From an uncultured Thermoanaerobaculia bacterium (GTDB lineage Bacteria; Acidobacteriota; Thermoanaerobaculia; Thermoanaerobaculales; Thermoanaerobaculaceae), in NCBI GenBank assembly GCA_964594125.1, contig CAZQLL010000032.1, positions 1 to 42,406 of the forward strand: a DNA stretch of 42,406 nucleotides, written 5' to 3'. Numbering within the stretch: position 1 is the stretch's first letter; every line of letters begins with the position of its first letter. Position numbers and translations under genes: made by a program. Below, piece by piece: positions 1 to 42,406 of this stretch. The notes below the pieces were generated by a model. The model saw nothing but the letters and a program-made list of their open reading frames with translations, made no database searches and had not been told where the DNA came from.

Positions 1-247
1 TCCCCTTGGCATCGCTGAACGCTCATCTCCACGCCCTCCATCGCTTCCTGTGCGACCGGCCCCGTGTCCGACAACGCAGGTTCCTCAATGCCCTCGCCGT
101 CTTCGCCGAGCACCAGCAGAGGCAAAGTTAGCGCATATGGGAGGGCAACCTCCCCGGCTTACCCGACACCGCGGGATCCTTCGTCGGCCTTCGGCCTCCT
201 CAGGATGACCCCCGTTTGCTGTGGTTGATGGCTCGCCGGAGGTGCGG

Positions 248-916
248 ATGAGAGTCCTGAGGATCGCTGTCTTCCCGCTCGTCGCAGTTGCGATGGTGAA
301 CGGAAGCGCTTCAGCCCAGAGCGCCGCAGGCACCGCGGAGGCGACGCCGGTGGTCATCACGCTCGACACGGCGGCCGGAGAGATCGACGTCGCCGTGTTC
401 GCCGACAGGGCGCCGCTGTCGGCGGCCGACTTCCTGCGCTACGTCGACCAGGGACGCTACGACGGCGCCGCTTTCTACCGCACGGTGCGCGCCGACAACG
501 ATCGCGGCAACCCTAGGATTGCGGTGATCCAGGGCGGCCTCGTGGACGAGACCAGGGCGCTGCCGCCGATCCCCCACGAGACCACCCGCGACACCGGCAT
601 CACTCACCTCGACGGCACGCTGTCGCTCGCTCGCGGCGCGCCCGGCACCGGCGGCGGCGCGGCGTTCTTTATATGCGTCGGCGACCAGCCGGCGCTCGAC
701 TTCGGCGCCACCCGCAACCCGGACGGGCAAGGGTTCGCGGCGTTCGGCCGGGTGGTGCGCGGCATGGACGTGGTGCGGACGATCCACGCGATGCCCGCGG
801 ACGCCCCGTCGCCCTCCGAGTACATGAAGGGGCAGCTCTTCTCCGATCCGGTGGTGATCCGCAAGGCCTTCCGGAAGCCGGCAGCGGCGGTGGTGACGGA
901 GCTCAACCACCTCTGA
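248..916 (+). CDS. Cyclophilin-type peptidyl-prolyl cis-trans isomerase, secreted/periplasmic
   Basis: Cyclophilin-like core (motifs FYRTV..., GGLVDE, FFICVGDQPALD, FGRVVRGMDVV). Signal peptide MRVLRIAVFPLVAVAMVNGSASA. SD ggaggtg sits 5 nt before the ATG at 248; the ORF track starts at an upstream in-frame ATG at 221. Confidence 0.85.
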   Translation: MRVLRIAVFPLVAVAMVNGSASAQSAAGTAEATPVVITLDTAAGEIDVAVFADRAPLSAADFLRYVDQGRYDGAAFYRTVRADNDRGNPRIAVIQGGLVDETRALPPIPHETTRDTGITHLDGTLSLARGAPGTGGGAAFFICVGDQPALDFGATRNPDGQGFAAFGRVVRGMDVVRTIHAMPADAPSPSEYMKGQLFSDPVVIRKAFRKPAAAVVTELNHL

Positions 917-969
917 CCGCCCGCGGACCATTCCCCCGCACTGGAGTTGCACACTGTAGGCGCTCACTC

Positions 970-997
970 TTGCAATCTGGGAATTGAATCCCATAAT
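970..997 (+). promoter_or_regulatory. sigma70-like promoter TTGCAA-N16-CATAAT, 6 nt before the ATG at 1004 (leaderless)
   Basis: Read directly: ttgcaa at 970-975, cataat at 992-997, in a locally AT-rich patch of a 70% GC region. No SD before the start. Confidence 0.4.
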
Positions 998-1003
998 GCA
1001 AGC

Positions 1004-2146
1004 ATGATCGAGCGAGTCCATCGCCGCCAGGTAGAGGACAGACTCAAGCGGTTCCCGGCCGTGGCGCTGATCGGGCCGCGGCAGTGCGGCAAAACGACGC
1101 TCGCGCGACAGCTCGGCGGCGTCTACTTCGACATGGAGACGGCGGGGAGCGAGGCGCGGCTCGACGCCGAGTGGGACTCGCTCGTCGCCGGGAGCCGGCT
1201 CGTCGTCATCGACGAGGCACACAACGCCCCGGCGATCTTCCCGCGCCTGCGCGGCGCGATCGACGACGACCGCAAGCGCTGCGGACGGTTCCTGCTGCTG
1301 GGGTCGATGGCGCCGGCACTCATGCGGGACGTCTCGGAGTCGCTCGCCGGGCGCCTGGGTCTGATCCACATGACACCGTTCCTGCTGCCCGAGTTGAAGG
1401 CCCGCCAGATGGACGATCTCTGGCTGCGCGGCGGGTACCCCGACGGCGGGATCCTCGATCCCGCAATGTTCCCGCAGTGGCAGGACAGCTACCTCGAGCT
1501 GCTGACCGCGCGGGACCTCCCGAACTGGGGCCTGCCGGCGAAGCCGCGGCAGACGGTGCGCCTGCTGGCAATGCTGGCGGCAAGCCACGGCCTCCCCCTG
1601 AACGCCTCTCAGATCGGTGCATCGATGGCCCTCGACCACAAGACGGTACTGAGCCACTGTGATTTCCTCGAGGGCGCGTTCCTCATCCGCCGGCTGCAGC
1701 CGTACGCTACCAACATCAGCAAGCGCCTGGTCAGGACACCCCGCGTGCTGTGGCGCGACTCCGGCCTGCTGCATGCCCTGATGGGGGTCGCCAGCCTCGA
1801 CCACCTCTACGCTCAGCCGTGGCTCGGGCAGAGCTGGGAGGGGTTCGTCATCGAGCAGACGCTCGGCACGCTCTCGGCGGTGGACCGGCGCGCGACTCCA
1901 TACTACTTTCGCACCTCCGACGGCTGGGAGCTGGACCTGGTTCTCGACTGGGGCGCCGAGCGCTGGGCGGTCGAGGTCAAGCTGACGTCCAACCCAACCC
2001 CGGCGATGGTCGAGCGCCTCAACCGCACCGCGGACCTCATCGGAGCGAGCCGGCGCGTGCTCGTCTGCCGCATCGCCCGCAGGATCGAGACGGAGAAGCT
2101 GCTGGTGGCGAGCCTGCCGGTGTGGCTGCGGTCGCTCGCGGGCTGA
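1004..2146 (+). CDS. AAA+ ATPase with C-terminal DUF4143 domain (COG1373-like)
   Basis: Walker A GPRQCGKTTLAR; Walker B LVVIDEAH. The C-terminal half matches the DUF4143 ATPase family. Start taken at MIERVH (ATG 1004) by alignment with its paralog; the track ORF begins at 947. Confidence 0.8.
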   Translation: MIERVHRRQVEDRLKRFPAVALIGPRQCGKTTLARQLGGVYFDMETAGSEARLDAEWDSLVAGSRLVVIDEAHNAPAIFPRLRGAIDDDRKRCGRFLLLGSMAPALMRDVSESLAGRLGLIHMTPFLLPELKARQMDDLWLRGGYPDGGILDPAMFPQWQDSYLELLTARDLPNWGLPAKPRQTVRLLAMLAASHGLPLNASQIGASMALDHKTVLSHCDFLEGAFLIRRLQPYATNISKRLVRTPRVLWRDSGLLHALMGVASLDHLYAQPWLGQSWEGFVIEQTLGTLSAVDRRATPYYFRTSDGWELDLVLDWGAERWAVEVKLTSNPTPAMVERLNRTADLIGASRRVLVCRIARRIETEKLLVASLPVWLRSLAG

Positions 2147-2168
2147 GCTGCGCTTGAGTGCCCCCGCT

Positions 2169-3362
2169 TCACCAGGCCGTGGCTTGGTCGTCCAGAAGGC
2201 TGGCGATACCCGACCACGGCACGACACGGATGTCCCGCTGCAGGCGGGCCTCGTCGCCCCCGTAGACCACGGCCCGGTCGAGGCGGCGCACACCGGGGGG
2301 CAGGGTGATCCGGCGAGGCAGCGTCTCCAGAGCAGCGAAGAAGTCGGTGGCAACGGTCTTGCCGGACTTGACCTCGAGGGCGAGCCAGCGCTCGCCGTCG
2401 GCCACCACGACGTCCACCTCGTAGCCCTTGTGGTCCCTGAGGAAGTGGAGGTCGTGTCGCAGCCCGCGGTGGGCGCGCCATTTGAGGATCTCGCTCACGA
2501 CCCAGCTCTCGAAGATCGCGCCGCGCAGGGGGTGCTCGCGAAGTTGCTCGGGGCGCCGGATCCCGAGCAGGAAGCAGAGGAGACCGGTGTCGTGGAAGTA
2601 GAGCTTGGGCGTCTTGACCAGGCGCGTGCCGATGTTGGCGTGGTAGGGGTGCAGGCGGAAGGTGAGGAAGCTCGTCTCCAGCACCGAAAGCCACGCACGC
2701 GCCGTGTTGTGGGTGATGCCGCAGTCGGCGCCCAGCGAGGAGAGGTTGAGCAGTTGCCCGACCCGGCCGGCGCACATCCGAAGGAAAGCCTGGAACGCCT
2801 CGAGGTCGCCGATGTTGAGAAGGAGCCTGGCGTCGCGCTCGACGTAGGTAGCCACGTAGGCGCCGAGCCAGTCATCCGCCGGCACACCGCGATCGAAAAT
2901 CGCCGGGTAGCCGCCCGTCCACACCGTCGCCAGCAGGTCGAGCGGTGCCCCCGGGAACAGCCGCAGCTCGTCAAGGCTGCACGAAAAGAGGTGCAGGACG
3001 GCGGTACGGCCCGCCAGCGACTGGCTGATCGTCTCCAGGAGCGCGAGGTTGGCCGAGCCGGTGAGGACGAACCTGCCCGGGCGCGGGTCGGCATCCACCT
3101 CGCCCTGCATGTAGGAGAGCAGGTCGGGAGCTCGCTGCACCTCGTCGATGACCGCACCGCCGCGGAGCGAATCGAAAAAGCCGCGCGGGTCCGAGCGTGC
3201 GAATGAGCGGATGTCCGGGACCTCCAGACTGACGTAGCGGTGCTCGGGGAAGACGGTACGGCACAGCGTGGTCTTGCCGGACTGCCGAGGACCCGTGACC
3301 GTCACCACCGGGAAGTACTGCGCCAGCCGGGCCACCTGTTCACCGAGCGTACGTGCAATCAC
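2169..3362 (-). CDS. AAA+ ATPase with DUF4143 domain, paralog of 1004..2146, convergent with it
   Basis: Walker A GPRQSGKTTLCR; Walker B AVIDEVQ. The N-terminus VIARTLGEQVARLAQYFPVVTVTGPRQSGKT aligns with MIERVHRRQVEDRLKRFPAVALIGPRQCGKT of the paralog. Start placed at GTG 3360-3362; the track extends to TTG at 3398. Confidence 0.8.
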   Translation of the reverse strand: MIARTLGEQVARLAQYFPVVTVTGPRQSGKTTLCRTVFPEHRYVSLEVPDIRSFARSDPRGFFDSLRGGAVIDEVQRAPDLLSYMQGEVDADPRPGRFVLTGSANLALLETISQSLAGRTAVLHLFSCSLDELRLFPGAPLDLLATVWTGGYPAIFDRGVPADDWLGAYVATYVERDARLLLNIGDLEAFQAFLRMCAGRVGQLLNLSSLGADCGITHNTARAWLSVLETSFLTFRLHPYHANIGTRLVKTPKLYFHDTGLLCFLLGIRRPEQLREHPLRGAIFESWVVSEILKWRAHRGLRHDLHFLRDHKGYEVDVVVADGERWLALEVKSGKTVATDFFAALETLPRRITLPPGVRRLDRAVVYGGDEARLQRDIRVVPWSGIASLLDDQATAW

Positions 3363-3368
3363 ACTATG

Positions 3369-3398
3369 AGGATAGGCTGCATCGGTACAATCTGTCAA
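3369..3398 (-). promoter_or_regulatory. sigma70-like promoter TTGACA-N18-TATCCT, 6 nt before the GTG start (leaderless)
   Basis: Minus-strand reading: ttgaca (plus 3393-3398), 18-nt spacer, tatcct (plus 3369-3374). Lies in an AT-rich islet at 3360-3430. Confidence 0.4.
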
Positions 3399-3595
3399 TC
3401 GAATTTACGATTACTAACACTGAGCGCTGGTCGCGATCGGGCCCATGGCAACGGCGCTCGGGGCGCTGTGCTTCGCCGCGCGGGTGCCGCGCAACGACCT
3501 GCGCGGGGAGTGAGCCGCCCGCCGAGCCCACGGATCAGGCTCCACCCGATCCGCGGGCCGGCTCCCGGTCGTCGCTGCCGCGCGACGGCCTATGA

Positions 3596-4498
3596 TTGCC
3601 CATGCCCTGGCGACTGCCGGACTTCACCTCGTACCTGCGCGACGAGCGCAACCTGTCGGCGCACACGCTGCGGGCGTACGAGCGCGAGGTGGCGGCGTTC
3701 GTGGAGTTCGCTTGCGGAGAGATGGGGCTCGGCAAGCCGCGCGAGGTGACGCCGGCGACGGTGCGGGCGTATCTGGCGCAGCTCCACTCGCGGCGGCTCG
3801 CCAAGGTGTCGGTGCAGCGGGCGCTGGCGGCGCTGCGCACGTACATGCGCTTCCTCGGCCGCGAGGGCGTGGTCGAGGCCAACCCGGCGCGCGTGGTGCC
3901 GACGCCGCGGGCGCCGAAGCCGCTGCCCGAGGTGGTCGGCGCGCCCGACGTCGCCGAGCTGCTCGACGCGCTCCCCGCCACCTCGGCGGGGCGGCGCGAC
4001 CGCGCCGCGCTCGAGCTGCTGTACGCGGCCGGCCTGCGGGTGAGCGAGCTGGTCGGCCTCGACCTCGACGACGTCGACCTGTCGCGGCGGCTGGTGCGGG
4101 TGCTCGGCAAGGGGAACAAGGAGCGGGTGGTGCCGTTCGGAAAGAAGGCCGAAGCAGCGATCCGCAGCTACCTGCCGGACCGCGCCGCCTGGCGCCACCA
4201 GGGAAAGGTGTCCGACGGCGAGGAGCCGCTGCTCGTCAACCAGCGCGGCACGCGTCTGTCGGACCGCTCGCTGCGCCGCATCCTCGACGCCGCCGTGCAC
4301 CATTGCGCACTCGTTCACAAGCTTCACCCGCACGCGCTGCGCCACGCCTTCGCCACCCACCTGCTCGAGGCGGGGATGGACCTGCGGGCGATCCAGGAGC
4401 TGCTCGGCCACACCTCGCTGTCCACCACCCAGCGCTACACCCACCTCGACCTCGCCCACCTCATGGAGACCTACCGCAAGGCGCACCCGAAGGCGTGA
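3596..4498 (+). CDS. xerC: Tyrosine site-specific recombinase, XerC/XerD family
   Basis: N-terminal SAM-like domain (YLRDERNLSAHTLRAYEREV). Catalytic C-terminus HALRHAFATHLLEAGMDLRAIQELLGHTSLSTTQRYTHL with R..H..R..Y. No phage or att context nearby. Confidence 0.8.
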   Translation: MPMPWRLPDFTSYLRDERNLSAHTLRAYEREVAAFVEFACGEMGLGKPREVTPATVRAYLAQLHSRRLAKVSVQRALAALRTYMRFLGREGVVEANPARVVPTPRAPKPLPEVVGAPDVAELLDALPATSAGRRDRAALELLYAAGLRVSELVGLDLDDVDLSRRLVRVLGKGNKERVVPFGKKAEAAIRSYLPDRAAWRHQGKVSDGEEPLLVNQRGTRLSDRSLRRILDAAVHHCALVHKLHPHALRHAFATHLLEAGMDLRAIQELLGHTSLSTTQRYTHLDLAHLMETYRKAHPKA

Positions 4499-4499
4499 G

Positions 4500-4534
4500 G
4501 AAGGCAAAAGGCAAGAGGCAACAGGAGGAAGGGC
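4500..4534 (+). repeat. Tandem heptanucleotide array (GGCAnnA x4 then GGG), immediately after the xerC stop
   Basis: gAAGGCA AAAGGCA AGAGGCA ACAGGAG GAAGGGC, period 7. Sister array at 15738..15772 on the opposite strand. Confidence 0.6.
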
Positions 4535-4665
4535 TGGAGGCGCGGGCGGGGGCGATCAGGGGCGGAGTTGCCTCGGGCCGACTGCGGCCGCTGCACACCC
4601 CGTCGCTGACCAGCACCGCCGGCTCCTCACCCTCACCGTCACACTCACCGTAGTACGCTGCGTGC

Positions 4666-5703
4666 GTGGTGACCAACGCCGAGCTCGCCGACGCGCTGTT
4701 CGCGCTCGCCGAGAGCCAGCCGCCGGGGGACGAGCGGGTGGGGCTGCTGCGGGCGGCCTACGCCGTGTTCGACCACCCGCGGGAGCTGGCGGGGTCGCGC
4801 CGGCTGCCGGAGTCGGTGCCGCTCGAGGCGCTGCCGACGGTGCAGATGCTGAAAGGGGCGGCCGGCGCCGACGCGCTCGCCGCCGTCGTGCAGCGCCTCG
4901 CCGGGCCGCACGCGATCCGCGGCCGGGCGACGCGCGAGGGGTTCCTGTCGGCGGCATTCGCGGCGCAGGTGGTGGACGGGGCGCCCGACCTCGACCCGCG
5001 CCAGCTCCGCGGCGCCGTCCACTGGCACACCCGCGCCTCCGACGGCGCCGCCCCGCTCGAGGTGATGGCGCGTACCTGCCAGCGCCGCGGCGCGTCGTGG
5101 GCGATCGTCGCCGACCACACGCGCGGCCTGGCCTGCGTCAACGGCCTCGACGGCGAGGGGATCGCGCTGCAGCGACGGGCCGTGGCGGCGTGGAACCGCC
5201 GGCACGCCGAGGACCTGACGCTGCTGCAGGGCCTCGAGGTCGAGATCCTCGAGGACGGCACCCTCGACCTGCCGCGGCCCGAACGCGCCGGCGTCGTCCT
5301 CATCGCCGCCGTCCACACCGGCCTCGCCGACCGCCACGACCAGACCCCGCGCCTGCTGCGCGCGCTCGACGAACCGGGCGTGTGGGCGCTCGCCCACCCG
5401 CAGGGGCGGCTGTTCAACCGCCGCGCCGGCGTGCGCGCCAACTGGGAGGTGGTGTTTCGCGCCGCCGCCGAGCGCGGGGTGCTGCTCGAGGTCAACGGCT
5501 TCCCGCGCCGCCAGGACCTCGACCCGACGCTGCTGGCGCTCGCGCGCGAGGCCGGCTGCTCGTTTCTCCTCGCCTCCGATGCGCACCACCCGCGCCACCT
5601 GGCGTTCGACGCCACCGCCGTCGCGCTCGCCGCGGTGGCCGGCGTGCCGCGCGAGCGCATCGTCAACTTCGCGAAGCGCGACGACCTCGAGATCACCGAG
5701 TAG
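4666..5703 (+). CDS. PHP-domain phosphoesterase (PolX C-terminal-like, no polymerase domain)
   Basis: His/Asp PHP motifs HWHTRASDG, ADHT, ASDAHHPRHL. GTG start at 4666; an in-frame TAG at 4651 rules out a longer N-terminus. Confidence 0.7.
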   Translation: MVTNAELADALFALAESQPPGDERVGLLRAAYAVFDHPRELAGSRRLPESVPLEALPTVQMLKGAAGADALAAVVQRLAGPHAIRGRATREGFLSAAFAAQVVDGAPDLDPRQLRGAVHWHTRASDGAAPLEVMARTCQRRGASWAIVADHTRGLACVNGLDGEGIALQRRAVAAWNRRHAEDLTLLQGLEVEILEDGTLDLPRPERAGVVLIAAVHTGLADRHDQTPRLLRALDEPGVWALAHPQGRLFNRRAGVRANWEVVFRAAAERGVLLEVNGFPRRQDLDPTLLALAREAGCSFLLASDAHHPRHLAFDATAVALAAVAGVPRERIVNFAKRDDLEITE

Positions 5704-5775
5704 CGGCCGCCCGCCGGGCGGTCGGCCTTTCGTGAATCCTGCAGGCTCGCACCACGGCCGCCCAGGCGGCGGCCG

Positions 5776-6708
<933 letters not shown>

Positions 6709-6717
6709 GGATCCCTC

Positions 6718-7110
6718 CTAGATCATCCAGTCTTCAGCGTTCGCGGCGCGCCGCTCGATGGCGACGAGGTCCGCGAGCGTCGTGCGCTCCAGCACCGCGC
6801 GGCGCGCGTCGGCGAGCGCGTCGGCCAGCCAGGCAGCGGCGCCGCGCCCGCGCGCCGGGGCCCCGCTGCCGGGCTCGAGATCGGCCAGCGTGACCGCCAC
6901 CGGCGGACGTGCCAGGCGCACGCCGCCGCGCCGTCCGCGCGTCGTCCGCACCGTGCCGGCGCGCGCCATCGCGGCGAGGAGCCGCCCCAGGAACGGCCCC
7001 GGGATGCGCCGCCGGCGCGCCACCTCGGCCGCCGTCAGGGGCTCCGGGTAGGCCGCGGCGATCTCCAGCAGCGCCTCGATGCGGTAGGTGTCGGTGGCAT
7101 TCACGATCAA
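6718..7110 (-). CDS. Rrf2-family transcriptional regulator, cysteine-free (CymR-like, no Fe-S ligands)
   Basis: Rrf2 wHTH signature (YRIEALLEIA...LTAAEVARRRRIPGPFLGRLLAAMARAGTVRTTRGRRGGVRLARP). The protein contains no cysteines. It lies directly upstream of cysK on the same strand. TTG start. Confidence 0.7.
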   Translation of the reverse strand: MIVNATDTYRIEALLEIAAAYPEPLTAAEVARRRRIPGPFLGRLLAAMARAGTVRTTRGRRGGVRLARPPVAVTLADLEPGSGAPARGRGAAAWLADALADARRAVLERTTLADLVAIERRAANAEDWMI

Positions 7111-7142
7111 TAGAGTCCGAAAACTCAGAGATTATTCCAGGC

Positions 7143-7171
7143 AAGAAGAAAGCGGCCCCGCGAGGGGCCGC
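7143..7171 (-). terminator. Rho-independent terminator after the mtrB-like gene
   Basis: Minus strand: stem GCGGCCCC, loop tcgc, stem GGGGCCGC, followed by TTTCTTCTT. Sits between the barrel stop (7193) and the Rrf2 start (7110). Confidence 0.6.
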
Positions 7172-7192
7172 GAAGGAATGATCCGGTCGGGC

Positions 7193-9130
7193 CTAGCGGC
7201 TCGACCAGCGAAGAAACAGGCCGTAGCGGTCGGACACGTAGTCGGCGACCGGCAGGAGCGTCTCGGTGTAGTCGCGGGACTCGAACTGCGCGTAGACACC
7301 GATCTCGTCGGTGATGCCGATGTCGATGCGGCCGTAGGCGCGGTCGAGGTCGAACGGCATGTCGCCCTCGTTGGAGTACCGGCTGACGCCGGCGTCGAGG
7401 CGGAACCGCGCGAGCTTGAGCGACACGCCGCCGTCGATGCTCTCGCCGTCCTCGGCGTAGAGCGAGGGCGAGGTCGAGAAGTCCTGCGGCGCGCGCACGA
7501 GGATCGTCGAGTCGGAGGTGTAGGTGTCGTAGCCGGCGCGCACGGTGAGCGCCTCGATCGGGGTGATCTCGAGCGCGGCGCCGTAGTGCTCGACCTGGGC
7601 GTCGTACTCGATGCCGACGGTCGGGTTGGCGAGGTCGATCCACTCCGCGGTGCCGAGGAAGTGGAGGTACTTTCCGAGCTTCAGGCCGGCGCGGGCGCGC
7701 AGGCGCTCGCGGTCGAGGTAGTCGGTGCGGACGATCGCGTCGTCGGTCTCGTCCTCGAGGTAGTCGACGCCGAGCGTCACCGGACCGAGCCTGGCGTCGG
7801 CGCCGGCCGAGCGGCGCTGGATCGCGCGGTCGTAGACGCCGCCCTGTCCGCCCGGCACCACGATCTCGGCTGCCGCAGGGGTGAGCGAGAGCTGCTGGTC
7901 GATCGAGCCGCCGCCGACCCACACGTTCACGCCCTTGACCGGCCGCACGACGACCTTGACGTCCGCCATGTCGTCGGAGCGCTCCCATGCGGTGTCGGCG
8001 GAGAGCAGCGCCGCGATGGTGCCGGTGGAGACGCCCGAGAACGTCACGGTGTCGAGGTAGACGGTGTAGACGAGGGCGCTGCCGGCGAGCGCGCGCTCGG
8101 CCGACGTGACGCCGGCGACGATGTCGAGCCAGCGGGTGACCTCGAGCTCGACGCGGACGTTGCCCCGCCGGGAGTCGCTCGAGGCGTCGCCGTAGGCGGT
8201 GTCGTTGGCGCCGGAGAAGAAGCGCTGGAGAGCGAACGAGGCGAACTGCCCGCGAGCGGTGAACGTCTCCTCGGTCTCGCTGTCGTTGCCGTTGGAGCGG
8301 ACGTAGGAGCCGGCGATGCGCACCCGGCGGCCGACCGTACCGGTCACAAAGGCGTTGGTGAACGGCGCCGAGCCGGTCGTGCGGCTGTGCCCCGCGAGCT
8401 GCGACGCGCTGACGTCGCGGCCGAGCACCGGGCGGGAGTTGTTGCCGCCGCTCGGCGCGGTGAGGAGCTGGTAGTCGTAGCTGGTGTCGACGCTCCGCCA
8501 CCCCTGCAGCACGGTGGCGCGCCAGGCGCCGAGCGTGAACGCGAGGCCGAGGCGGAACTCGCTCGTCTTCTCCTCGACGTCGTTGGCGAGCGCGAACTCG
8601 TCCTGCCCGAAGGCGAACGTCGTGGTGCCCGGGCCCCAGTAGCGCTGGTTCGTGTAGCCGACGAGCGGCGAGACCACGGCGCCGGGCAGCAGCTCGAGGT
8701 CGAGGTCGATGACGTCGCGGCGCCGATCGTAGGTGTGCTGGCCGGGGATGACGCCGCTCGCGATGAACGGGTTGGCGTACGCCGGCAGCGCCGAGTAGAG
8801 GTCGGCGCGGGTGTAGGCGAAACGCAGGGTGTAGGTGCGGGCGCGGCCGACCTGGGCGCGGAAGCGGGTGTCCGGGCTGGCGCCGATGCCGGCGGCGTCC
8901 ACCGTCATGCGGTCGAACAGCTCGCCCTTGGGGTCGGTCATCGTCACGCTCAGGGTGTCGAGGAGGAACCCCTCCTTGCCCTTGGCCTGCGTGCGGTACA
9001 CGTCCTCGTTGCCGGAAACGTCGTCCCACTGGTAGCCGATGCCGAGATCGAACTGCGTCGTCTGCGCCAGCGCCGGGGCGCCGGCGACCGCCGCGAGCAG
9101 GAGAGCGAGGAGCATCGCGCGTGTTTTCAT
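7193..9130 (-). CDS. Outer-membrane beta-barrel, MtrB/PioB-like porin partner of decahaem cytochromes
   Basis: Signal peptide MKTRAMLLALLLAAVAGAPALA. 645 aa with alternating hydrophobic beta-strand pattern, rich in Y/D/T/G. Lies immediately downstream (10-nt gap) of the MtrA-like gene. Gene order matches mtrC-mtrA-mtrB. Confidence 0.6.
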   Translation of the reverse strand: MKTRAMLLALLLAAVAGAPALAQTTQFDLGIGYQWDDVSGNEDVYRTQAKGKEGFLLDTLSVTMTDPKGELFDRMTVDAAGIGASPDTRFRAQVGRARTYTLRFAYTRADLYSALPAYANPFIASGVIPGQHTYDRRRDVIDLDLELLPGAVVSPLVGYTNQRYWGPGTTTFAFGQDEFALANDVEEKTSEFRLGLAFTLGAWRATVLQGWRSVDTSYDYQLLTAPSGGNNSRPVLGRDVSASQLAGHSRTTGSAPFTNAFVTGTVGRRVRIAGSYVRSNGNDSETEETFTARGQFASFALQRFFSGANDTAYGDASSDSRRGNVRVELEVTRWLDIVAGVTSAERALAGSALVYTVYLDTVTFSGVSTGTIAALLSADTAWERSDDMADVKVVVRPVKGVNVWVGGGSIDQQLSLTPAAAEIVVPGGQGGVYDRAIQRRSAGADARLGPVTLGVDYLEDETDDAIVRTDYLDRERLRARAGLKLGKYLHFLGTAEWIDLANPTVGIEYDAQVEHYGAALEITPIEALTVRAGYDTYTSDSTILVRAPQDFSTSPSLYAEDGESIDGGVSLKLARFRLDAGVSRYSNEGDMPFDLDRAYGRIDIGITDEIGVYAQFESRDYTETLLPVADYVSDRYGLFLRWSSR

Positions 9131-9139
9131 CTCGGCCTC

Positions 9140-10036
9140 CTAGCGCAGCAGCCGGGGCGAGACGTTCGACCCGTGAACGGCTGTGTGGCACGTGGTGCAG
9201 TTCTGGTAGCGCGGGCTGCGCAGGTCGTGCAGCGACGGCGGCTGCGAGCCGAGCGTCGTGCCGGTGATGTTGGAGTGGCACTCGAGGCAGAGCTGCGCCA
9301 CCGTCGAGCGCGTCAGCATCTTCGGGTTGACGGAGCCGTGCGGCTCGTGGCACGAGCGGCAGTCACCCGCGATCAGGGCGCCGTGCGTGAACACGAACGG
9401 CCCCCGCGTCTCGGTGTGGCACCCCAGGCACGCCGGCTCGCCGGCCGCGGTCTGCTTGATGTTGCCGTCGCCGCGCCCGTGCGGGTTGTGGCAGGCGTAG
9501 CACTGCATGCCGGCCGCGGTGCCGCCCTGGCCGACGGTTGAGTGCATCCGGTGCGTGTAGGGCTTGCCGAAGGTGCCGCGGGTCGCTGGGTGGCACGAGA
9601 CGCACAGCTCGCTGCCGGCGCTGCGCAGCAGCTTGGGCGACGGCTTGGCGCCGTGGATCGCGTGGCACGACTCGCAGTCGACGCCGGCGAGCGCGTGCGC
9701 GCCGCGCGGCTCGATGTCGTTGTAGCTCGTGCCGCCGTGGCAGGAGAGGCACACCATGGCGCCGGCGGTCCCTGCCGGCTTGCCGATCAGCGCGGTGTCG
9801 CCGCCGGCCTCGACGTGCTCCCTGGCGCCGGTGTGGCACGACGCGCACACCGCGCCCTCCGCCGCCTCCCGCCCCAGCGCGAGCGCGTGGGGGTTGGCCT
9901 TGAACTCGGCCGCCACCGTGTCGTGGCACTCGGCGCAGGGGAGCGCCTCCTGGGCCTTCTGCTCGGCGAGCGCCGCCGCCGGCAGGAGGAGAGCCAGGAT
10001 GCCAAGGGTGGCTGCCGTCTTTGCGAGGAATCTCAT
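9140..10036 (-). CDS. Periplasmic decahaem c-type cytochrome, MtrA/PioA/MtoA-like
   Basis: 10 CXXCH motifs in 298 aa (CAECH, CASCH, CLSCH, CESCH, CVSCH, CYACH, CLGCH, CRSCH, CLECH, CTTCH). Signal peptide MRFLAKTAATLGILALLLPAAALA. SD aaaggtgg before the ATG at 10036. The track ORF is artificially extended upstream to 10840. Confidence 0.85.
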   Translation of the reverse strand: MRFLAKTAATLGILALLLPAAALAEQKAQEALPCAECHDTVAAEFKANPHALALGREAAEGAVCASCHTGAREHVEAGGDTALIGKPAGTAGAMVCLSCHGGTSYNDIEPRGAHALAGVDCESCHAIHGAKPSPKLLRSAGSELCVSCHPATRGTFGKPYTHRMHSTVGQGGTAAGMQCYACHNPHGRGDGNIKQTAAGEPACLGCHTETRGPFVFTHGALIAGDCRSCHEPHGSVNPKMLTRSTVAQLCLECHSNITGTTLGSQPPSLHDLRSPRYQNCTTCHTAVHGSNVSPRLLR

Positions 10037-10104
10037 CGCATCCACCTTTCCGCATGCGGGCGGGCCGCCGGCTTTCCGGTCGGCCCGCCCCTGGTCTCCC
10101 GTGC

Positions 10105-12141
10105 CTAGCGGGCGTGCACCTTGGTGACCGCGAACTCGGCGCCCTCGCCGTGGCACGAGGCGCAGGCCTCGGCGAACGGCGCGTTGTTGACGTACGCGTG
10201 CGCCGCGGCGTCGACGCTGCCGTGGCAGGACAGGCAGCTCGCGGCACCCGGCGCCATCGGCGTGTACCAGTCGCGCGGCGTCGGCGTTCCGAGCACGCCG
10301 CTCGGCAGCGGCAGGTCGTACGTGCCGGGGTTGTGGCATGCCTCGCAGTTGCGGCGGTCGCCGGGATAGAGGACCTCGTTGTAGTTGTGCGGCGTGTTGC
10401 CGAAGCCGTACACCGTATACTCGAGCTCCAGTTCCTCGCCGGTGTGGATCTTGTGGATCATGTATTTCATGTGGACCGACTCGGCGGGCATCTTGTCGGC
10501 GGGGCGGCGCGAGCGGTCGTTCTCGTTCGGGTGGTGGCAGATGATGCACTCCTCGACCTTGAAGCGCTGGCCGCCGTGCAGCGCCAGCGTGTTGTGGCAG
10601 TCGTTGCACTTGGCAAGGTCGACCACGGCGCGGCGTGCGACCGGCTGCGCGTCGGTGATCGCGACGTGGAAGATGGGGTTCATGGCCGCCTCGCGGATCG
10701 CCGCCGCCGGGCCGGGGTTGAGCGTCACGTTGCGGTAGACGTCGGCCGAGAGCGTCCACGTGCCGCTGGCGTCGGCGGGGATGGCGTTGGCGAACGCGCA
10801 GCTCCAGGCGTCGCCGCTCGCCACCGCGAGAGACCTGCAATCCTGCCGGAAGTAGCTCGCGTACTCCGTCGTCGGGCCACCGAACAGGAAGTTCAGGCTG
10901 TTCAGCGAGGACGGAGCAACGAGCGAGCCGTCGCCGTTGTTGAGCTTGAAGAGCACCGTCGGCTTGCCGCCCGGGACCGCGCCGCTCACGCTCAGGATTT
11001 CGATCTTGAGGCCCTTGAGCTGCGCCGACTTGGTCGGGATGGTGTGGGCGCCCTTGATCGAGGCGTCGAACTCGAACTCGCCCTGCGGCTGGTGGCAGAA
11101 GCGGCAGGCGTCATCGTCGGACATCGGGCCGGCGACGTGGTTCTCGCCGGTCTCCCAGTTCACCGCGTCGTGGCAGGAACCGCACGCCTGGCGCGACGGG
11201 TTGGTGTACCAGATGTGCCCCTCGGGCGACGAGGCCACGTGACAGGTGGTGCAGTTGCGCACATCCTGCGGGTACGTGACGTGCGAGTAGTCGTGCACGG
11301 CGCCGCCGAACCCGATGATCGTGTACCCCTTGGTGAGGTTGGGGCCGAAGTGGATCTTGTGCGTCATCTCGGCCATCTGCACGTTGTTGCCGGTGTCGGG
11401 GTCGACCGACTGCGTCTGGTTGTGGCACAGCACGCAGAGCTTGACCTCCTGGCGTGAGCCGCCGTGCAACGCCAGCGGGTCGTGGCAGGTGTTGCATGTT
11501 GCGGTCGCCACGGCGTCCCACTTTTCGGTCACCGCAGCGCCGTCCGGGCGGAAGTCGTGCAGGAGGTTCTCGTAGTAGTTCTTGCCGATGATCGCGGTGA
11601 GGTTGCGCGTCGCGTAGATGCCGAGGGTGGTGGTCTTTGTCTGGTCGAAGCCCGCCGGCAACGCTGTACCGAAACGGTACCGGTAGGTGCCCAGCGTGAC
11701 CTCGGTCCACGCGCCGCCCGAGTCGGCGGTCGCCTGCACGGCCGACTTGCCTGTGATCGAGCTCGAGACGGTCCGCTTGGTGTACGCCACGTAATCCCGG
11801 TTCGCCGCGTCGTACCACGCGAGCACGAACGACGCCGAGATCGCGCCGGGTGTCACCTGCCCGAGGCGGTCGAGCGGCTGGTTCATGTCGTCGGTGAACC
11901 TGACCTCGGCGACCGGGCGGCGGTCGGCGGGGATCTGGAAGCTCACCAGCGTGATGTTGAACCCCGGCCGAATGTACGCGGTCTGCTGCGTGCTGAGGTA
12001 CGCCTCCATCTGGTGGGCGGTGTACAGCGCCGCCGGCTGCGAGCGCAGCGGCTGCCTCACCGACCCCACCGGCGGATGCGACGGCAGCGTCCCCGCGGCC
12101 GCCGCAGACACCAGAACGATGCCAAGACTGTGCATCACCAT
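10105..12141 (-). CDS. Outer decahaem c-type cytochrome with MtrC/OmcA-like four-domain layout
   Basis: 10 CXXCH arranged as: about 210 aa haem-free N-terminal domain, 5 haems, a haem-free domain containing a CX12C pair (CRSLAVASGDAWSC), then 5 haems. N-terminal signal has no lipobox cysteine. Confidence 0.75.
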   Translation of the reverse strand: MVMHSLGIVLVSAAAAGTLPSHPPVGSVRQPLRSQPAALYTAHQMEAYLSTQQTAYIRPGFNITLVSFQIPADRRPVAEVRFTDDMNQPLDRLGQVTPGAISASFVLAWYDAANRDYVAYTKRTVSSSITGKSAVQATADSGGAWTEVTLGTYRYRFGTALPAGFDQTKTTTLGIYATRNLTAIIGKNYYENLLHDFRPDGAAVTEKWDAVATATCNTCHDPLALHGGSRQEVKLCVLCHNQTQSVDPDTGNNVQMAEMTHKIHFGPNLTKGYTIIGFGGAVHDYSHVTYPQDVRNCTTCHVASSPEGHIWYTNPSRQACGSCHDAVNWETGENHVAGPMSDDDACRFCHQPQGEFEFDASIKGAHTIPTKSAQLKGLKIEILSVSGAVPGGKPTVLFKLNNGDGSLVAPSSLNSLNFLFGGPTTEYASYFRQDCRSLAVASGDAWSCAFANAIPADASGTWTLSADVYRNVTLNPGPAAAIREAAMNPIFHVAITDAQPVARRAVVDLAKCNDCHNTLALHGGQRFKVEECIICHHPNENDRSRRPADKMPAESVHMKYMIHKIHTGEELELEYTVYGFGNTPHNYNEVLYPGDRRNCEACHNPGTYDLPLPSGVLGTPTPRDWYTPMAPGAASCLSCHGSVDAAAHAYVNNAPFAEACASCHGEGAEFAVTKVHAR

Positions 12142-12382
12142 TGTCCCACCCCTTTCCCCCCGGCACGCCGTGGCGGCGCGCCGCGAAACAACGACTCAGG
12201 CCCCTCGACGGCCCCCGCGGGCGCGCACCGCCGACATCGGCGAGGCGTGGCAGCGAGGTCGTGAACGGCGCCCAGTAACCATCACTTACATCAGCGTAAG
12301 GCCGCACGTGTGCAATGTCAAGGGGGTGTCACACCGCGTGCGGCAGGGTGCCGCTCACCGGCCGATCCGCGGGAGGGGCGGA

Positions 12383-14260
12383 TCAGCGCAACCGCAGATC
12401 GAGCCCTGCCAGCGCCTGCTCGACGCGCCGCTCGTACGCCTCGTCGGAGACGCGCCGGCGCAGCCGCTCGGAGACCGGGACGACCAGCGGGTACGGCTCC
12501 CAGGTCACGGGGGCGCCGTCGCGGGCGTTGACGACGCGGCCGGCAGCCACCGCCGCCGAGGCGTCCGCCAGCGCCACCCCGGCCAACGCGGCCTCGAGCG
12601 CACGGAAGGAGGCCTCGTGCTCGGGGTGAAGGAAGCGGGCGTAGCGGCGCGACACAGCCGCCAGGTGGTACTGGCTCGGGTAGAAGAACAGCCCGTCGAG
12701 CTCGAGCGTCTCGGCGATGACGACGAGCCAGCCGAACGCCTCGCGCAGCATGCCGAGGCCGGGGTGCTGCTGGCCGGGCAGCGCCCGTCGCGTCTCGGAG
12801 AACTGCTCGCGCGGGTTCTGCAGCAGCAGCCACTCGACGATCAGCACCTCCATCTCGGGCACCACGCGCGGCGAGCGCTGCACGCGCAGCTCGACCAGCA
12901 CCGCGCGCTCCACCGGATCGGAGAGGATGCGCAGCGTCTGCCCGAGCGGGTGCTCCAGCTCGAGGGTCACCACAGGGTTGCGGAACCCGCGGGCGCGGAG
13001 CTGCTGCAGGATGCCGAAGCGCTCGAGCAGCAGCTCGACGCCGACCTTGGAGAAGTACGACAGGTAGCGCGTCTGGTGGGGGATGCCGGGCAGGATGCCG
13101 ACGAGGTCCTCCTCGGTCAGCTCCCACCCCCCGCCGCCGTTGCCCTGGGTGAGCAGCGCCGGATCGAGGCCGCGCTTGATCTCGCGAAAGCGCAGCAGCG
13201 TCAGCTCCTCGTTGTCGGGCGGCGCGATGTCGCTGCCGGAGACCAGCCAGCCGAGGAAGCGCGCCGAGTAGCGCCAGGCGCCGTCGCCGTAGCCGCCGCC
13301 GAGGACGACCACGAGGCGCGACCCCAGCCGGCGGGCGAGCTCGACGACGAAGCGGTCGCGGGCGAAGATCCCGTCGGACGAGATGTTCCAGTCGCCGATC
13401 CGGTCGTCCGCGGCCACGTCGCATCCCGCGATATAGACGATCAACCCCGGACGGTGCGCCTCGGCGACGCCGGGGAGCGTCTTCAGGATCGTGCCCAGGT
13501 ACACCTCGTCGCCGACGCCGGTGCCGAGCGCGATGGCGGTCGAGGCCGCCGCCTCCTCTCCGCCCCACGACTGGTTGTGCACCGAGTACGTGTGCACGGT
13601 CTCGTCGGCGGCGAAGATCGCGCGGGTGCCGTTGCCGTCGTGGAGGTCGAGGTCGACGACCAGCACCGGTTCCGTGAAGCCGCGCCCGCGCAGCCGCGAG
13701 ATCGCGACAGCGACGTCGTTGAACACGCAGAACCCCATGCCGCGGTCGGGACCGGCGTGGTGGAAGCCGCCGCCGAGGTGCACAGTGACGCAGCCGGTGG
13801 AGCGCGCGAGACGTGTCGCCTGGATCGTCCCGCCGCACATCAGCCGCTGGTAGTCGAGCACCTGCTCGATGTCGGCCTCGCCGACCGGGACGCCGAGGAT
13901 CGCGGTGATCGTCTCCGGCCGCTGCAGCGAGTCAAGGTACTCCGGGGCGTGGACGAGCAGGAGGTTCTTCATCGCCGCCGGGCGCGGCAGCGAGATCTCG
14001 TCGCGGTGCACCAGGCGCTCGTTGGCGAGGAAGGCGAGGATGCGGTCGGCGCGCAGCGGGTCCATCGGCACGCCGGAAACCAGACGCTCGTACTTCGGCT
14101 CGTAGACGAAGCGCACCCGCGGCGGCCGCACGCGGTGCTCGATCCGCCGCGCCTGCCGGCGCACGCCGCGCCCCAGGCTCGCGAGCAAGCCGGGCGGCCG
14201 GGCCAGCCGCGCCGGGGTCACGCCCCACTGTGCCGCGCTGCGGCTACCGGACGCGCTCAC
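12383..14260 (-). CDS. Histone-deacetylase-family (AcuC-like) deacetylase fused to a C-terminal probable GNAT domain
   Basis: HDAC motifs LLLVHAPEYL, HLGGGFHHAGPDRGMGFCVFNDVA, VVDLDLHDGNG, GGGY. A C-terminal extension of about 290 aa carries a Q-x-x-G-x-G (QHPGLG) acetyl-CoA-type motif. The true start is probably a downstream GTG near RVRFVYEPKY. Confidence 0.7.
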   Translation of the reverse strand: MSASGSRSAAQWGVTPARLARPPGLLASLGRGVRRQARRIEHRVRPPRVRFVYEPKYERLVSGVPMDPLRADRILAFLANERLVHRDEISLPRPAAMKNLLLVHAPEYLDSLQRPETITAILGVPVGEADIEQVLDYQRLMCGGTIQATRLARSTGCVTVHLGGGFHHAGPDRGMGFCVFNDVAVAISRLRGRGFTEPVLVVDLDLHDGNGTRAIFAADETVHTYSVHNQSWGGEEAAASTAIALGTGVGDEVYLGTILKTLPGVAEAHRPGLIVYIAGCDVAADDRIGDWNISSDGIFARDRFVVELARRLGSRLVVVLGGGYGDGAWRYSARFLGWLVSGSDIAPPDNEELTLLRFREIKRGLDPALLTQGNGGGGWELTEEDLVGILPGIPHQTRYLSYFSKVGVELLLERFGILQQLRARGFRNPVVTLELEHPLGQTLRILSDPVERAVLVELRVQRSPRVVPEMEVLIVEWLLLQNPREQFSETRRALPGQQHPGLGMLREAFGWLVVIAETLELDGLFFYPSQYHLAAVSRRYARFLHPEHEASFRALEAALAGVALADASAAVAAGRVVNARDGAPVTWEPYPLVVPVSERLRRRVSDEAYERRVEQALAGLDLRLR

Positions 14261-14353
14261 GACCGCAGTGTAGAGCTCAAGCCGCGTCTCTGTAAAGCTT
14301 GCACGATGCCGCGTTGCAGCATCACGACGCCGCGCACGGGACCCGGCGGGAAG

Positions 14354-14542
14354 TCAGTAGAAGTCGGAGCACGAGAGGTAGTAGCCGCAGCCCGGAGTCG
14401 GGCACTGCAGCTTGCAGGAGCGGTCGGCCAGCGCCGCGCCGCAGTTCGGGCAGGTGCGCGCCGGCTCGGCCGGGGTACGCTCCTGCCGGCGGTCCTCGCG
14501 CGCCGGGAGCGCCTCCCGCACGGGTCCGCGCCGCTCGCTCAC
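14354..14542 (-). CDS. Small zinc-ribbon protein (62 aa)
   Basis: CPNCGAAL...C...C.TPGC cysteine pattern. Located between the secreted paralog and the HDAC-GNAT gene on the same strand. Could still be spurious. Confidence 0.35.
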   Translation of the reverse strand: MSERRGPVREALPAREDRRQERTPAEPARTCPNCGAALADRSCKLQCPTPGCGYYLSCSDFY

Positions 14543-14611
14543 CCGACGATGGTATCGCGACGGCGTCTCGAATCCAACGCCCGCGCCGGCCCCGCCGCGC
14601 CGGCGGCGCTC

Positions 14612-15697
14612 CTACCTCCAGGGGCCGCGGACGCCGATCTGAAGCTGCAGCGTGAAGTCGGGGTTGACGCCGTCGGGGATCAGGTTCTCGCCGAGGGCGC
14701 CGGCGAGGTACACGGTGTCGGAAAGCCAGCGGCGGGCGCCGAAGGTGAACATGAACGCGGGCTTCCCCGGCTCGCCGCCCGAGAAGGAGGCCAGCGGCGA
14801 AGTGTCCCAGCGGACCCCGGCGAGCCAGTCGCCGCGTACGCCCCACGGCTGGCGGTACTCGGCGGCGAGGTGCCAGGTGTCGTCGCGCGCGGCGCCGAGG
14901 AACGAGCCGCCGCGGTCGAGGCGCGTGTAGCCGGCCGCCGCGCGCAGCGCGCCGCGTCCGAGGCCCCAGGCGCCGAGCCAGCGCACGCCGACGTCCCAGC
15001 CGCCGCTGCCGCCGATCGTGCCCTCGTCGCCGGTCGGCGCCTCCACGGCAGCGATCCACCGGTGCTCGCCACCCCACGCCGCGCCGAGCCGTCCCGAGAG
15101 CGCGAGCCGGACGTCGCCGACGCCGGACCCCTCGATCTCGTCCCATCGCTCGATCGCACGCCCCTCCTGCGGGTTCCAGACATAGGCGAGCGTCTGCGAG
15201 TGGGCGAACACCTCGCGTCCGCCGACGCCCCATCCTAGGGTCTCGTGAATCTCCTCCGAGATCGCGTCCCAGTGCGGTGAGCCGATCTCGACCCACGGGA
15301 CGGACACGGTCAGCGTCACGCCGTGGCCGAGACCGCGCGCGAAGCGCAGCTCGGCGACCACGCCCTCGACGTCGAAGCGGTGGATGTCGTCGCCGGGGTG
15401 GCGCTGCTCGAGGATGCGCAGCTCCTCCGGGACCAGCGGCTCGCCTTCGAGCCCGAGCTCCTGGTGGATGGTGGCGGTGTGCCAGCTCCCGGACCACAGG
15501 TTGAAGTAGCCGGGGGTGACGGTGAGCTCCCACTCGCCGCCGGCGAGGTCGCGGCCTTCCGCGAGCTCCATCGGCAGCGAGGCCAGCCGCAGCGGCTCCA
15601 CGTACGGGGCGTCCCACGGCCGGACCGTCTGGGCAGAGAGCGGCCGGATCACGACCGCAGCGGCCGCGAGCGCGAATGCTGTGAGGACACGCTTCAT
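14612..15697 (-). CDS. Secreted beta-rich protein of unknown function (DUF3187-like?), paralog A
   Basis: Signal peptide MKRVLTAFALAAAAVVIRPLSA. Shares blocks with 21496..22569 (VPWVEIGSPHWD, APTGDEGTIGGSGGWDVGVRW, RDDTWHLA, SPLAS). ATG start. Confidence 0.7.
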   Translation of the reverse strand: MKRVLTAFALAAAAVVIRPLSAQTVRPWDAPYVEPLRLASLPMELAEGRDLAGGEWELTVTPGYFNLWSGSWHTATIHQELGLEGEPLVPEELRILEQRHPGDDIHRFDVEGVVAELRFARGLGHGVTLTVSVPWVEIGSPHWDAISEEIHETLGWGVGGREVFAHSQTLAYVWNPQEGRAIERWDEIEGSGVGDVRLALSGRLGAAWGGEHRWIAAVEAPTGDEGTIGGSGGWDVGVRWLGAWGLGRGALRAAAGYTRLDRGGSFLGAARDDTWHLAAEYRQPWGVRGDWLAGVRWDTSPLASFSGGEPGKPAFMFTFGARRWLSDTVYLAGALGENLIPDGVNPDFTLQLQIGVRGPWR

Positions 15698-15737
15698 GGC
15701 GCGCGCAGGAATACCAGAACCCGCGCCGCTTTCCTAT

Positions 15738-15772
15738 CCCTCCTGCCTCGTGCCTTCTGCCTGTTGCCTGCC
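15738..15772 (-). repeat. Tandem heptanucleotide array (GGCAnnA x4 then GGG), 40 nt upstream of paralog A
   Basis: Minus-strand reading: GGCAACA GGCAGAA GGCACGA GGCAGGA GGGATAG. Same architecture as 4500..4534. Confidence 0.6.
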
Positions 15773-15773
15773 A

Positions 15774-16259
15774 CTACGCCTCGCGGGAGATCTCGACGCT
15801 GCCGTCGGCAGCGCGCGCCGCGAAGTAGGCCTCCACCGCCGCGCCCGGGTGCAGCTCGCGCAGCGCGGAGGCGATGCGCGTCATGTCCCGGCGCTCGCGC
15901 TTTTCGTCGTCGACGCCGAGCACGCCGTGGAGGAACGCCGGCACGGCGTGGCTGGTCGCGTACCAGACGCACTCGTCGTGGCCGATCGCGACGATGCGGC
16001 GGATCGGCAGCCGCTCGGCGAAATACTTCATCCAGCGCTGCCCGACCCAGGCGAACTTCGGCAGGTACTCGCTGGCGAGCACGAGCTGTGCGCCGCCGGG
16101 CACCGCGAGCAGGAAGAACTCGCCCTCTGCGAGCCCGAGATGGGTGTGCACGAACTCCAGCGTCGCCGGCAGATACTGGCTGGAGGAGCAGCAGACCACC
16201 AGCGTCTCGGCCGGAGCGGGGCGCACCGTCGCATGCGCACGGAAGACGGCCTGGCTCAT
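15774..16259 (-). CDS. Hypothetical protein (161 aa)
   Basis: SD ggggaagg 5 nt before the ATG at 16259; protein-like composition. The track ORF extends to 16319 through the heptad array. Confidence 0.5.
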   Translation of the reverse strand: MSQAVFRAHATVRPAPAETLVVCCSSSQYLPATLEFVHTHLGLAEGEFFLLAVPGGAQLVLASEYLPKFAWVGQRWMKYFAERLPIRRIVAIGHDECVWYATSHAVPAFLHGVLGVDDEKRERRDMTRIASALRELHPGAAVEAYFAARAADGSVEISREA

Positions 16260-16305
16260 CGTGCCTTCCCCGCCGGCCGGCGCGACCGATCCCTCGCCCG
16301 CGAGC

Positions 16306-16333
16306 GGGCCACGGGCCACGCGCCACGGGCCAC
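16306..16333 (+). repeat. Tandem heptamer array GGGCCAC x4 (one variant GCGCCAC)
   Basis: gggccac gggccac gcgccac gggccac, between the flotillin stop and the downstream hypothetical. Confidence 0.6.
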
Positions 16334-16337
16334 GTTC

Positions 16338-17897
16338 TTACTCACCTTTCTTCTCCTGTGCGACGCCGACCTTGCCGAGCAGCGCCGAGACGTCGAGGCC
16401 GAGCGCCTGCGCACTCTGGATCAGGTTGAACATCGTGGCGGGTACGGCGCCGGCGAGGCGGGAGAGCGGCGACGCACCCTCGCCACCTCCCCCGCCGTCG
16501 ACCATCACCAGACGGTCGATGTTGCCGAGGGGCGCCGCCACGGCGCCCGCCACCGGCGCGAAAGAGCGGATCACCTCGGGGAAGCGCTCGAGCACCAGCA
16601 TCGTCTTCGCAGACTCGTCGAGCTGGGCGAACGCCTGCGCCTTCTTCATCGCACCCTCGGCCTCGGCGAGCAGCTTCGCCTTGACGCCGTCCGCCTCGGC
16701 GAGCAGCTTGGCGCGGTTGCCCTCCGCCTCGGCGAGCAGCTTCGCCTTGGCGCCCTCGGCCTCGGCGAGCAGCTTCGCCCTGAGCGCCTCGGCCTGCCCG
16801 AGGCCCTCCATCACGAGCTTCTGCTTCTCCGCCTCAGCCACGGTGATCACCGCGGTCTTGTGCCCCTCCGCCTCGAGGATCTCCCGCTCCTTGGCCGCCT
16901 CCGCCTGCAGGATCACCTGCTGCTTGGCGGCCGCCGCGGGCTTGACCACCTCGGCGAGGAGCTGCTTCTCGCGCCGCGTCGCCTCGGCCTCGGCGACCTC
17001 GGTCTGCTTCTGGGTGCGCAGCAGCTCGACCTGCACCTCCTGCTGCACCACCTGCTGCCGCGCCTGGGCGTCGGCGAGCGGCCCGGCCTGTCGCGAGCGC
17101 GCCTGCTGCGAGAGCACCTCGGCCTCGTACGTCGCCTTGAGGACGTCGCGCGCCTTTTCGGCCTGGGCGACGAGCGCGAGGTTCTCGTTCTCGCGCTCCT
17201 TCCCCTCGCGCAGCGCGGTGGTCGACTGGATCGTCGCCTCGCGCGACGCCAGCGCCTCGCCGATCTGCGCGTCGCGCTTGACCTCGGCGGTGCGCCGCTT
17301 GCCCAGCGCCTCGATGTACCCCTCGGCGTCGAACACCTTCTGGATCGTCAGCACGTCGACCGAGAGGCCGATCTTGGCGAGGTCGGAGGCCGCCTCGGTG
17401 AGCACCTCCTGGTTGAACTTGGCGCGGTCGCGGACGATCTCCTCGACGGTGAGGCGGCCGACGATCGAGCGCAGGTGCCCCTCCAGGTTCTTGTAGGCGA
17501 TCTCCTTGATCTCCTGCGGGCTGCGGCCGAGGAAGCGCTCCGCGGCGGCGATCAGCGACTGGCCGTCGGAGCGGATCTTGACGTTGGCGACCGCCTGCAC
17601 CGAGACCAGCACGCCGTCGACGTTCGGCACGTCGCGGACGTCGAGGTCGATCGGGAAGATCGTCAGGTCGAGGTAGGTGACCGACTCCAGCACCGGCCAT
17701 CGCCAGCCGGCGCCGCCGGTGATCAGGCGGAAGCCGATCTCCTTGCCGTCGGCGGTCCTGCGCTTGCGGCCGTAGAACACCGCGACCTTGTTGGGCGGCA
17801 CTTTGATGTAGTTGCGCGCGGCCGTGAGGAAGACGACGAAGACGACGAGCGCGACCAGCGCCAGGAGAACCGGGAGCAGCGTGAGCCCGAACTGCAT
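16338..17897 (-). CDS. Flotillin (SPFH/band-7 domain, FloT/YqiK-like)
   Basis: N-terminal TM helix, SPFH domain, and a long Ala/Glu-rich coiled coil with KLLAEAEG repeats. NfeD partner lies upstream. Confidence 0.85.
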   Translation of the reverse strand: MQFGLTLLPVLLALVALVVFVVFLTAARNYIKVPPNKVAVFYGRKRRTADGKEIGFRLITGGAGWRWPVLESVTYLDLTIFPIDLDVRDVPNVDGVLVSVQAVANVKIRSDGQSLIAAAERFLGRSPQEIKEIAYKNLEGHLRSIVGRLTVEEIVRDRAKFNQEVLTEAASDLAKIGLSVDVLTIQKVFDAEGYIEALGKRRTAEVKRDAQIGEALASREATIQSTTALREGKERENENLALVAQAEKARDVLKATYEAEVLSQQARSRQAGPLADAQARQQVVQQEVQVELLRTQKQTEVAEAEATRREKQLLAEVVKPAAAAKQQVILQAEAAKEREILEAEGHKTAVITVAEAEKQKLVMEGLGQAEALRAKLLAEAEGAKAKLLAEAEGNRAKLLAEADGVKAKLLAEAEGAMKKAQAFAQLDESAKTMLVLERFPEVIRSFAPVAGAVAAPLGNIDRLVMVDGGGGGEGASPLSRLAGAVPATMFNLIQSAQALGLDVSALLGKVGVAQEKKGE

Positions 17898-18019
17898 GGC
17901 AGGACCTCCGCGACGCGTCCGCGATATCGTGAGTCTCGGGGTGTTCGGGGTCGACGCGCCGAAAGGCTCCCGAATCCCTGCAGTCCTCGTGCCGCCGTTT
18001 CTACGTACGTTCCCTCGAT

Positions 18020-18058
18020 GTAGATTTCGGCCGCGGTCTCATCGCGGCCGACATCTAC
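18020..18058 (-). promoter_or_regulatory. Long imperfect hairpin (16-bp arms, 7-nt loop) overlapping the nfeD stop
   Basis: gtagatttcggccgcg - gtctcat - cgcggccgacatctac; no U-tract. Lies in the 160-nt nfeD-floT spacer. Confidence 0.35.
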
Positions 18059-18555
18059 CGAACCGGCTCGACGACGACGACGTCCCCCTGCACCTCGACG
18101 ACTTTCACCACGGCGCCCTCGGGGATCGCCTGGGACGACCTTGACCTGGCCATCCTCCTGGTAGTCTGCGCCTTGCACGAGCACGAGATCTCGCCCAGCG
18201 CGCCGACCGCGATCGGCACCGTGACGCGCCCGAGAAGCCCCACGAGCTCGCCGTCGTCGATCAGCGACGACGCCTGCTGGGAGCGCAGCGCCTTCATCGC
18301 GGCGACGTAGACGACGGAGAGCGGCACCGCGGTGACGGCGCCCCACACCGACGACGCCAAGGTCGACTGCCCGTACCAGCGACAGATGGCGCCGACGGTG
18401 CCGAAGGCGGTGAAGAAGACGGCCACCATGCGCGTCGACAGGAACCCGAAGTGGCCAGCCTCGACCTCGGCGTGGGCGTCCGCGTGGTCGCCGAACAGCG
18501 CCGAGACGAGCAGGAAGAAGAGGCCGATCGCCGCCAGCGACAGGAACACCACCAT
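18055..18555 (-). CDS. NfeD-like membrane protein, flotillin-associated
   Basis: Three N-terminal TM helices and a C-terminal OB-like beta domain (AVVKVVEVQGDVVVVEPV). SD ggagg before the ATG at 18555. The track ORF is over-extended to 18756. Confidence 0.7.
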   Translation of the reverse strand: MVVFLSLAAIGLFFLLVSALFGDHADAHAEVEAGHFGFLSTRMVAVFFTAFGTVGAICRWYGQSTLASSVWGAVTAVPLSVVYVAAMKALRSQQASSLIDDGELVGLLGRVTVPIAVGALGEISCSCKAQTTRRMARSRSSQAIPEGAVVKVVEVQGDVVVVEPVR

Positions 18556-18773
18556 GTGGCCTCCGAGACGTCCTGGCAACGATTGTATCGGACCGGCGGG
18601 CCGGGCAGCAACCACCCGGCGCCGGCGATCTCCCCCAATCCGCTCGCCGTGGGGAACCGCGATGAGGTCTGAAACCCCTGCCCCGCTGCACCTGCGGGAA
18701 CGGTGACGGCACTGCGGCGCCGTCGCCCCTGGGACGCCGGCGGCCCACCGGCGCACTGGTATGCTCGGGAGGC

Positions 18774-20468
18774 GTGAGCGATCTCGCCGCTGCTTCCGGG
18801 GGTGCGGCGCATCCGCGGCGCCGTGTCGCGCTCGCGCTCGCGCTCGTCGGCGCGGCGCTCGCCGCCGGCCTCGCGACGCCGTGGTTCCTCGACTTCGACG
18901 AGGCGGTGTACGCCGAGGCGGCGCGCGGCATGCTCACCTCCGGCGACTGGGTGCGGCCGCAGTGGAACGGGCGGCCGTTCTACGAGAAGCCGGCGCTGTT
19001 CTACTGGCTGACCGCCTCGCTGTACGCGCTCCTGGGTGTGACGCCGGCGGCGCCGCGCCTGGTGAGCCTGGCGGCGACGCTCGCGACCCTCGCCATGGCG
19101 GCGGCGGAGGCGCGCCGCCGCTGGGGCGAGGCCGCCGCCGAGGTCGCGGTGTGGGCCGGCGGCGCGGCGCTGCTCCCGTTCTCGCTCGGCCGCCTCGGCC
19201 TGCTCGACGCGCTGCTGGTCGCGGCGACCACCGCGGCGCTGCTGGCGCTGCGCCGCGGGCTGGAGTCGCCGCCGGGGCGGGAACGGCGGCGCTGGCTCGC
19301 TGCCGGATACGCCGCGGCCGGCGCCGCGCTCGCCGTCAAGGGGCCGGCGTTTCCCCTCCTGATCGGCGCCGTCCTGCTCGCCGATGCGGCGCGGCGGCGC
19401 CGGATGATGGCGACGCTGCGGGCGAGCGGCGTGGCGTGGGGTGCGCCGCTGCTGCTCCTGGTCGGAGTGCCGTGGTACGTGCTGGCCTGGCGCGTCGACG
19501 GGCCGCTGGTGCTCGCCCAGTTCGTCGGCAAGCACACGCTCGGCCGCCTCGCCGAGCCGCTGCAGGGGCACGGCGGCCCGCTCTGGTACTACCTGCCGGT
19601 GCTCGCGGTCGGCCTCATGCCCTTCACCGCACTGCTCCCCGGCGCCGTCGCCGCGCTGTGGCGCGAACGCCGCGCTCACGCCCCGGGTCACGACGCCGCC
19701 GTCTCCGCCGCGGTGTGGGCGGCGGTGCCGCTGGCGGCGTTCTCGCTCGCTGCCACCAAGCTGCCGCAGTACATCGCGCCGGCGGCGCCGGCGCTGGCGC
19801 TGCTTGTCGCCTGGGCGGCGACCGCCTCCCCGGCGCCGTGGCGGCGGCTCTCGTGGCACGCCACGCTGGCGGGCGGCGCGCTCGCGGCGGGCCTGGTCGC
19901 CGCCGTGCCGGTCGTCCTCGCGAGGGCGACCGCGCTGCTCGGCGAGGACGTGCTGCGGGACGCCCCCGGCCTCGTCTGCCTCGGGGCGGCGCGCTGGCGC
20001 TGGGTGCTGCTGCCGGCCGCCGCGGCGCTGTTCGCGGGGGCGGCCGCTGCGCGGCGGCGCGGCCTGCGCGGCGACACGCTGGCCGCGGTGCGCGCCCTCG
20101 GGGTTGCCGGGGCGGTCGGGTGGTGCGGCGTGTGGGCGGGGCTCGGCCACGTCGCGCAGGTCACGACGATCGCGCCGTTGGTCGCGCTCGCCGAGAGGGC
20201 GGCGGCGGAGCTGCCCGCGGGCACCGCCATCCATCTGGTGCGCCTCAACCACCGGGTGACGCCGACGATCGCCACGGGGCGCCCCGTCGTCTACCTCGAC
20301 CCGAGGAACGGCGACGACATGGAGCGGCTGCGCGGCGCCCTCGCGGCGGCTGCGCCGGCGCGCGCGGTGGTGCCGGCGGCGTGGTGGGAGGAGATCCGCG
20401 GCACGGTCGGCGGCCGCGCGCTGGCGCGCGACTGCGGCCTGGTGCTGGTCGGCGAGACGCCGCAATAG
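18774..20468 (+). CDS. GT39/GT83-family (ArnT/PMT-like) membrane glycosyltransferase
   Basis: Polytopic membrane protein. The N-terminal loop DEAVYAEAARGMLTSGDWVRPQWNGRPFYEKPALFYW is typical of ArnT/PMT family. GTG start. Confidence 0.75.
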   Translation: MSDLAAASGGAAHPRRRVALALALVGAALAAGLATPWFLDFDEAVYAEAARGMLTSGDWVRPQWNGRPFYEKPALFYWLTASLYALLGVTPAAPRLVSLAATLATLAMAAAEARRRWGEAAAEVAVWAGGAALLPFSLGRLGLLDALLVAATTAALLALRRGLESPPGRERRRWLAAGYAAAGAALAVKGPAFPLLIGAVLLADAARRRRMMATLRASGVAWGAPLLLLVGVPWYVLAWRVDGPLVLAQFVGKHTLGRLAEPLQGHGGPLWYYLPVLAVGLMPFTALLPGAVAALWRERRAHAPGHDAAVSAAVWAAVPLAAFSLAATKLPQYIAPAAPALALLVAWAATASPAPWRRLSWHATLAGGALAAGLVAAVPVVLARATALLGEDVLRDAPGLVCLGAARWRWVLLPAAAALFAGAAAARRRGLRGDTLAAVRALGVAGAVGWCGVWAGLGHVAQVTTIAPLVALAERAAAELPAGTAIHLVRLNHRVTPTIATGRPVVYLDPRNGDDMERLRGALAAAAPARAVVPAAWWEEIRGTVGGRALARDCGLVLVGETPQ

Positions 20469-20473
20469 CAACG

Positions 20474-21499
20474 TCAGTCGCGCACGACGTCGAGGCGGAG
20501 CACCACGCCCGGGCCGCCGAGGTCGGAGAACCAGTGGACGTGCTCGTCGACCATGTCGACGTGGACGGCGTAGCTGCCGGCGCCGTCCGGGGCGCGGAAG
20601 CGCAGCTCGAAGGTGCGCTCCCCCCCCGCCGCGACCTCGCCGTCCTCGACGCCGGCGCGGGCGAGGTCGTGCGCCCGGCCGTCGTTGCGCCGGAACTCCG
20701 CCACCGGGTCGGCCGGCCAGGCGGCGAGCGGGCCGAGCGCGCGGGCGCCGAGGCGGATGCCGCGTTGCCGGTCGGAGGACAGCCTCCACGGCTGCTGCGA
20801 GCGGTTGACCACGCGCACCGGCAGCACCATGCCCTCACCCGGCCGCACGCGCGCCGGCGCCTCGCCCCCGAGCGCGATGCCGGCGTCGTACGGCGGCGGG
20901 CAGTACGCCGCGAGGAGCCACTGCCGGAACGCCGCGGCGTCGTGCGAGCGGCCGACGCGCCGCCGCCAGGACTCGTACTCCGCGAAGAAGCGGTGGAGCG
21001 GGCAGGCGTCGGGCCGGCACAGGTGGCCGGCGGCCGGCGCCAGCCACGCGAGCGCCGCGTCGAGCGGCGCGCCGGCGAGCGCGAGCGCCACCCCGGCGCC
21101 CCACCCACTGCGGTCGAAGCCGTCTTTGCAGTGCAGCAGCAGCGGGCGCGGCAGCGCGTCGAGCAGCGCCACGAAGCGCCGCACCTCGTGCTGCGGCGGC
21201 CAGTCGTCGAGCTTGATGCGGACGTCGGCGCGCTGGACGCCGAGCTCGCGGCAGGCCGCCACCTCGTCGGCGTACCAGCGCTCGCTCGGGCGCGACCCGC
21301 GCAGGTTCACCACCGCGCGCACGCCGCGTTGCTCCACGACCTCGCGCCACTCCTCCGCCTCCGGCTGCCCGGCGACGAGCAGGCCGGGAGCGGCCTCGAC
21401 CACGCGTACCGGCCCGTGGTAGCGCGCCCGCGCGGCGAGCAGCAGCGCGGCGAGCACGGCGAGGCCGGCCGCCGCCGCGAGCCACCACCGCCGGCTCAC
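20474..21499 (-). CDS. Cys-based phosphatase (PTP/DUSP-like) with TM anchor
   Basis: P-loop HCKDGFDRSG (CX5R). The GTG start overlaps the paralog B stop (GTGA). TM segment WWLAAAAGLAVLAALLLAA. Confidence 0.6.
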   Translation of the reverse strand: MSRRWWLAAAAGLAVLAALLLAARARYHGPVRVVEAAPGLLVAGQPEAEEWREVVEQRGVRAVVNLRGSRPSERWYADEVAACRELGVQRADVRIKLDDWPPQHEVRRFVALLDALPRPLLLHCKDGFDRSGWGAGVALALAGAPLDAALAWLAPAAGHLCRPDACPLHRFFAEYESWRRRVGRSHDAAAFRQWLLAAYCPPPYDAGIALGGEAPARVRPGEGMVLPVRVVNRSQQPWRLSSDRQRGIRLGARALGPLAAWPADPVAEFRRNDGRAHDLARAGVEDGEVAAGGERTFELRFRAPDGAGSYAVHVDMVDEHVHWFSDLGGPGVVLRLDVVRD

Positions 21500-22569
21500 G
21501 GGCGCACACCCCCGCCGCTGCCGAACGTCAGACGGAACCCGTAGTCGGGCGAGACCCCGGTGCCGTACCAGTCCTGGCCGGTCTCGAGGGCGATCCACGA
21601 GCCGCGCGACAGGTGCGTGACCACGCCCAGCCTGAGGTACGCCGCCGGGTCGCCGAGGGCGGCGGCGGAGAGAGAGGCGAGGGGCGAGCTCTCGTAGGCG
21701 GCGGAGCCGGTGACCCCCCACCCCTTCCCGAGGTCCTGCTCGAGCGACACCGCCAGATGCCAGGTGTCGTCGCGCTCGACGCCGAGCAGGTCACCGGCGT
21801 CATCGAGCCAGGTGTAGCCGGCGCCTGCGACCAGCGACGTGGTGCGCCACCGCCACGCGGCGAACCAACGGACGCCGACGTCCCACCCGCCGGAACCGAG
21901 CAGCGTATCGGCGTCGCCGGTGGGGGCGTCGAGGCTGAGCACGGCCCGGTGCTCGGCGCCCGCGAACCTCCCCGCCGGCGCGGCGAGCGAGACCGTGACG
22001 TCGCCGAGGCCGGACACGACGAGTTCGTCGCGCAGCTCGAGCGTCGAGCCGGGGGTGTGCGCGTAAAAGAACGTCTCGCCGCGCGGGAACAGGTCGCGGT
22101 CGGCGTTGGGGAACGAGAACGCCTCGTGCCACCATTCCGCGATGCCGTCCCAGTGCGGCCGGCCGACCTCGATCCAGGGCACCTGGAGGGAAAGCACGAG
22201 GCCGTGCGCGAGCCCGCGCTGGACGACGAGGTCCGCGCGCCACGACTCGATGTCCACGTGGTACATGTCGTTCGTGGGGTAGCGCGCCTCGATCTCGCGC
22301 AGCTCGTCGGCGCCGACCGGCTCGCCGGCGCGCCCGTACTCCTGGTGGATCGCCGGGATCTCCCACGTCCCCTGCCAGAGGTTGGCGTAGGCGAACGACG
22401 CCTCGACGCGCCAGGCGCCGGCGGCCACCGGCGCCGCCGGGGCGAGGTCGAGCGGCAGGCTGGCGGCGCGCAGCGGGTCCGGCGTCGCGGCGAGACGGAA
22501 CGGAATCGTCTCGGCGGCGGCCGCCGCGGCGAGCAGCAGGGCAGCGAAGGCGAGGCGGGCTCGGCGCAC
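21496..22569 (-). CDS. Secreted beta-rich protein of unknown function, paralog B of 14612..15697
   Basis: Signal peptide MRRARLAFAALLLAAAAAAE. Conserved blocks shared with paralog A. GTG start. Confidence 0.7.
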   Translation of the reverse strand: MRRARLAFAALLLAAAAAAETIPFRLAATPDPLRAASLPLDLAPAAPVAAGAWRVEASFAYANLWQGTWEIPAIHQEYGRAGEPVGADELREIEARYPTNDMYHVDIESWRADLVVQRGLAHGLVLSLQVPWIEVGRPHWDGIAEWWHEAFSFPNADRDLFPRGETFFYAHTPGSTLELRDELVVSGLGDVTVSLAAPAGRFAGAEHRAVLSLDAPTGDADTLLGSGGWDVGVRWFAAWRWRTTSLVAGAGYTWLDDAGDLLGVERDDTWHLAVSLEQDLGKGWGVTGSAAYESSPLASLSAAALGDPAAYLRLGVVTHLSRGSWIALETGQDWYGTGVSPDYGFRLTFGSGGGVRP

Positions 22570-22605
22570 CGCCGGATCGTAGCAAACGCCCGCGCCGGGG
22601 CGCGG

Positions 22606-23067
22606 CTACTGCGGGATGCGCAGCTTCTGGCCGACCTTGATGACGTCCGGGTTCTTCAGGATGTCCTTGTTGGCCTCGAAGATCTTCATGTACAGGCTCG
22701 CCTTGCCGTAGTACTTCCTGGCCAGCGCGCCGAGCGTGTCGCCGGCGACCACGACGTGGATCGTCTCGCCGCCGGCGGGCCCCGCGGCGGGCGCCGGCGG
22801 CGCCTCGGCGGGCGGGCGCGGACCGGGCGGCGGCGCGGGGGCGGCGGCCTTCACGCGGATCGTGTTGACGGTGTTGTCGGTCTCGACCGTGGCGTTGAAC
22901 GCGGCCATCACCGCAGTCTTCACCTCCATCGAGGGCGCTTCGCCCTCGAGCGTCACCGTCTTGCCGCTGATGCGCGCGGCGAGGCCGCGCACGGTCGGGA
23001 ACTTCTCCCGCAACCCGGCGATCGCCTCCTCGACCGTCTCCTCGAACGACTTTCCGAAGATGCCCAT
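22606..23067 (-). CDS. BON-domain plus LysM-domain protein
   Basis: C-terminal LysM (HVVVAGDTLGALARKYYGKASLYMKIFEANKDILKNPDVIKVGQKLRIP). N-terminal BON-like region and a Pro/Ala linker. ATG at 23067. Confidence 0.7.
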   Translation of the reverse strand: MGIFGKSFEETVEEAIAGLREKFPTVRGLAARISGKTVTLEGEAPSMEVKTAVMAAFNATVETDNTVNTIRVKAAAPAPPPGPRPPAEAPPAPAAGPAGGETIHVVVAGDTLGALARKYYGKASLYMKIFEANKDILKNPDVIKVGQKLRIPQ

Positions 23068-23217
23068 GGTGGGTCCCCTTTCGATTTCGGCGTGCTCTCG
23101 TGCCGGCAAGTGTAGCGGAGTCGTGCTCGGGCGAGCGGCGAGCAGCGGCGCCGGGCGTCAGGCTCAACGGGCGATGCCGGCAACGCTCCCGGCTGTCCCG
23201 CCGGCGGGCCGCCCGGT

Positions 23218-25038
23218 TCACTGGGGGCGCACAGGATCCGCCGGGCGGATGCGCAGGCGGCGTGACTCTCCGGCGGCGAGCCGCAGCGCCAGCCCCGCGC
23301 CGGAGAACTCGCCGCCGTCGGCGAGCCGCTCGCCGCCTTCCTCGGTCACCACCAGATAGCGCCGCCCGCCGGCGACCGCGTACCACTCCGGCCAGGCGTT
23401 CAGCCGGGGGTAGCTCGCGGTCAAACCGAGGTGCTCCGCGTGGCGCGGCCGGTCGAGGGAGACGACCCCCTGCCACGCCTCGGTCGCCTCGACATGGAGA
23501 TACAGCTCGTTCCCGGCGACGACCGCGCCGAGGCGCAGCGCCGGGCTCCACGGCTTCGCGCGCACGCCGGCGGTGCGGAACAGACCGTAGAGCAGCGCGG
23601 TGCGTACAAAGTTGCCGTCGAGATAGAAGCGCCCGACGAACCCGTCCGGCTTCTGCGCTGCGAACATGACGCCGATCTCGCCGTCCAGCCACTCGGGTGT
23701 CTCGCCGTCGCGAAACACCTCGTGCAGGTACAGGGCGCTCTCGATCGCGTCGGCGTGCCCGTCGAAGGTGCCGCCGCCCCAGGAGGCGGCGCGGGTGGCC
23801 GTCGCCGCCGCCAGCGCGCGCCGCGCCGCGCCGAGGTAACGCTCCCGCCGCGGCGCGCCCGCGGGCAGCGAGCGCGCGTACGCCGCGTAGGCTGCCGCGA
23901 CGTACCCCCAGTTGTCGTTGAGCGTCGGCTGCGCGCGTGCGGGCGGCGCGGCGCCCAGGGGGAGCTCGGAGAACTGACCGTCGGCTCGCACGCCGATCTC
24001 GAGGATGCGGTCGAGCACGCCCTCGACGGCGGCGCGGCCGAGGCGCTCGCGATCGCCGCCGAGCTCCACCTCGAGCAGCGTCCACTCCACCAGGCCGGCG
24101 ACGATCTCGTTGCCGTGGTCGCGGAGGCTGAGCCAGGGCGCCAGCGGCCGATGGGCGGCGAAGTCCCAGGTATCGGCCGGCAGCCCGCCGTTTCCGGGGA
24201 TCACCTCGAGCCAGTAAGCGTCGGCGATGCGGCGCCCGAGCTCGAGGTACTCCTTCGTCGGACGGCGGCGCGCGAGCCTGGCGAGCACCTGGAGCATCTC
24301 GCCGTTCTTCTCGGTTCCCGCCGAGGGGAGCGGGCCGTACTGCGAGGCGACCGGCAGGTGGCGAATGATCTGTCCTACCACCGCGTGAAGCCGCTCGAGG
24401 TAGAGCGCATCTCCGGTCGCCTCGACGATCGGCAGCAGGCCGTCCTTGGCGTACTCCACCGCGCCGAACACCCGCTCGACGTCGTTCTCGCGAACCGGTG
24501 CGCCGCTGGTGACGTCGATGGTGCGCGGCAGCTCAGGATTGAGCGACCGCTCGGTGCGCAGCATCGCGTCGAGAGCGGCGCGGTGGTCGGGCGCCACGAG
24601 GTGCGCCGCAATCACGAAGTGCGAGAAGCAGTCGGCTGCAGTGTCCCGGTAGCTCCAGACGGAGGACGCGGCGCCCGGCCGCCATGCGCGCGGCAGGAGT
24701 CCCGCACGGGGCAACGGTTGTGTCATCCAAGCGTCGACGACGCGGGCGGCGCGCACGAACGCCTCCTGGGAGAGCAGCGCGGCGATCTCGGCGGCGCCGG
24801 CGTGGTCGCCTGCGCGCTCGCGCGCGGCCAGGGTCCGCGCGAGCACGCGCCGCAGCTCGCCGCGATCGTCGGGCTGCGGCGCCGGCCGCGCCTTCCGCGG
24901 CCGCGCTCCGGCCTCGCGGTCGGACGGCGCGCTCGCGACGGCCCGCGCGCCGCGAGATGACAGCAGCACGATGCCGCCGGCCGCGGCGGCGACGAGGGCG
25001 ACGGCGGCGACCGCGAGGCGAACGGGGCTCATGCGCAT
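23218..25038 (-). CDS. Signal-anchored hypothetical protein (606 aa), possibly a glycan-active enzyme
   Basis: N-terminal TM/signal MRMSPVRLAVAAVALVAAAAGGIVLL. Protein-like composition, unlike the R-rich antisense ORFs. Lies between a LysM gene and GT39 genes. Confidence 0.5.
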   Translation of the reverse strand: MRMSPVRLAVAAVALVAAAAGGIVLLSSRGARAVASAPSDREAGARPRKARPAPQPDDRGELRRVLARTLAARERAGDHAGAAEIAALLSQEAFVRAARVVDAWMTQPLPRAGLLPRAWRPGAASSVWSYRDTAADCFSHFVIAAHLVAPDHRAALDAMLRTERSLNPELPRTIDVTSGAPVRENDVERVFGAVEYAKDGLLPIVEATGDALYLERLHAVVGQIIRHLPVASQYGPLPSAGTEKNGEMLQVLARLARRRPTKEYLELGRRIADAYWLEVIPGNGGLPADTWDFAAHRPLAPWLSLRDHGNEIVAGLVEWTLLEVELGGDRERLGRAAVEGVLDRILEIGVRADGQFSELPLGAAPPARAQPTLNDNWGYVAAAYAAYARSLPAGAPRRERYLGAARRALAAATATRAASWGGGTFDGHADAIESALYLHEVFRDGETPEWLDGEIGVMFAAQKPDGFVGRFYLDGNFVRTALLYGLFRTAGVRAKPWSPALRLGAVVAGNELYLHVEATEAWQGVVSLDRPRHAEHLGLTASYPRLNAWPEWYAVAGGRRYLVVTEEGGERLADGGEFSGAGLALRLAAGESRRLRIRPADPVRPQ

Positions 25039-25080
25039 GCCGGCGATCCTACCGCGTCCGCCTGCGCACCCGACAGCGGG

Positions 25081-25086
25081 TAGAAT
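25081..25086 (+). promoter_or_regulatory. TAGAAT -10 box, 6 nt upstream of the GTG start of the second GT39 gene (leaderless)
   Basis: tagaat read directly. The same GTAGAATCC string occurs at 40467. Confidence 0.35.
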
Positions 25087-25092
25087 CCGGCC

Positions 25093-26664
25093 GTGACCGC
25101 GGCCGCAGGGAGTCTGCCTTCGCCGGATCCGCGCGCCACCGCGGACCCGGCCGCCGCGGCGGCGTGGACGCGGGGAGACACGCTCGCGGTCGCCGCCGTT
25201 GCAGGCGGCGCGCTGCTCTTGCGCGCCGTCAACCTCGCTTCAGCGTCGCTGTGGATCGACGAAATCTACAGCCTGCGCGACGCCGAGGCGCTGTCGGTGA
25301 ACGCGTTCCTACGGCCCCTTTATTACTTCTTCCTGCGGGGGTGGCAGGCCGTCGTCGGCAGCGACGTCGCATGGCTGCGGGCTCCGTCCGCGGTGTTCGG
25401 CGCCGCCGCCGTGGCGCTGCTGTACGTGCTGGCGCGGCGCGTCGGCGGCCGCGCCGCGGCGACCCTGGCCGCCTGCTCGCTGGCGCTGGCCGCCAGCGAG
25501 CTGGCGCGCGCCCAGGAGATCCGCATGTACGCGCTCGGGACGATGCTGGCGCTCGCCAGCGTCTGGGGACTGTGGCGCTGGCACGACCGGCCGCGCGCGG
25601 CGACGCTGCTCGGAGCCGTCGCGCTGCTGGCCGCGGCCACCGCCGCCACGCCGACCACCCTGCTGCTGACGGTTCCCGCGGTGCTCGTTGCGCTCGCCGG
25701 CGCGCGGCGGTCGCCCCGCCGGCAGGCCGCGCTCATGGGTCCCCTGGTCTTGCTCGCCGTCGCCGCCGCCCCCTACGTCTGGCGCCACCGCGGCTCGATG
25801 GCGGCGATGCAGGGGGCGGCTGTCCGCGCCAGCGCGCCCGGAGCGTCCGAGCTGCTCGGCTGGCCGGCGCGTCAGCTCGCCGCGTTCCCCGGCTACACCC
25901 TGAACCTGGCCGGTTTCCGCACGCTCGCAACGCTGCTCGGCATGACGCTGGCGGCACTGGGCGCTCTCGCGGTGACCACGCCGCCCCGAGTGTCGCAGGC
26001 GGCGGCGCTCGTGCTGGCGGCCTGCCTGGTGCTCGCGGCGGCGGGCAGCTACGTCTACTCCCAGGCGGCGCCGCCGTTCTGGGAGGTGCGGTATTTCCAC
26101 GCGCTCACCCCGCTGCTGGCGGCGCTATGCGGTCTCGGCGCGGCGGCGGCGGCGCGCCGGCACCGTTTGGCCGGCGTGGCCGCCGGCGCGCTGCTGCTCG
26201 CTTTGACGGCGGCCGGTGCGCTCGCCTTTCACTCGCCGGTGCGCAGCCGCGGGCAGTGGCGAGAGCTCGCCGAGTGGGCGCTGGCCCTCTCCCGGCCGGG
26301 CGACGCGGCGATCCTGCAGGGCGACGAGCAGCTCCGTGCCTGGCACTACTACGGCGGGAGCGCCATCCCGACCTACACGCTGTCGTCGCTGGGCATCGAC
26401 GCCGGCGACCGCGGCCGGGTCAGTGTCGCGGCCATGCTCGCCGCCGCTCCGCCCGAGAACCGGAGGCTCTTCTTCGTGCTCGAGCCGGGGATGCTGGAGG
26501 GACCCGCGCCGCGCCGGGCGGCACGCCGCCACCTGGCCGCGGCGGGCCGGGTGCTGGGCTCGCTGGCCACGGGAACGCTCAGGATCATCCTGCTCGACCG
26601 CAAGGCGCCGCCATGGCCGGCGCGCCGGGACCCCGGCGCCGGGCGACGGCAGCAGGGCGACTGA
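25093..26664 (+). CDS. Second GT39/ArnT-like polytopic membrane glycosyltransferase
   Basis: More than 10 TM helices. N-terminal loop WIDEIYSLRDAEAL...FLRPLYYFFLRGW is ArnT/PMT-like. Confidence 0.7.
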   Translation: MTAAAGSLPSPDPRATADPAAAAAWTRGDTLAVAAVAGGALLLRAVNLASASLWIDEIYSLRDAEALSVNAFLRPLYYFFLRGWQAVVGSDVAWLRAPSAVFGAAAVALLYVLARRVGGRAAATLAACSLALAASELARAQEIRMYALGTMLALASVWGLWRWHDRPRAATLLGAVALLAAATAATPTTLLLTVPAVLVALAGARRSPRRQAALMGPLVLLAVAAAPYVWRHRGSMAAMQGAAVRASAPGASELLGWPARQLAAFPGYTLNLAGFRTLATLLGMTLAALGALAVTTPPRVSQAAALVLAACLVLAAAGSYVYSQAAPPFWEVRYFHALTPLLAALCGLGAAAAARRHRLAGVAAGALLLALTAAGALAFHSPVRSRGQWRELAEWALALSRPGDAAILQGDEQLRAWHYYGGSAIPTYTLSSLGIDAGDRGRVSVAAMLAAAPPENRRLFFVLEPGMLEGPAPRRAARRHLAAAGRVLGSLATGTLRIILLDRKAPPWPARRDPGAGRRQQGD

Positions 26665-27040
26665 GCGCAGCCGGCTGCGGTTGCGAGGGGAGCGTCCGCG
26701 ATGAGCCGGTGTGGTCGGTGAGGCGCCTGTTCGTCGTCCGCCGCCGGAGAGCGCCGCCGCGGCCAGGTGCGGCGAGGCGGAAAGCGGCGCGTGCCGCACG
26801 TGTACCACGCGATCTGCCCCGCATGCGGGAGACTGCCTCGCCGCCCCGCCCGCGGCGTGACCCCTGCGAATGAAAGTGCATCTCATGATCCGGGGTGCGC
26901 CGGCGCCTCATGGTGCTTGTGATCCGCACCTTCCGGACGTCGTCGCGGCACGCGGTGGCGCAGCGAGGAATCCCGTGGCGATGGGATCAACATCGCGCGC
27001 CGCTCTCGCAGGGGCAGGGCGGAAGCCAGCTCGGCGGGCC

Positions 27041-28315
27041 CTACGGCGCAACCGTCTCGCCGTCGCGCACGAACGCGCGGCCGAGCTGCACGAGGTCGAG
27101 GCCGGGGTACACCAGGCAGTTGGTGCCGATCACCGCGCGCGGCGGGATCACCGCCTGCTTGCCGATCACCGTGATGCCGGAGTCGAGGTGGGTGGGGAAG
27201 CGGCGGTTGGCGATCGCCGCGTCGCCGTGGCCGATGATCGCGCCGGCGCCGAGCGTCACCCCCTTGTCGAGGATCGTCTCCTCGATCGAGCAGCCGTCGC
27301 CGAGCACGCAGTCCTGCATCACCACCGAGCGGCGGATGCAGGCGCCCGGGCCGACGCGGACGCCGGGGAAGATCACGCTCTCGGTGACGCTGCCCTCGAT
27401 CACGCAGCCGCGGGCGACAAGGGCGTTGCTGACGACGGCGCGCGGTCCGAAGCGCACGGGCGGCCGGTCGCCGAGCCCCTTCTCGTCCGGGCCGGTGCAG
27501 ATGTTCCAGCTCGGCAGGTCGAGGCCGGAGGCCGGGTCGAGGCAGTCCATGTTGGCGTCGAGGTAAGAGGAAAGCGTGCCGACGTCGCGCCAGTACCCCG
27601 CGAACGGGTAGCACAGCAGCGTGCGCCGGCCGACCATCCCCGGGATGATGTCCTTGCCGAAGTCGAACCCCTGCTTCGTGCCTACGACCGCGCGCAGCTC
27701 CTCGACGAGCACCTCGTAGTCGAAGACGTAGATCCCCATCGACGCGAGGTTGGAGGCGGCGTTTCTCTCCTTCTCCTGGAACTGCGTGATCAGGCCGTTC
27801 CCGTCCGTAACCATGATGCCGAAACGGTGGGTCTCCTCCCACGGCACCTGCATCGCGGCGATCGTCAGCGCCGCGCCCGCGCGCTCGTGCGCCGCGATCA
27901 TCGCCTCGTAGTCCATGCGGTAGACGTGGTCGCCGGAGAGGATCAGCACCCGCTGCGGCCTGTAGTCCTCCATGAACCAGAGGTTCTGCCAGATCGCGTC
28001 GGCGGTGCCCTTGTACCAGTCGGAGTCGTGCTCGCCGGTGTGCGGCGGCAGGATCTTGATCCCGCGCTCGCGCCCCGACAGGTCCCACGGCTCGCCGCCG
28101 CGCACGTGGTCCATCAGCGACGACGGCTTGTACTGCGTCAGCAGGCCGACCCGCTCGAGCCCCGAGTGCATCACGTTGGAGAGCGTGAAGTCGATGATGC
28201 GGTAGGCGCCGCCGAACGGCACCGCCGGCTTGGCGCGCCGCGAGGCGAGGATGTTGAGGCGGCTGCCGACGCCGCCGGCGAGCAGCATCACCAAAGTGTC
28301 GCGCGCCGACCTCAT
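27041..28315 (-). CDS. glgC: Glucose-1-phosphate adenylyltransferase
   Basis: LAGGVGSRL...RAKPAVPFGG..YRIIDF; WYKGTADA; C-terminal left-handed beta-helix repeats. ATG at 28315. Confidence 0.9.
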   Translation of the reverse strand: MRSARDTLVMLLAGGVGSRLNILASRRAKPAVPFGGAYRIIDFTLSNVMHSGLERVGLLTQYKPSSLMDHVRGGEPWDLSGRERGIKILPPHTGEHDSDWYKGTADAIWQNLWFMEDYRPQRVLILSGDHVYRMDYEAMIAAHERAGAALTIAAMQVPWEETHRFGIMVTDGNGLITQFQEKERNAASNLASMGIYVFDYEVLVEELRAVVGTKQGFDFGKDIIPGMVGRRTLLCYPFAGYWRDVGTLSSYLDANMDCLDPASGLDLPSWNICTGPDEKGLGDRPPVRFGPRAVVSNALVARGCVIEGSVTESVIFPGVRVGPGACIRRSVVMQDCVLGDGCSIEETILDKGVTLGAGAIIGHGDAAIANRRFPTHLDSGITVIGKQAVIPPRAVIGTNCLVYPGLDLVQLGRAFVRDGETVAP

Positions 28316-29577
28316 GCCGTCACCGTGCTTCCCGCCGCCACTCGCGCCGGCCAGCGGCCCGGCGGCAGGCCGGCCGCCACCAGACAGCCGCGGCCGATCG
28401 CCATGCCGTCCGGCACCCGCGTCCCCTTGCCGATCACCGTCGCGCCGCAGGAGAGAGAGCGCGGCAGGGTGCCGTTCGGCGCCGCCTCGCCGTCGCCGAC
28501 GAGCGCGCCGGCGCCCACCACCACGCCCTTGTCGAGGATCGCGCGGTCGACCACGGCGCCCGCCGCCACCCGGCAGCCATGCATCAGCACCGAGTCGCGA
28601 ACCACCGCGCCGCGCTCGACCGCCACCCCGGGGGAGAGGATGGAGCGCTCGACCGTGCCCTCGATCGTTGCGCCCGCCCCCACCAGCGACGACACACAGC
28701 GCGAGCCCGGGCGCAGCAGCGCCGGCGGCGGGTCGCCGAGCGTGCCCGCGCGCAGGTTGGTGCGCACCTGCCAGCGCTCGAAGTCGGGGGGATCCTCGCC
28801 GATCGCGTCGATGTTGGCGGCGTAGTAGGCGTCGAGCGTGCGCGCGTACGCCCAGTAGCCGTCGAAGACATGGCCGTACACGCGCGCACCCTCGCGCACC
28901 ATGCGCGGGATCACCTCGCTGTAGAGGTGGAACCCGGTGCTCTCCGCCTGGTTCTCGCGCACCCGCGCGACGAGCGTGCGGGTGTCGAACACGTAGATCG
29001 TCAGCGAGGCGAGGTCGCTCTCCGGCTCGGGCGCCTTCTCCTGGTAGCCGACGATGCGGCCGTCGCCGTCGAGCGTGGCGGTGCCGAACTGGTGCGCCTT
29101 CTCGCGCGGCACCCGCTTGAGCGCGATCGTCAACTCGGCCCGGTTCGCGACGTGGGCGCGGATCATCGGGCGGTAGTCCATCGAGTAGATGTGGTCGCCG
29201 GCGGCGACCAGCACCATCTCCGGGCCGTAGTGCTCGATGAAGTTCAAGTTCTGGTAGATCGCATCCGCGGTGCCCTTGTACCAGTCGGAGTCGGAGAGCC
29301 CCTGGAACGGGGAGAGCACCTTGAGCTCGCGCGTGCGGCCGACGTAGTCCCACGGCTCGCCGCCGCCGAGGTGGGTCTGCAGCGAGTACGGGCGGTACTG
29401 CGACAGCACGCCGACCACCTCGATGCGCGAGTGCATCATGTTGGAGAGCACGAAGTCGATGATGCGGTACATCCCCCAGAAGGGGACTGCGCTCTTCGGC
29501 CGCTGCGCGGTGAGCACCGAGAGCTCGTCGACGCGCCCCCCCGCCAGCACCATCCCGACGATCTGTTTCTTCATCAA
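28312..29577 (-). CDS. glgD: GlgC paralog lacking the catalytic GGxGxR motif (GlgD-like regulatory subunit)
   Basis: Homologous to glgC throughout, but the N-terminus reads LAGGRVDEL instead of LAGGVGSRL. ATGA overlap with glgC. Confidence 0.75.
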   Translation of the reverse strand: MMKKQIVGMVLAGGRVDELSVLTAQRPKSAVPFWGMYRIIDFVLSNMMHSRIEVVGVLSQYRPYSLQTHLGGGEPWDYVGRTRELKVLSPFQGLSDSDWYKGTADAIYQNLNFIEHYGPEMVLVAAGDHIYSMDYRPMIRAHVANRAELTIALKRVPREKAHQFGTATLDGDGRIVGYQEKAPEPESDLASLTIYVFDTRTLVARVRENQAESTGFHLYSEVIPRMVREGARVYGHVFDGYWAYARTLDAYYAANIDAIGEDPPDFERWQVRTNLRAGTLGDPPPALLRPGSRCVSSLVGAGATIEGTVERSILSPGVAVERGAVVRDSVLMHGCRVAAGAVVDRAILDKGVVVGAGALVGDGEAAPNGTLPRSLSCGATVIGKGTRVPDGMAIGRGCLVAAGLPPGRWPARVAAGSTVTA

Positions 29578-29759
29578 GGCGATGCTATCAGAATCCCCAT
29601 GAGATGGCGCTTAGCCGCGATGGAGATTCCGAGCTCTCGCATGCCGACTCTCTTGAGCCCAAACTCCCGCGCTTGCTGACAGAGCCGTGTCGCAGGGTCG
29701 CCTCGCGTCTTGACAAGCCCCCCAATCTGCGATCCTCCCCAACAAGCAAGGAGGCCCAG

Positions 29760-30119
29760 ATGCGGACGATGCGAGTCAGGAAGACCCACAGACTGCTACT
29801 TGCTGGCTTAATAGCGCTCGTCTTGGGGACTCTTCCAGGGGCGATCCAGGCGAACGCTCCAATCAACATCGACTGCGAACCTCCTTCGTGGTGCCCATTT
29901 GACAATTGGTTCTGCTGGATGTTCGCAGAGTGCCACACGGTGGGTGGAGGCGGAGGCGGCGCCACGGACCCGACCCGTTTGTGCAGGGAGTGCATGCAGT
30001 GGTGCGAGGACCAATACGCGGTATGCAGGGGTGCGGCGGAGGGCATTGCTGGCTACGAGAGCTGCGAGGTTGCCTTGGAAAGCTGCGAGACGAGCTGCGT
30101 TTCAGACTTCAACTGCTAG
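29760..30119 (+). CDS. Secreted Cys/Trp-rich mini-protein with a Gly6 linker
   Basis: Perfect SD aaggagg 5 nt before the ATG. Signal peptide MRTMRVRKTHRLLLAGLIALVLGTLPGAIQA. Mature part is about 88 aa with 12 Cys. Lower-GC codon usage. The track start at 29604 is less likely. Confidence 0.6.
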   Translation: MRTMRVRKTHRLLLAGLIALVLGTLPGAIQANAPINIDCEPPSWCPFDNWFCWMFAECHTVGGGGGGATDPTRLCRECMQWCEDQYAVCRGAAEGIAGYESCEVALESCETSCVSDFNC

Positions 30120-30136
30120 AGTAGCAAGGAAGACCA

Positions 30137-30997
30137 GTGAGAAGCTCCGTCATACGCGTGGTTTTGCTGGTGCTCTGGCTCACCGCCTTGTCGGTGTCCT
30201 CTGGTGCAACGGATGTGCCGCGCGAGACGCGCGTCCACTGGACGATGCTTGATTCGATTGAGAGACTACCCGCGGAAAAGCAGCGCGAGCTCCGTTCCGC
30301 AACGGAGATCCCACAGATCACGATCATCCGGAGGAGTGAGTTCCCGTTGATCACGAAGGCCAATCCGCCGGCGGCCGGGGAAGCGATTCGGAGGTCGAAA
30401 ATCGTACTTGTCAATCCTGCATCTCAGGGTATACGGTTCTCGTGGGCGGAGAAGCGCGACTTCGAGAAAGGCAGGGCGGACTACGCTCTCCTCGTTTACT
30501 ATCCCACGCTGGTGCGGGACGAGATCCGTCTGTCCGTGGAGTACCCCATTCTCGGGCGGGACTTCGACTCTTACTTTGCAGCAGCGGCAGAGGCTCGCCG
30601 CAAGGGGTCCCTTGCTGCCGACGGTCAGCTCCTGGTGACCGTCGACTACTCGGGACGAAAGTGGATGCTGACGGTCGAAGATTGGCGACGCGGCCTCTTC
30701 TCGAGCGAGGACAAGGAGTGGCTCAAAGCTGCCGTCGACGGACGACTCAAGACCGCTCTCAACCTTGTTCTTACCGCCGGGTTTGGTCTGCCTGAGCTGC
30801 AGATGGCCTGCGAGTTGGTTGCCCTCCCGATGTTGGGTGACTACGAGCGGTCGTTCAGGTCTGCCGACGAGCTCATCAGGCCACGGGGCAAGCCGGACTG
30901 CGACTTCGACGCGTGGTTCGGCGAGCCATGCTCGTTGGAGCAGCAGATGGAGTTCAAGGTCAGGAAGAACCCGCAGGTGGCCCCTCCAGCGCCCTAG
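30137..30997 (+). CDS. Secreted hypothetical protein (286 aa) co-operonic with the Cys-rich protein
   Basis: GTG start 17 nt after the upstream stop; SD aaggaag. Signal peptide VRSSVIRVVLLVLWLTALSVSSGA. Lower GC than the surroundings. Confidence 0.6.
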   Translation: MRSSVIRVVLLVLWLTALSVSSGATDVPRETRVHWTMLDSIERLPAEKQRELRSATEIPQITIIRRSEFPLITKANPPAAGEAIRRSKIVLVNPASQGIRFSWAEKRDFEKGRADYALLVYYPTLVRDEIRLSVEYPILGRDFDSYFAAAAEARRKGSLAADGQLLVTVDYSGRKWMLTVEDWRRGLFSSEDKEWLKAAVDGRLKTALNLVLTAGFGLPELQMACELVALPMLGDYERSFRSADELIRPRGKPDCDFDAWFGEPCSLEQQMEFKVRKNPQVAPPAP

Positions 30998-31183
30998 CAG
31001 GGACGCTGGCGCCACTGTCGGCGGGGCGAGATCCCGTGCGGTGTAGCTAGCTTTCGCCGGGTGCAGCCTGTCACTGGTCGCAGGTGCGCCGGCAGTTTCG
31101 GGTCAGGCCTGTCGTCTTGCCTCATCGGCAGGGGTGGGTTGCCCGCACGTCGGCTCGACAGCGCCCAGATGCGGAATTGCGCA

Positions 31184-31300
31184 AACCCAGCGGTACATCC
31201 CCCAGAACGGCACCGCGCTCCTCGGCCGCTGCGCGGTGAGCACCGACAGCTCGTCGACCCGTCCGCCCGCCAGCACCATCCCGACGATCTGTTTCCTCAT
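31184..31300 (-). pseudogene. Relic of the glgD 5' end (first about 38 codons), a degenerate duplicate of 29461..29577
   Basis: About 90% nucleotide identity to the glgD start. The 65-aa ORF MRKQIVGMVLAGGRVDELSVLTAQRPRSAVPFWGMYR then diverges. Confidence 0.7.
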
Positions 31301-31528
31301 TGGCTCGATCCTAGCGGCGCGGCGGAGGGGGTGTCAATCGAGCTCGCGGTGGGCGAGGCCGGGCTGACGCTGCGCCGCGACTGTCACCCGCCAACCCCAA
31401 GCCGGCGCCTTCGCGGGTCGCGATAACGGCCTGCCGGGCTCAGGAGGCCTCGGTCGGGACGGCACCGGAGCGATCGAGCTCTCCCATCGCCATTGCGTCT
31501 CGCCCAGGAGTGTCGTACATTGTCTTAC

Positions 31529-31747
31529 ATGAGCGACACCCTGACCATCCGTCTCGACGGTGAGCTGGCGTCCAGGCTTGCGGCGGCGGCACGCGCTTCC
31601 GGCCGCACCCGCAGCGAGGTGGCGCGGGACGCGTTGCGTCGCCAGTTGGCGATCGTGCTCTTCGACCAACTGCGCTCGCGCGTGATGCCGTTCGCCGAGG
31701 CGCGGGGGCTGCTCACCGACGAGGACGTGTTCCGGCTCGTCTCGTGA
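31529..31747 (+). CDS. vapB: Ribbon-helix-helix antitoxin (VapB/CopG-like)
   Basis: MSDTLTIRLDGELASRLAAAARASGRTRSEVARDALRRQL. Its stop overlaps the vapC start (GTGA). A direct repeat TGTCGTACAT/TGTCTTACAT sits at the start codon. Confidence 0.75.
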   Translation: MSDTLTIRLDGELASRLAAAARASGRTRSEVARDALRRQLAIVLFDQLRSRVMPFAEARGLLTDEDVFRLVS

Positions 31748-32154
31748 AGGTCTTTCCCGACACGAACGTACTCGTCGCCGCGTTCGCGACGCGCGGCCTG
31801 TGCGCGGACCTGCTCCGGATCGTACTGGCCGAGCACGAGCTGGTGCTGGGGCAGGTTGTTCTCGTCGAGCTCGAGCGCGTGATGCGCGTGAGGCTCCGCG
31901 TCCCAGAGGCTGTGATCTCCGCCGCCCTCGATCTCCTGCGCGAGTTCCCGGTGGCCGCGGCGACCGGGCCGCTGCCGCGAATCCGCTGTCGCGACAAGGA
32001 CGACCTTGCCGTGCTCGCCTGCGCTCTCGCCGCGGACGCCGAGGTTCTCGTGACCGGCGACCGCGATCTCCTCGTGCTCGCCGGGAAGACGGGCATCCGC
32101 ATCGTCGATCCGCGGGAGCTGTGGACCCTGCTGCGAGGGGAAGCCGGGAGCTGA
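31744..32154 (+). CDS. vapC: PIN-domain toxin
   Basis: FPDTNVLV...D..D..LA.A....LVTGDRDL, with conserved acidic residues. Confidence 0.8.
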   Translation: MKVFPDTNVLVAAFATRGLCADLLRIVLAEHELVLGQVVLVELERVMRVRLRVPEAVISAALDLLREFPVAAATGPLPRIRCRDKDDLAVLACALAADAEVLVTGDRDLLVLAGKTGIRIVDPRELWTLLRGEAGS

Positions 32155-32158
32155 TGCG

Positions 32159-32620
32159 ATGGGCGGGGCGAGGAGCACTGGCAGGCGCAGCTCCCGATCG
32201 GCGCGGGTGCACGGCGAGGTGCAGGGGCGGGCGGGCAGCGTGTTTGCGGCGGTACACGCGCTGGTGCGGGCGATCCCGCGCGGGCGGGTGATGACCTACG
32301 GGCAGATCTCGGTGCTGCTCGGCAGCCGCATCTCGCCGGCGGCGGTGGGGTGGGCGATGCACGGCAGCCCCGCCGACGTGCCGTGGCACCGCGTCGTCAA
32401 CGCCGCGGGAGGCTGCTCGACCGACCGCATGCCCGACATCCCGCCGGGAACGCAGCGCGCTCTGCTGCAGGCCGAGGGGGTCGAGTTCCGCCTCGACGGC
32501 ACCATCGAGGTCGAGCGGTACCGATGGTCGCCTGCGTCGGCGGCAGGCGCGAGTCGTCGAGCGTCCTGCAGCCGTCCCGGGGTTCGTCCTCGGGGTTCGC
32601 CCTCCTCGGAAACCCCGTGA
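32159..32620 (+). CDS. Alkyltransferase-like protein (ATL, YbaZ/Atl1-type; MGMT fold with Trp replacing the acceptor Cys)
   Basis: VMTYGQIS...PWHRVVNAAG...ERYRW; PWHRV in place of PCHRV. ATG 4 nt after the vapC stop, with SD gggag. Confidence 0.8.
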   Translation: MGGARSTGRRSSRSARVHGEVQGRAGSVFAAVHALVRAIPRGRVMTYGQISVLLGSRISPAAVGWAMHGSPADVPWHRVVNAAGGCSTDRMPDIPPGTQRALLQAEGVEFRLDGTIEVERYRWSPASAAGASRRASCSRPGVRPRGSPSSETP

Positions 32621-32753
32621 GCCGCGGCGCCCCCTGGAGCGTGTAGGAGACCAGGAGGGCCGGCGCCCCCGCCGGCCCGGACGCCGCCAAGGCGGTTCCT
32701 CGCGCGGGCGGGGGCGCCCGCGCTCCCCGCCTTTCGGGAGGATCCTCCTGAGC

Positions 32754-32817
32754 GATGACACGGTGGCGGCTTCCCGGAGCGACTGGATGACACGGTGGCG
32801 GCTGGCCGGAGCGACTG
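32754..32817 (+). repeat. 32-bp tandem duplication (two units, two mismatches)
   Basis: gatgacacggtggcggcttcccggagcgactg / gatgacacggtggcggctggccggagcgactg. Lies in the convergent ATL/mobBA intergenic region. Confidence 0.6.
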
Positions 32818-32827
32818 GCGGCGGAGG

Positions 32828-33961
32828 TCACTCATCGCCGAGGCGGACGAGGTCGGCCGGCGCGTTGACGTTGTAAAACGCGCGGCGCAGCGATTCCGGC
32901 GGCGCCGGCGTCGCCACCTTCGGGTGCGGCGCGACGAGGCGCGGCGCCGGGCTGGCGCCGCGCGCGACCTCTTCGAGCAGCTCGCGCGCCTGAGGCTCGT
33001 AGAGTGCGAGCAGCGGCTCGAGCATGCCGTCGTGTAGGCTCGGCACTGCCGCCCAGCGGCCCGGCCGGCGCTCGGCCAGCAGCCAGCGCACCGTGTCCGC
33101 GTCGGCGTACGGCAGGTCGCAGGCGGCGAAGAGCCATGCCGTATGCGGCTGCCAGCGCATCGCCGCCAGCATGCCGGCGAGCGGGCCGATCACGTCGGTG
33201 ATGTCGGGCAGACGCGGCAGGCCCGCGGCACGCGCCGGCACCTCGCCACTGCCGATCAGCGCGACGCCGGCGACGTGACCGGCGACGGCGCCGAGCAGGC
33301 GGTCGAGATAGGTGGCCCCGCCGTGCCGGAGCAGGTGTTTCGGACTCCCCATGCGGGTGCTGCCGCCGCCGATCAGGATCCCTGCCCACACCGGCACCGA
33401 CGACCACGCCGCGGGGAGCCAGTCGTCGAGCACGCCGGCGAAGATCGCGTCGCGGTGCGCGCCCCACGGGAGGACCTGGAGCACGCCGGTGACGTCGGGC
33501 GGCGGCTCGGGCTCGCGCTCGCTCGCCAGCCACACCTTCGGCAGCGGCGTCGCCTTGTGCCCCTCGACGAGCACGAGGTCGTGGCGGGCGGCGAGGTCGG
33601 TCAGCGCCGCGGCGAGCGAGCGCTGGTGACGGCCGTGGCGGCGCTCGATCGACTCGCCCGGGCCGATCAGGATGACGTCGGCGCCGGCGCGGAACAGCCG
33701 GTCGGAGTCCTTGCCCGAACGGTCGACGTCGAGTCCGTGCACGTCGTGCTTGACGACGGCGACGCGCAGCCCGGCCGCCACGAGGCGCGGGATCGCCGCC
33801 TCGAGCAGCGTCGTCTTGCCGGAGCCGCTCCAGCCGCACACGCCGAGCACCGGCCCTGCAGGCACGGACAGCGGGGTGCGGGTGCCGTTCGCCGCCGTCA
33901 TGACGGTTGCAAGTGTAGCCCGGGGGGGAAGCGTGACCTCGCCGCCGCTCCTCGCCGGCAC
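32828..33961 (-). CDS. mobAB: MobB-MobA fusion (MoCo guanylyltransferase with accessory GTP-binding domain)
   Basis: MobB P-loop GVCGWSGSGKTTLL...VKHD. MobA motif AGILIGGGSTRMG..K. The start is probably ATG 33901. Confidence 0.75.
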   Translation of the reverse strand: MPARSGGEVTLPPRATLATVMTAANGTRTPLSVPAGPVLGVCGWSGSGKTTLLEAAIPRLVAAGLRVAVVKHDVHGLDVDRSGKDSDRLFRAGADVILIGPGESIERRHGRHQRSLAAALTDLAARHDLVLVEGHKATPLPKVWLASEREPEPPPDVTGVLQVLPWGAHRDAIFAGVLDDWLPAAWSSVPVWAGILIGGGSTRMGSPKHLLRHGGATYLDRLLGAVAGHVAGVALIGSGEVPARAAGLPRLPDITDVIGPLAGMLAAMRWQPHTAWLFAACDLPYADADTVRWLLAERRPGRWAAVPSLHDGMLEPLLALYEPQARELLEEVARGASPAPRLVAPHPKVATPAPPESLRRAFYNVNAPADLVRLGDE

Positions 33962-33966
33962 GGCGG

Positions 33967-34914
33967 GTGGGGCCGTACGATCTCGTCCGCCGCGTCCTCT
34001 CGGGCGGTAGACTGGCCGGCGTGGGATACGTGACGGCAGCCGGCGGCGCGCGCGAGTTCCGGCCTGCGGCGGCGCCCCGCACCGCGCGCCTGGTGCTCGG
34101 CGCGGTGATGCTCGCGCTGGTGACGGCGCTGGGGGTGGTCGTTCCGGCGATCGTCTGGCTGCCGCGCGCGATCCGCTACGAGGTGTCGCCGGGAGCGCTC
34201 ACGGTCATGCTGCGCGCCGGCTGGTGGCGTCTTGGCCGTGAGGTGCCGCGCGCCGCGATCACCGCGGTGCGGCCGGTCGAGCTCGGGCGCGGCCGCCGCA
34301 GGGTGGGCAGCGCGATTCCGGGGTACTGCGTCGGCGCTTTCACTTTCGACGATCTCGGGCCGGTGTGGCTGGCCACCTCCTGCGGGCGCCGGGCCGTGCT
34401 CGTCGAGGCCGCCGGCCAGGCGCGGCCGACGGTGATCTCTCCCGCCGACCGCGACGCGTTCCTCGCGGCGCTGGTGGAAGGCCGTGAGGCGACATTCTCG
34501 CCGCCGCCGGGGACCCCGATGGCGGGGTGGACGGCGGTCAAGGTGCTCTCGTTCGTCCCACTCCTGCTGCTCCCGCTGCTCGTCGCGACGTTCTTCGTCG
34601 CGCCGGGGCGGCTGCGGTACGCGGTGGAGCACGGCGAGCTGGCGGTGCGCACGCTCATCGCGACGCGCCGTTTCCCGCTCGCCGGGGCATCGGCTCGCCG
34701 CTTCACGCCCGGTCGGATTCTCAAGGTCGCCGGCAACGGGTTGCCCGGCTACTACACGGGTCTGTTCCGCGTCGAGGGCGCGAGCGCGCGGGTGTACGCG
34801 ACGCGCCTGACGGACGGCGTGCTCATCGACGGGGCGCGGCGCGTGTTCGTCACCCCCGACGACGCCGAGGGCTTTCTGGCAGAGCTGCTCCGCCATGGCG
34901 CGCGGGTCGGTTAG
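33967..34914 (+). CDS. Membrane protein with two tandem bacterial PH-like domains (internal duplication)
   Basis: Two similar halves, each a TM pair plus a beta-rich domain (GYCVGAFTFDDLGPV... and GYYTGLFRVEGASARVYATR...). The start is uncertain and overlaps the mobAB 5' end on the opposite strand. Confidence 0.5.
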   Translation: MGPYDLVRRVLSGGRLAGVGYVTAAGGAREFRPAAAPRTARLVLGAVMLALVTALGVVVPAIVWLPRAIRYEVSPGALTVMLRAGWWRLGREVPRAAITAVRPVELGRGRRRVGSAIPGYCVGAFTFDDLGPVWLATSCGRRAVLVEAAGQARPTVISPADRDAFLAALVEGREATFSPPPGTPMAGWTAVKVLSFVPLLLLPLLVATFFVAPGRLRYAVEHGELAVRTLIATRRFPLAGASARRFTPGRILKVAGNGLPGYYTGLFRVEGASARVYATRLTDGVLIDGARRVFVTPDDAEGFLAELLRHGARVG

Positions 34915-35522
34915 GCTTCGGCTGCCGTCTTCTTCTCGAGCGTCACGATGCGGAAGACGCCACTGAGGAGGGCTGGCTCGTCGTGGGTCACGGTCAACCG
35001 CGCGCCGCTCTCGCCGAGGATGTCGGCGAGCCGACGGTTGACGTCGGTGCCGATCGCGCGGGTGACGAGGTTGAGCGCCCGGCGCCACACCGACGGGTGG
35101 GCGCCATCGGGGAGGAACTTGTCGAACACCGCAATGCGCCCGCCGGGGCGCAGCACTCGCGCCGCCTCGCGCAGGCAGGCGACCGGGTCGGGCACGATGG
35201 CGAGGACGAGGTGGAGGATGACAGCGTCGAACGCCGCGTCGGGGAGCGCCAGGTTCTGGCCGTCCATCACCTCGAGACGGGTCCCCGGACGCTTGCCGGC
35301 GGCGCGGGCGAGCATCGCGGCGGTGAACTCGGTGGCGACCACGTCGAGGTCGGCGGGGAGGAACGGCAGGTCGGCGCCGGTGCCGGCGCCGACCAGCAGC
35401 ACCCGCTCTCCCGGTTGCAGGCGCAGCAGCGCGATCGAGCGGCGGCGCTGGCGGTCGAGCCGCACCAGCGCGTCGTAGAACGGCGCGTACAGGCTCCAGC
35501 GGATGCGATGAAGACGGCTCAC
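34911..35522 (-). CDS. Class I SAM-dependent methyltransferase
   Basis: Motif I VLLVGAGTGAD; post-I DVVATEF; motif II AFDAVILHLVLA. Confidence 0.75.
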   Translation of the reverse strand: MSRLHRIRWSLYAPFYDALVRLDRQRRRSIALLRLQPGERVLLVGAGTGADLPFLPADLDVVATEFTAAMLARAAGKRPGTRLEVMDGQNLALPDAAFDAVILHLVLAIVPDPVACLREAARVLRPGGRIAVFDKFLPDGAHPSVWRRALNLVTRAIGTDVNRRLADILGESGARLTVTHDEPALLSGVFRIVTLEKKTAAEA

Positions 35523-35541
35523 GGGAGTGCCTCGGGGTCGA

Positions 35542-36237
35542 TCAGAACGGCTGCCCGACGGCGCCGGCGAGGAAACGCATGAACGGCGCGGCGGTGCGGC
35601 ACAGGCCGGTGAAGCGGGCGAGGAGGTCGGGCGCCATCGCCTGCTCCTCGTCGAGGTCAGCCATCGCCACGAAGTCCTTGCGCCTGATGTCCGCGATCAG
35701 CGGGTGCGCCGGGTCGAACCCCTGCGGCGGGCGCTTGAGCGACTCGCCGCCGAGCGTGAACGCGCGCCGGAACGCACGGTCGCCGACGGCGCCGCGCCAC
35801 GCGTCGGGATCGGCGACGAGCGCGGCGCGCAGCGCGGCCAGCGTCGGGCCGTCCGGGTGCCAGATGCCGACGCCGACGAAGCAGGAGCCGAGCTCGAGGT
35901 GGAGGTAGAACCCGGGTGCGTGCACGTCCTTCGCGGCGCGGTGCCGGAACTGCGCCGCGGCGTGCGTCTTGTACGGGCTCTTGTCGGCCGAGAAGCGGAC
36001 GTCGCGGTGGATGCGGAACATCGAGCCGCCCTGCGGCCGCGGGTCGGCGACGAAGTGCGGGCTGATCTTCGCGAGCTCCGGTGCGAAGTCGGCGATGAAG
36101 CGCAGCAGCGGCTCCTGGACGGCGGCGCGGTAGCGCGCCCTGTTCGCGTCGAACCACGCCCGCTCGTTGTGCACGCTGAGCTCGGCGAGGAAGCGAAAGA
36201 GCTCGGGTGTGAAGTACGGCTGATCGCTCACGGCCAC
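35542..36237 (-). CDS. DUF2461 / TIGR02453 family protein
   Basis: Hallmark MFRIHRDVRFSADKSPYKTH and FTPELFRFLAELSVHNERAWF. GTG start; SD gggagg. Confidence 0.8.
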   Translation of the reverse strand: MAVSDQPYFTPELFRFLAELSVHNERAWFDANRARYRAAVQEPLLRFIADFAPELAKISPHFVADPRPQGGSMFRIHRDVRFSADKSPYKTHAAAQFRHRAAKDVHAPGFYLHLELGSCFVGVGIWHPDGPTLAALRAALVADPDAWRGAVGDRAFRRAFTLGGESLKRPPQGFDPAHPLIADIRRKDFVAMADLDEEQAMAPDLLARFTGLCRTAAPFMRFLAGAVGQPF

Positions 36238-36316
36238 CTCCCGCTGGCGCCGCGACCGGCGTGTGCGCGCCAGCGCCGTCCGATTTCAGGTGCGGCTGCG
36301 TTTCGGTCTGCGCCAA

Positions 36317-36358
36317 CCACGACCCACGACCCACGACCAACGAACCACGACCTACGAC
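36317..36358 (+). repeat. Tandem heptamer array CCACGAC x6 (minus strand GTCGTGG)
   Basis: ccacgac ccacgac ccacgac caacgaa ccacgac ctacgac. Lies between the M28 stop and the DUF2461 start. Confidence 0.6.
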
Positions 36359-36359
36359 C

Positions 36360-37718
36360 TCACCGCGGCTCGTTCGCGAGCAGCCAGACGAGACCGGCGA
36401 CCACCGCCGTGCCCTCGCGCAGCAGCGCCGGGTCGACCTTGTCGAGGGTGTCGGCGCGGGTGTGGTGGATGTCGAAGTACGCCTCGAGGTCGGGGCGCAG
36501 ACCGACGCACAGGACGCCGCGGCGCTCGAGCGGCGAGATATCGGCGCCGCTGCCGCCACCGGCGAGCGGCAGCCCGGTGTGGAGCGCGAGCCGCCGCAGC
36601 CAGGCGAGGTCGTGCTCCGACCCGGTCGCCGACCAGGTGAGCGGCCGGCCGGACCCGAGGTCGGTCTCGAGCGCGGCGACGTGGCACTCGGCGGCGTGCG
36701 TCGCGTCGTAGGCGAGACCGCCGCGCAGGCCGTTCTCCTCGTTGGCGAACAGCACGGCGCGAATCGTGCGCCGCGGCTTCAGGCCGAGGGCGCGGATCAG
36801 CCGCATCGTCTCGATGGTGTGGACGATGCCGGCGCCGTCGTCCTGTGCGCCCTGGCCGACGTCCCACGAGTCGAGGTGCCCGCCGACCACGACGATCTCC
36901 TCGGGGTGCTCGCTGCCGACGATCTCGCCGACGACGTTGTGCCCGGGGGCGTCCGGCAGCGTCTGCGCGCCCATCTCGAGGCGCGCGCGCAGCGGCACGC
37001 CGCGGGCGGCGAGGCGGTCGAGCCAGTCCGCGTCCTCGGCGGCGACCGCGGCAGCGGGCACGCGCGGCGCCAGCTCGTCGTAGGAGAGCGAGCCGGTGTG
37101 CGGCGTGTACAGCGAGCGCACGGTGATCGAGCGCACCAGCGCTGCGACGGCACCGAGCGCGGCGGCACGCGAGGGGCCAGCCGCGCGGTAGCGGGCGGTC
37201 CTGCCGTAGTGGGCGCCGGCCGTGTCGCCGGGAGCGGGCGGCACGCAGAACAGCACGATGGTGCCGGCGACGGCGGGCGAAAGCTCGTCGAACGAGTGCA
37301 CGACGGTGACCGGCGCCTCGATCCCTGGCGTGCCGACCGAGCCTCCGAGGCCGAGCATTGCGAGCGGTCGGCGCACCGGCGCGAGCAGCTCGAGACGCTC
37401 CTCGCCGCGCACCCAGTGCGGCACGGGAACCGGCTCGACGCGCACGTTCTCGTGGCCGTCCTCGCGCAGCACGCGCTCGCCCCAGGCAACCGCGCGCTCG
37501 AACTCCGGCGACCCGCACAGGCGCGCGCCGATGTCGTCGGAGAGCTCGGCCAGGCGCGGCATGGCGAGCGTATCGGTGCGGGCTGCCGCCATCAGCTCCG
37601 CGAGTCCGGCCGGCGGGGCCGGGGCCTCCTGCGCGCCCGCCGCCGCGGCGGCGGCGAGCGCCGCCGCGGCCAGGCGGGCGGCGCGCCGCGGCGCATGCGG
37701 GTGCAGACCCGTGCTCAT
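36360..37718 (-). CDS. M28-family secreted zinc aminopeptidase
   Basis: GHLDSWDVGQGAQDDGAGI; NEENGLRGG; HTRADT. Signal peptide after MSTGLHPHAPRRAARLAAAALAAAAAAGA. ATG at 37718; the track is over-extended to 38057. Confidence 0.8.
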   Translation of the reverse strand: MSTGLHPHAPRRAARLAAAALAAAAAAGAQEAPAPPAGLAELMAAARTDTLAMPRLAELSDDIGARLCGSPEFERAVAWGERVLREDGHENVRVEPVPVPHWVRGEERLELLAPVRRPLAMLGLGGSVGTPGIEAPVTVVHSFDELSPAVAGTIVLFCVPPAPGDTAGAHYGRTARYRAAGPSRAAALGAVAALVRSITVRSLYTPHTGSLSYDELAPRVPAAAVAAEDADWLDRLAARGVPLRARLEMGAQTLPDAPGHNVVGEIVGSEHPEEIVVVGGHLDSWDVGQGAQDDGAGIVHTIETMRLIRALGLKPRRTIRAVLFANEENGLRGGLAYDATHAAECHVAALETDLGSGRPLTWSATGSEHDLAWLRRLALHTGLPLAGGGSGADISPLERRGVLCVGLRPDLEAYFDIHHTRADTLDKVDPALLREGTAVVAGLVWLLANEPR

Positions 37719-38200
37719 CCCCGGGCGATCGCCTCGAGCTGCGCGAGGTGGTTGAGATCGTGGCCGGCGAGCAGGGCGAGCATAAGCGACACCGGCTCCT
37801 CGCCGCGCTCGGGGTGGAATGCGCCGCGCGCCGTCTGCTCGGGGGTGAGCGAGCGGACGAGCTCGAGGTTCCAGGTGCGCAGCGAGCGGAACACCTCGAC
37901 CGCGAGGCTGGCGTCGATCCCCTTGTAGAGGCCGACGAACGCGTCCTGGTCGTACGGCTGCAGCGTCGGGTGCTCGGCGGTCAGCGCCAGGCGGACGCGA
38001 AACGCGAACGCCGCCTCGACGTCGACCAGGTGCGCGAGGATCTGGCGCGCGGTCCACTTGCCCTCGCCGAACGGCACGCCGAGCTTCTTGTCTTTGAGCT
38101 CCCAGTAGGCGTCCTCGAGGCGGGACGGGGTATCGGCGAGGACCTCCTCGGGCTTGCGCTCGCCGAGCAGGGCGAGGATGCGGTCGGTGTAGGCGGTCAT
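37715..38200 (-). CDS. DinB/YfiT-like (DinB_2) four-helix-bundle metal-dependent protein
   Basis: His pattern ARQILAHLVDVEAAF...LLAGHDLNHLAQL. Its stop overlaps the M28 ATG (ATGA). Confidence 0.6.
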   Translation of the reverse strand: MTAYTDRILALLGERKPEEVLADTPSRLEDAYWELKDKKLGVPFGEGKWTARQILAHLVDVEAAFAFRVRLALTAEHPTLQPYDQDAFVGLYKGIDASLAVEVFRSLRTWNLELVRSLTPEQTARGAFHPERGEEPVSLMLALLAGHDLNHLAQLEAIARG

Positions 38201-38409
38201 GAGAGACTCCCTCCGTAGCCTGCGCACGCTATCACCGCGCCGCATCGCCGACAAGAACGCGCTCCCGCCGGGATCCCGGACACGGTGCCCACGAATCCCC
38301 GCCTGCGGGCTCGCGCGGGCCGGCGGAGCGGAGAGGTGCGGGCGGCGGGTTCACTCCTCCGGGTCCTGCGGGGAGGTCGCACGGCCGTTTCTCCAGCAGC
38401 CGAAGCCAC

Positions 38410-39921
38410 TCACCCCTGCCCGGTGCCCGCGTCCCCGGGCGCAGGGTCGCGGTGGGAGGGACCGTAGGCGGCGAGGTAGGGGCGGACGTCGAGCTTGCGC
38501 GCGGTGTTGGCGCTCGACATGAAGCGGACGGTGCCGAAGATCGGCCGCTCCGGGCCCCACGGGCGGTCGTAGCGGCCGAGCGTCCAGTAGATGCCGCTGT
38601 ACGAATTGGGGTCGCGGCCGTCGAGCGCCCAGCGGTCGTTGAGGGCGATCATCGCCGCCGCGGCCTCCTGCGGCGTCGCCGACCACTCGAGGATCTTCTT
38701 CCCCCACAGCATGCGCAGGTAGTTGTGGATGCGCCCCTCGCGGCGGAGCTGCACCTGGGCGGCGTTCCACAGCGGGTCGTGGGTGGCGGCGGCGGCGAGC
38801 TGGTCCACGGTGTAGACGACCGGCCGCGGGTCGGCGGCGTGGCGCTCGAGCGTGAGCCGCGCCCACGGCGGCAGCGCCTCGAAGCGGTCGTGGTCGTCGC
38901 GCAGGTGCGCCATGTTGAAGCCGAGCTCGCGCCAGGTGACGAGCTGGTCGAGGAACGCCTCGGCGCCCTCGCCCATGCGCCACCAGCCGGCGCGCCGGCC
39001 GCCCGCCCGCCCGGTGAGGCGGTCCTCCGTCCACCCCTCGCGCGCGGCCACGGCGGCGAAGATCTGGTGCGCACCGACATGACCGAAATGAAGATACGGC
39101 GAAAGCCCGCTGGCGACCTCGTCGACGACCTCGTTGCGCCGCGCGGCGTAGGCAGCGAGCCGCTCGCCGACGAAGCGCCGCAGCGCCGCCGCACCGGCGC
39201 GGCTGCCGCCGGCACCGGGGACGGGCGGCACCTCGTGGTCGATCGGCACCCTGGCGAGCAGCGGCGGTCCGGCCGCGCGCACGTCGAGCGGCGGCCACCG
39301 TCCGGCGATCTCCTGCGGGAGCGCGGGCAGGCGCGGCGGCAGCGGGCCGGCGAGCGGCTCTTCGACCGGAACCGCGCCGAGATGGCGAGGCAACTCGTCC
39401 TGCAGGAACGAACGGAATGCGAACGCGGTCGGGAACACCCTCTCGGCGGCACGCAGCGGCAGCAGGCCGTTGCCGTCGACCGCCTCGACGCGCACCGGCA
39501 GCCGCGCCGCGGCCGCCGCGACCATGCGCGGCAGGAAGAACGAAGGGAACTCGTCGGTGACCACGAGGCAGGCGCGCTCGCCGAGCGCCTCCAGCAGGCC
39601 CTTGCCGGCGCCGCGCTCCGTCTCGACGTACGGGTAGTAGGTCGCCGCCGTCGCGGCGAACGCCGCCGCGTTGTCGACCATGCCGGCGAGAACGAAGGCG
39701 TGCAGGCGGTCACTGGCCCACGGGTAGTCGCAGCGTAGCGCCTCGAGCACCACGAGCGGCCGCCCGAGGCGCGCTGCCCACCAGGCGGCGCGCTGCAGCG
39801 CGAAGCTCGCGCGCGCCCGGCGGGCGGCGATCATCCAGTACAGGACGAACTCGCCGTCGTCGCGCAGCGGCCGCTGGTTCGCCGCCGTGACGCGGATCGC
39901 AGGGACGGCAAGGTCGACCAT
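38410..39921 (-). CDS. phr: Class II CPD deoxyribodipyrimidine photolyase
   Basis: N-terminal FVLYWM signature; FAD-binding region (HNYLRMLWGKKILEW...DPNSYSGIYWTLGRYDRPW). SD gggaga. ATG 39921. Confidence 0.85.
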   Translation of the reverse strand: MVDLAVPAIRVTAANQRPLRDDGEFVLYWMIAARRARASFALQRAAWWAARLGRPLVVLEALRCDYPWASDRLHAFVLAGMVDNAAAFAATAATYYPYVETERGAGKGLLEALGERACLVVTDEFPSFFLPRMVAAAAARLPVRVEAVDGNGLLPLRAAERVFPTAFAFRSFLQDELPRHLGAVPVEEPLAGPLPPRLPALPQEIAGRWPPLDVRAAGPPLLARVPIDHEVPPVPGAGGSRAGAAALRRFVGERLAAYAARRNEVVDEVASGLSPYLHFGHVGAHQIFAAVAAREGWTEDRLTGRAGGRRAGWWRMGEGAEAFLDQLVTWRELGFNMAHLRDDHDRFEALPPWARLTLERHAADPRPVVYTVDQLAAAATHDPLWNAAQVQLRREGRIHNYLRMLWGKKILEWSATPQEAAAAMIALNDRWALDGRDPNSYSGIYWTLGRYDRPWGPERPIFGTVRFMSSANTARKLDVRPYLAAYGPSHRDPAPGDAGTGQG

Positions 39922-39992
39922 GGTGACGCGGTCTCCCGACGAGTGCGCCCACGCGCATGGCGGGCGCCCGCAGGGCGGAGGGCGCGGTCCGG

Positions 39993-40388
39993 CTACGCCC
40001 TCACCGCAGCCAGCTCGTCGAGGGTCTTCAGCAGCAGCGCCGGGTCGACGGGCTTGTCGAGGAAGGCGTCCGGCCGGTAGTGCTTGAAGCGCTCGAGGTA
40101 GGCGTGGTAATCGGCGTTCAGCTTGTCCTGGATCCCGCTCACCACGACCACGGGCACGTCCTTGACCGCCTCCGTCTTGCGGATCTCGACCAGCGCGTTG
40201 AGGCCGCCGCGCTCCGGCATCATCAAGTCGAGAAGGACGACATCCGGCCGCCCCTTGGCGAGGAGCGCCAGGCCGTCCTTGACGCTGTTGGCGGTGCGGG
40301 CTTCCCAGCCGTGGTCGGCCAGCAACGTGGCGAGATAGGTCGTGATGTCGGGCTCGTCGTCGATGATCACCGCAACGCGCTGCGCCAT
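39993..40388 (-). CDS. Single-domain CheY-like response-regulator receiver
   Basis: DD (IIDDEPD), phospho-acceptor D in VLLDLMMP, conserved S and K (VVVSG...DKP). SD ggagga. Confidence 0.8.
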   Translation of the reverse strand: MAQRVAVIIDDEPDITTYLATLLADHGWEARTANSVKDGLALLAKGRPDVVLLDLMMPERGGLNALVEIRKTEAVKDVPVVVVSGIQDKLNADYHAYLERFKHYRPDAFLDKPVDPALLLKTLDELAAVRA

Positions 40389-40467
40389 GTTTCCTCCCCG
40401 CGTGAGTCGGCGCCATCGCAGGCGCCGCCCCTCCGACCCGTTCAGTATACGGCCACACCGGCGGCCG

Positions 40468-40473
40468 TAGAAT
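40468..40473 (+). promoter_or_regulatory. TAGAAT -10 box 8 nt upstream of the Omp85-family ATG (leaderless or short leader)
   Basis: gccgTAGAATCCaacggcATG; shares GTAGAATCC with 25080. Confidence 0.35.
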
Positions 40474-40481
40474 CCAACGGC

Positions 40482-42038
40482 ATGGTGCTGTCGGTCGCGC
40501 TGTGGGCCGCGGTCGCGGCTCTCCCGCCGGAGACCGTGGCCGTCGGCACGCCGATCGTCGCGATCACGATCCTCCGCTCGGACGTCTTCGACGTGTCGGA
40601 GCCAGGCACCTCGTCGTGGCCGTACCGCGCCGCCAACGCGCTGCACGTGGTGTCCCGGGAGTCGTTCGTGCGTTCGCTGCTGCTCTTCAGGGAGGGCGAC
40701 CCGCTCGACCCGGCGCTGCTCGCCGAGAGCGAGCGCCTGCTGCGGGCCACCGGCTTCCTGAGCCCGGTGACGATCGTCACGCGCCCGGCGCCGGGAGGCG
40801 CGGAGGTGGTGGTGCGGACGCGCGACCAATGGACGACGGAGATCGGGCTCAACCTCGGCGTCGCCGGCTCGCAGCAGAGGTACGGCGTCACCCTCACCGA
40901 GCAGAACTTCGCCGGCCGCGGCAAGCGCGTCGAGGGGGTGTGGCGCCGCGACGAAGAGCGCGAGTCGCTCACCGCGCTCTACCACGACCCCCTCGTGCTC
41001 GGCAGCCGGTGGGTGCTCGACGCCGCGTACAGCAACACCTCCGATGGCAGCGCCGAAAGGCTGCGCGTCGAGCGGCCGTTCTTCGCCGTGGCCACCCGCC
41101 GCGCCGGCGGCGGCGCGTGGGAACGGGAGTCGCTCGTCGAGTACCTGTGGGCCGGCGGCGACAAGCAGGTTGCCGGCGGCGCCGAGGTGCAGACGTTCCG
41201 CCTGTGGAGCGGGATCGGGCTGCCGACCGGCGGCCGCTCCGCGATCCGCCTCACCGCCGGGGTCTTCGGCGATCGCGCGCGGTTCGCGGGGTGGTCCTCG
41301 CTCGACGGCCGCCCGTACCCCGCGCCGGCGGACCGCGACCTGGCCGGCGTCGAGGTGGGAATCGAGCGCCACTCGGACCGCTGGGAGGTGATCGAGGGGT
41401 TCCGCGCTTGGTCGCGCCAGGAGGACGTGCCGCTCGGTCCCAACTGGCGGGTCGGCGCCGGCATCTCGCTGCCGGCGCTCGGAGGCGAGTCGGACCGGCT
41501 CATCTTCTCTTCGGAGATGGTCCTGGGGCTTCGGCGCGGCCCGCCGTACTCGTGGCTTTCGGCGGCGGCCTCCGGCCGGCTCGACCACGGCAGCGCCGCC
41601 AACGTCGTGCTCCGCGCCGAGCTCGGCACCGTTCGCACCGGCCGCCAGGGGTGGCGGGCGCGGATTGCCGCCGATCTCGGCCACGAGCTCGACGGCGAGC
41701 GCCAGCTCGCCCTCGGCGCCGACAGCGGCCTGCGCGGATGGGATCCGCTCACCTTCGACGGCACGTCGCGCGCCGTCGCCAACCTCGAGTACCGCCGCCA
41801 CCTCACCGGCGAGGTGCTGCACCTCGGGATCCTCGGCATGACGGCGTTCGCCGACGCGGGCCGAACCTGGAACCCGCGAGTGGGGGCCGACACCGGCGGC
41901 GTCCGCGTCGCTGCCGGCGCCGGCCTCGCCGCCGAACTCACACGCGCCGCGATCGTGCGCACCGTCCGCCTCGAGGTCGGCTTCGGGGACGACGGCTCCG
42001 GCCCGGTCGTCATTCTCACCGGAAGCTCCCTGTTCTAG
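40482..42038 (+). CDS. Omp85-superfamily outer-membrane beta-barrel with a single POTRA domain
   Basis: Signal peptide, one POTRA-like module (VAITILRSDVFDV...VTIVTRPAPGGAEVVVRTRD), and a C-terminal barrel ending in aromatic/hydrophobic residues (...ILTGSSLF). Confidence 0.55.
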   Translation: MVLSVALWAAVAALPPETVAVGTPIVAITILRSDVFDVSEPGTSSWPYRAANALHVVSRESFVRSLLLFREGDPLDPALLAESERLLRATGFLSPVTIVTRPAPGGAEVVVRTRDQWTTEIGLNLGVAGSQQRYGVTLTEQNFAGRGKRVEGVWRRDEERESLTALYHDPLVLGSRWVLDAAYSNTSDGSAERLRVERPFFAVATRRAGGGAWERESLVEYLWAGGDKQVAGGAEVQTFRLWSGIGLPTGGRSAIRLTAGVFGDRARFAGWSSLDGRPYPAPADRDLAGVEVGIERHSDRWEVIEGFRAWSRQEDVPLGPNWRVGAGISLPALGGESDRLIFSSEMVLGLRRGPPYSWLSAAASGRLDHGSAANVVLRAELGTVRTGRQGWRARIAADLGHELDGERQLALGADSGLRGWDPLTFDGTSRAVANLEYRRHLTGEVLHLGILGMTAFADAGRTWNPRVGADTGGVRVAAGAGLAAELTRAAIVRTVRLEVGFGDDGSGPVVILTGSSLF

Positions 42039-42339
42039 GCGACAGGCGCGAGGTACGCGGCGCGCGCCGGGAGCACCGGGCAGGAGCATCGCTTCGCCGG
42101 TGCGGCGGGTCGCCACGCGGTCGCCGTCCCCGCGCCCCGTGGCGATACGGTTACACCGCCGCCTCTTGAGATACTCCTGCTCAGTCGTTGGGGGGACATT
42201 GACACGTGACCTCGGCGTGTGGATGCTACCTGTGAGGTCGAGGAGCGCCGCAACAGGACGAACCTCAGGGAAGGAGCGGAACGGGAGAAGAAGGAACTCA
42301 GAGCTGCCTTTCTAAAGGAACTTGCGAAGGAGGGGAACC

Positions 42340-42406
42340 ATGAGGAGCATCCGCAACTGGCTGCCGGTGCTGGCGGTCGTGCTCGTCGCTGCGGTGGCGA
42401 GCGGAC
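42340..42406 (+). CDS. 5' end of a secreted or membrane protein, truncated by the window edge
   Basis: SD ggaggg before the ATG; MRSIRNWLPVLAVVLVAAVASG looks like a signal peptide. Confidence 0.35.
   Translation, partial: MRSIRNWLPVLAVVLVAAVASG

Follow-up and report, generated by a model that had tools for sequence, protein, structure and literature searches.

A single mtrC-mtrA-mtrB-like operon in the window analysed here (the whole 42,406-nt stretch of DNA) probably encodes an Mtr-type porin-cytochrome conduit, for which an outward (reductive) electron flow is proposed; we assign this reading a probability of about 0.78. Of the routes by which Gram-negative bacteria respire minerals and electrodes, Mtr conduits are the best understood. 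The complete device is found here in an uncultured high-GC bacterium that, going by how its nearest relatives are labelled, is most likely an acidobacterium and probably belongs to the class Thermoanaerobaculia. Relatives of the device recur across many Acidobacteriota MAGs. A sequence-only reading of the same DNA had described the three genes as an MtrCAB-style conduit; its observation is confirmed and its interpretation is supported.

Operon organization and control signals

All three genes lie on the minus strand and follow one another in the order mtrC-like (12141..10105, 678 aa), mtrA-like (10036..9140, 298 aa), and mtrB-like (9130..7193, 645 aa). The co-directional trio with these protein lengths, as noted earlier, is borne out by the open reading frame list and by an independent metagenome gene call that returned the same three lengths. 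The gap between the mtrC-like and mtrA-like genes measures 68 nt as previously given, whereas the one between the mtrA-like and barrel genes is 9 nt and not 10, a trivial discrepancy of one. Exactly 10 CxxCH motifs were counted in each of the first two products, which makes both of them decahaem cytochromes as claimed (20 haem motifs in total), and the third protein is haem-free. Since CxxCH, CxxxCH, and CxxxxCH are absent outside the two cytochrome genes in all six reading frames of the window, the clustering of CxxCH within these genes is not a chance effect. At the operon level, the locus agrees with MtrCAB in that homologues of mtrC, mtrA, and mtrB are contiguous, point in one direction, and jointly provide 20 haems.

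Ribosome-binding sites are present at the three intact open reading frames, including a Shine-Dalgarno GGAGG located 6 nt 5' of the barrel start codon, and one terminator serves the set. This intrinsic terminator (7142..7171, minus strand) lies 21 nt past the barrel stop codon and has a stem of 8 G-C pairs with a 4-nt loop; read from 7171 to 7142, its sequence is GCGGCCCC-TCGC-GGGGCCGC, then TTTCTTCTT. The all-GC stem followed by TTTCTTCTT justifies the earlier description of a textbook terminator ending the operon. Upstream, a weak candidate for a sigma-70-like promoter (12293..12321, minus strand; TTGACA, a 17-nt spacer, and TACGCT) was read by eye ~150 nt ahead of the mtrC-like start. A consensus promoter scan called nothing, and the scanner missed this candidate because its -10 hexamer matches at only 3/6 positions. 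The GC content around the locus is about 0.68-0.75, in line with the high-GC setting already described.

The operon is flanked by a histone-deacetylase-like gene, an Rrf2 regulator (the gene downstream of the barrel), and cysK. Scans of the window for tRNAs and Rfam families gave no matches. GC3 is 0.94-0.97 for the barrel and mtrC-like genes and 0.91-0.97 for their neighbours, and the downstream Rrf2-cysK-orf345 synteny is shared by about 10-12 of the closest loci. Because of this matching GC3 and conserved synteny, a recent horizontal acquisition is unsupported.

The two cytochromes and the barrel

The 678-aa cytochrome is a clear member of the OmcA/MtrC family. In an HMM search against this family it matched TIGR03507 with 437.4 bits, far over the cutoff of 209.3 (E 9.7e-131, profile positions 6-672 of 672), and public records list it as 'OmcA/MtrC family decaheme c-type cytochrome'. 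The previously described alternation of haem-free and pentahaem domains (beta / 5 haems / beta / 5 haems) is upheld by the position of the haem motifs (residues 216-346 and 512-660), by two matches to PF22113 (MtrC/MtrF domains II/IV), and by the beta-rich domains of the AF2 model (about 60-200 and 378-495). When this model was compared with PDB folds, the top 16 matches were Shewanella OmcA, UndA, MtrC, and MtrF. Besides its 10 CxxCH motifs, the protein contains 21 further His. Among the three proteins it is the best conserved, with an identity of at least 54% among the best 120 homologues. Its N-terminus, MVMHSLGIVLVSAAAAGTLPSHPP, is a hydrophobic segment without Cys. A lipobox Cys is thus absent from the protein, and a lipobox-like motif was found in only 1 of 120 relatives; the lipobox is a trait of the Shewanella proteins and not of the HMM-defined TIGR03507 family. 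A Cys pair is present in domain III (Cys435 and Cys448, CX12C). Among 31 relatives, only three have Cys in these columns; in a few others a pair occurs at different positions, and the majority lack one.

The 298-aa product, a periplasmic decahaem cytochrome, carries a Sec signal peptide, whose AxA cleavage site (between …PAAALA and EQ) is read directly from the sequence. A search with the MtrA-type HMM gave a divided result: TIGR03508 (DmsE family) matches over its full length (positions 5-257 of 258, E 2.2e-55), but the score of 187.9 bits stays 4.3 bits under the curated cutoff of 192.2. At JGI and NCBI, exactly this protein is listed as 'DmsE family decaheme c-type cytochrome'. Its match to a Geobacter GSU2203-family decahaem model is sub-threshold (147 bits, cutoff 325). 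Among PDB sequences, its best match is 6r2q_A, the MtrA of the S. baltica Mtr complex (E 1.9e-27), with which all 10 CxxCH are in register. Furthermore, 11 additional His are available as distal ligands for bis-His ligation.

The 645-aa protein carries a signal peptide (cleaved between …APALA and QTT) and has no Cys. Its confident predicted model is a plug-less outer-membrane beta-barrel with 26 strands. MtrB is the top structural match in two independent structure-comparison methods, above the other solved barrels, and the first four strands of the model are shorter than the others, as is likewise the case in MtrB (PMC7198977). The identity in the structural alignment with MtrB is only 13%. 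PF11854 and TIGR03509 gave no match up to E 10, Pfam and NCBIfam yielded noise only, and a PDB sequence search using the barrel alone or a 41-sequence profile did not reach 6r2q_B. The relatives of the barrel behave similarly: PF11854 is reached by only 4 of 41 (best E 4e-07), TIGR03509 by 2 of 41 (E about 6e-4), and none of ten distant representatives (22-28% identity), drawn from an exhaustive HMMER search, matches PF11854. Some family members match the generic porin models Porin_4 and OMP_b-brl. The earlier assignment to the MtrB/PioB type consequently holds for the predicted fold and not for the sequence. As no family model is matched, the barrel is not filed within the sequence-defined MtrB/PioB family, and its link to MtrB rests on the predicted fold together with the gene context, i.e., the MtrA-type decahaem gene adjoining it at 9 nt.

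Known conduits and the probable direction of electron transfer

We propose that the 298-aa cytochrome, once exported, would be threaded from the periplasm into the lumen of the barrel with its 26 strands, where ten bis-His haems would form an insulated chain spanning the outer membrane. The four-domain 678-aa cytochrome at the cell surface would then receive the electrons, and its haems may be exposed to acceptors that are insoluble or large (for example, oxides of Fe(III)/Mn(IV), humic substances, electrodes, or partner cells). The quinol pool would be the source of the electrons, which would travel via a quinol dehydrogenase of the inner membrane and via periplasmic carriers, the genes of which would lie elsewhere; a quinol dehydrogenase of the CymA, ImcH, or CbcL type was not found in the 42-kb window. 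We infer that the three proteins form a complex and that its acceptors are of these kinds. An MtrC-type surface cytochrome is characteristic of reductive Mtr systems, and its presence here, together with the physiology of the relatives, suggests that electrons probably leave the cell for Fe(III)/Mn(IV) or electrodes.

Shewanella MtrCAB (S. baltica OS185, PDB 6R2Q; PMC7198977) shares with this locus the C-A-B order, the two decahaem cytochromes, the aligned ten haem motifs of MtrA, the four-domain layout of MtrC, and, as far as the predicted fold goes, the 26-strand barrel with four short N-terminal strands. On the other hand, the two barrels are 13% identical and the one described here is undetected by PF11854 and TIGR03509, the 298-aa protein is about 35 residues shorter than MtrA at the N-terminus, and S. 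baltica MtrC carries a lipid-anchor site (PMC7198977), whereas its counterpart has no lipobox. Further differences are that omcA and mtrDEF paralogues and additional cytochromes are absent from the 42 kb and that a quinol dehydrogenase is lacking in the vicinity. An N-terminal CXXC has been reported in gammaproteobacterial MtrB and is lacking in the barrel, which contains no Cys at all.

Group 5 MtrCAB from Acidobacteriia / Bryobacterales (Baker et al. 2022, PMC8805035) belongs to the same phylum and, as here, comprises a single mtrC without duplication and no adjoining inner-membrane quinone oxidoreductase gene. In Group 5, however, a periplasmic tetrahaem gene is located directly downstream of mtrB, whereas here this place is taken by the Rrf2 regulator and the window encodes no more haem proteins. 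Moreover, Group 5 MtrB is retrievable from Aeromonas MtrB by PSI-BLAST, a sequence signal that the barrel does not give. Group 5 lies in the Acidobacteriia, and the relatives of this locus are labelled Thermoanaerobaculia or Holophagae.

Geobacter Pcc (OmaB-OmbB-OmcB) and Ext follow the same logic of a periplasmic multihaem cytochrome, a barrel, and a surface multihaem cytochrome, but Pcc uses other protein families, octahaem and dodecahaem cytochromes, a lipoprotein (OmcB), and a different gene order. With its C-A-B order, 10 + 10 haems, and an outer protein of the OmcA/MtrC family, the locus conforms to the Shewanella paradigm rather than to Pcc, as the sequence-only reading had proposed. 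It is extremely improbable that the operon encodes a DmsEF-like or Pcc-like conduit for some other terminal module (for instance, an extracellular DMSO reductase or a dodecahaem lipoprotein). The 'DmsE family' label, which is the best NCBIfam name of the small cytochrome, and its sub-threshold GSU2203-family match (147 vs 325 bits) point that way, but the gene content already largely refutes this option: no molybdoenzyme or FeS subunit gene flanks the cluster, the outer partner is not an OmcB-type dodecahaem, and order and haem numbers fit Mtr and not an octahaem/dodecahaem Pcc. We also consider it very unlikely that the cytochromes are a periplasmic/extracellular electron-transfer pair next to an unrelated porin or substrate channel instead of a sheath. 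The missing sequence match to MtrB/PioB and the Porin_4 and OMP_b-brl matches within the barrel family would agree with such a channel, and the predicted MtrB fold and the gene context link the barrel to MtrB.

The same device might run inward, with extracellular Fe(II), reduced humics, a cathode-like mineral, or a syntrophic partner as the source of the electrons that it passes to the periplasm, like MtoAB/PioAB, which likewise combine a periplasmic decahaem cytochrome of this superfamily with a large barrel encoded alongside. Mtr-type conduits are thermodynamically reversible and can work in either direction, the 298-aa protein falls into the same broad DmsE/MtrA/MtoA/PioA family, and the operon is not linked to CymA or another partner of a reductive pathway. 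However, the Fe(II)-oxidizing MtoAB/PioAB conduits have two components and are not known to include an MtrC-type surface cytochrome, whereas here this component is present and is even the best conserved one (at least 54% among the best 120 homologues). Cyc2, MtoD, and other oxidation-linked genes were not found in the window, and the lineages of the relatives include the cultured Thermoanaerobaculum aquaticum, which has been described as an iron reducer (PMC9671151, PMC5900883). Inward flow is thus unlikely, and the outward-directed conduit is the reading we prefer. Points that weigh against the preferred reading are the missing sequence similarity of the barrel to MtrB/PioB, the TIGR03508 score just under its cutoff, the missing lipobox, and the absence of a quinol dehydrogenase from the window.

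Related loci and their implications

A search with a narrow alignment as query provided 80 related loci for examination, nearly all of them from Acidobacteriota MAGs labelled Thermoanaerobaculia or Holophagae. The C-A-B order is kept in most of these loci, which usually encode a decahaem cytochrome of ~700 aa, then one of ~320 aa, and then a barrel. For each cytochrome, exactly 10 haem motifs are found in 119 of 120 homologues, a constancy that speaks for purifying selection acting on the entire device. The search with the barrel returned 582 cluster representatives at 50% identity.

We tentatively suggest that these loci may represent a large, vertically inherited, and largely overlooked Mtr clade in Thermoanaerobaculia/Holophagae, with a barrel beyond the MtrB/PioB models and a surface cytochrome that is not a lipoprotein, although we hold this to be somewhat less than an even chance. 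If the surface cytochrome is indeed not a lipoprotein, its export and tethering would be unlike those of Shewanella MtrC; a hydrophobic N-terminal segment that stays uncleaved may serve this end, for example, or the protein may depend solely on docking to the barrel. Public databases list the barrel as "hypothetical protein" and neither family model recognizes it, so that pipelines asking for all three components would miss the clade. If the suggested clade is real, the capacity for extracellular electron transfer of Acidobacteriota in soil and sediment would be systematically undercounted by surveys that demand a recognizable MtrB. Structure prediction combined with gene context can recover it. 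The known Mtr mechanism is unchanged by this locus. The clade would offer a second, deeply divergent reference for an insulated decahaem wire in a barrel, and the combination of no lipid anchor with a barrel of 13% identity to MtrB makes the locus a useful natural variant for asking which features of the complex are essential.

Operon layout and the two decahaem cytochromes

The best-supported reading of the locus is an Mtr-type insulated wire encoded by three adjacent genes on the reverse strand. In transcription order, these encode a large decahaem cytochrome of 678 aa (12141..10105), a small decahaem cytochrome of 298 aa (10036..9140), and a haem-free outer-membrane protein of 645 aa, here called the barrel (9130..7193). 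Products of the same three lengths were also called independently on the 96-kb public metagenome contig that contains this sequence (JGI sample 3300037501, Ga0394875_0000276). The arrangement proposed in the sequence-only reading is thus confirmed, including the 68-nt gap between the two cytochrome genes; the gap between the small cytochrome and barrel genes, given there as 10 nt, was measured as 9 nt, a trivial discrepancy. A GGAGG Shine-Dalgarno sequence is located 6 nt 5' of the barrel start codon, and the terminator that had been proposed to close the operon was found 21 nt past the barrel stop codon, where a hairpin formed by eight G-C pairs, GCGGCCCC-TCGC-GGGGCCGC, is followed by TTTCTTCTT. 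A six-frame scan of the 42,406-nt window yielded exactly 20 CxxCH motifs, ten in each cytochrome gene and none outside these two genes. Given this distribution of motifs, together with the ORFs and the hairpin, the three-gene arrangement is a real feature and not a product of chance.

The NCBIfam OmcA/MtrC model matches the 678-aa cytochrome from end to end with 437 bits (curated cutoff 209), and the Pfam model for MtrC/MtrF domain II/IV matches it twice. Residues 216-346 and 512-660 each hold one block of its haem motifs, and 21 histidines are present besides those of the motifs. In the AlphaFold2 model, confident beta-rich domains (~60-200 and 378-495) alternate with the two haem regions, with a mean pLDDT of 72 and a pTM of 0.48 that make the relative domain orientation unreliable. 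Every one of the 16 top-scoring PDB fold matches is to Shewanella OmcA, UndA, MtrC, or MtrF (E 4e-26 to 3e-10). JGI/NCBI already list this exact protein as "OmcA/MtrC family decaheme c-type cytochrome". Family model, haem blocks, predicted domains, and fold matches hence all support the proposed MtrC/OmcA layout of haem-free domains alternating with pentahaem domains.

The MtrC of Shewanella baltica has a lipid-anchor site (PMC7198977), whereas the 678-aa cytochrome begins with a hydrophobic N-terminal segment (MVMHSLGIVLVSAAAAGTLPSHPP…) that has no lipobox cysteine, and a lipobox-like motif occurs in only 1 of 120 relatives. Another difference from the Shewanella proteins concerns a cysteine pair in domain III (C435/C448), which the 678-aa cytochrome has but which is not conserved in the relatives. 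At the N-terminus (window 12026-12141 in the MtrC-like protein), a (V/L)P(S/A)H motif recurs after the hydrophobic segment in the closest relatives, and the model predicts disorder for the first ~55 residues (pLDDT <50). This may serve in sorting or tethering in place of the lipobox.

In addition to a standard signal peptide, the 298-aa cytochrome has ten CxxCH motifs and eleven further histidines. The DmsE/MtrA family model covers it at full length (E 2e-55) with 187.9 bits, 4.3 bits less than the curated cutoff (192.2). Among solved structures, the protein is closest to MtrA from the Mtr complex of S. baltica (6r2q_A, E 1.9e-27), with which all ten haem motifs are in register. Nitrite-reductase-type cytochromes, a family that the sequence-only reading had set against its own assignment, match the 298-aa protein only weakly and partially. 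In the PDB copy searched, chain A of 6r2q bears the molecule name 'Cystathionine beta-synthase', evidently a mislabel, as the chain aligns as a decahaem cytochrome.

A divergent barrel with a predicted MtrB-like fold

The third protein is publicly named "hypothetical protein". No Pfam or NCBIfam family matched it, even at E up to 10, and no PDB chain was matched by either the single sequence or a profile of 41 family sequences. Homologues are nevertheless numerous, with 196 retrieved by a word-indexed search and 582 cluster representatives by an exhaustive one. Among 41 diverse family members, four reached PF11854 (MtrB_PioB) weakly (best E 4e-07) and two reached TIGR03509 (E ~6e-4), and generic porin models matched more of the 41 than these two models did. 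The barrel falls outside both families as they are defined by sequence and is not filed there.

An AlphaFold2 model built on the alignment of the 41 diverse members is confident (pLDDT 89.0, pTM 0.80) and folds residues 27-644 into 26 beta-strands with no plug domain. Strands 1-4 are 8-14 residues long and the others ~12-29. This resembles the crystal structure of MtrB, in which the barrel likewise has 26 strands and the initial four are shorter than the remaining 22 (PMC7198977). When the model was compared with the PDB by Foldseek, MtrB (6r2q_B) ranked first (E 1.7e-13, TM 0.67), followed by 22-strand TonB-dependent receptors at TM ~0.4; two structure-comparison methods agree on MtrB. The proposed MtrB/PioB-type porin therefore stands on predicted fold and fails on family sequence models. 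On the strength of the predicted structure, the barrel is read as a protein that works like MtrB and, most parsimoniously, as a very divergent MtrB homologue. Gammaproteobacterial MtrB is reported to have an N-terminal CXXC. The 645-aa barrel contains no cysteine at all and thus lacks this motif, which was likewise found in none of 115 relatives.

Conservation, inheritance, and gene neighbourhood

In a scan using one genome per species, 80 loci with barrel relatives (34-71% identity) were found, nearly all in MAGs labelled Acidobacteriota, Thermoanaerobaculia, Thermoanaerobaculaceae, or Holophagae; the other taxon labels on a few of them may be a binning effect. At most of these loci, a decahaem ORF of ~300-350 aa lies directly before the barrel gene on its strand and is itself preceded by a decahaem ORF of ~700 aa. 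For each cytochrome, 119 of 120 homologues retain the ten haem motifs. Many of the more distant relatives have additional multihaem ORFs 3' of the barrel gene and co-directional with it (e.g., L034 10533-17102, L046 10541-14235, L053 10140-13823, L064 10221-16946, and L072 10160-13867), some with 11-12 CxxCH motifs and including a recurrent ~495-aa ORF with five. The window's locus has no such ORFs after the barrel; in the distant relatives, they may encode lineage-specific accessory or periplasmic partners.

Directly downstream of the conduit terminator lies a gene for an Rrf2-family regulator (7110..6718, reverse strand), followed by cysK (6708..5776, reverse strand), a pair that probably forms a CymR/CysK-type cysteine module with no relation to the conduit. 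The Rrf2-cysK-orf345 neighbourhood is common to ~10-12 of the closest loci, with CysK identities of 84-89% against just 42-60% for the barrel. Furthermore, GC3 does not differ between the barrel and mtrC genes (0.94-0.97) and the genes on either side of them. Shared synteny, unequal identities, and GC3 point to vertical inheritance within the lineage with a fast-evolving barrel, and the retained neighbourhood and GC3 argue against a recent transfer of the operon.

A histone-deacetylase-like gene lies upstream of the conduit, and the farther neighbours include genes for a cyclophilin, flotillin, and glycosyltransferases. Two convergent paralogous AAA_14/DUF4143 ATPase genes (917-2146, forward; 2169-3404, reverse) adjoin a gene for a XerC/D-like tyrosine recombinase (3596-4498, forward). 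Two DUF3187 paralogues (14612-15733 and 21496-22605, both reverse) are ~6 kb apart, one adjoining a LysM protein and the other near a flotillin/NfeD pair. A low-GC island of ~1.5 kb (29550-31050; 0.59-0.62 versus ~0.73 around it) holds two forward ORFs with signal-peptide-like N-termini, one of 171 aa with a Cys-rich C-terminal half (29604..30119) and one of 286 aa (30137..30997), which may be a recently acquired secreted-protein pair. Beyond it, translation alone suggests a PIN-domain-like ORF (31744..32154, forward) and, directly after it, an Ogt/ATL-like ORF with an '…HRVVNAAG…' motif (32159..32620, forward). Neither a CymA-, ImcH-, or CbcL-type protein nor an additional c-type cytochrome motif was found anywhere in the 42,406-nt window; those parts of the pathway that belong to the inner membrane and periplasm must be encoded elsewhere.

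Proposed electron flow and place among Mtr systems

The analysis shows the parts of the conduit, their motifs and folds, and their conserved order, and family matches, the 6r2q_A alignment, the predicted barrel fold, and the C-A-B order together uphold the proposed Mtr-type interpretation. Assembly into a complex, the outward direction, and the substrates are inferred from these. In the proposed complex, the decahaem MtrA-like protein would sit inside the 26-strand barrel and pass electrons to the MtrC-like decahaem protein at the surface, which would in turn reduce extracellular acceptors. MtrC-type surface cytochromes accompany reductive systems and are not known from MtoAB or PioAB. Electrons may instead flow inward through the conduit, but the presence of an MtrC-type cytochrome here speaks against this, as does the description of the cultured Thermoanaerobaculum aquaticum as an iron reducer (PMC9671151, PMC5900883). 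Outward electron flow is favoured on the same two grounds.

A PSI-BLAST-based survey requiring all three genes found acidobacterial MtrCAB only in five Acidobacteriia/Bryobacterales genomes ("Group 5"), where mtrB is followed by a tetrahaem gene and the cluster lacks a linked quinone oxidoreductase (PMC8805035). No complete mtr operon was found when cultured Acidobacteria were compared (PMC5900883). From hot-spring metagenomics, three Acidobacteriota MAGs were reported to carry MtrABC genes, and a T. aquaticum-like MAG to carry MtrC/MtrA (PMC9671151). Mtr-type genes are thus already known in the phylum (PMC8805035, PMC9671151), and both cytochromes described here had been annotated automatically. 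What is new is the model-based identification of the unannotated 645-aa barrel as MtrB-like, evidence for wide occurrence and conservation of the full C-A-B device among Thermoanaerobaculia- and Holophagae-labelled MAGs, and the difference of this clade from Shewanella, with no lipobox on the MtrC-like protein and no cysteine in the barrel. The locus arguably represents an additional Mtr "group". Its mechanism would not surprise a specialist, but the gap in annotation deserves to be recorded, as does a surface cytochrome that is not a lipoprotein.

What the first reader, a model, noticed from the sequence alone, without database searches (positions are those of the whole stretch)
29461..31300. 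Cassette is bracketed by a diverged direct duplicate of the glgD 5' end
About 117 nt covering the first 38 codons of glgD recurs 1.6 kb upstream at about 90% identity, with a different sequence beyond the start codon. The intact gene stays at the left. A roughly 90%-identical flanking duplicate is what a Campbell-type single crossover of a circular molecule carrying a homeologous glgD fragment would leave. It points to homology-facilitated capture of foreign DNA, not transposition or site-specific integration.
Basis: seen in the sequence. Interest (0 to 1): 0.6.

Follow-up and report, generated by a model that had tools for sequence, protein, structure and literature searches.

The report
Recombination scar: duplicated gene start around insert
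In an uncultured Acidobacteriota genome, a 1.6-kb foreign two-gene cassette lies between the displaced original promoter plus first 37 codons of a glycogen-pathway gene and a rebuilt full-length copy of that gene, which is a clear but ordinary scar of recombination between two diverged versions of the locus.

Summary
Window 29464-29587 and 31190-31313 form a 124-nt direct repeat at 88% identity. Its coding part is 111 nt (37 codons) with 9 mismatches. The repeat brackets a 1602-nt, low-GC insert that encodes two secreted proteins of unknown function.

Twelve relatives have a single copy and no cassette.

Seven of the 9 differences are synonymous (P=0.001). The truncated copy is closer to orthologues in other genomes (5-9 differences) than to its neighbour (9). 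The copies are therefore diverged alleles brought together by recombination, not an in-place duplication that decayed.

No integrase, transposase, tRNA or terminal inverted repeat is present. The data cannot distinguish a circular (Campbell) intermediate from linear DNA with one homologous and one illegitimate junction. They also cannot show which copy was imported.

Two facts were not in the finding. A 1.9-kb neighbouring gene (DUF6242_C) has been deleted at the same site. A 75%-identical cassette occupies the same slot, without the duplicate, in another metagenome contig.

This is a known kind of event and of modest interest.

The parts
28312..29574 (-).
   Evidence: Pfam NTP_transferase plus hexapeptide domains. 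NCBIfam glgC 321-346 bits and glgD 195 bits, all below the curated cut-offs. It is 85-89% identical in protein to homologues from other metagenomes.
27041..28315 (-). Second GlgC-family paralogue (424 aa), overlapping the first by ATGA; an operon partner
   Evidence: 48% protein identity to the upstream paralogue. The gene pair is conserved in all relatives.
29464..29587 (-). Repeat copy 1 (c1): -13 to +111 of the intact gene, keeping only the -10 box TAGCAT (29582-29587)
   Evidence: Homology to relatives starts at -13. TG at 29589-29590 gives a TGnTAGCAT extended -10 (read from sequence; its function is inferred).
29588..31189 (.). 1602-nt insert with GC 0.62
   Evidence: Absent from all 12 relatives. 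Composition. The 172-nt left flank and the 114 nt at 31076-31189 match nothing in 171 loci.
29760..30119 (+). 119-aa Cys-rich protein with a signal-peptide-like N-terminus
   Evidence: Translation. No Pfam or NCBIfam family. Homologues sit next to the 286-aa gene in L085-L088.
30137..30997 (+). 286-aa protein with a hydrophobic N-terminus and a conserved C-terminal PDCDFDAWFGEPCS...RKNPQVAPP motif
31190..31313 (-). Repeat copy 2 (c2): the displaced gene start, lying within a 65-codon ORF (31103-31300)
   Evidence: It has 5-9 differences from 11 orthologues but 9 from c1. No stop or frameshift occurs in its 37 codons.
31308..31337 (-). Ancestral promoter TTGACA-18-TAGGAT, now driving only the remnant
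   Evidence: It is the only sigma-70-like site in 29300-31700. It matches L006 at 37 of 38 positions. The pattern is conserved in 9 loci by exact search, and L169-L171 carry it in the alignment.
31340..31426 (+). Last 28 codons plus stop of a deleted DUF6242_C gene, fused to -38 of the promoter
   Evidence: Aligns with the 3' ends of the 1.9-kb DUF6242_C genes of L003, L004, L008, L031 and L096.
31532..32154 (+). RHH antitoxin (31532-31747) and PIN toxin (31744-32154); the right-hand conserved flank
   Evidence: Pfam RHH_1 and PIN_3. Syntenic in L004, L008, L031 and L096.

Best explanation
The locus is the scar of a recombination between two diverged haplotypes of one chromosomal slot in related Acidobacteriota.

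One haplotype carried the ancestral promoter directly in front of the upstream GlgC paralogue. The other carried a foreign two-gene cassette abutting position -14 of that gene. Pairing in the roughly 124 nt around the gene start supplied one junction. The other junction, at +111 (31189/31190), is non-homologous.

The product is an insertion-duplication:
- the native promoter plus codons 1-37 are stranded as a remnant;
- the 1.6-kb cassette follows;
- a complete gene is reconstituted behind a new upstream sequence that keeps only the -10 box.

Shown:
- the repeat itself;
- its absence, and the cassette's absence, in 12 relatives;
- the ancestral promoter on the remnant;
- divergence of the copies under purifying selection;
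- the foreign composition of the insert;
- the lack of mobility genes.

Inferred:
- that homologous pairing rather than a recombinase made the junction;
- the form of the donor (circle or linear);
- that the intact operon is now expressed from the retained -10 (with a new TG giving an extended -10) or by read-through from the stranded promoter.
For: - Repeat confirmed.
- Empty sites: every relative has a single gene start preceded by TTGACA-N18-TAGCAT, homologous to 31301-31338. None has a second copy or the cassette.
- Of the 9 differences, 7 are synonymous and 2 are Lys/Arg. pN/pS is 0.09 and P=0.0012 against neutrality.
- The remnant differs from 11 orthologues at 5-9 sites and from c1 at 9, so the copies are not sisters.
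- If the repeat were an in-place duplication, the unconstrained remnant should carry about 80% of the changes. It carries 2 of 7 polarised changes (P=0.004), or at most 4 of 9 (P=0.02).
- The remnant's promoter matches L006 at 37 of 38 positions and its 37 codons are open, so it was disabled recently.
- Insert GC is 0.62 against 0.74, and GC3 is 0.73-0.77 against 0.96-0.98.
- The cassette is a rare gene pair found in four other, different contexts, always with lower GC than its neighbours.
- In L085 it sits in this same slot next to the DUF6242_C remnant, so a cassette-bearing haplotype of the locus exists in the clade.
- No integrase or transposase lies within 10 kb, there is no tRNA, and there are no terminal inverted repeats.
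- Published precedents exist for one-sided homologous capture and for transformation-made duplications (PMC5361080; PMC3784515).
Against: - Only 124 nt at 88-92% identity, with a longest perfect run of 30 nt, is a poor substrate for RecA-type recombination.
- No relative shows either presumed parent exactly. None has the promoter fused to the DUF6242_C remnant, and none has the cassette joined to the gene at -14. L085 ends 141 nt short of the informative junction.
- Evidence that c1 is a mosaic with a foreign 5' part is weak. There are 4-5 private sites in nt 1-111 against 0 in 112-308 (post hoc P=0.006), but P=0.06 after normalising for local conservation.
- c1 and c2 share one derived site, position 9.
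- The DUF6242_C truncation points in the window and in L085 lie about 20 nt apart. The model leaves this as a coincidence.
Confidence: 0.6

Rival explanations
1. Same kind of event with reversed polarity. The cassette, c1 and the operon are native to a cassette-bearing lineage. The remnant (promoter plus codons 1-37), together with the right flank, is the tail of a fragment imported from a relative. That fragment was anchored by homology in the toxin-antitoxin/MGMT-like flank and joined illegitimately at +111. This is ordinary one-sided homology-facilitated illegitimate recombination and needs no duplication step.
For: - L085 shows the cassette directly next to the DUF6242_C remnant with no gene-start remnant, i.e. 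the proposed recipient layout.
- Private substitutions in c1 (4 of 111, 3.6%) match the rest of the gene (34 of 1152, 3.0%), as expected if c1 is contiguous native sequence.
- The mechanism needs no circle and no sister chromatid.
Against: - It needs a donor with the promoter fused to the DUF6242_C remnant, and none was observed among relatives.
- The insert is still strongly atypical in GC3, which fits recent rather than long residence.
- The window and L085 cassettes are only 75% identical.
- It does not explain the 114 unmatched nucleotides.
Confidence: 0.15
2. Site-specific integration of an element that targets the 5' end of this gene and carries its own replacement gene start, as SXT does at prfC. 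The element was later reduced by deletion to 1.6 kb, or was mobilised in trans.
For: - The repeat ends in an 18-nt perfect block (nt 94-111) exactly at the inner junction.
- Sequence similarity exists only on the side needed to rebuild the gene.
- The replacement start keeps a -10 box.
- That e14 behaves in the same way at icd is from my own knowledge.
Against: - No integrase or recombinase gene lies in the insert or within 10 kb.
- The other three cassette loci with sequenced flanks (L086-L088) have no flanking direct repeats and no shared target.
- None of about 160 loci anchored on this gene family carries the cassette.
Confidence: 0.12
3. In-place event. Foreign DNA was inserted at +111 with a local duplication of -13 to +111 (replication slippage or template switching), and the two copies then diverged where they sit.
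For: - One shared derived site, position 9 AAA, is found in both copies and in no relative.
- The complex local history, including the DUF6242_C deletion and the unmatched 114 nt, is compatible with template switching.
Against: - The copies are not each other's nearest relatives.
- Differences are 7:2 synonymous (P=0.0012).
- The constrained copy carries more changes than the free one (P=0.004-0.02).
- Positions -5 to -1 differ at 5 of 5 sites, while the remnant's promoter is 37 of 38 identical to L006.
Confidence: 0.08
4. Assembly artefact that joins two strains.
For: The source is a metagenome. Both copies are about 90% identical, as strain variants would be.
Against: - Three records made by different pipelines (NCBI 42.4 kb, JGI 93 kb, Logan 22 kb) agree base for base.
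- A k-mer chimera between the copies would continue into the gene, not into the unrelated sequence at 31189.
Confidence: 0.03

Closest known systems
Campbell-type insertion-duplication (single crossover of a circle carrying an internal or 5' gene fragment)
   Same: The map matches: direct repeats of the homologous fragment flank the insert, one truncated copy keeps the native promoter, and one complete copy lies behind donor sequence.
   Different: The circular donor is not demonstrated. The insert has no replicon, homology is only 124 nt, and the copies are 8-12% diverged. A linear route gives the same map.
Homology-facilitated illegitimate recombination (de Vries and Wackernagel 2002; Prudhomme et al. 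2002; Meier and Wackernagel 2003, as cited in PMC5361080)
   Same: One junction lies in homology and the other in non-homologous sequence, and foreign DNA without mobility genes is captured.
   Different: From my own knowledge, classical products delete recipient DNA instead of duplicating the anchor. A duplication would need pairing on a sister chromatid, as in transformation-made merodiploids (PMC3784515), or the reversed polarity of rival 1. Microhomology at 31189/31190 cannot be checked without the donor sequence.
Displacement of T6SS effector, Rhs and CDI toxin ends, leaving orphan fragments (PMC5361080)
   Same: An incoming module anchored in a conserved gene segment displaces the resident version, which survives next to it as a diverged fragment.
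   Different: Those cases displace 3' ends of toxin genes and have a clear selective logic (immunity retention). Here the 5' end and promoter of a housekeeping sugar-nucleotide gene are displaced.
Integrative elements that rebuild their target gene (SXT/R391 at the 5' end of prfC, PMC2791158; e14 at icd, from my own knowledge)
   Same: The element side supplies a diverged replacement gene end. A perfect identity block lies at the crossover edge.
   Different: No integrase is present, the insert is 1.6 kb, and other copies of the cassette have no att-like repeats.

Membership tests
Campbell-type insertion-duplication | Direct repeats of the homologous segment bracket the inserted DNA | tested here: met
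   A 124-nt repeat at 29464-29587 and 31190-31313 flanks the 1602-nt insert.
Campbell-type insertion-duplication | One truncated copy sits on the native promoter and one complete copy sits behind donor sequence | tested here: met
   The remnant carries the ancestral TTGACA-18-TAGGAT promoter. The intact copy matches relatives only from -13.
Campbell-type insertion-duplication | An uninterrupted empty site exists in relatives | tested here: met
   Twelve relatives have a single copy and no cassette.
Campbell-type insertion-duplication | The two repeats are reciprocal donor/recipient chimeras around one crossover point | tested here: inconclusive
   c1-private sites are 54, 90 and 93. c2-private sites are 39 and 80. 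Enrichment of private sites in c1 gives P=0.06. The crossover could lie in any of the 30-, 25- or 18-nt identical runs.
Campbell-type insertion-duplication | The donor molecule is circular | not testable with these tools
   This needs reads or PCR for a circular form, or a donor genome.
Homology-facilitated illegitimate recombination | The second junction lies at a 3-10 nt microhomology between donor and recipient | not testable with these tools
   The donor sequence beyond 31189 is unknown. The 114 nt next to the junction match nothing.
Site-specific integrative element | A tyrosine or serine recombinase gene lies in or next to the element | tested here: not met
   Pfam annotation of all genes within 10 kb on both sides shows none. 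The two insert proteins match no family.
Site-specific integrative element | An identical core sits at the edge of the repeat, with the element supplying the replacement gene end | tested here: met
   An 18-nt perfect block (nt 94-111) lies at the inner junction, and similarity exists only on the gene-rebuilding side. This is also expected by chance under the homologous model.
Site-specific integrative element | The same target or att-like repeats surround other copies of the element | tested here: not met
   L086-L088 have different contexts and no flanking direct repeats of 25 nt or more that bracket the cassette.
Transposon / insertion sequence | Transposase, terminal inverted repeats and a short target-site duplication | tested here: not met
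   No transposase is present. There are no terminal inverted repeats above chance level. The 'duplication' is 124 nt and diverged.
GlgD (TIGR02092) regulatory subunit | Score at or above the curated cut-off of 236.6 bits | tested here: not met
   The score is 195 bits. The glgC models score higher (321-346 bits) but are also below their cut-offs. The protein is a GlgC-family paralogue, and 'glgD' is only a label.

The most novel reading that the evidence does not exclude
The cassette is a non-autonomous integrating module that carries a homology or att handle (-13 to +111 of the GlgC paralogue, including a -10 box and a new TG for an extended -10). On this reading it lands repeatedly at this gene, re-promotes it, and can excise again through the 124-nt repeats. 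It would then act as a reversible switch between native and cassette-linked expression of the glycogen-precursor operon. The presence of a diverged cassette in the same slot in L085 would reflect repeated targeting rather than shared ancestry.
Probability: 0.07. Interest if true: 0.55.

Novelty: new member of a known kind. Interest (0 to 1): 0.3.

Why it matters
It is a clean natural example, in an uncultured Acidobacteriota lineage, of foreign genes without any mobility machinery being fixed in a chromosome through a short, diverged stretch of homology. The displaced promoter and gene start are preserved well enough to date and polarise the event.

It also shows that the slot between the toxin-antitoxin pair and the GlgC operon is a replaceable position for secreted-protein genes. 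It identifies a rare, uncharacterised secreted two-protein module.

It does not reveal a new mechanism.

Tried and rejected
- Mosaic test on the intact gene. The 5 private sites in nt 1-111 against 0 in nt 112-308 looked significant (P=0.006). With 11 outgroups and normalisation for local conservation it fell to P=0.06, so I do not use it to place the crossover.
- Search for a donor layout. The metagenome and genome scans anchored on the gene, the protein searches with both cassette proteins and all 12 contig look-ups found no contig joining the cassette to a full gene. L085 stops 141 nt short.
- Origin of the 114 nt at 31076-31189 and of the 172-nt left flank. There were no blastn or tblastx matches in 171 loci and no Rfam family.
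- The 13-nt exact repeat near both ends of the insert. There is no extended similarity around it, so I treat it as unexplained and probably chance.
- The 14-nt inverted match across junction 31189/31190 (I8). It is at the level of many other chance inverted repeats in the list.
- Prudhomme et al. 2002 (PMC122325) is not held in the library.
Full report
**1. What is in the sequence**

The minus strand carries two overlapping GlgC-family genes, 28312-29574 (420 aa) and 27041-28315 (424 aa). They are 48% identical in protein. Both score below the NCBIfam cut-offs for glgC and for glgD, so 'glgD' is only a label for the upstream paralogue.

The repeat finder gives a single long direct repeat, 29464-29587 versus 31190-31313: 124 nt at 88% identity, 1726 nt apart. 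In gene orientation it spans -13 to +111. The coding 111 nt (37 codons) differ at 9 sites. Upstream, only TAGCATCG/TAGGATCG is shared.

The upstream copy (c2) opens a 65-codon ORF (31103-31300) that leaves the gene's sequence after codon 37. Between the copies lie 1602 nt (29588-31189). This insert has GC 0.62 against 0.74 on both sides. Its GC3 is 0.73-0.77 against 0.96-0.98 in the GlgC genes.

The insert carries two plus-strand ORFs with hydrophobic N-termini:
- a 119-aa Cys-rich protein at 29760-30119;
- a 286-aa protein at 30137-30997.

Neither matches Pfam or NCBIfam.

**2. Source and reality of the arrangement**

The window is an Acidobacteriota metagenome contig. Its closest GTDB representative is an uncultured Acidobacteriota MAG, L096, at 83% protein identity. 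Identical sequence occurs in a 93-kb JGI contig and a 22-kb Logan contig.

A strain chimera made through k-mers shared by the two copies would continue into the gene. Instead the sequence continues into unrelated DNA at 31189, so an assembly artefact is unlikely. I could not show that the samples are independent.

**3. Empty sites in relatives**

I obtained DNA for eleven close relatives (79-88% nt identity in the gene): L003, L004, L005, L006, L007, L008, L031, L096, L169, L170 and L171. A twelfth, more distant relative is L091.

Each has one gene start, no cassette and no second copy. In all of them the ATG is preceded by TTGACA-N18-TAGCATCG, ending 7-8 nt before the start codon. This is a strongly conserved promoter, probably for a leaderless mRNA (my inference).

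In the window that promoter sits in front of the remnant, at 31337-31308 as TTGACA-18-TAGGAT. It is the only sigma-70-like site between 29300 and 31700, and it matches L006 at 37 of 38 positions. The intact copy (c1) matches the relatives only from -13. It keeps the -10 hexamer but has lost the -35.

**4. A second rearrangement at the same place**

From 31340 the window does not continue with native upstream DNA. In six relatives a 1.9-kb DUF6242_C gene lies divergently between the RHH-PIN toxin-antitoxin pair (or the MGMT-like gene) and the GlgC operon. Some relatives have an additional cadherin-like gene there.

The window retains only the last 28 codons and stop of DUF6242_C (31340-31426). 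They are fused within 2 nt to position -38 of the promoter. The slot is thus variable among relatives. In the window, both a deletion and an insertion have occurred there.

**5. The copies are diverged alleles, not a decayed local duplicate**

- Seven of the nine differences are synonymous third-position changes and two are Lys/Arg. pN/pS is 0.09, and P=0.0012 under neutrality.
- c2 differs from the eleven orthologues at 5-9 sites (mean about 7) but from c1 at 9. c1 differs from the orthologues at 8-11. The two copies are not each other's closest relatives.
- Polarising with the outgroups puts sites 54, 90, 93 (and 87) on c1 and sites 39 and 80 on c2. After an in-place duplication the unconstrained remnant should take about 80% of the changes. 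It has 2 of 7 (P=0.004), or at most 4 of 9 (P=0.02).
- The remnant has no stop or frameshift and an almost unchanged promoter, so it lost its gene recently.
- Positions -5 to -1 of c1 differ from c2 and from most relatives at every site.

Most of the divergence therefore accumulated while both sequences were the starts of working genes in different lineages. One shared derived site (position 9) is the only signal in the other direction.

**6. Where the cassette comes from**

The 286-aa protein has only seven homologues among 5.8 billion clustered proteins. In all four other loci with DNA it is preceded by a homologue of the Cys-rich gene. Contexts differ in L086, L087 and L088. In every locus the pair has lower GC than its surroundings. 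It behaves as a horizontally moving two-gene module without its own mobility genes.

The fifth locus, L085 (a 1729-nt Logan contig), is the informative one. Its cassette is 75% identical in nt to the window's. It is followed directly by the DUF6242_C 3' remnant, with no gene-start remnant in between. Its DUF6242_C remnant is about 20 nt longer than the window's.

A cassette-bearing haplotype of this same slot therefore exists in another lineage of the clade. The contig ends 141 nt upstream of the Cys-rich gene, so the junction with the GlgC gene cannot be seen.

**7. Mechanism**

The map is: promoter plus codons 1-37, then the insert, then a complete gene whose first approximately 124 nt are a diverged allele. 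This is the map of an insertion-duplication produced by one exchange in homology and one non-homologous junction.

Several routes lead to it.
- (a) A circle carrying the cassette and -13 to +111 of a homeologous gene, integrated by a single crossover.
- (b) A linear fragment from a cassette-bearing relative, with one homologous and one illegitimate junction. The duplication would then be made by pairing on a sister chromatid, as shown for transformation-made merodiploids (PMC3784515).
- (c) The reverse polarity. A linear fragment from a relative is anchored in the toxin-antitoxin flank and ends at +111, joined illegitimately next to a resident cassette. This is classical homology-facilitated illegitimate recombination (as cited in PMC5361080).
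- (d) Site-specific integration of an element that rebuilds its target, as SXT does at prfC (PMC2791158).

Route (d) fits the 18-nt perfect block at the inner edge (nt 94-111). However, there is no recombinase within 10 kb, and the other cassette loci have no att-like repeats.

Routes (a) to (c) cannot be separated with the present data. The test for a mosaic c1 is suggestive only: 5 private sites in nt 1-111 against 0 in nt 112-308, P=0.006 post hoc, but P=0.06 once normalised. The private-site density in c1 equals that of the rest of the gene.

I therefore commit to recombination between two diverged haplotypes anchored in the gene start (0.6). Within that, the donor form and polarity stay open. 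Transposition is excluded.

**8. Consequences (inferred)**

The intact operon has lost its -35 box. The junction places TG two bases before the retained TAGCAT, giving an extended -10 (TGnTAGCAT). The only -35 candidate at 17 nt, GCGCCA, matches 3 of 6 positions.

Alternatively, the stranded promoter may read through the remnant and the antisense strand of the cassette into the operon. Only one weak terminator-like site lies on that path, and it is at chance level.

**9. Comparison and novelty**

The closest known cases are:
- laboratory and natural Campbell insertion-duplications;
- homology-facilitated illegitimate recombination;
- displacement of T6SS, Rhs and CDI gene ends that leaves orphan fragments (PMC5361080);
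- integrative elements that rebuild their target gene.

This locus is a new, well-preserved instance of that known kind in an uncultured phylum, not a new mechanism.

**10. Unexplained**

- The near-coincident DUF6242_C breakpoints in the window and in L085.
- The 114 unmatched nucleotides at 31076-31189.
- A 13-nt exact repeat near both ends of the insert.

Noticed in passing
window 31308-31337 (-); L003-L008, L031, L091, L096, L169-L171 just upstream of the gene: The TTGACA-N18-TAGCATCG promoter ends 7-8 nt before the ATG. It is conserved even in a relative with 67% protein identity, and there is no Shine-Dalgarno sequence, so the mRNA of the upstream GlgC paralogue is probably leaderless.
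   Followed up: partly
window 31340-31426 (+); L085 about 1476-1590: The window keeps the last 28 codons of a deleted DUF6242_C gene. In L085 the same gene is truncated about 20 nt further upstream and fused to the cassette instead. Two different junctions lie almost at the same point of a 1.9-kb gene.
   Followed up: partly
[not shown]
   Followed up: partly
L085 about 300-400: The Cys-rich gene of L085 appears frameshifted relative to the window and L086. The Gly-rich middle is read in another frame. This may be a pseudogene or an assembly error.
   Followed up: no
window 29754-29766 and 31163-31175: The exact 13-nt direct repeat GCCCAGATGCGGA lies over the start codon of the Cys-rich gene and 26 nt from the right end of the insert. 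These are the only two occurrences in the window (0.11 expected), and there is no extended similarity around them.
   Followed up: yes
window 31076-31189: These 114 nt lie between the cassette 3' flank (shared with L085) and the remnant. They match nothing in 171 fetched loci and no Rfam family.
   Followed up: yes
L003-L005, L008, L031, L096, L169-L171, between the MGMT-like gene and the GlgC operon: The slot is variable among relatives. It holds DUF6242_C alone, DUF6242_C plus a cadherin-like gene, or a split DUF6242_C with IS110 nearby. The RHH-PIN pair is present or absent, and L004 has an extra PemK toxin.
   Followed up: partly
window 32754-32817: A 32-nt unit is repeated in tandem (94% identity) just downstream of the MGMT-like DNA_binding_1 gene.
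   Followed up: no
window 27041-29574: Both GlgC paralogues fall below the NCBIfam equivalog cut-offs for glgC and glgD. The pair overlaps by ATGA and is conserved across the clade. It may be a heteromeric ADP-glucose pyrophosphorylase distinct from the Firmicutes GlgC/GlgD.
   Followed up: no

Follow-up and report, generated by a model that had tools for sequence, protein, structure and literature searches.

Genes and features of the locus

The window (the whole 42 406-nt stretch of DNA that was analysed) contains an island of low GC content with two genes on the forward strand (Table 1). The GC fraction of positions 29400–31000, computed over 400-nt intervals, was 0.60–0.63 vs 0.69–0.79 in both flanks. 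At third codon positions GC3 was 0.73 in gene 1 and 0.77 in gene 2 vs 0.93 ± 0.03 in 17 neighbor genes (minimum 0.87); GC1 of gene 1 was 0.53. These values agree with the original prediction, in which the island was described as a low-GC two-gene cassette. The end given to it there, 31186, falls immediately before the right-hand member of a 124-nt direct repeat; the repeat itself was missed.

The hexamer TTGACA in the left non-coding end has counterparts elsewhere: TTGACA or TTGACT occurs ∼45–60 nt 5′ of gene 1 in five of the seven loci compared. A consensus scan called no full promoter in this end of the cassette, the −10 element being poor. The right non-coding end, delimited by reading the sequence, is similar to a single locus, L006 (the closest relative), and loosely; it has no Rfam match. 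Rfam and tRNA scans were empty.

The GlgC/GlgD-like gene next to the cassette matches PF00483 at 1e-39 and the NCBIfam glgC models with 321–346 bits, scores that are under the equivalog cut-offs; its GC3 is 0.96.

Table 1. Coordinates of the cassette, its genes and the flanking features within the window
Feature	Position	Strand	Description
Nucleotidyltransferase gene, GlgC/GlgD-like	28312..29577	-	Intact, 421 aa; outside the cassette; 5′-end duplicated
Left direct repeat (R1)	29464..29592	-	GlgD-like codons 1–37 and ∼15 nt upstream, including a TAGCAT −10-like hexamer
Cassette (low-GC island)	29593–31186		Two genes and non-coding ends
Left non-coding end	29593..29759	+	TTGACA at 29710–29715; SD sequence aaggagg at 29748–29754
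Gene 1	29760..30119	+	119-aa precursor; ATG at 29760, stop at 30117–30119; from the ORF and family alignments A3, A9 and A10
Gene 1, variable Cys/Trp head	29874–29933	+	C39–C58
Gene 1, Gly6 run	29943–29960	+	Residues 62–67
Gene 1, Cys-ladder helical hairpin	29982–30116	+	C75–C119
Gene 2	30137..30997	+	286 aa; GTG at 30137, 17 nt past the gene 1 stop
Gene 2, C-terminal loop	30893–30931	+	P253–C265, PDCDFDAWFGEPC; alignment A6
Right non-coding end	30998..31186	+	
Right direct repeat (R2)	31187..31318	-	GlgD-like codons 1–37 as an orphan 5′ fragment, ATG at 31300; native upstream region attached
Promoter-like site TTGACA-18-TAGGAT	31308..31337	-	Directly upstream of the orphan fragment

The two proteins

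Gene 1 has the SD sequence and the Sec-type signal that had been claimed for it. By inspection, residues 1–31 consist of a basic n-region (MRTMRVRKTHR), a 14-residue hydrophobic h-region (LLLAGLIALVLGTL) and an AxA cleavage site (between AIQA and NA), a layout kept across the family. The mature protein of 88 aa carries 12 Cys and 4 Trp as well as the Gly6 run, just as had been counted earlier. It is strongly acidic (pI 4.05, net charge −11), as are all gene 1 proteins (pI 4.0–4.7).

A division of this protein into two modules joined by a Gly hinge had also been proposed. The layout is correct, but conservation is limited to the C-terminal module (in all members) and the Gly run (in most of them); the aromatic/Cys head is the variable part, with zero Cys in one lineage. 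In the C-terminal module the spacing CxxCxxxC (helix 1) … CxxxCx5C (helix 2) is invariant in the gene 1 family alignment, as are its six Cys. A fourth Cys pair takes one of two alternative positions, with both helices shifting together; some members have Cx10C pairs. The last Cys stands at the C-terminus or ≤3 residues from it. The AF2 model places helices at 71–92 and 95–117 (pLDDT 82–86). We infer that in the core of the hairpin three invariant disulfides, and a further one whose position shifts, are arranged as a nested ladder; in the window protein the predicted pairs are C75–C119, C78–C113, C82–C109 and C89–C102. Among C39, C45, C52 and C58 of the head, two more disulfides are predicted. 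The hairpin of ∼45 aa is predicted to fold on its own.

The CxxCxxxC spacing is reminiscent of sactipeptide and ranthipeptide cores, so gene 1 could be imagined as a RiPP precursor with Cys cross-linked by an unlinked maturase. We consider this reading effectively refuted, as the original prediction had leaned towards. There is no radical-SAM enzyme or other maturase within ±10 kb in the window or among genes called at the other loci read, the N-terminus is of Sec type instead of a RiPP leader, the hairpin is predicted to fold unaided, and the cysteines vary in pairs.

Gene 2, which had been described as secreted and closely following gene 1, has a hydrophobic N-terminal signal with a signal peptide of ∼24 residues; the JGI start is 21 nt further downstream than the GTG at 30137. 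The AF2 model of the protein (pLDDT 74, pTM 0.72) consists of an antiparallel β-sheet and a helical domain. A near-invariant ExRxH motif is located at the mature N-terminus, and a loop described as invariant, DCxFDAxFGxPC, is the family motif near the C-terminus; in the wider family (alignment A6) invariance is confined to W183, C255, F257, D258 and C265. A KNPQVAPP tail is present in the closer relatives. No catalytic fold and no known hydrolase motif was detected in gene 2.

For neither protein did we observe a match in Pfam, NCBIfam, PHROGs, PADLOC or PDB sequences, in line with the earlier remark that neither was recognised. Both families are rare and uncharacterised, and their members are currently annotated as hypothetical proteins.

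The pair in other lineages

In a word-based search with gene 1 as sole query the only match was gene 1 itself. Its relatives were recovered by reading the sequence 5′ of gene 2 homologues and then by alignment-based search. For gene 2 the word search gave seven relatives, while exhaustive HMMER searching at E ≤ 1e-3 gave 72 representatives, among which six are Rib proteins with repeat-inflated scores; the family comprises ∼65 clusters. The giant Rib-domain surface proteins were rejected as gene 2 relatives, since their scores are apparently inflated by repeats and the hhalign probability was 4%. The hhalign alignment has 30% identity across 60 columns, which leaves a small doubt.

The search for the pair and its neighbors, which had been suggested as a check, led to 11 lineages in which gene 1 precedes gene 2 with 1–40 nt between them and in which the neighborhoods are unrelated. 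The two genes are nearly always found together. Conservation of the pair in 11 lineages with invariant cysteines and with dN/dS of ∼0.28 for gene 1 and for gene 2 indicates that the genes are real; both have export signals, and the Cys pattern and its co-variation hold. The feature is both real and new. The ORFs are conserved; a lack of conservation and expression had been named at the outset as a reason to dismiss them.

The distribution of the pair is rare and patchy. It was found in one of 185 579 GTDB species representatives, and no relatives were seen on viral contigs or on plasmids. The hosts of the pair are uncultured bacteria of high GC content that have been little studied; one is a Thermoanaerobaculia MAG. 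Wherever both flanks extend beyond a few hundred bases, the GC content of the cassette is below that of at least one flank: 0.57 vs 0.70 in L002, 0.63 vs 0.68 in L003 and 0.64 vs 0.69 in L001.

Gene 1 is frameshifted in three lineages (L001, L003/L011 and L006), with gene 2 intact there. It is possible that these frameshifts are assembly errors: the name of the L001 contig is of long-read style, and L006 is a Logan contig. In L014 gene 2 has no gene 1 upstream; a second low-GC Cys-rich gene is present at this locus, set apart from gene 2 by a repeat. In L024 a phage-type integrase gene lies 2.4 kb upstream of the pair.

Foreign origin and proposed route of insertion

The atypical composition and codon usage of the cassette support its foreign origin. 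Horizontal acquisition, which had been put forward on the basis of GC content and codons, is now well supported by five kinds of observation: atypical codons, low GC, a duplicated host fragment at the borders, changing genomic context and patchy distribution. The alternative is that the low GC merely reflects the amino acid composition of two native, vertically inherited genes. Richness in Cys, Trp, Phe, Asn and Glu does depress GC1 and GC2, and L006 has ∼97 nt of downstream flank in common with the window (as compared by blastn; a MAFFT alignment of that flank is unreliable). Still, GC3 is independent of amino acid content and is as low as given above, the duplicated host fragment is present on both sides of the island, the neighborhood differs in all other lineages and a single GTDB species representative has the pair. 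The vertical reading is already contradicted by these data, and we regard it as extremely improbable.

The duplicated fragment was detected by repeat search, gapped alignment and blastn: a direct repeat of 124 nt with 88% identity and a spacing of 1726 nt. The 1726-nt unit holds gene 1 and gene 2 only. Nine differences between R1 and R2 are in coding positions, seven synonymous and two K>R; mismatches are spread along the repeat, with no identical core between diverged arms. The promoter-like site next to R2 is the sole σ70-type match in 29400–31600 (10 of 12 positions; shuffled sequences had 0.2 matches on average). This site is presumed to be the original promoter of the GlgD-like gene, now severed from the intact copy.

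Similar duplications were observed at two unrelated metagenomic loci, where they surround the pair or gene 2. In L009 a 179-nt repeat (97% identity, spacing 1901) derives from the 3′-end of a dehydrogenase gene of the isocitrate/isopropylmalate-dehydrogenase family. In L014/L015 a 329-nt repeat (95%), identical in two assemblies, derives from the interior of an FAD-oxidoreductase gene. In total, flanking duplications are present in 3 of ∼12 lineages, with inserts of 1.7–2.1 kb. As the differences between copies are mostly synonymous (7 synonymous vs 2 nonsynonymous in the window and 11 vs 5 in L014), both copies evolved as parts of working genes.

We propose that 29593–31186 is an accessory cassette, gained horizontally and equipped with a promoter-like −35 element of its own, and that the recombination event that brought it in also duplicated codons 1–37 of the adjacent GlgD-like gene. 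The outcome would be an intact gene on one side and an orphan 5′ fragment with the original promoter on the other. The simplest route would be either homologous recombination of Campbell type (insertion-duplication) or homology-facilitated recombination, with the incoming DNA consisting of the cassette and a fragment of the GlgD-like gene from a related strain. Homology-facilitated illegitimate recombination (HFIR) is defined in PMC3240628. Campbell integration and HFIR do not require an element-encoded enzyme and join a foreign segment to a homologous anchor; if anchors came from both donor and recipient, the 3–12% mostly synonymous divergence of the copies would be explained. These processes differ from the present case in being known mainly from laboratory transformation and conjugation, and here one would have to postulate an intermediate, circular or linear. 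To our knowledge, recurrent natural capture of one cassette family by insertion-duplication has not been described. At L014 the simple Campbell model would work only with a further deletion or rearrangement, because the repeat lies inside a host gene and between gene 2 and the Cys-rich gene.

No integrase, transposase or other recombinase gene was found within ±10 kb of the window cassette, nor a recombinase gene inside any of the three inserts with duplicated flanks (window, L009 and L014). The window encodes a single tyrosine recombinase, an XerC/D-like one at 3596–4498, 25 kb away. Direct repeats derived from the target gene are present at both ends, as expected for a site-specific element, and a recombinase encoded within the element is missing. 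Copies of the cassette share the TTGACA −35 hexamer; beyond it they have neither inverted repeats nor att-like cores nor conserved termini in common. No conserved or palindromic element common to the loci was seen 3′ of gene 2, and no IntI within ±10 kb; integron gene cassettes are also typically promoterless, unlike this cassette with its own −35 element. An insertion sequence or transposon was rejected, given no transposase and duplications of 124–329 nt vs short (2–15 bp) target duplications. No relative with an empty site was found in a look-up of the neighboring PIN protein, which returned only the same genome.

The cassette could instead be a recombinase-less remnant, CIME-like, or a satellite of integrative elements that use site-specific tyrosine integrases and whose attP carried a replacement for the end of the target gene. 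Phage 21 and e14 are elements of this gene-end-replacing type in E. coli icd. Elements integrating into icd have direct repeats from the gene end that differ mainly at synonymous sites, as do the repeats described here; the L009 target is a 3′-end of a gene from the isocitrate/isopropylmalate-dehydrogenase family, and the integrase gene near the L024 pair is of phage type. As with phage 21, e14 and CIMEs, the insert lies between direct repeats from a duplicated gene end and the target gene stays intact. On the other hand, no integrase gene is in or near the 1.7–2.1 kb inserts in the window, L009 and L014, the cargo is of one or two genes, three target genes would demand three different integrases, the L014 repeat is internal to its gene rather than terminal, and an identical core with diverged arms is absent, the mismatches being dispersed. 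We find this origin unlikely.

Possible functions

We tentatively favor, with low confidence, a bacteriocin-like competition module made of two Sec-exported proteins that would act jointly outside the cytoplasm; the earlier suggestion was of a disulfide-rich effector, toxin or bacteriocin-like pair. The role of exported effector would fall to gene 1: an acidic protein of ∼88 aa with a stapled antiparallel α-hairpin as a stable scaffold, connected in most members by the Gly run, as a flexible link, to the short, fast-evolving aromatic/Cys head that may be the warhead or the receptor-binding part. Gene 2 (∼260 aa mature) may be the periplasmic immunity or partner protein, its β-sheet and helical domain carrying the C-terminal loop as a dock for the hairpin. 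The DCxFDAxFGxPC loop is the likeliest docking site in a putative physical complex of the two proteins.

Bacteriocins are known to have periplasmic immunity proteins and orphan immunity genes (PMC4661593, PMC12546727). Loci with a broken gene 1 and an intact gene 2, as well as L014 with gene 2 alone, resemble such orphan immunity genes. As in bacteriocin pairs with periplasmic immunity (e.g. colicin M-like proteins with Cmi), a compact mobile two-gene unit codes for a candidate exported effector and then for a periplasmic protein, the effector gene is often lost with the second gene retained, and the distribution among strains is patchy. There are also differences. Pfam, NCBIfam, PHROGs, PADLOC and PDB sequences revealed no cytotoxic, translocation or receptor domain and no microcin signature, that is no homology to colicins, pyocins, microcins or families of immunity proteins. 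The candidate effector is small and acidic, with a Sec signal and six predicted disulfides; the candidate immunity protein is three times larger and has an invariant motif. The pair is not accompanied by export, lysis or receptor genes.

Several observations speak against the proposed roles. There is no likeness to a known toxin, immunity protein, bacteriocin or defence family. The gene 1 proteins are strongly acidic, in contrast to most antimicrobial or membrane-active peptides, and the hairpin is polar. In gene 2 conservation is highest in an invariant motif, whereas immunity proteins usually diversify alongside their toxins.

Three other assignments were considered. The pair may form a non-antagonistic periplasmic complex, with gene 2 as a half-barrel carrier of lipid or another hydrophobic ligand and gene 1 as a disulfide-stapled hairpin subunit stabilising or regulating this carrier; this we view as rather improbable. 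To a role of gene 1 in buffering metal or thiol in the periplasm (Cu(I), Zn, Cd), with its cysteines as thiolates along the helix interface and gene 2 as an accessory partner, we give little credence. The features of Csp/Ccsp copper storage proteins (four-helix bundle, Cys-lined core, sequence similarity to Csp) were not found in gene 1.

Finally, gene 1 might be a tight-binding acidic proteinaceous inhibitor of gene 2, the latter being an enzyme or effector that is secreted; the logic would be barstar/Im-like but periplasmic. Many secreted inhibitors of enzymes share with gene 1 a small size, acidity, rigidity and richness in disulfides. The genes are tightly linked, and gene 2 has conserved polar motifs, ExRxH near the mature N-terminus and DCDFD in the C-terminal loop. 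Yet invariance in the wider family is confined to the five residues listed above, neither a catalytic fold nor a hydrolase motif was seen, and in several lineages gene 2 is intact next to a frameshifted or absent gene 1, a loss from which the producer would suffer if gene 2 were toxic to it. This arrangement appears distinctly improbable.

The carrier idea has a known counterpart in architecture. Mitochondrial Ups1/PRELI–Mdm35/TRIAP1 is a lipid-transfer heterodimer (PMC4532887). Both systems combine a small nested-disulfide α-hairpin with a larger protein made of an antiparallel sheet plus helix (both predicted here), in an oxidising compartment that is topologically equivalent to the periplasm. 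Ups1 chains were recurrent among the non-significant Foldseek matches of gene 2. Using Ups1 and Mdm35 query sequences 100% identical to the chains of PDB 4xhr, we obtained hhalign probabilities of 0.2% for alignment A6 vs Ups1 and 0.1% for A10 vs Mdm35, that is no sequence or profile homology. Mdm35 has a twin Cx9C with two pairs, while here the pattern is CxxCxxxC…CxxxCx5C with three or four pairs; gene 1 adds the Gly run and the head, and the module is mobile and dispensable. Homology to these proteins was rejected on the grounds of the hhalign values.

A bolder version, which we think very improbable, would make the pair a periplasmic counterpart of this heterodimer by convergence or very deep ancestry: a lipid or hydrophobic-ligand carrier functional only when embraced by the hairpin, with the Gly-tethered variable head targeting or gating it, spread without a recombinase by insertion-duplication into conserved host genes.

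CHCH/twin-CxnC proteins and plant α-hairpinins are eukaryotic, with two disulfides and an antiparallel helix-loop-helix. The gene 1 hairpin is similar to them in having nested interhelical disulfides that would hold a helix-loop-helix; it differs in being bacterial, with Sec signals and three invariant pairs plus one mobile, and no homology was detected.

Implications

If the bacteriocin-like reading of the pair is right, it would define a new effector class: exported proteins that are small, hyper-stable and laddered with disulfides, each with a partner dedicated to it in the periplasm. The combination of stapled hairpin, Gly tether and swappable head would also be a scaffold attractive for protein engineering. 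Whatever the function, duplications of 124–329 nt of host coding sequence flank the inserts at three unrelated sites with no recombinase gene in or beside the insert. Insertions of this kind would be missed by mobile-element finders that rely on integrases or transposases; their recurrence suggests that tiny cargo cassettes may move between related genomes while leaving the target gene undisrupted.

Composition and layout of the cassette

The predicted low-GC island was confirmed: in 400-nt windows GC content was 0.60–0.63 at ∼29400-31000 and 0.69–0.79 on either side. GC3, which is independent of amino-acid content, was 0.73 in gene 1 and 0.77 in gene 2 as compared with 0.93 ± 0.03 (minimum 0.87) in 17 neighbouring genes. 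Gene 1 has the expected aaggagg SD and an export-type signal (basic n-region, 14-residue hydrophobic core, site between AIQA and NA); its mature product of 88 aa does contain 12 Cys, 4 Trp and a Gly6 run. Gene 2, as described originally, starts 17 nt behind gene 1 and encodes a hydrophobic N-terminal signal. No gene for a radical-SAM enzyme, integrase or transposase was present within ±10 kb of the cassette; the original prediction had also seen no adjacent radical-SAM maturase and had doubted a RiPP, and we rejected gene 1 as a RiPP precursor. A 93-kb JGI metagenome contig and a Logan contig from SRR12686701 each match the window at 100% identity.

Elsewhere in the window, genes of an RHH antitoxin/PIN toxin pair precede a gene for an O6-alkylguanine transferase DNA-binding domain alone, in which PWHRV replaces PCHRV (alkyltransferase-like, ATL type); GC3 of these genes (0.87–0.88) is slightly below that of other neighbouring genes. 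A 32-nt tandem duplication (two copies of GATGACACGGTGGCGGCTTCCCGGAGCGACTG, 94% identity) separates the ATL-like gene from the MobA/MobB gene. The window also codes for an MtrC/MtrF-like multihaem cytochrome of the outer membrane (PF22113, 9e-49), a hint of extracellular electron transfer, and for two DUF3187 proteins.

Coordinates of features in the window and at other loci (L numbers) carrying homologues of gene 1 and/or gene 2
Locus	Feature	Coordinates	Strand	Remarks
Window	Gene 1	ATG 29760, stop 30117-30119	+	aaggagg at 29748-29754
Window	Gene 2	GTG 30137	+	286 aa
Window	Direct repeat	29464-29587; 31190-31313		29464-29592; 31187-31318 with a few extra matching end bases
Window	TTGACA-18-TAGGAT	31337-31308	−	Sigma-70-like promoter match
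Window	GlgC/GlgD-like gene	28312-29577	−	Adjoins cassette
Window	GlgC-like paralogue	27041-28315	−	4-nt overlap with preceding entry
Window	RHH; PIN	31520-31747; 31744-32154	+
Window	ATL-like gene	32159-32620	+	3′ of RHH/PIN pair
Window	Tandem duplication	32754-32817
Window	MtrC/MtrF-like gene	10105-12141	−
Window	DUF3187 genes	14612-15697; 21496-22569
Window	XerC/D-like gene	3596-4498	+
Window	DUF4143/AAA_14 genes	947-2146; 2169-3398	+; −	Divergent
Window; L006	Similar 3′ flank	31341-31436; 1501-1597
L009	Repeat	2814-2992; 4715-4893		3′ end of neighbouring isocitrate/isopropylmalate-dehydrogenase-family gene
L014	Repeat	2815-3143; 4868-5196		Internal part of FAD-oxidoreductase gene
L014	147-aa Cys-rich protein gene	5508-5951	−
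L001	Gene 1 disruption	9780-9860		One frameshift, one G too many in G6 run
L003 (same in L011)	Gene 1 disruption	2160-2200		1-nt deletion in GGC GGC
L006	Gene 1 disruption	270-360		Two compensating shifts
L002	MlaE-MlaF-MlaD genes	4494-7199
L022	LolA and KdsB-like genes	1768-2364; 7102-7854

Flanking repeats and mode of insertion

The original prediction overlooked a 124-nt direct repeat (88% identity) bracketing the cassette. The left copy is the genuine 5′ end of the adjoining GlgC/GlgD-like gene (codons 1–37 with ∼15 nt upstream), and the right copy repeats these 37 codons as an orphan that has kept its native upstream DNA. Directly upstream of the orphan is the region's sole sigma-70-like promoter match, suggesting that the insert cut the gene off from its original −35 element. 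Nine coding differences in the alignment of the copies, seven synonymous and two K>R, indicate that both evolved as working genes. This is consistent with one copy having been brought in alongside the cassette by DNA of a related lineage, rather than with a recent local duplication and subsequent decay.

The GlgC/GlgD-like gene and its tandem paralogue, both of nucleotidyltransferase type, score under the NCBIfam glgC equivalog cut-offs; their products may form a GlgC/GlgD-type heteromer. A stretch of ∼97 nt located 3′ of the cassette is 78% identical in the window and in L006, the closest relative of the window. In the window the orphan fragment is placed between gene 2 and this stretch, while L006 has none; L006 either lost the orphan by deletion or carries a different insertion.

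At L009, from a GTDB representative (‘uncultured Thermoanaerobaculia bacterium’), a 179-nt repeat (97% identity, spacing 1901 nt) encloses the pair. In L014 and L015, two assemblies 100% identical across 8.8 kb, a gene 2 homologue is flanked by a 329-nt repeat (95% identity) with 11 of the 16 nucleotide differences synonymous. Flanking repeats were absent from L001, L002, L008, L016, L022 and L024. No recombinase gene was found in or beside the 1.7–2.1 kb inserts of the window, L009 and L014/L015; the sole recombinase of the window, XerC/D-like, is encoded 25 kb from the cassette beside two DUF4143/AAA_14 ATPase genes, and at L024 a phage-type integrase gene is 2.4 kb away. The copies compared share no termini save a TTGACA −35 hexamer ∼45–60 nt 5′ of gene 1. 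On the simplest reading, the cassette would have been inserted by Campbell-type or homology-facilitated recombination, the incoming piece of DNA carrying the cassette together with a fragment of the flanking gene of a related strain. Alternatively, an integrase acting in trans, by a logic like that of phage 21/e14, might have done so. Either model needs an extra deletion or rearrangement at L014.

Distribution and conservation of the pair

A word-indexed search of 5.8 billion clusters detected seven gene 2 relatives only and no gene 1 relatives. An exhaustive HMMER search with gene 2 against 1.84 billion representatives produced 72 matches at E ≤ 1e-3; six were repeat-inflated Rib-domain surface proteins (hhalign probability 4%), the others being proteins of ∼90–330 aa, the shortest of them fragments. 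All gene 2 relatives with source names are labelled ‘hypothetical protein’, no Pfam domain was found in the ten checked, and no relatives were found on viral contigs or plasmids. Among 185,579 GTDB species representatives, one has a relative.

Reading upstream of gene 2 relatives, we observed a gene 1 homologue 1–40 nt ahead in 11 lineages (window; L006; L002; L001; L003/L008/L010/L011; L007; L009/L013; L016; L019; L022/L023; L024/L025). Neighbourhoods of the pair are unrelated among the lineages, with genes for an EAL response regulator, DegV and MlaEFD, cysteine synthase and AhpC, serine dehydratase and dehydrogenase, an esterase, rubrerythrin and KdsB, or an integrase, and cassette GC was below flank GC at every locus with adequate flanks. 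GC3, the repeat around the cassette and the variety of its neighbourhoods uphold the proposed horizontal acquisition and led us to reject native genes with a compositional artefact. Comparison of the window with L006, whose gene 2 is 71% identical, gave a dN/dS of 0.28 for that gene and 0.27 for the hairpin of gene 1, indicating purifying selection on both genes.

Three lineages have a gene 1 that is broken within or close to the G-rich sequence for the Gly linker, with gene 2 and the downstream hairpin frame intact. The deletion common to L003 and L011, which come from two data sources, is absent from the intact, otherwise ∼97% identical L008 allele. These frameshifts could represent pseudogenisation, phase variation or assembly error. 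At L014, no gene 1 precedes gene 2.

Anatomy of the two proteins

The original division of gene 1 into two modules with a Gly hinge holds. In an alignment of eleven mature sequences (A10) the C-terminal module is conserved, and the Cys/Trp module that had been stressed is the variable part. AF2 models residues 71–92 and 95–117 as an antiparallel helical hairpin (pLDDT 82–86); one helix bears CxxCxxxC and its partner CxxxCx5C, and the final Cys is the C-terminal residue or lies no more than three residues before it. From the loop-symmetric Cys distances a nested ladder is predicted: C75–C119, C78–C113 and C82–C109. A fourth pair has two states, YxxC with ESC (window, L006, L016, L019, L022) or loop-closing C-x4-9-C (L002, L001, L008, L007, L009, L024; additionally L019); the switch affects both helices at once every time, as would be predicted for a disulfide. 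A run of at least four Gly, or a Gly-rich stretch in L009, precedes the hairpin in 9 of 11 sequences (not in L007 and L016). The head in front of this is short and evolves fast: in the window's group it is a four-Cys/Trp knot, in L016 CPFWWQIPVYSC, in L019 CPCPDCPW, in L022 YYPCFDCSF and in L024 DDWDAENMWFD, which lacks Cys. Every member is strongly acidic (pI 4.0–4.7, net charge −4 to −18).

L014 carries a second low-GC gene (0.57–0.61), separated from gene 2 by the high-GC orphan repeat; its 147-aa product, with CxxCxxxC, an eight-Gly run (GGGSGGGGGGGG) and C-terminal CNPIPVCPAWCANC, looks like a rearranged or permuted gene 1 relative.

In the AF2 model of gene 2 (pLDDT 74, pTM 0.72) an antiparallel sheet of eight to nine strands leads into a helical domain. 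In 32 family members W183 and the C-terminal loop D-C255-x-F-D-A-x-F-G-x-P-C265 are invariant, and ExRxH at the mature N-terminus is nearly so. The giant LPXTG Rib-repeat proteins match profile columns ∼81–163 (window residues ∼87–165) in up to 14 stretches (E 8e-35), with a common motif of the form G-x-x-F-x-W … V-x-Y-P; despite the low hhalign probability, identity is 30% over 60 columns. The similarity may stem from inflation by repeats, or from a beta-hairpin motif that the proteins share distantly.

Possible function

As neither protein could be linked to a characterised family in Pfam, NCBIfam, PHROGs, PADLOC or PDB sequences, function had to be inferred. We tentatively favour, at less than even confidence, the role of a bacteriocin-like effector for gene 1 and that of a periplasmic immunity or partner protein for gene 2; immunity proteins located in the periplasm have precedents (e.g. 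PMC4661593). This reading is suggested by a mobile, rare and patchy unit with its own −35 element, by signal-type N-termini of both products, by a hyper-stable scaffold tethering a hypervariable head, and by retention of gene 2 where gene 1 is broken or absent, the pattern of orphan immunity genes (described, e.g., in PMC12546727). Several points count against it: the mini-protein has an acidic, polar character, gene 2 shows an invariant motif instead of diversification, the pair comes without genes for export, lysis or a receptor, and assembly errors may account for some of the frameshifts. The broken alleles also speak against a secreted enzyme (gene 2) with its inhibitor (gene 1).

By architectural analogy only, the proteins might instead form a complex with no antagonistic role, in which a stapled hairpin subunit (gene 1) joins a half-barrel carrier (gene 2). 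The seven-strand half barrel Ups1 needs the disulfide-stapled hairpin Mdm35 for its stability (PMC4532887), and 10 of the top 50 Foldseek matches were Ups1-Mdm35 or PRELID3b-TRIAP1 chains, with other lipid-binding barrels also among these 50; however, the matches were not significant, and hhalign was negative against verified Ups1 and Mdm35 sequences. The cassette is just 5′ of the Mla phospholipid-transport genes in L002 and close to LolA and KdsB-like genes in L022, which may be coincidence, yet is relevant to a lipid carrier.

Whichever function applies, the module is real and more elaborate than originally described: a new, rare, conserved pair of exported proteins with clear signs of horizontal movement and an unusual insertion signature. 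Both protein families are previously undescribed, and the pair is of the kind of small mobile effector/partner cassettes.
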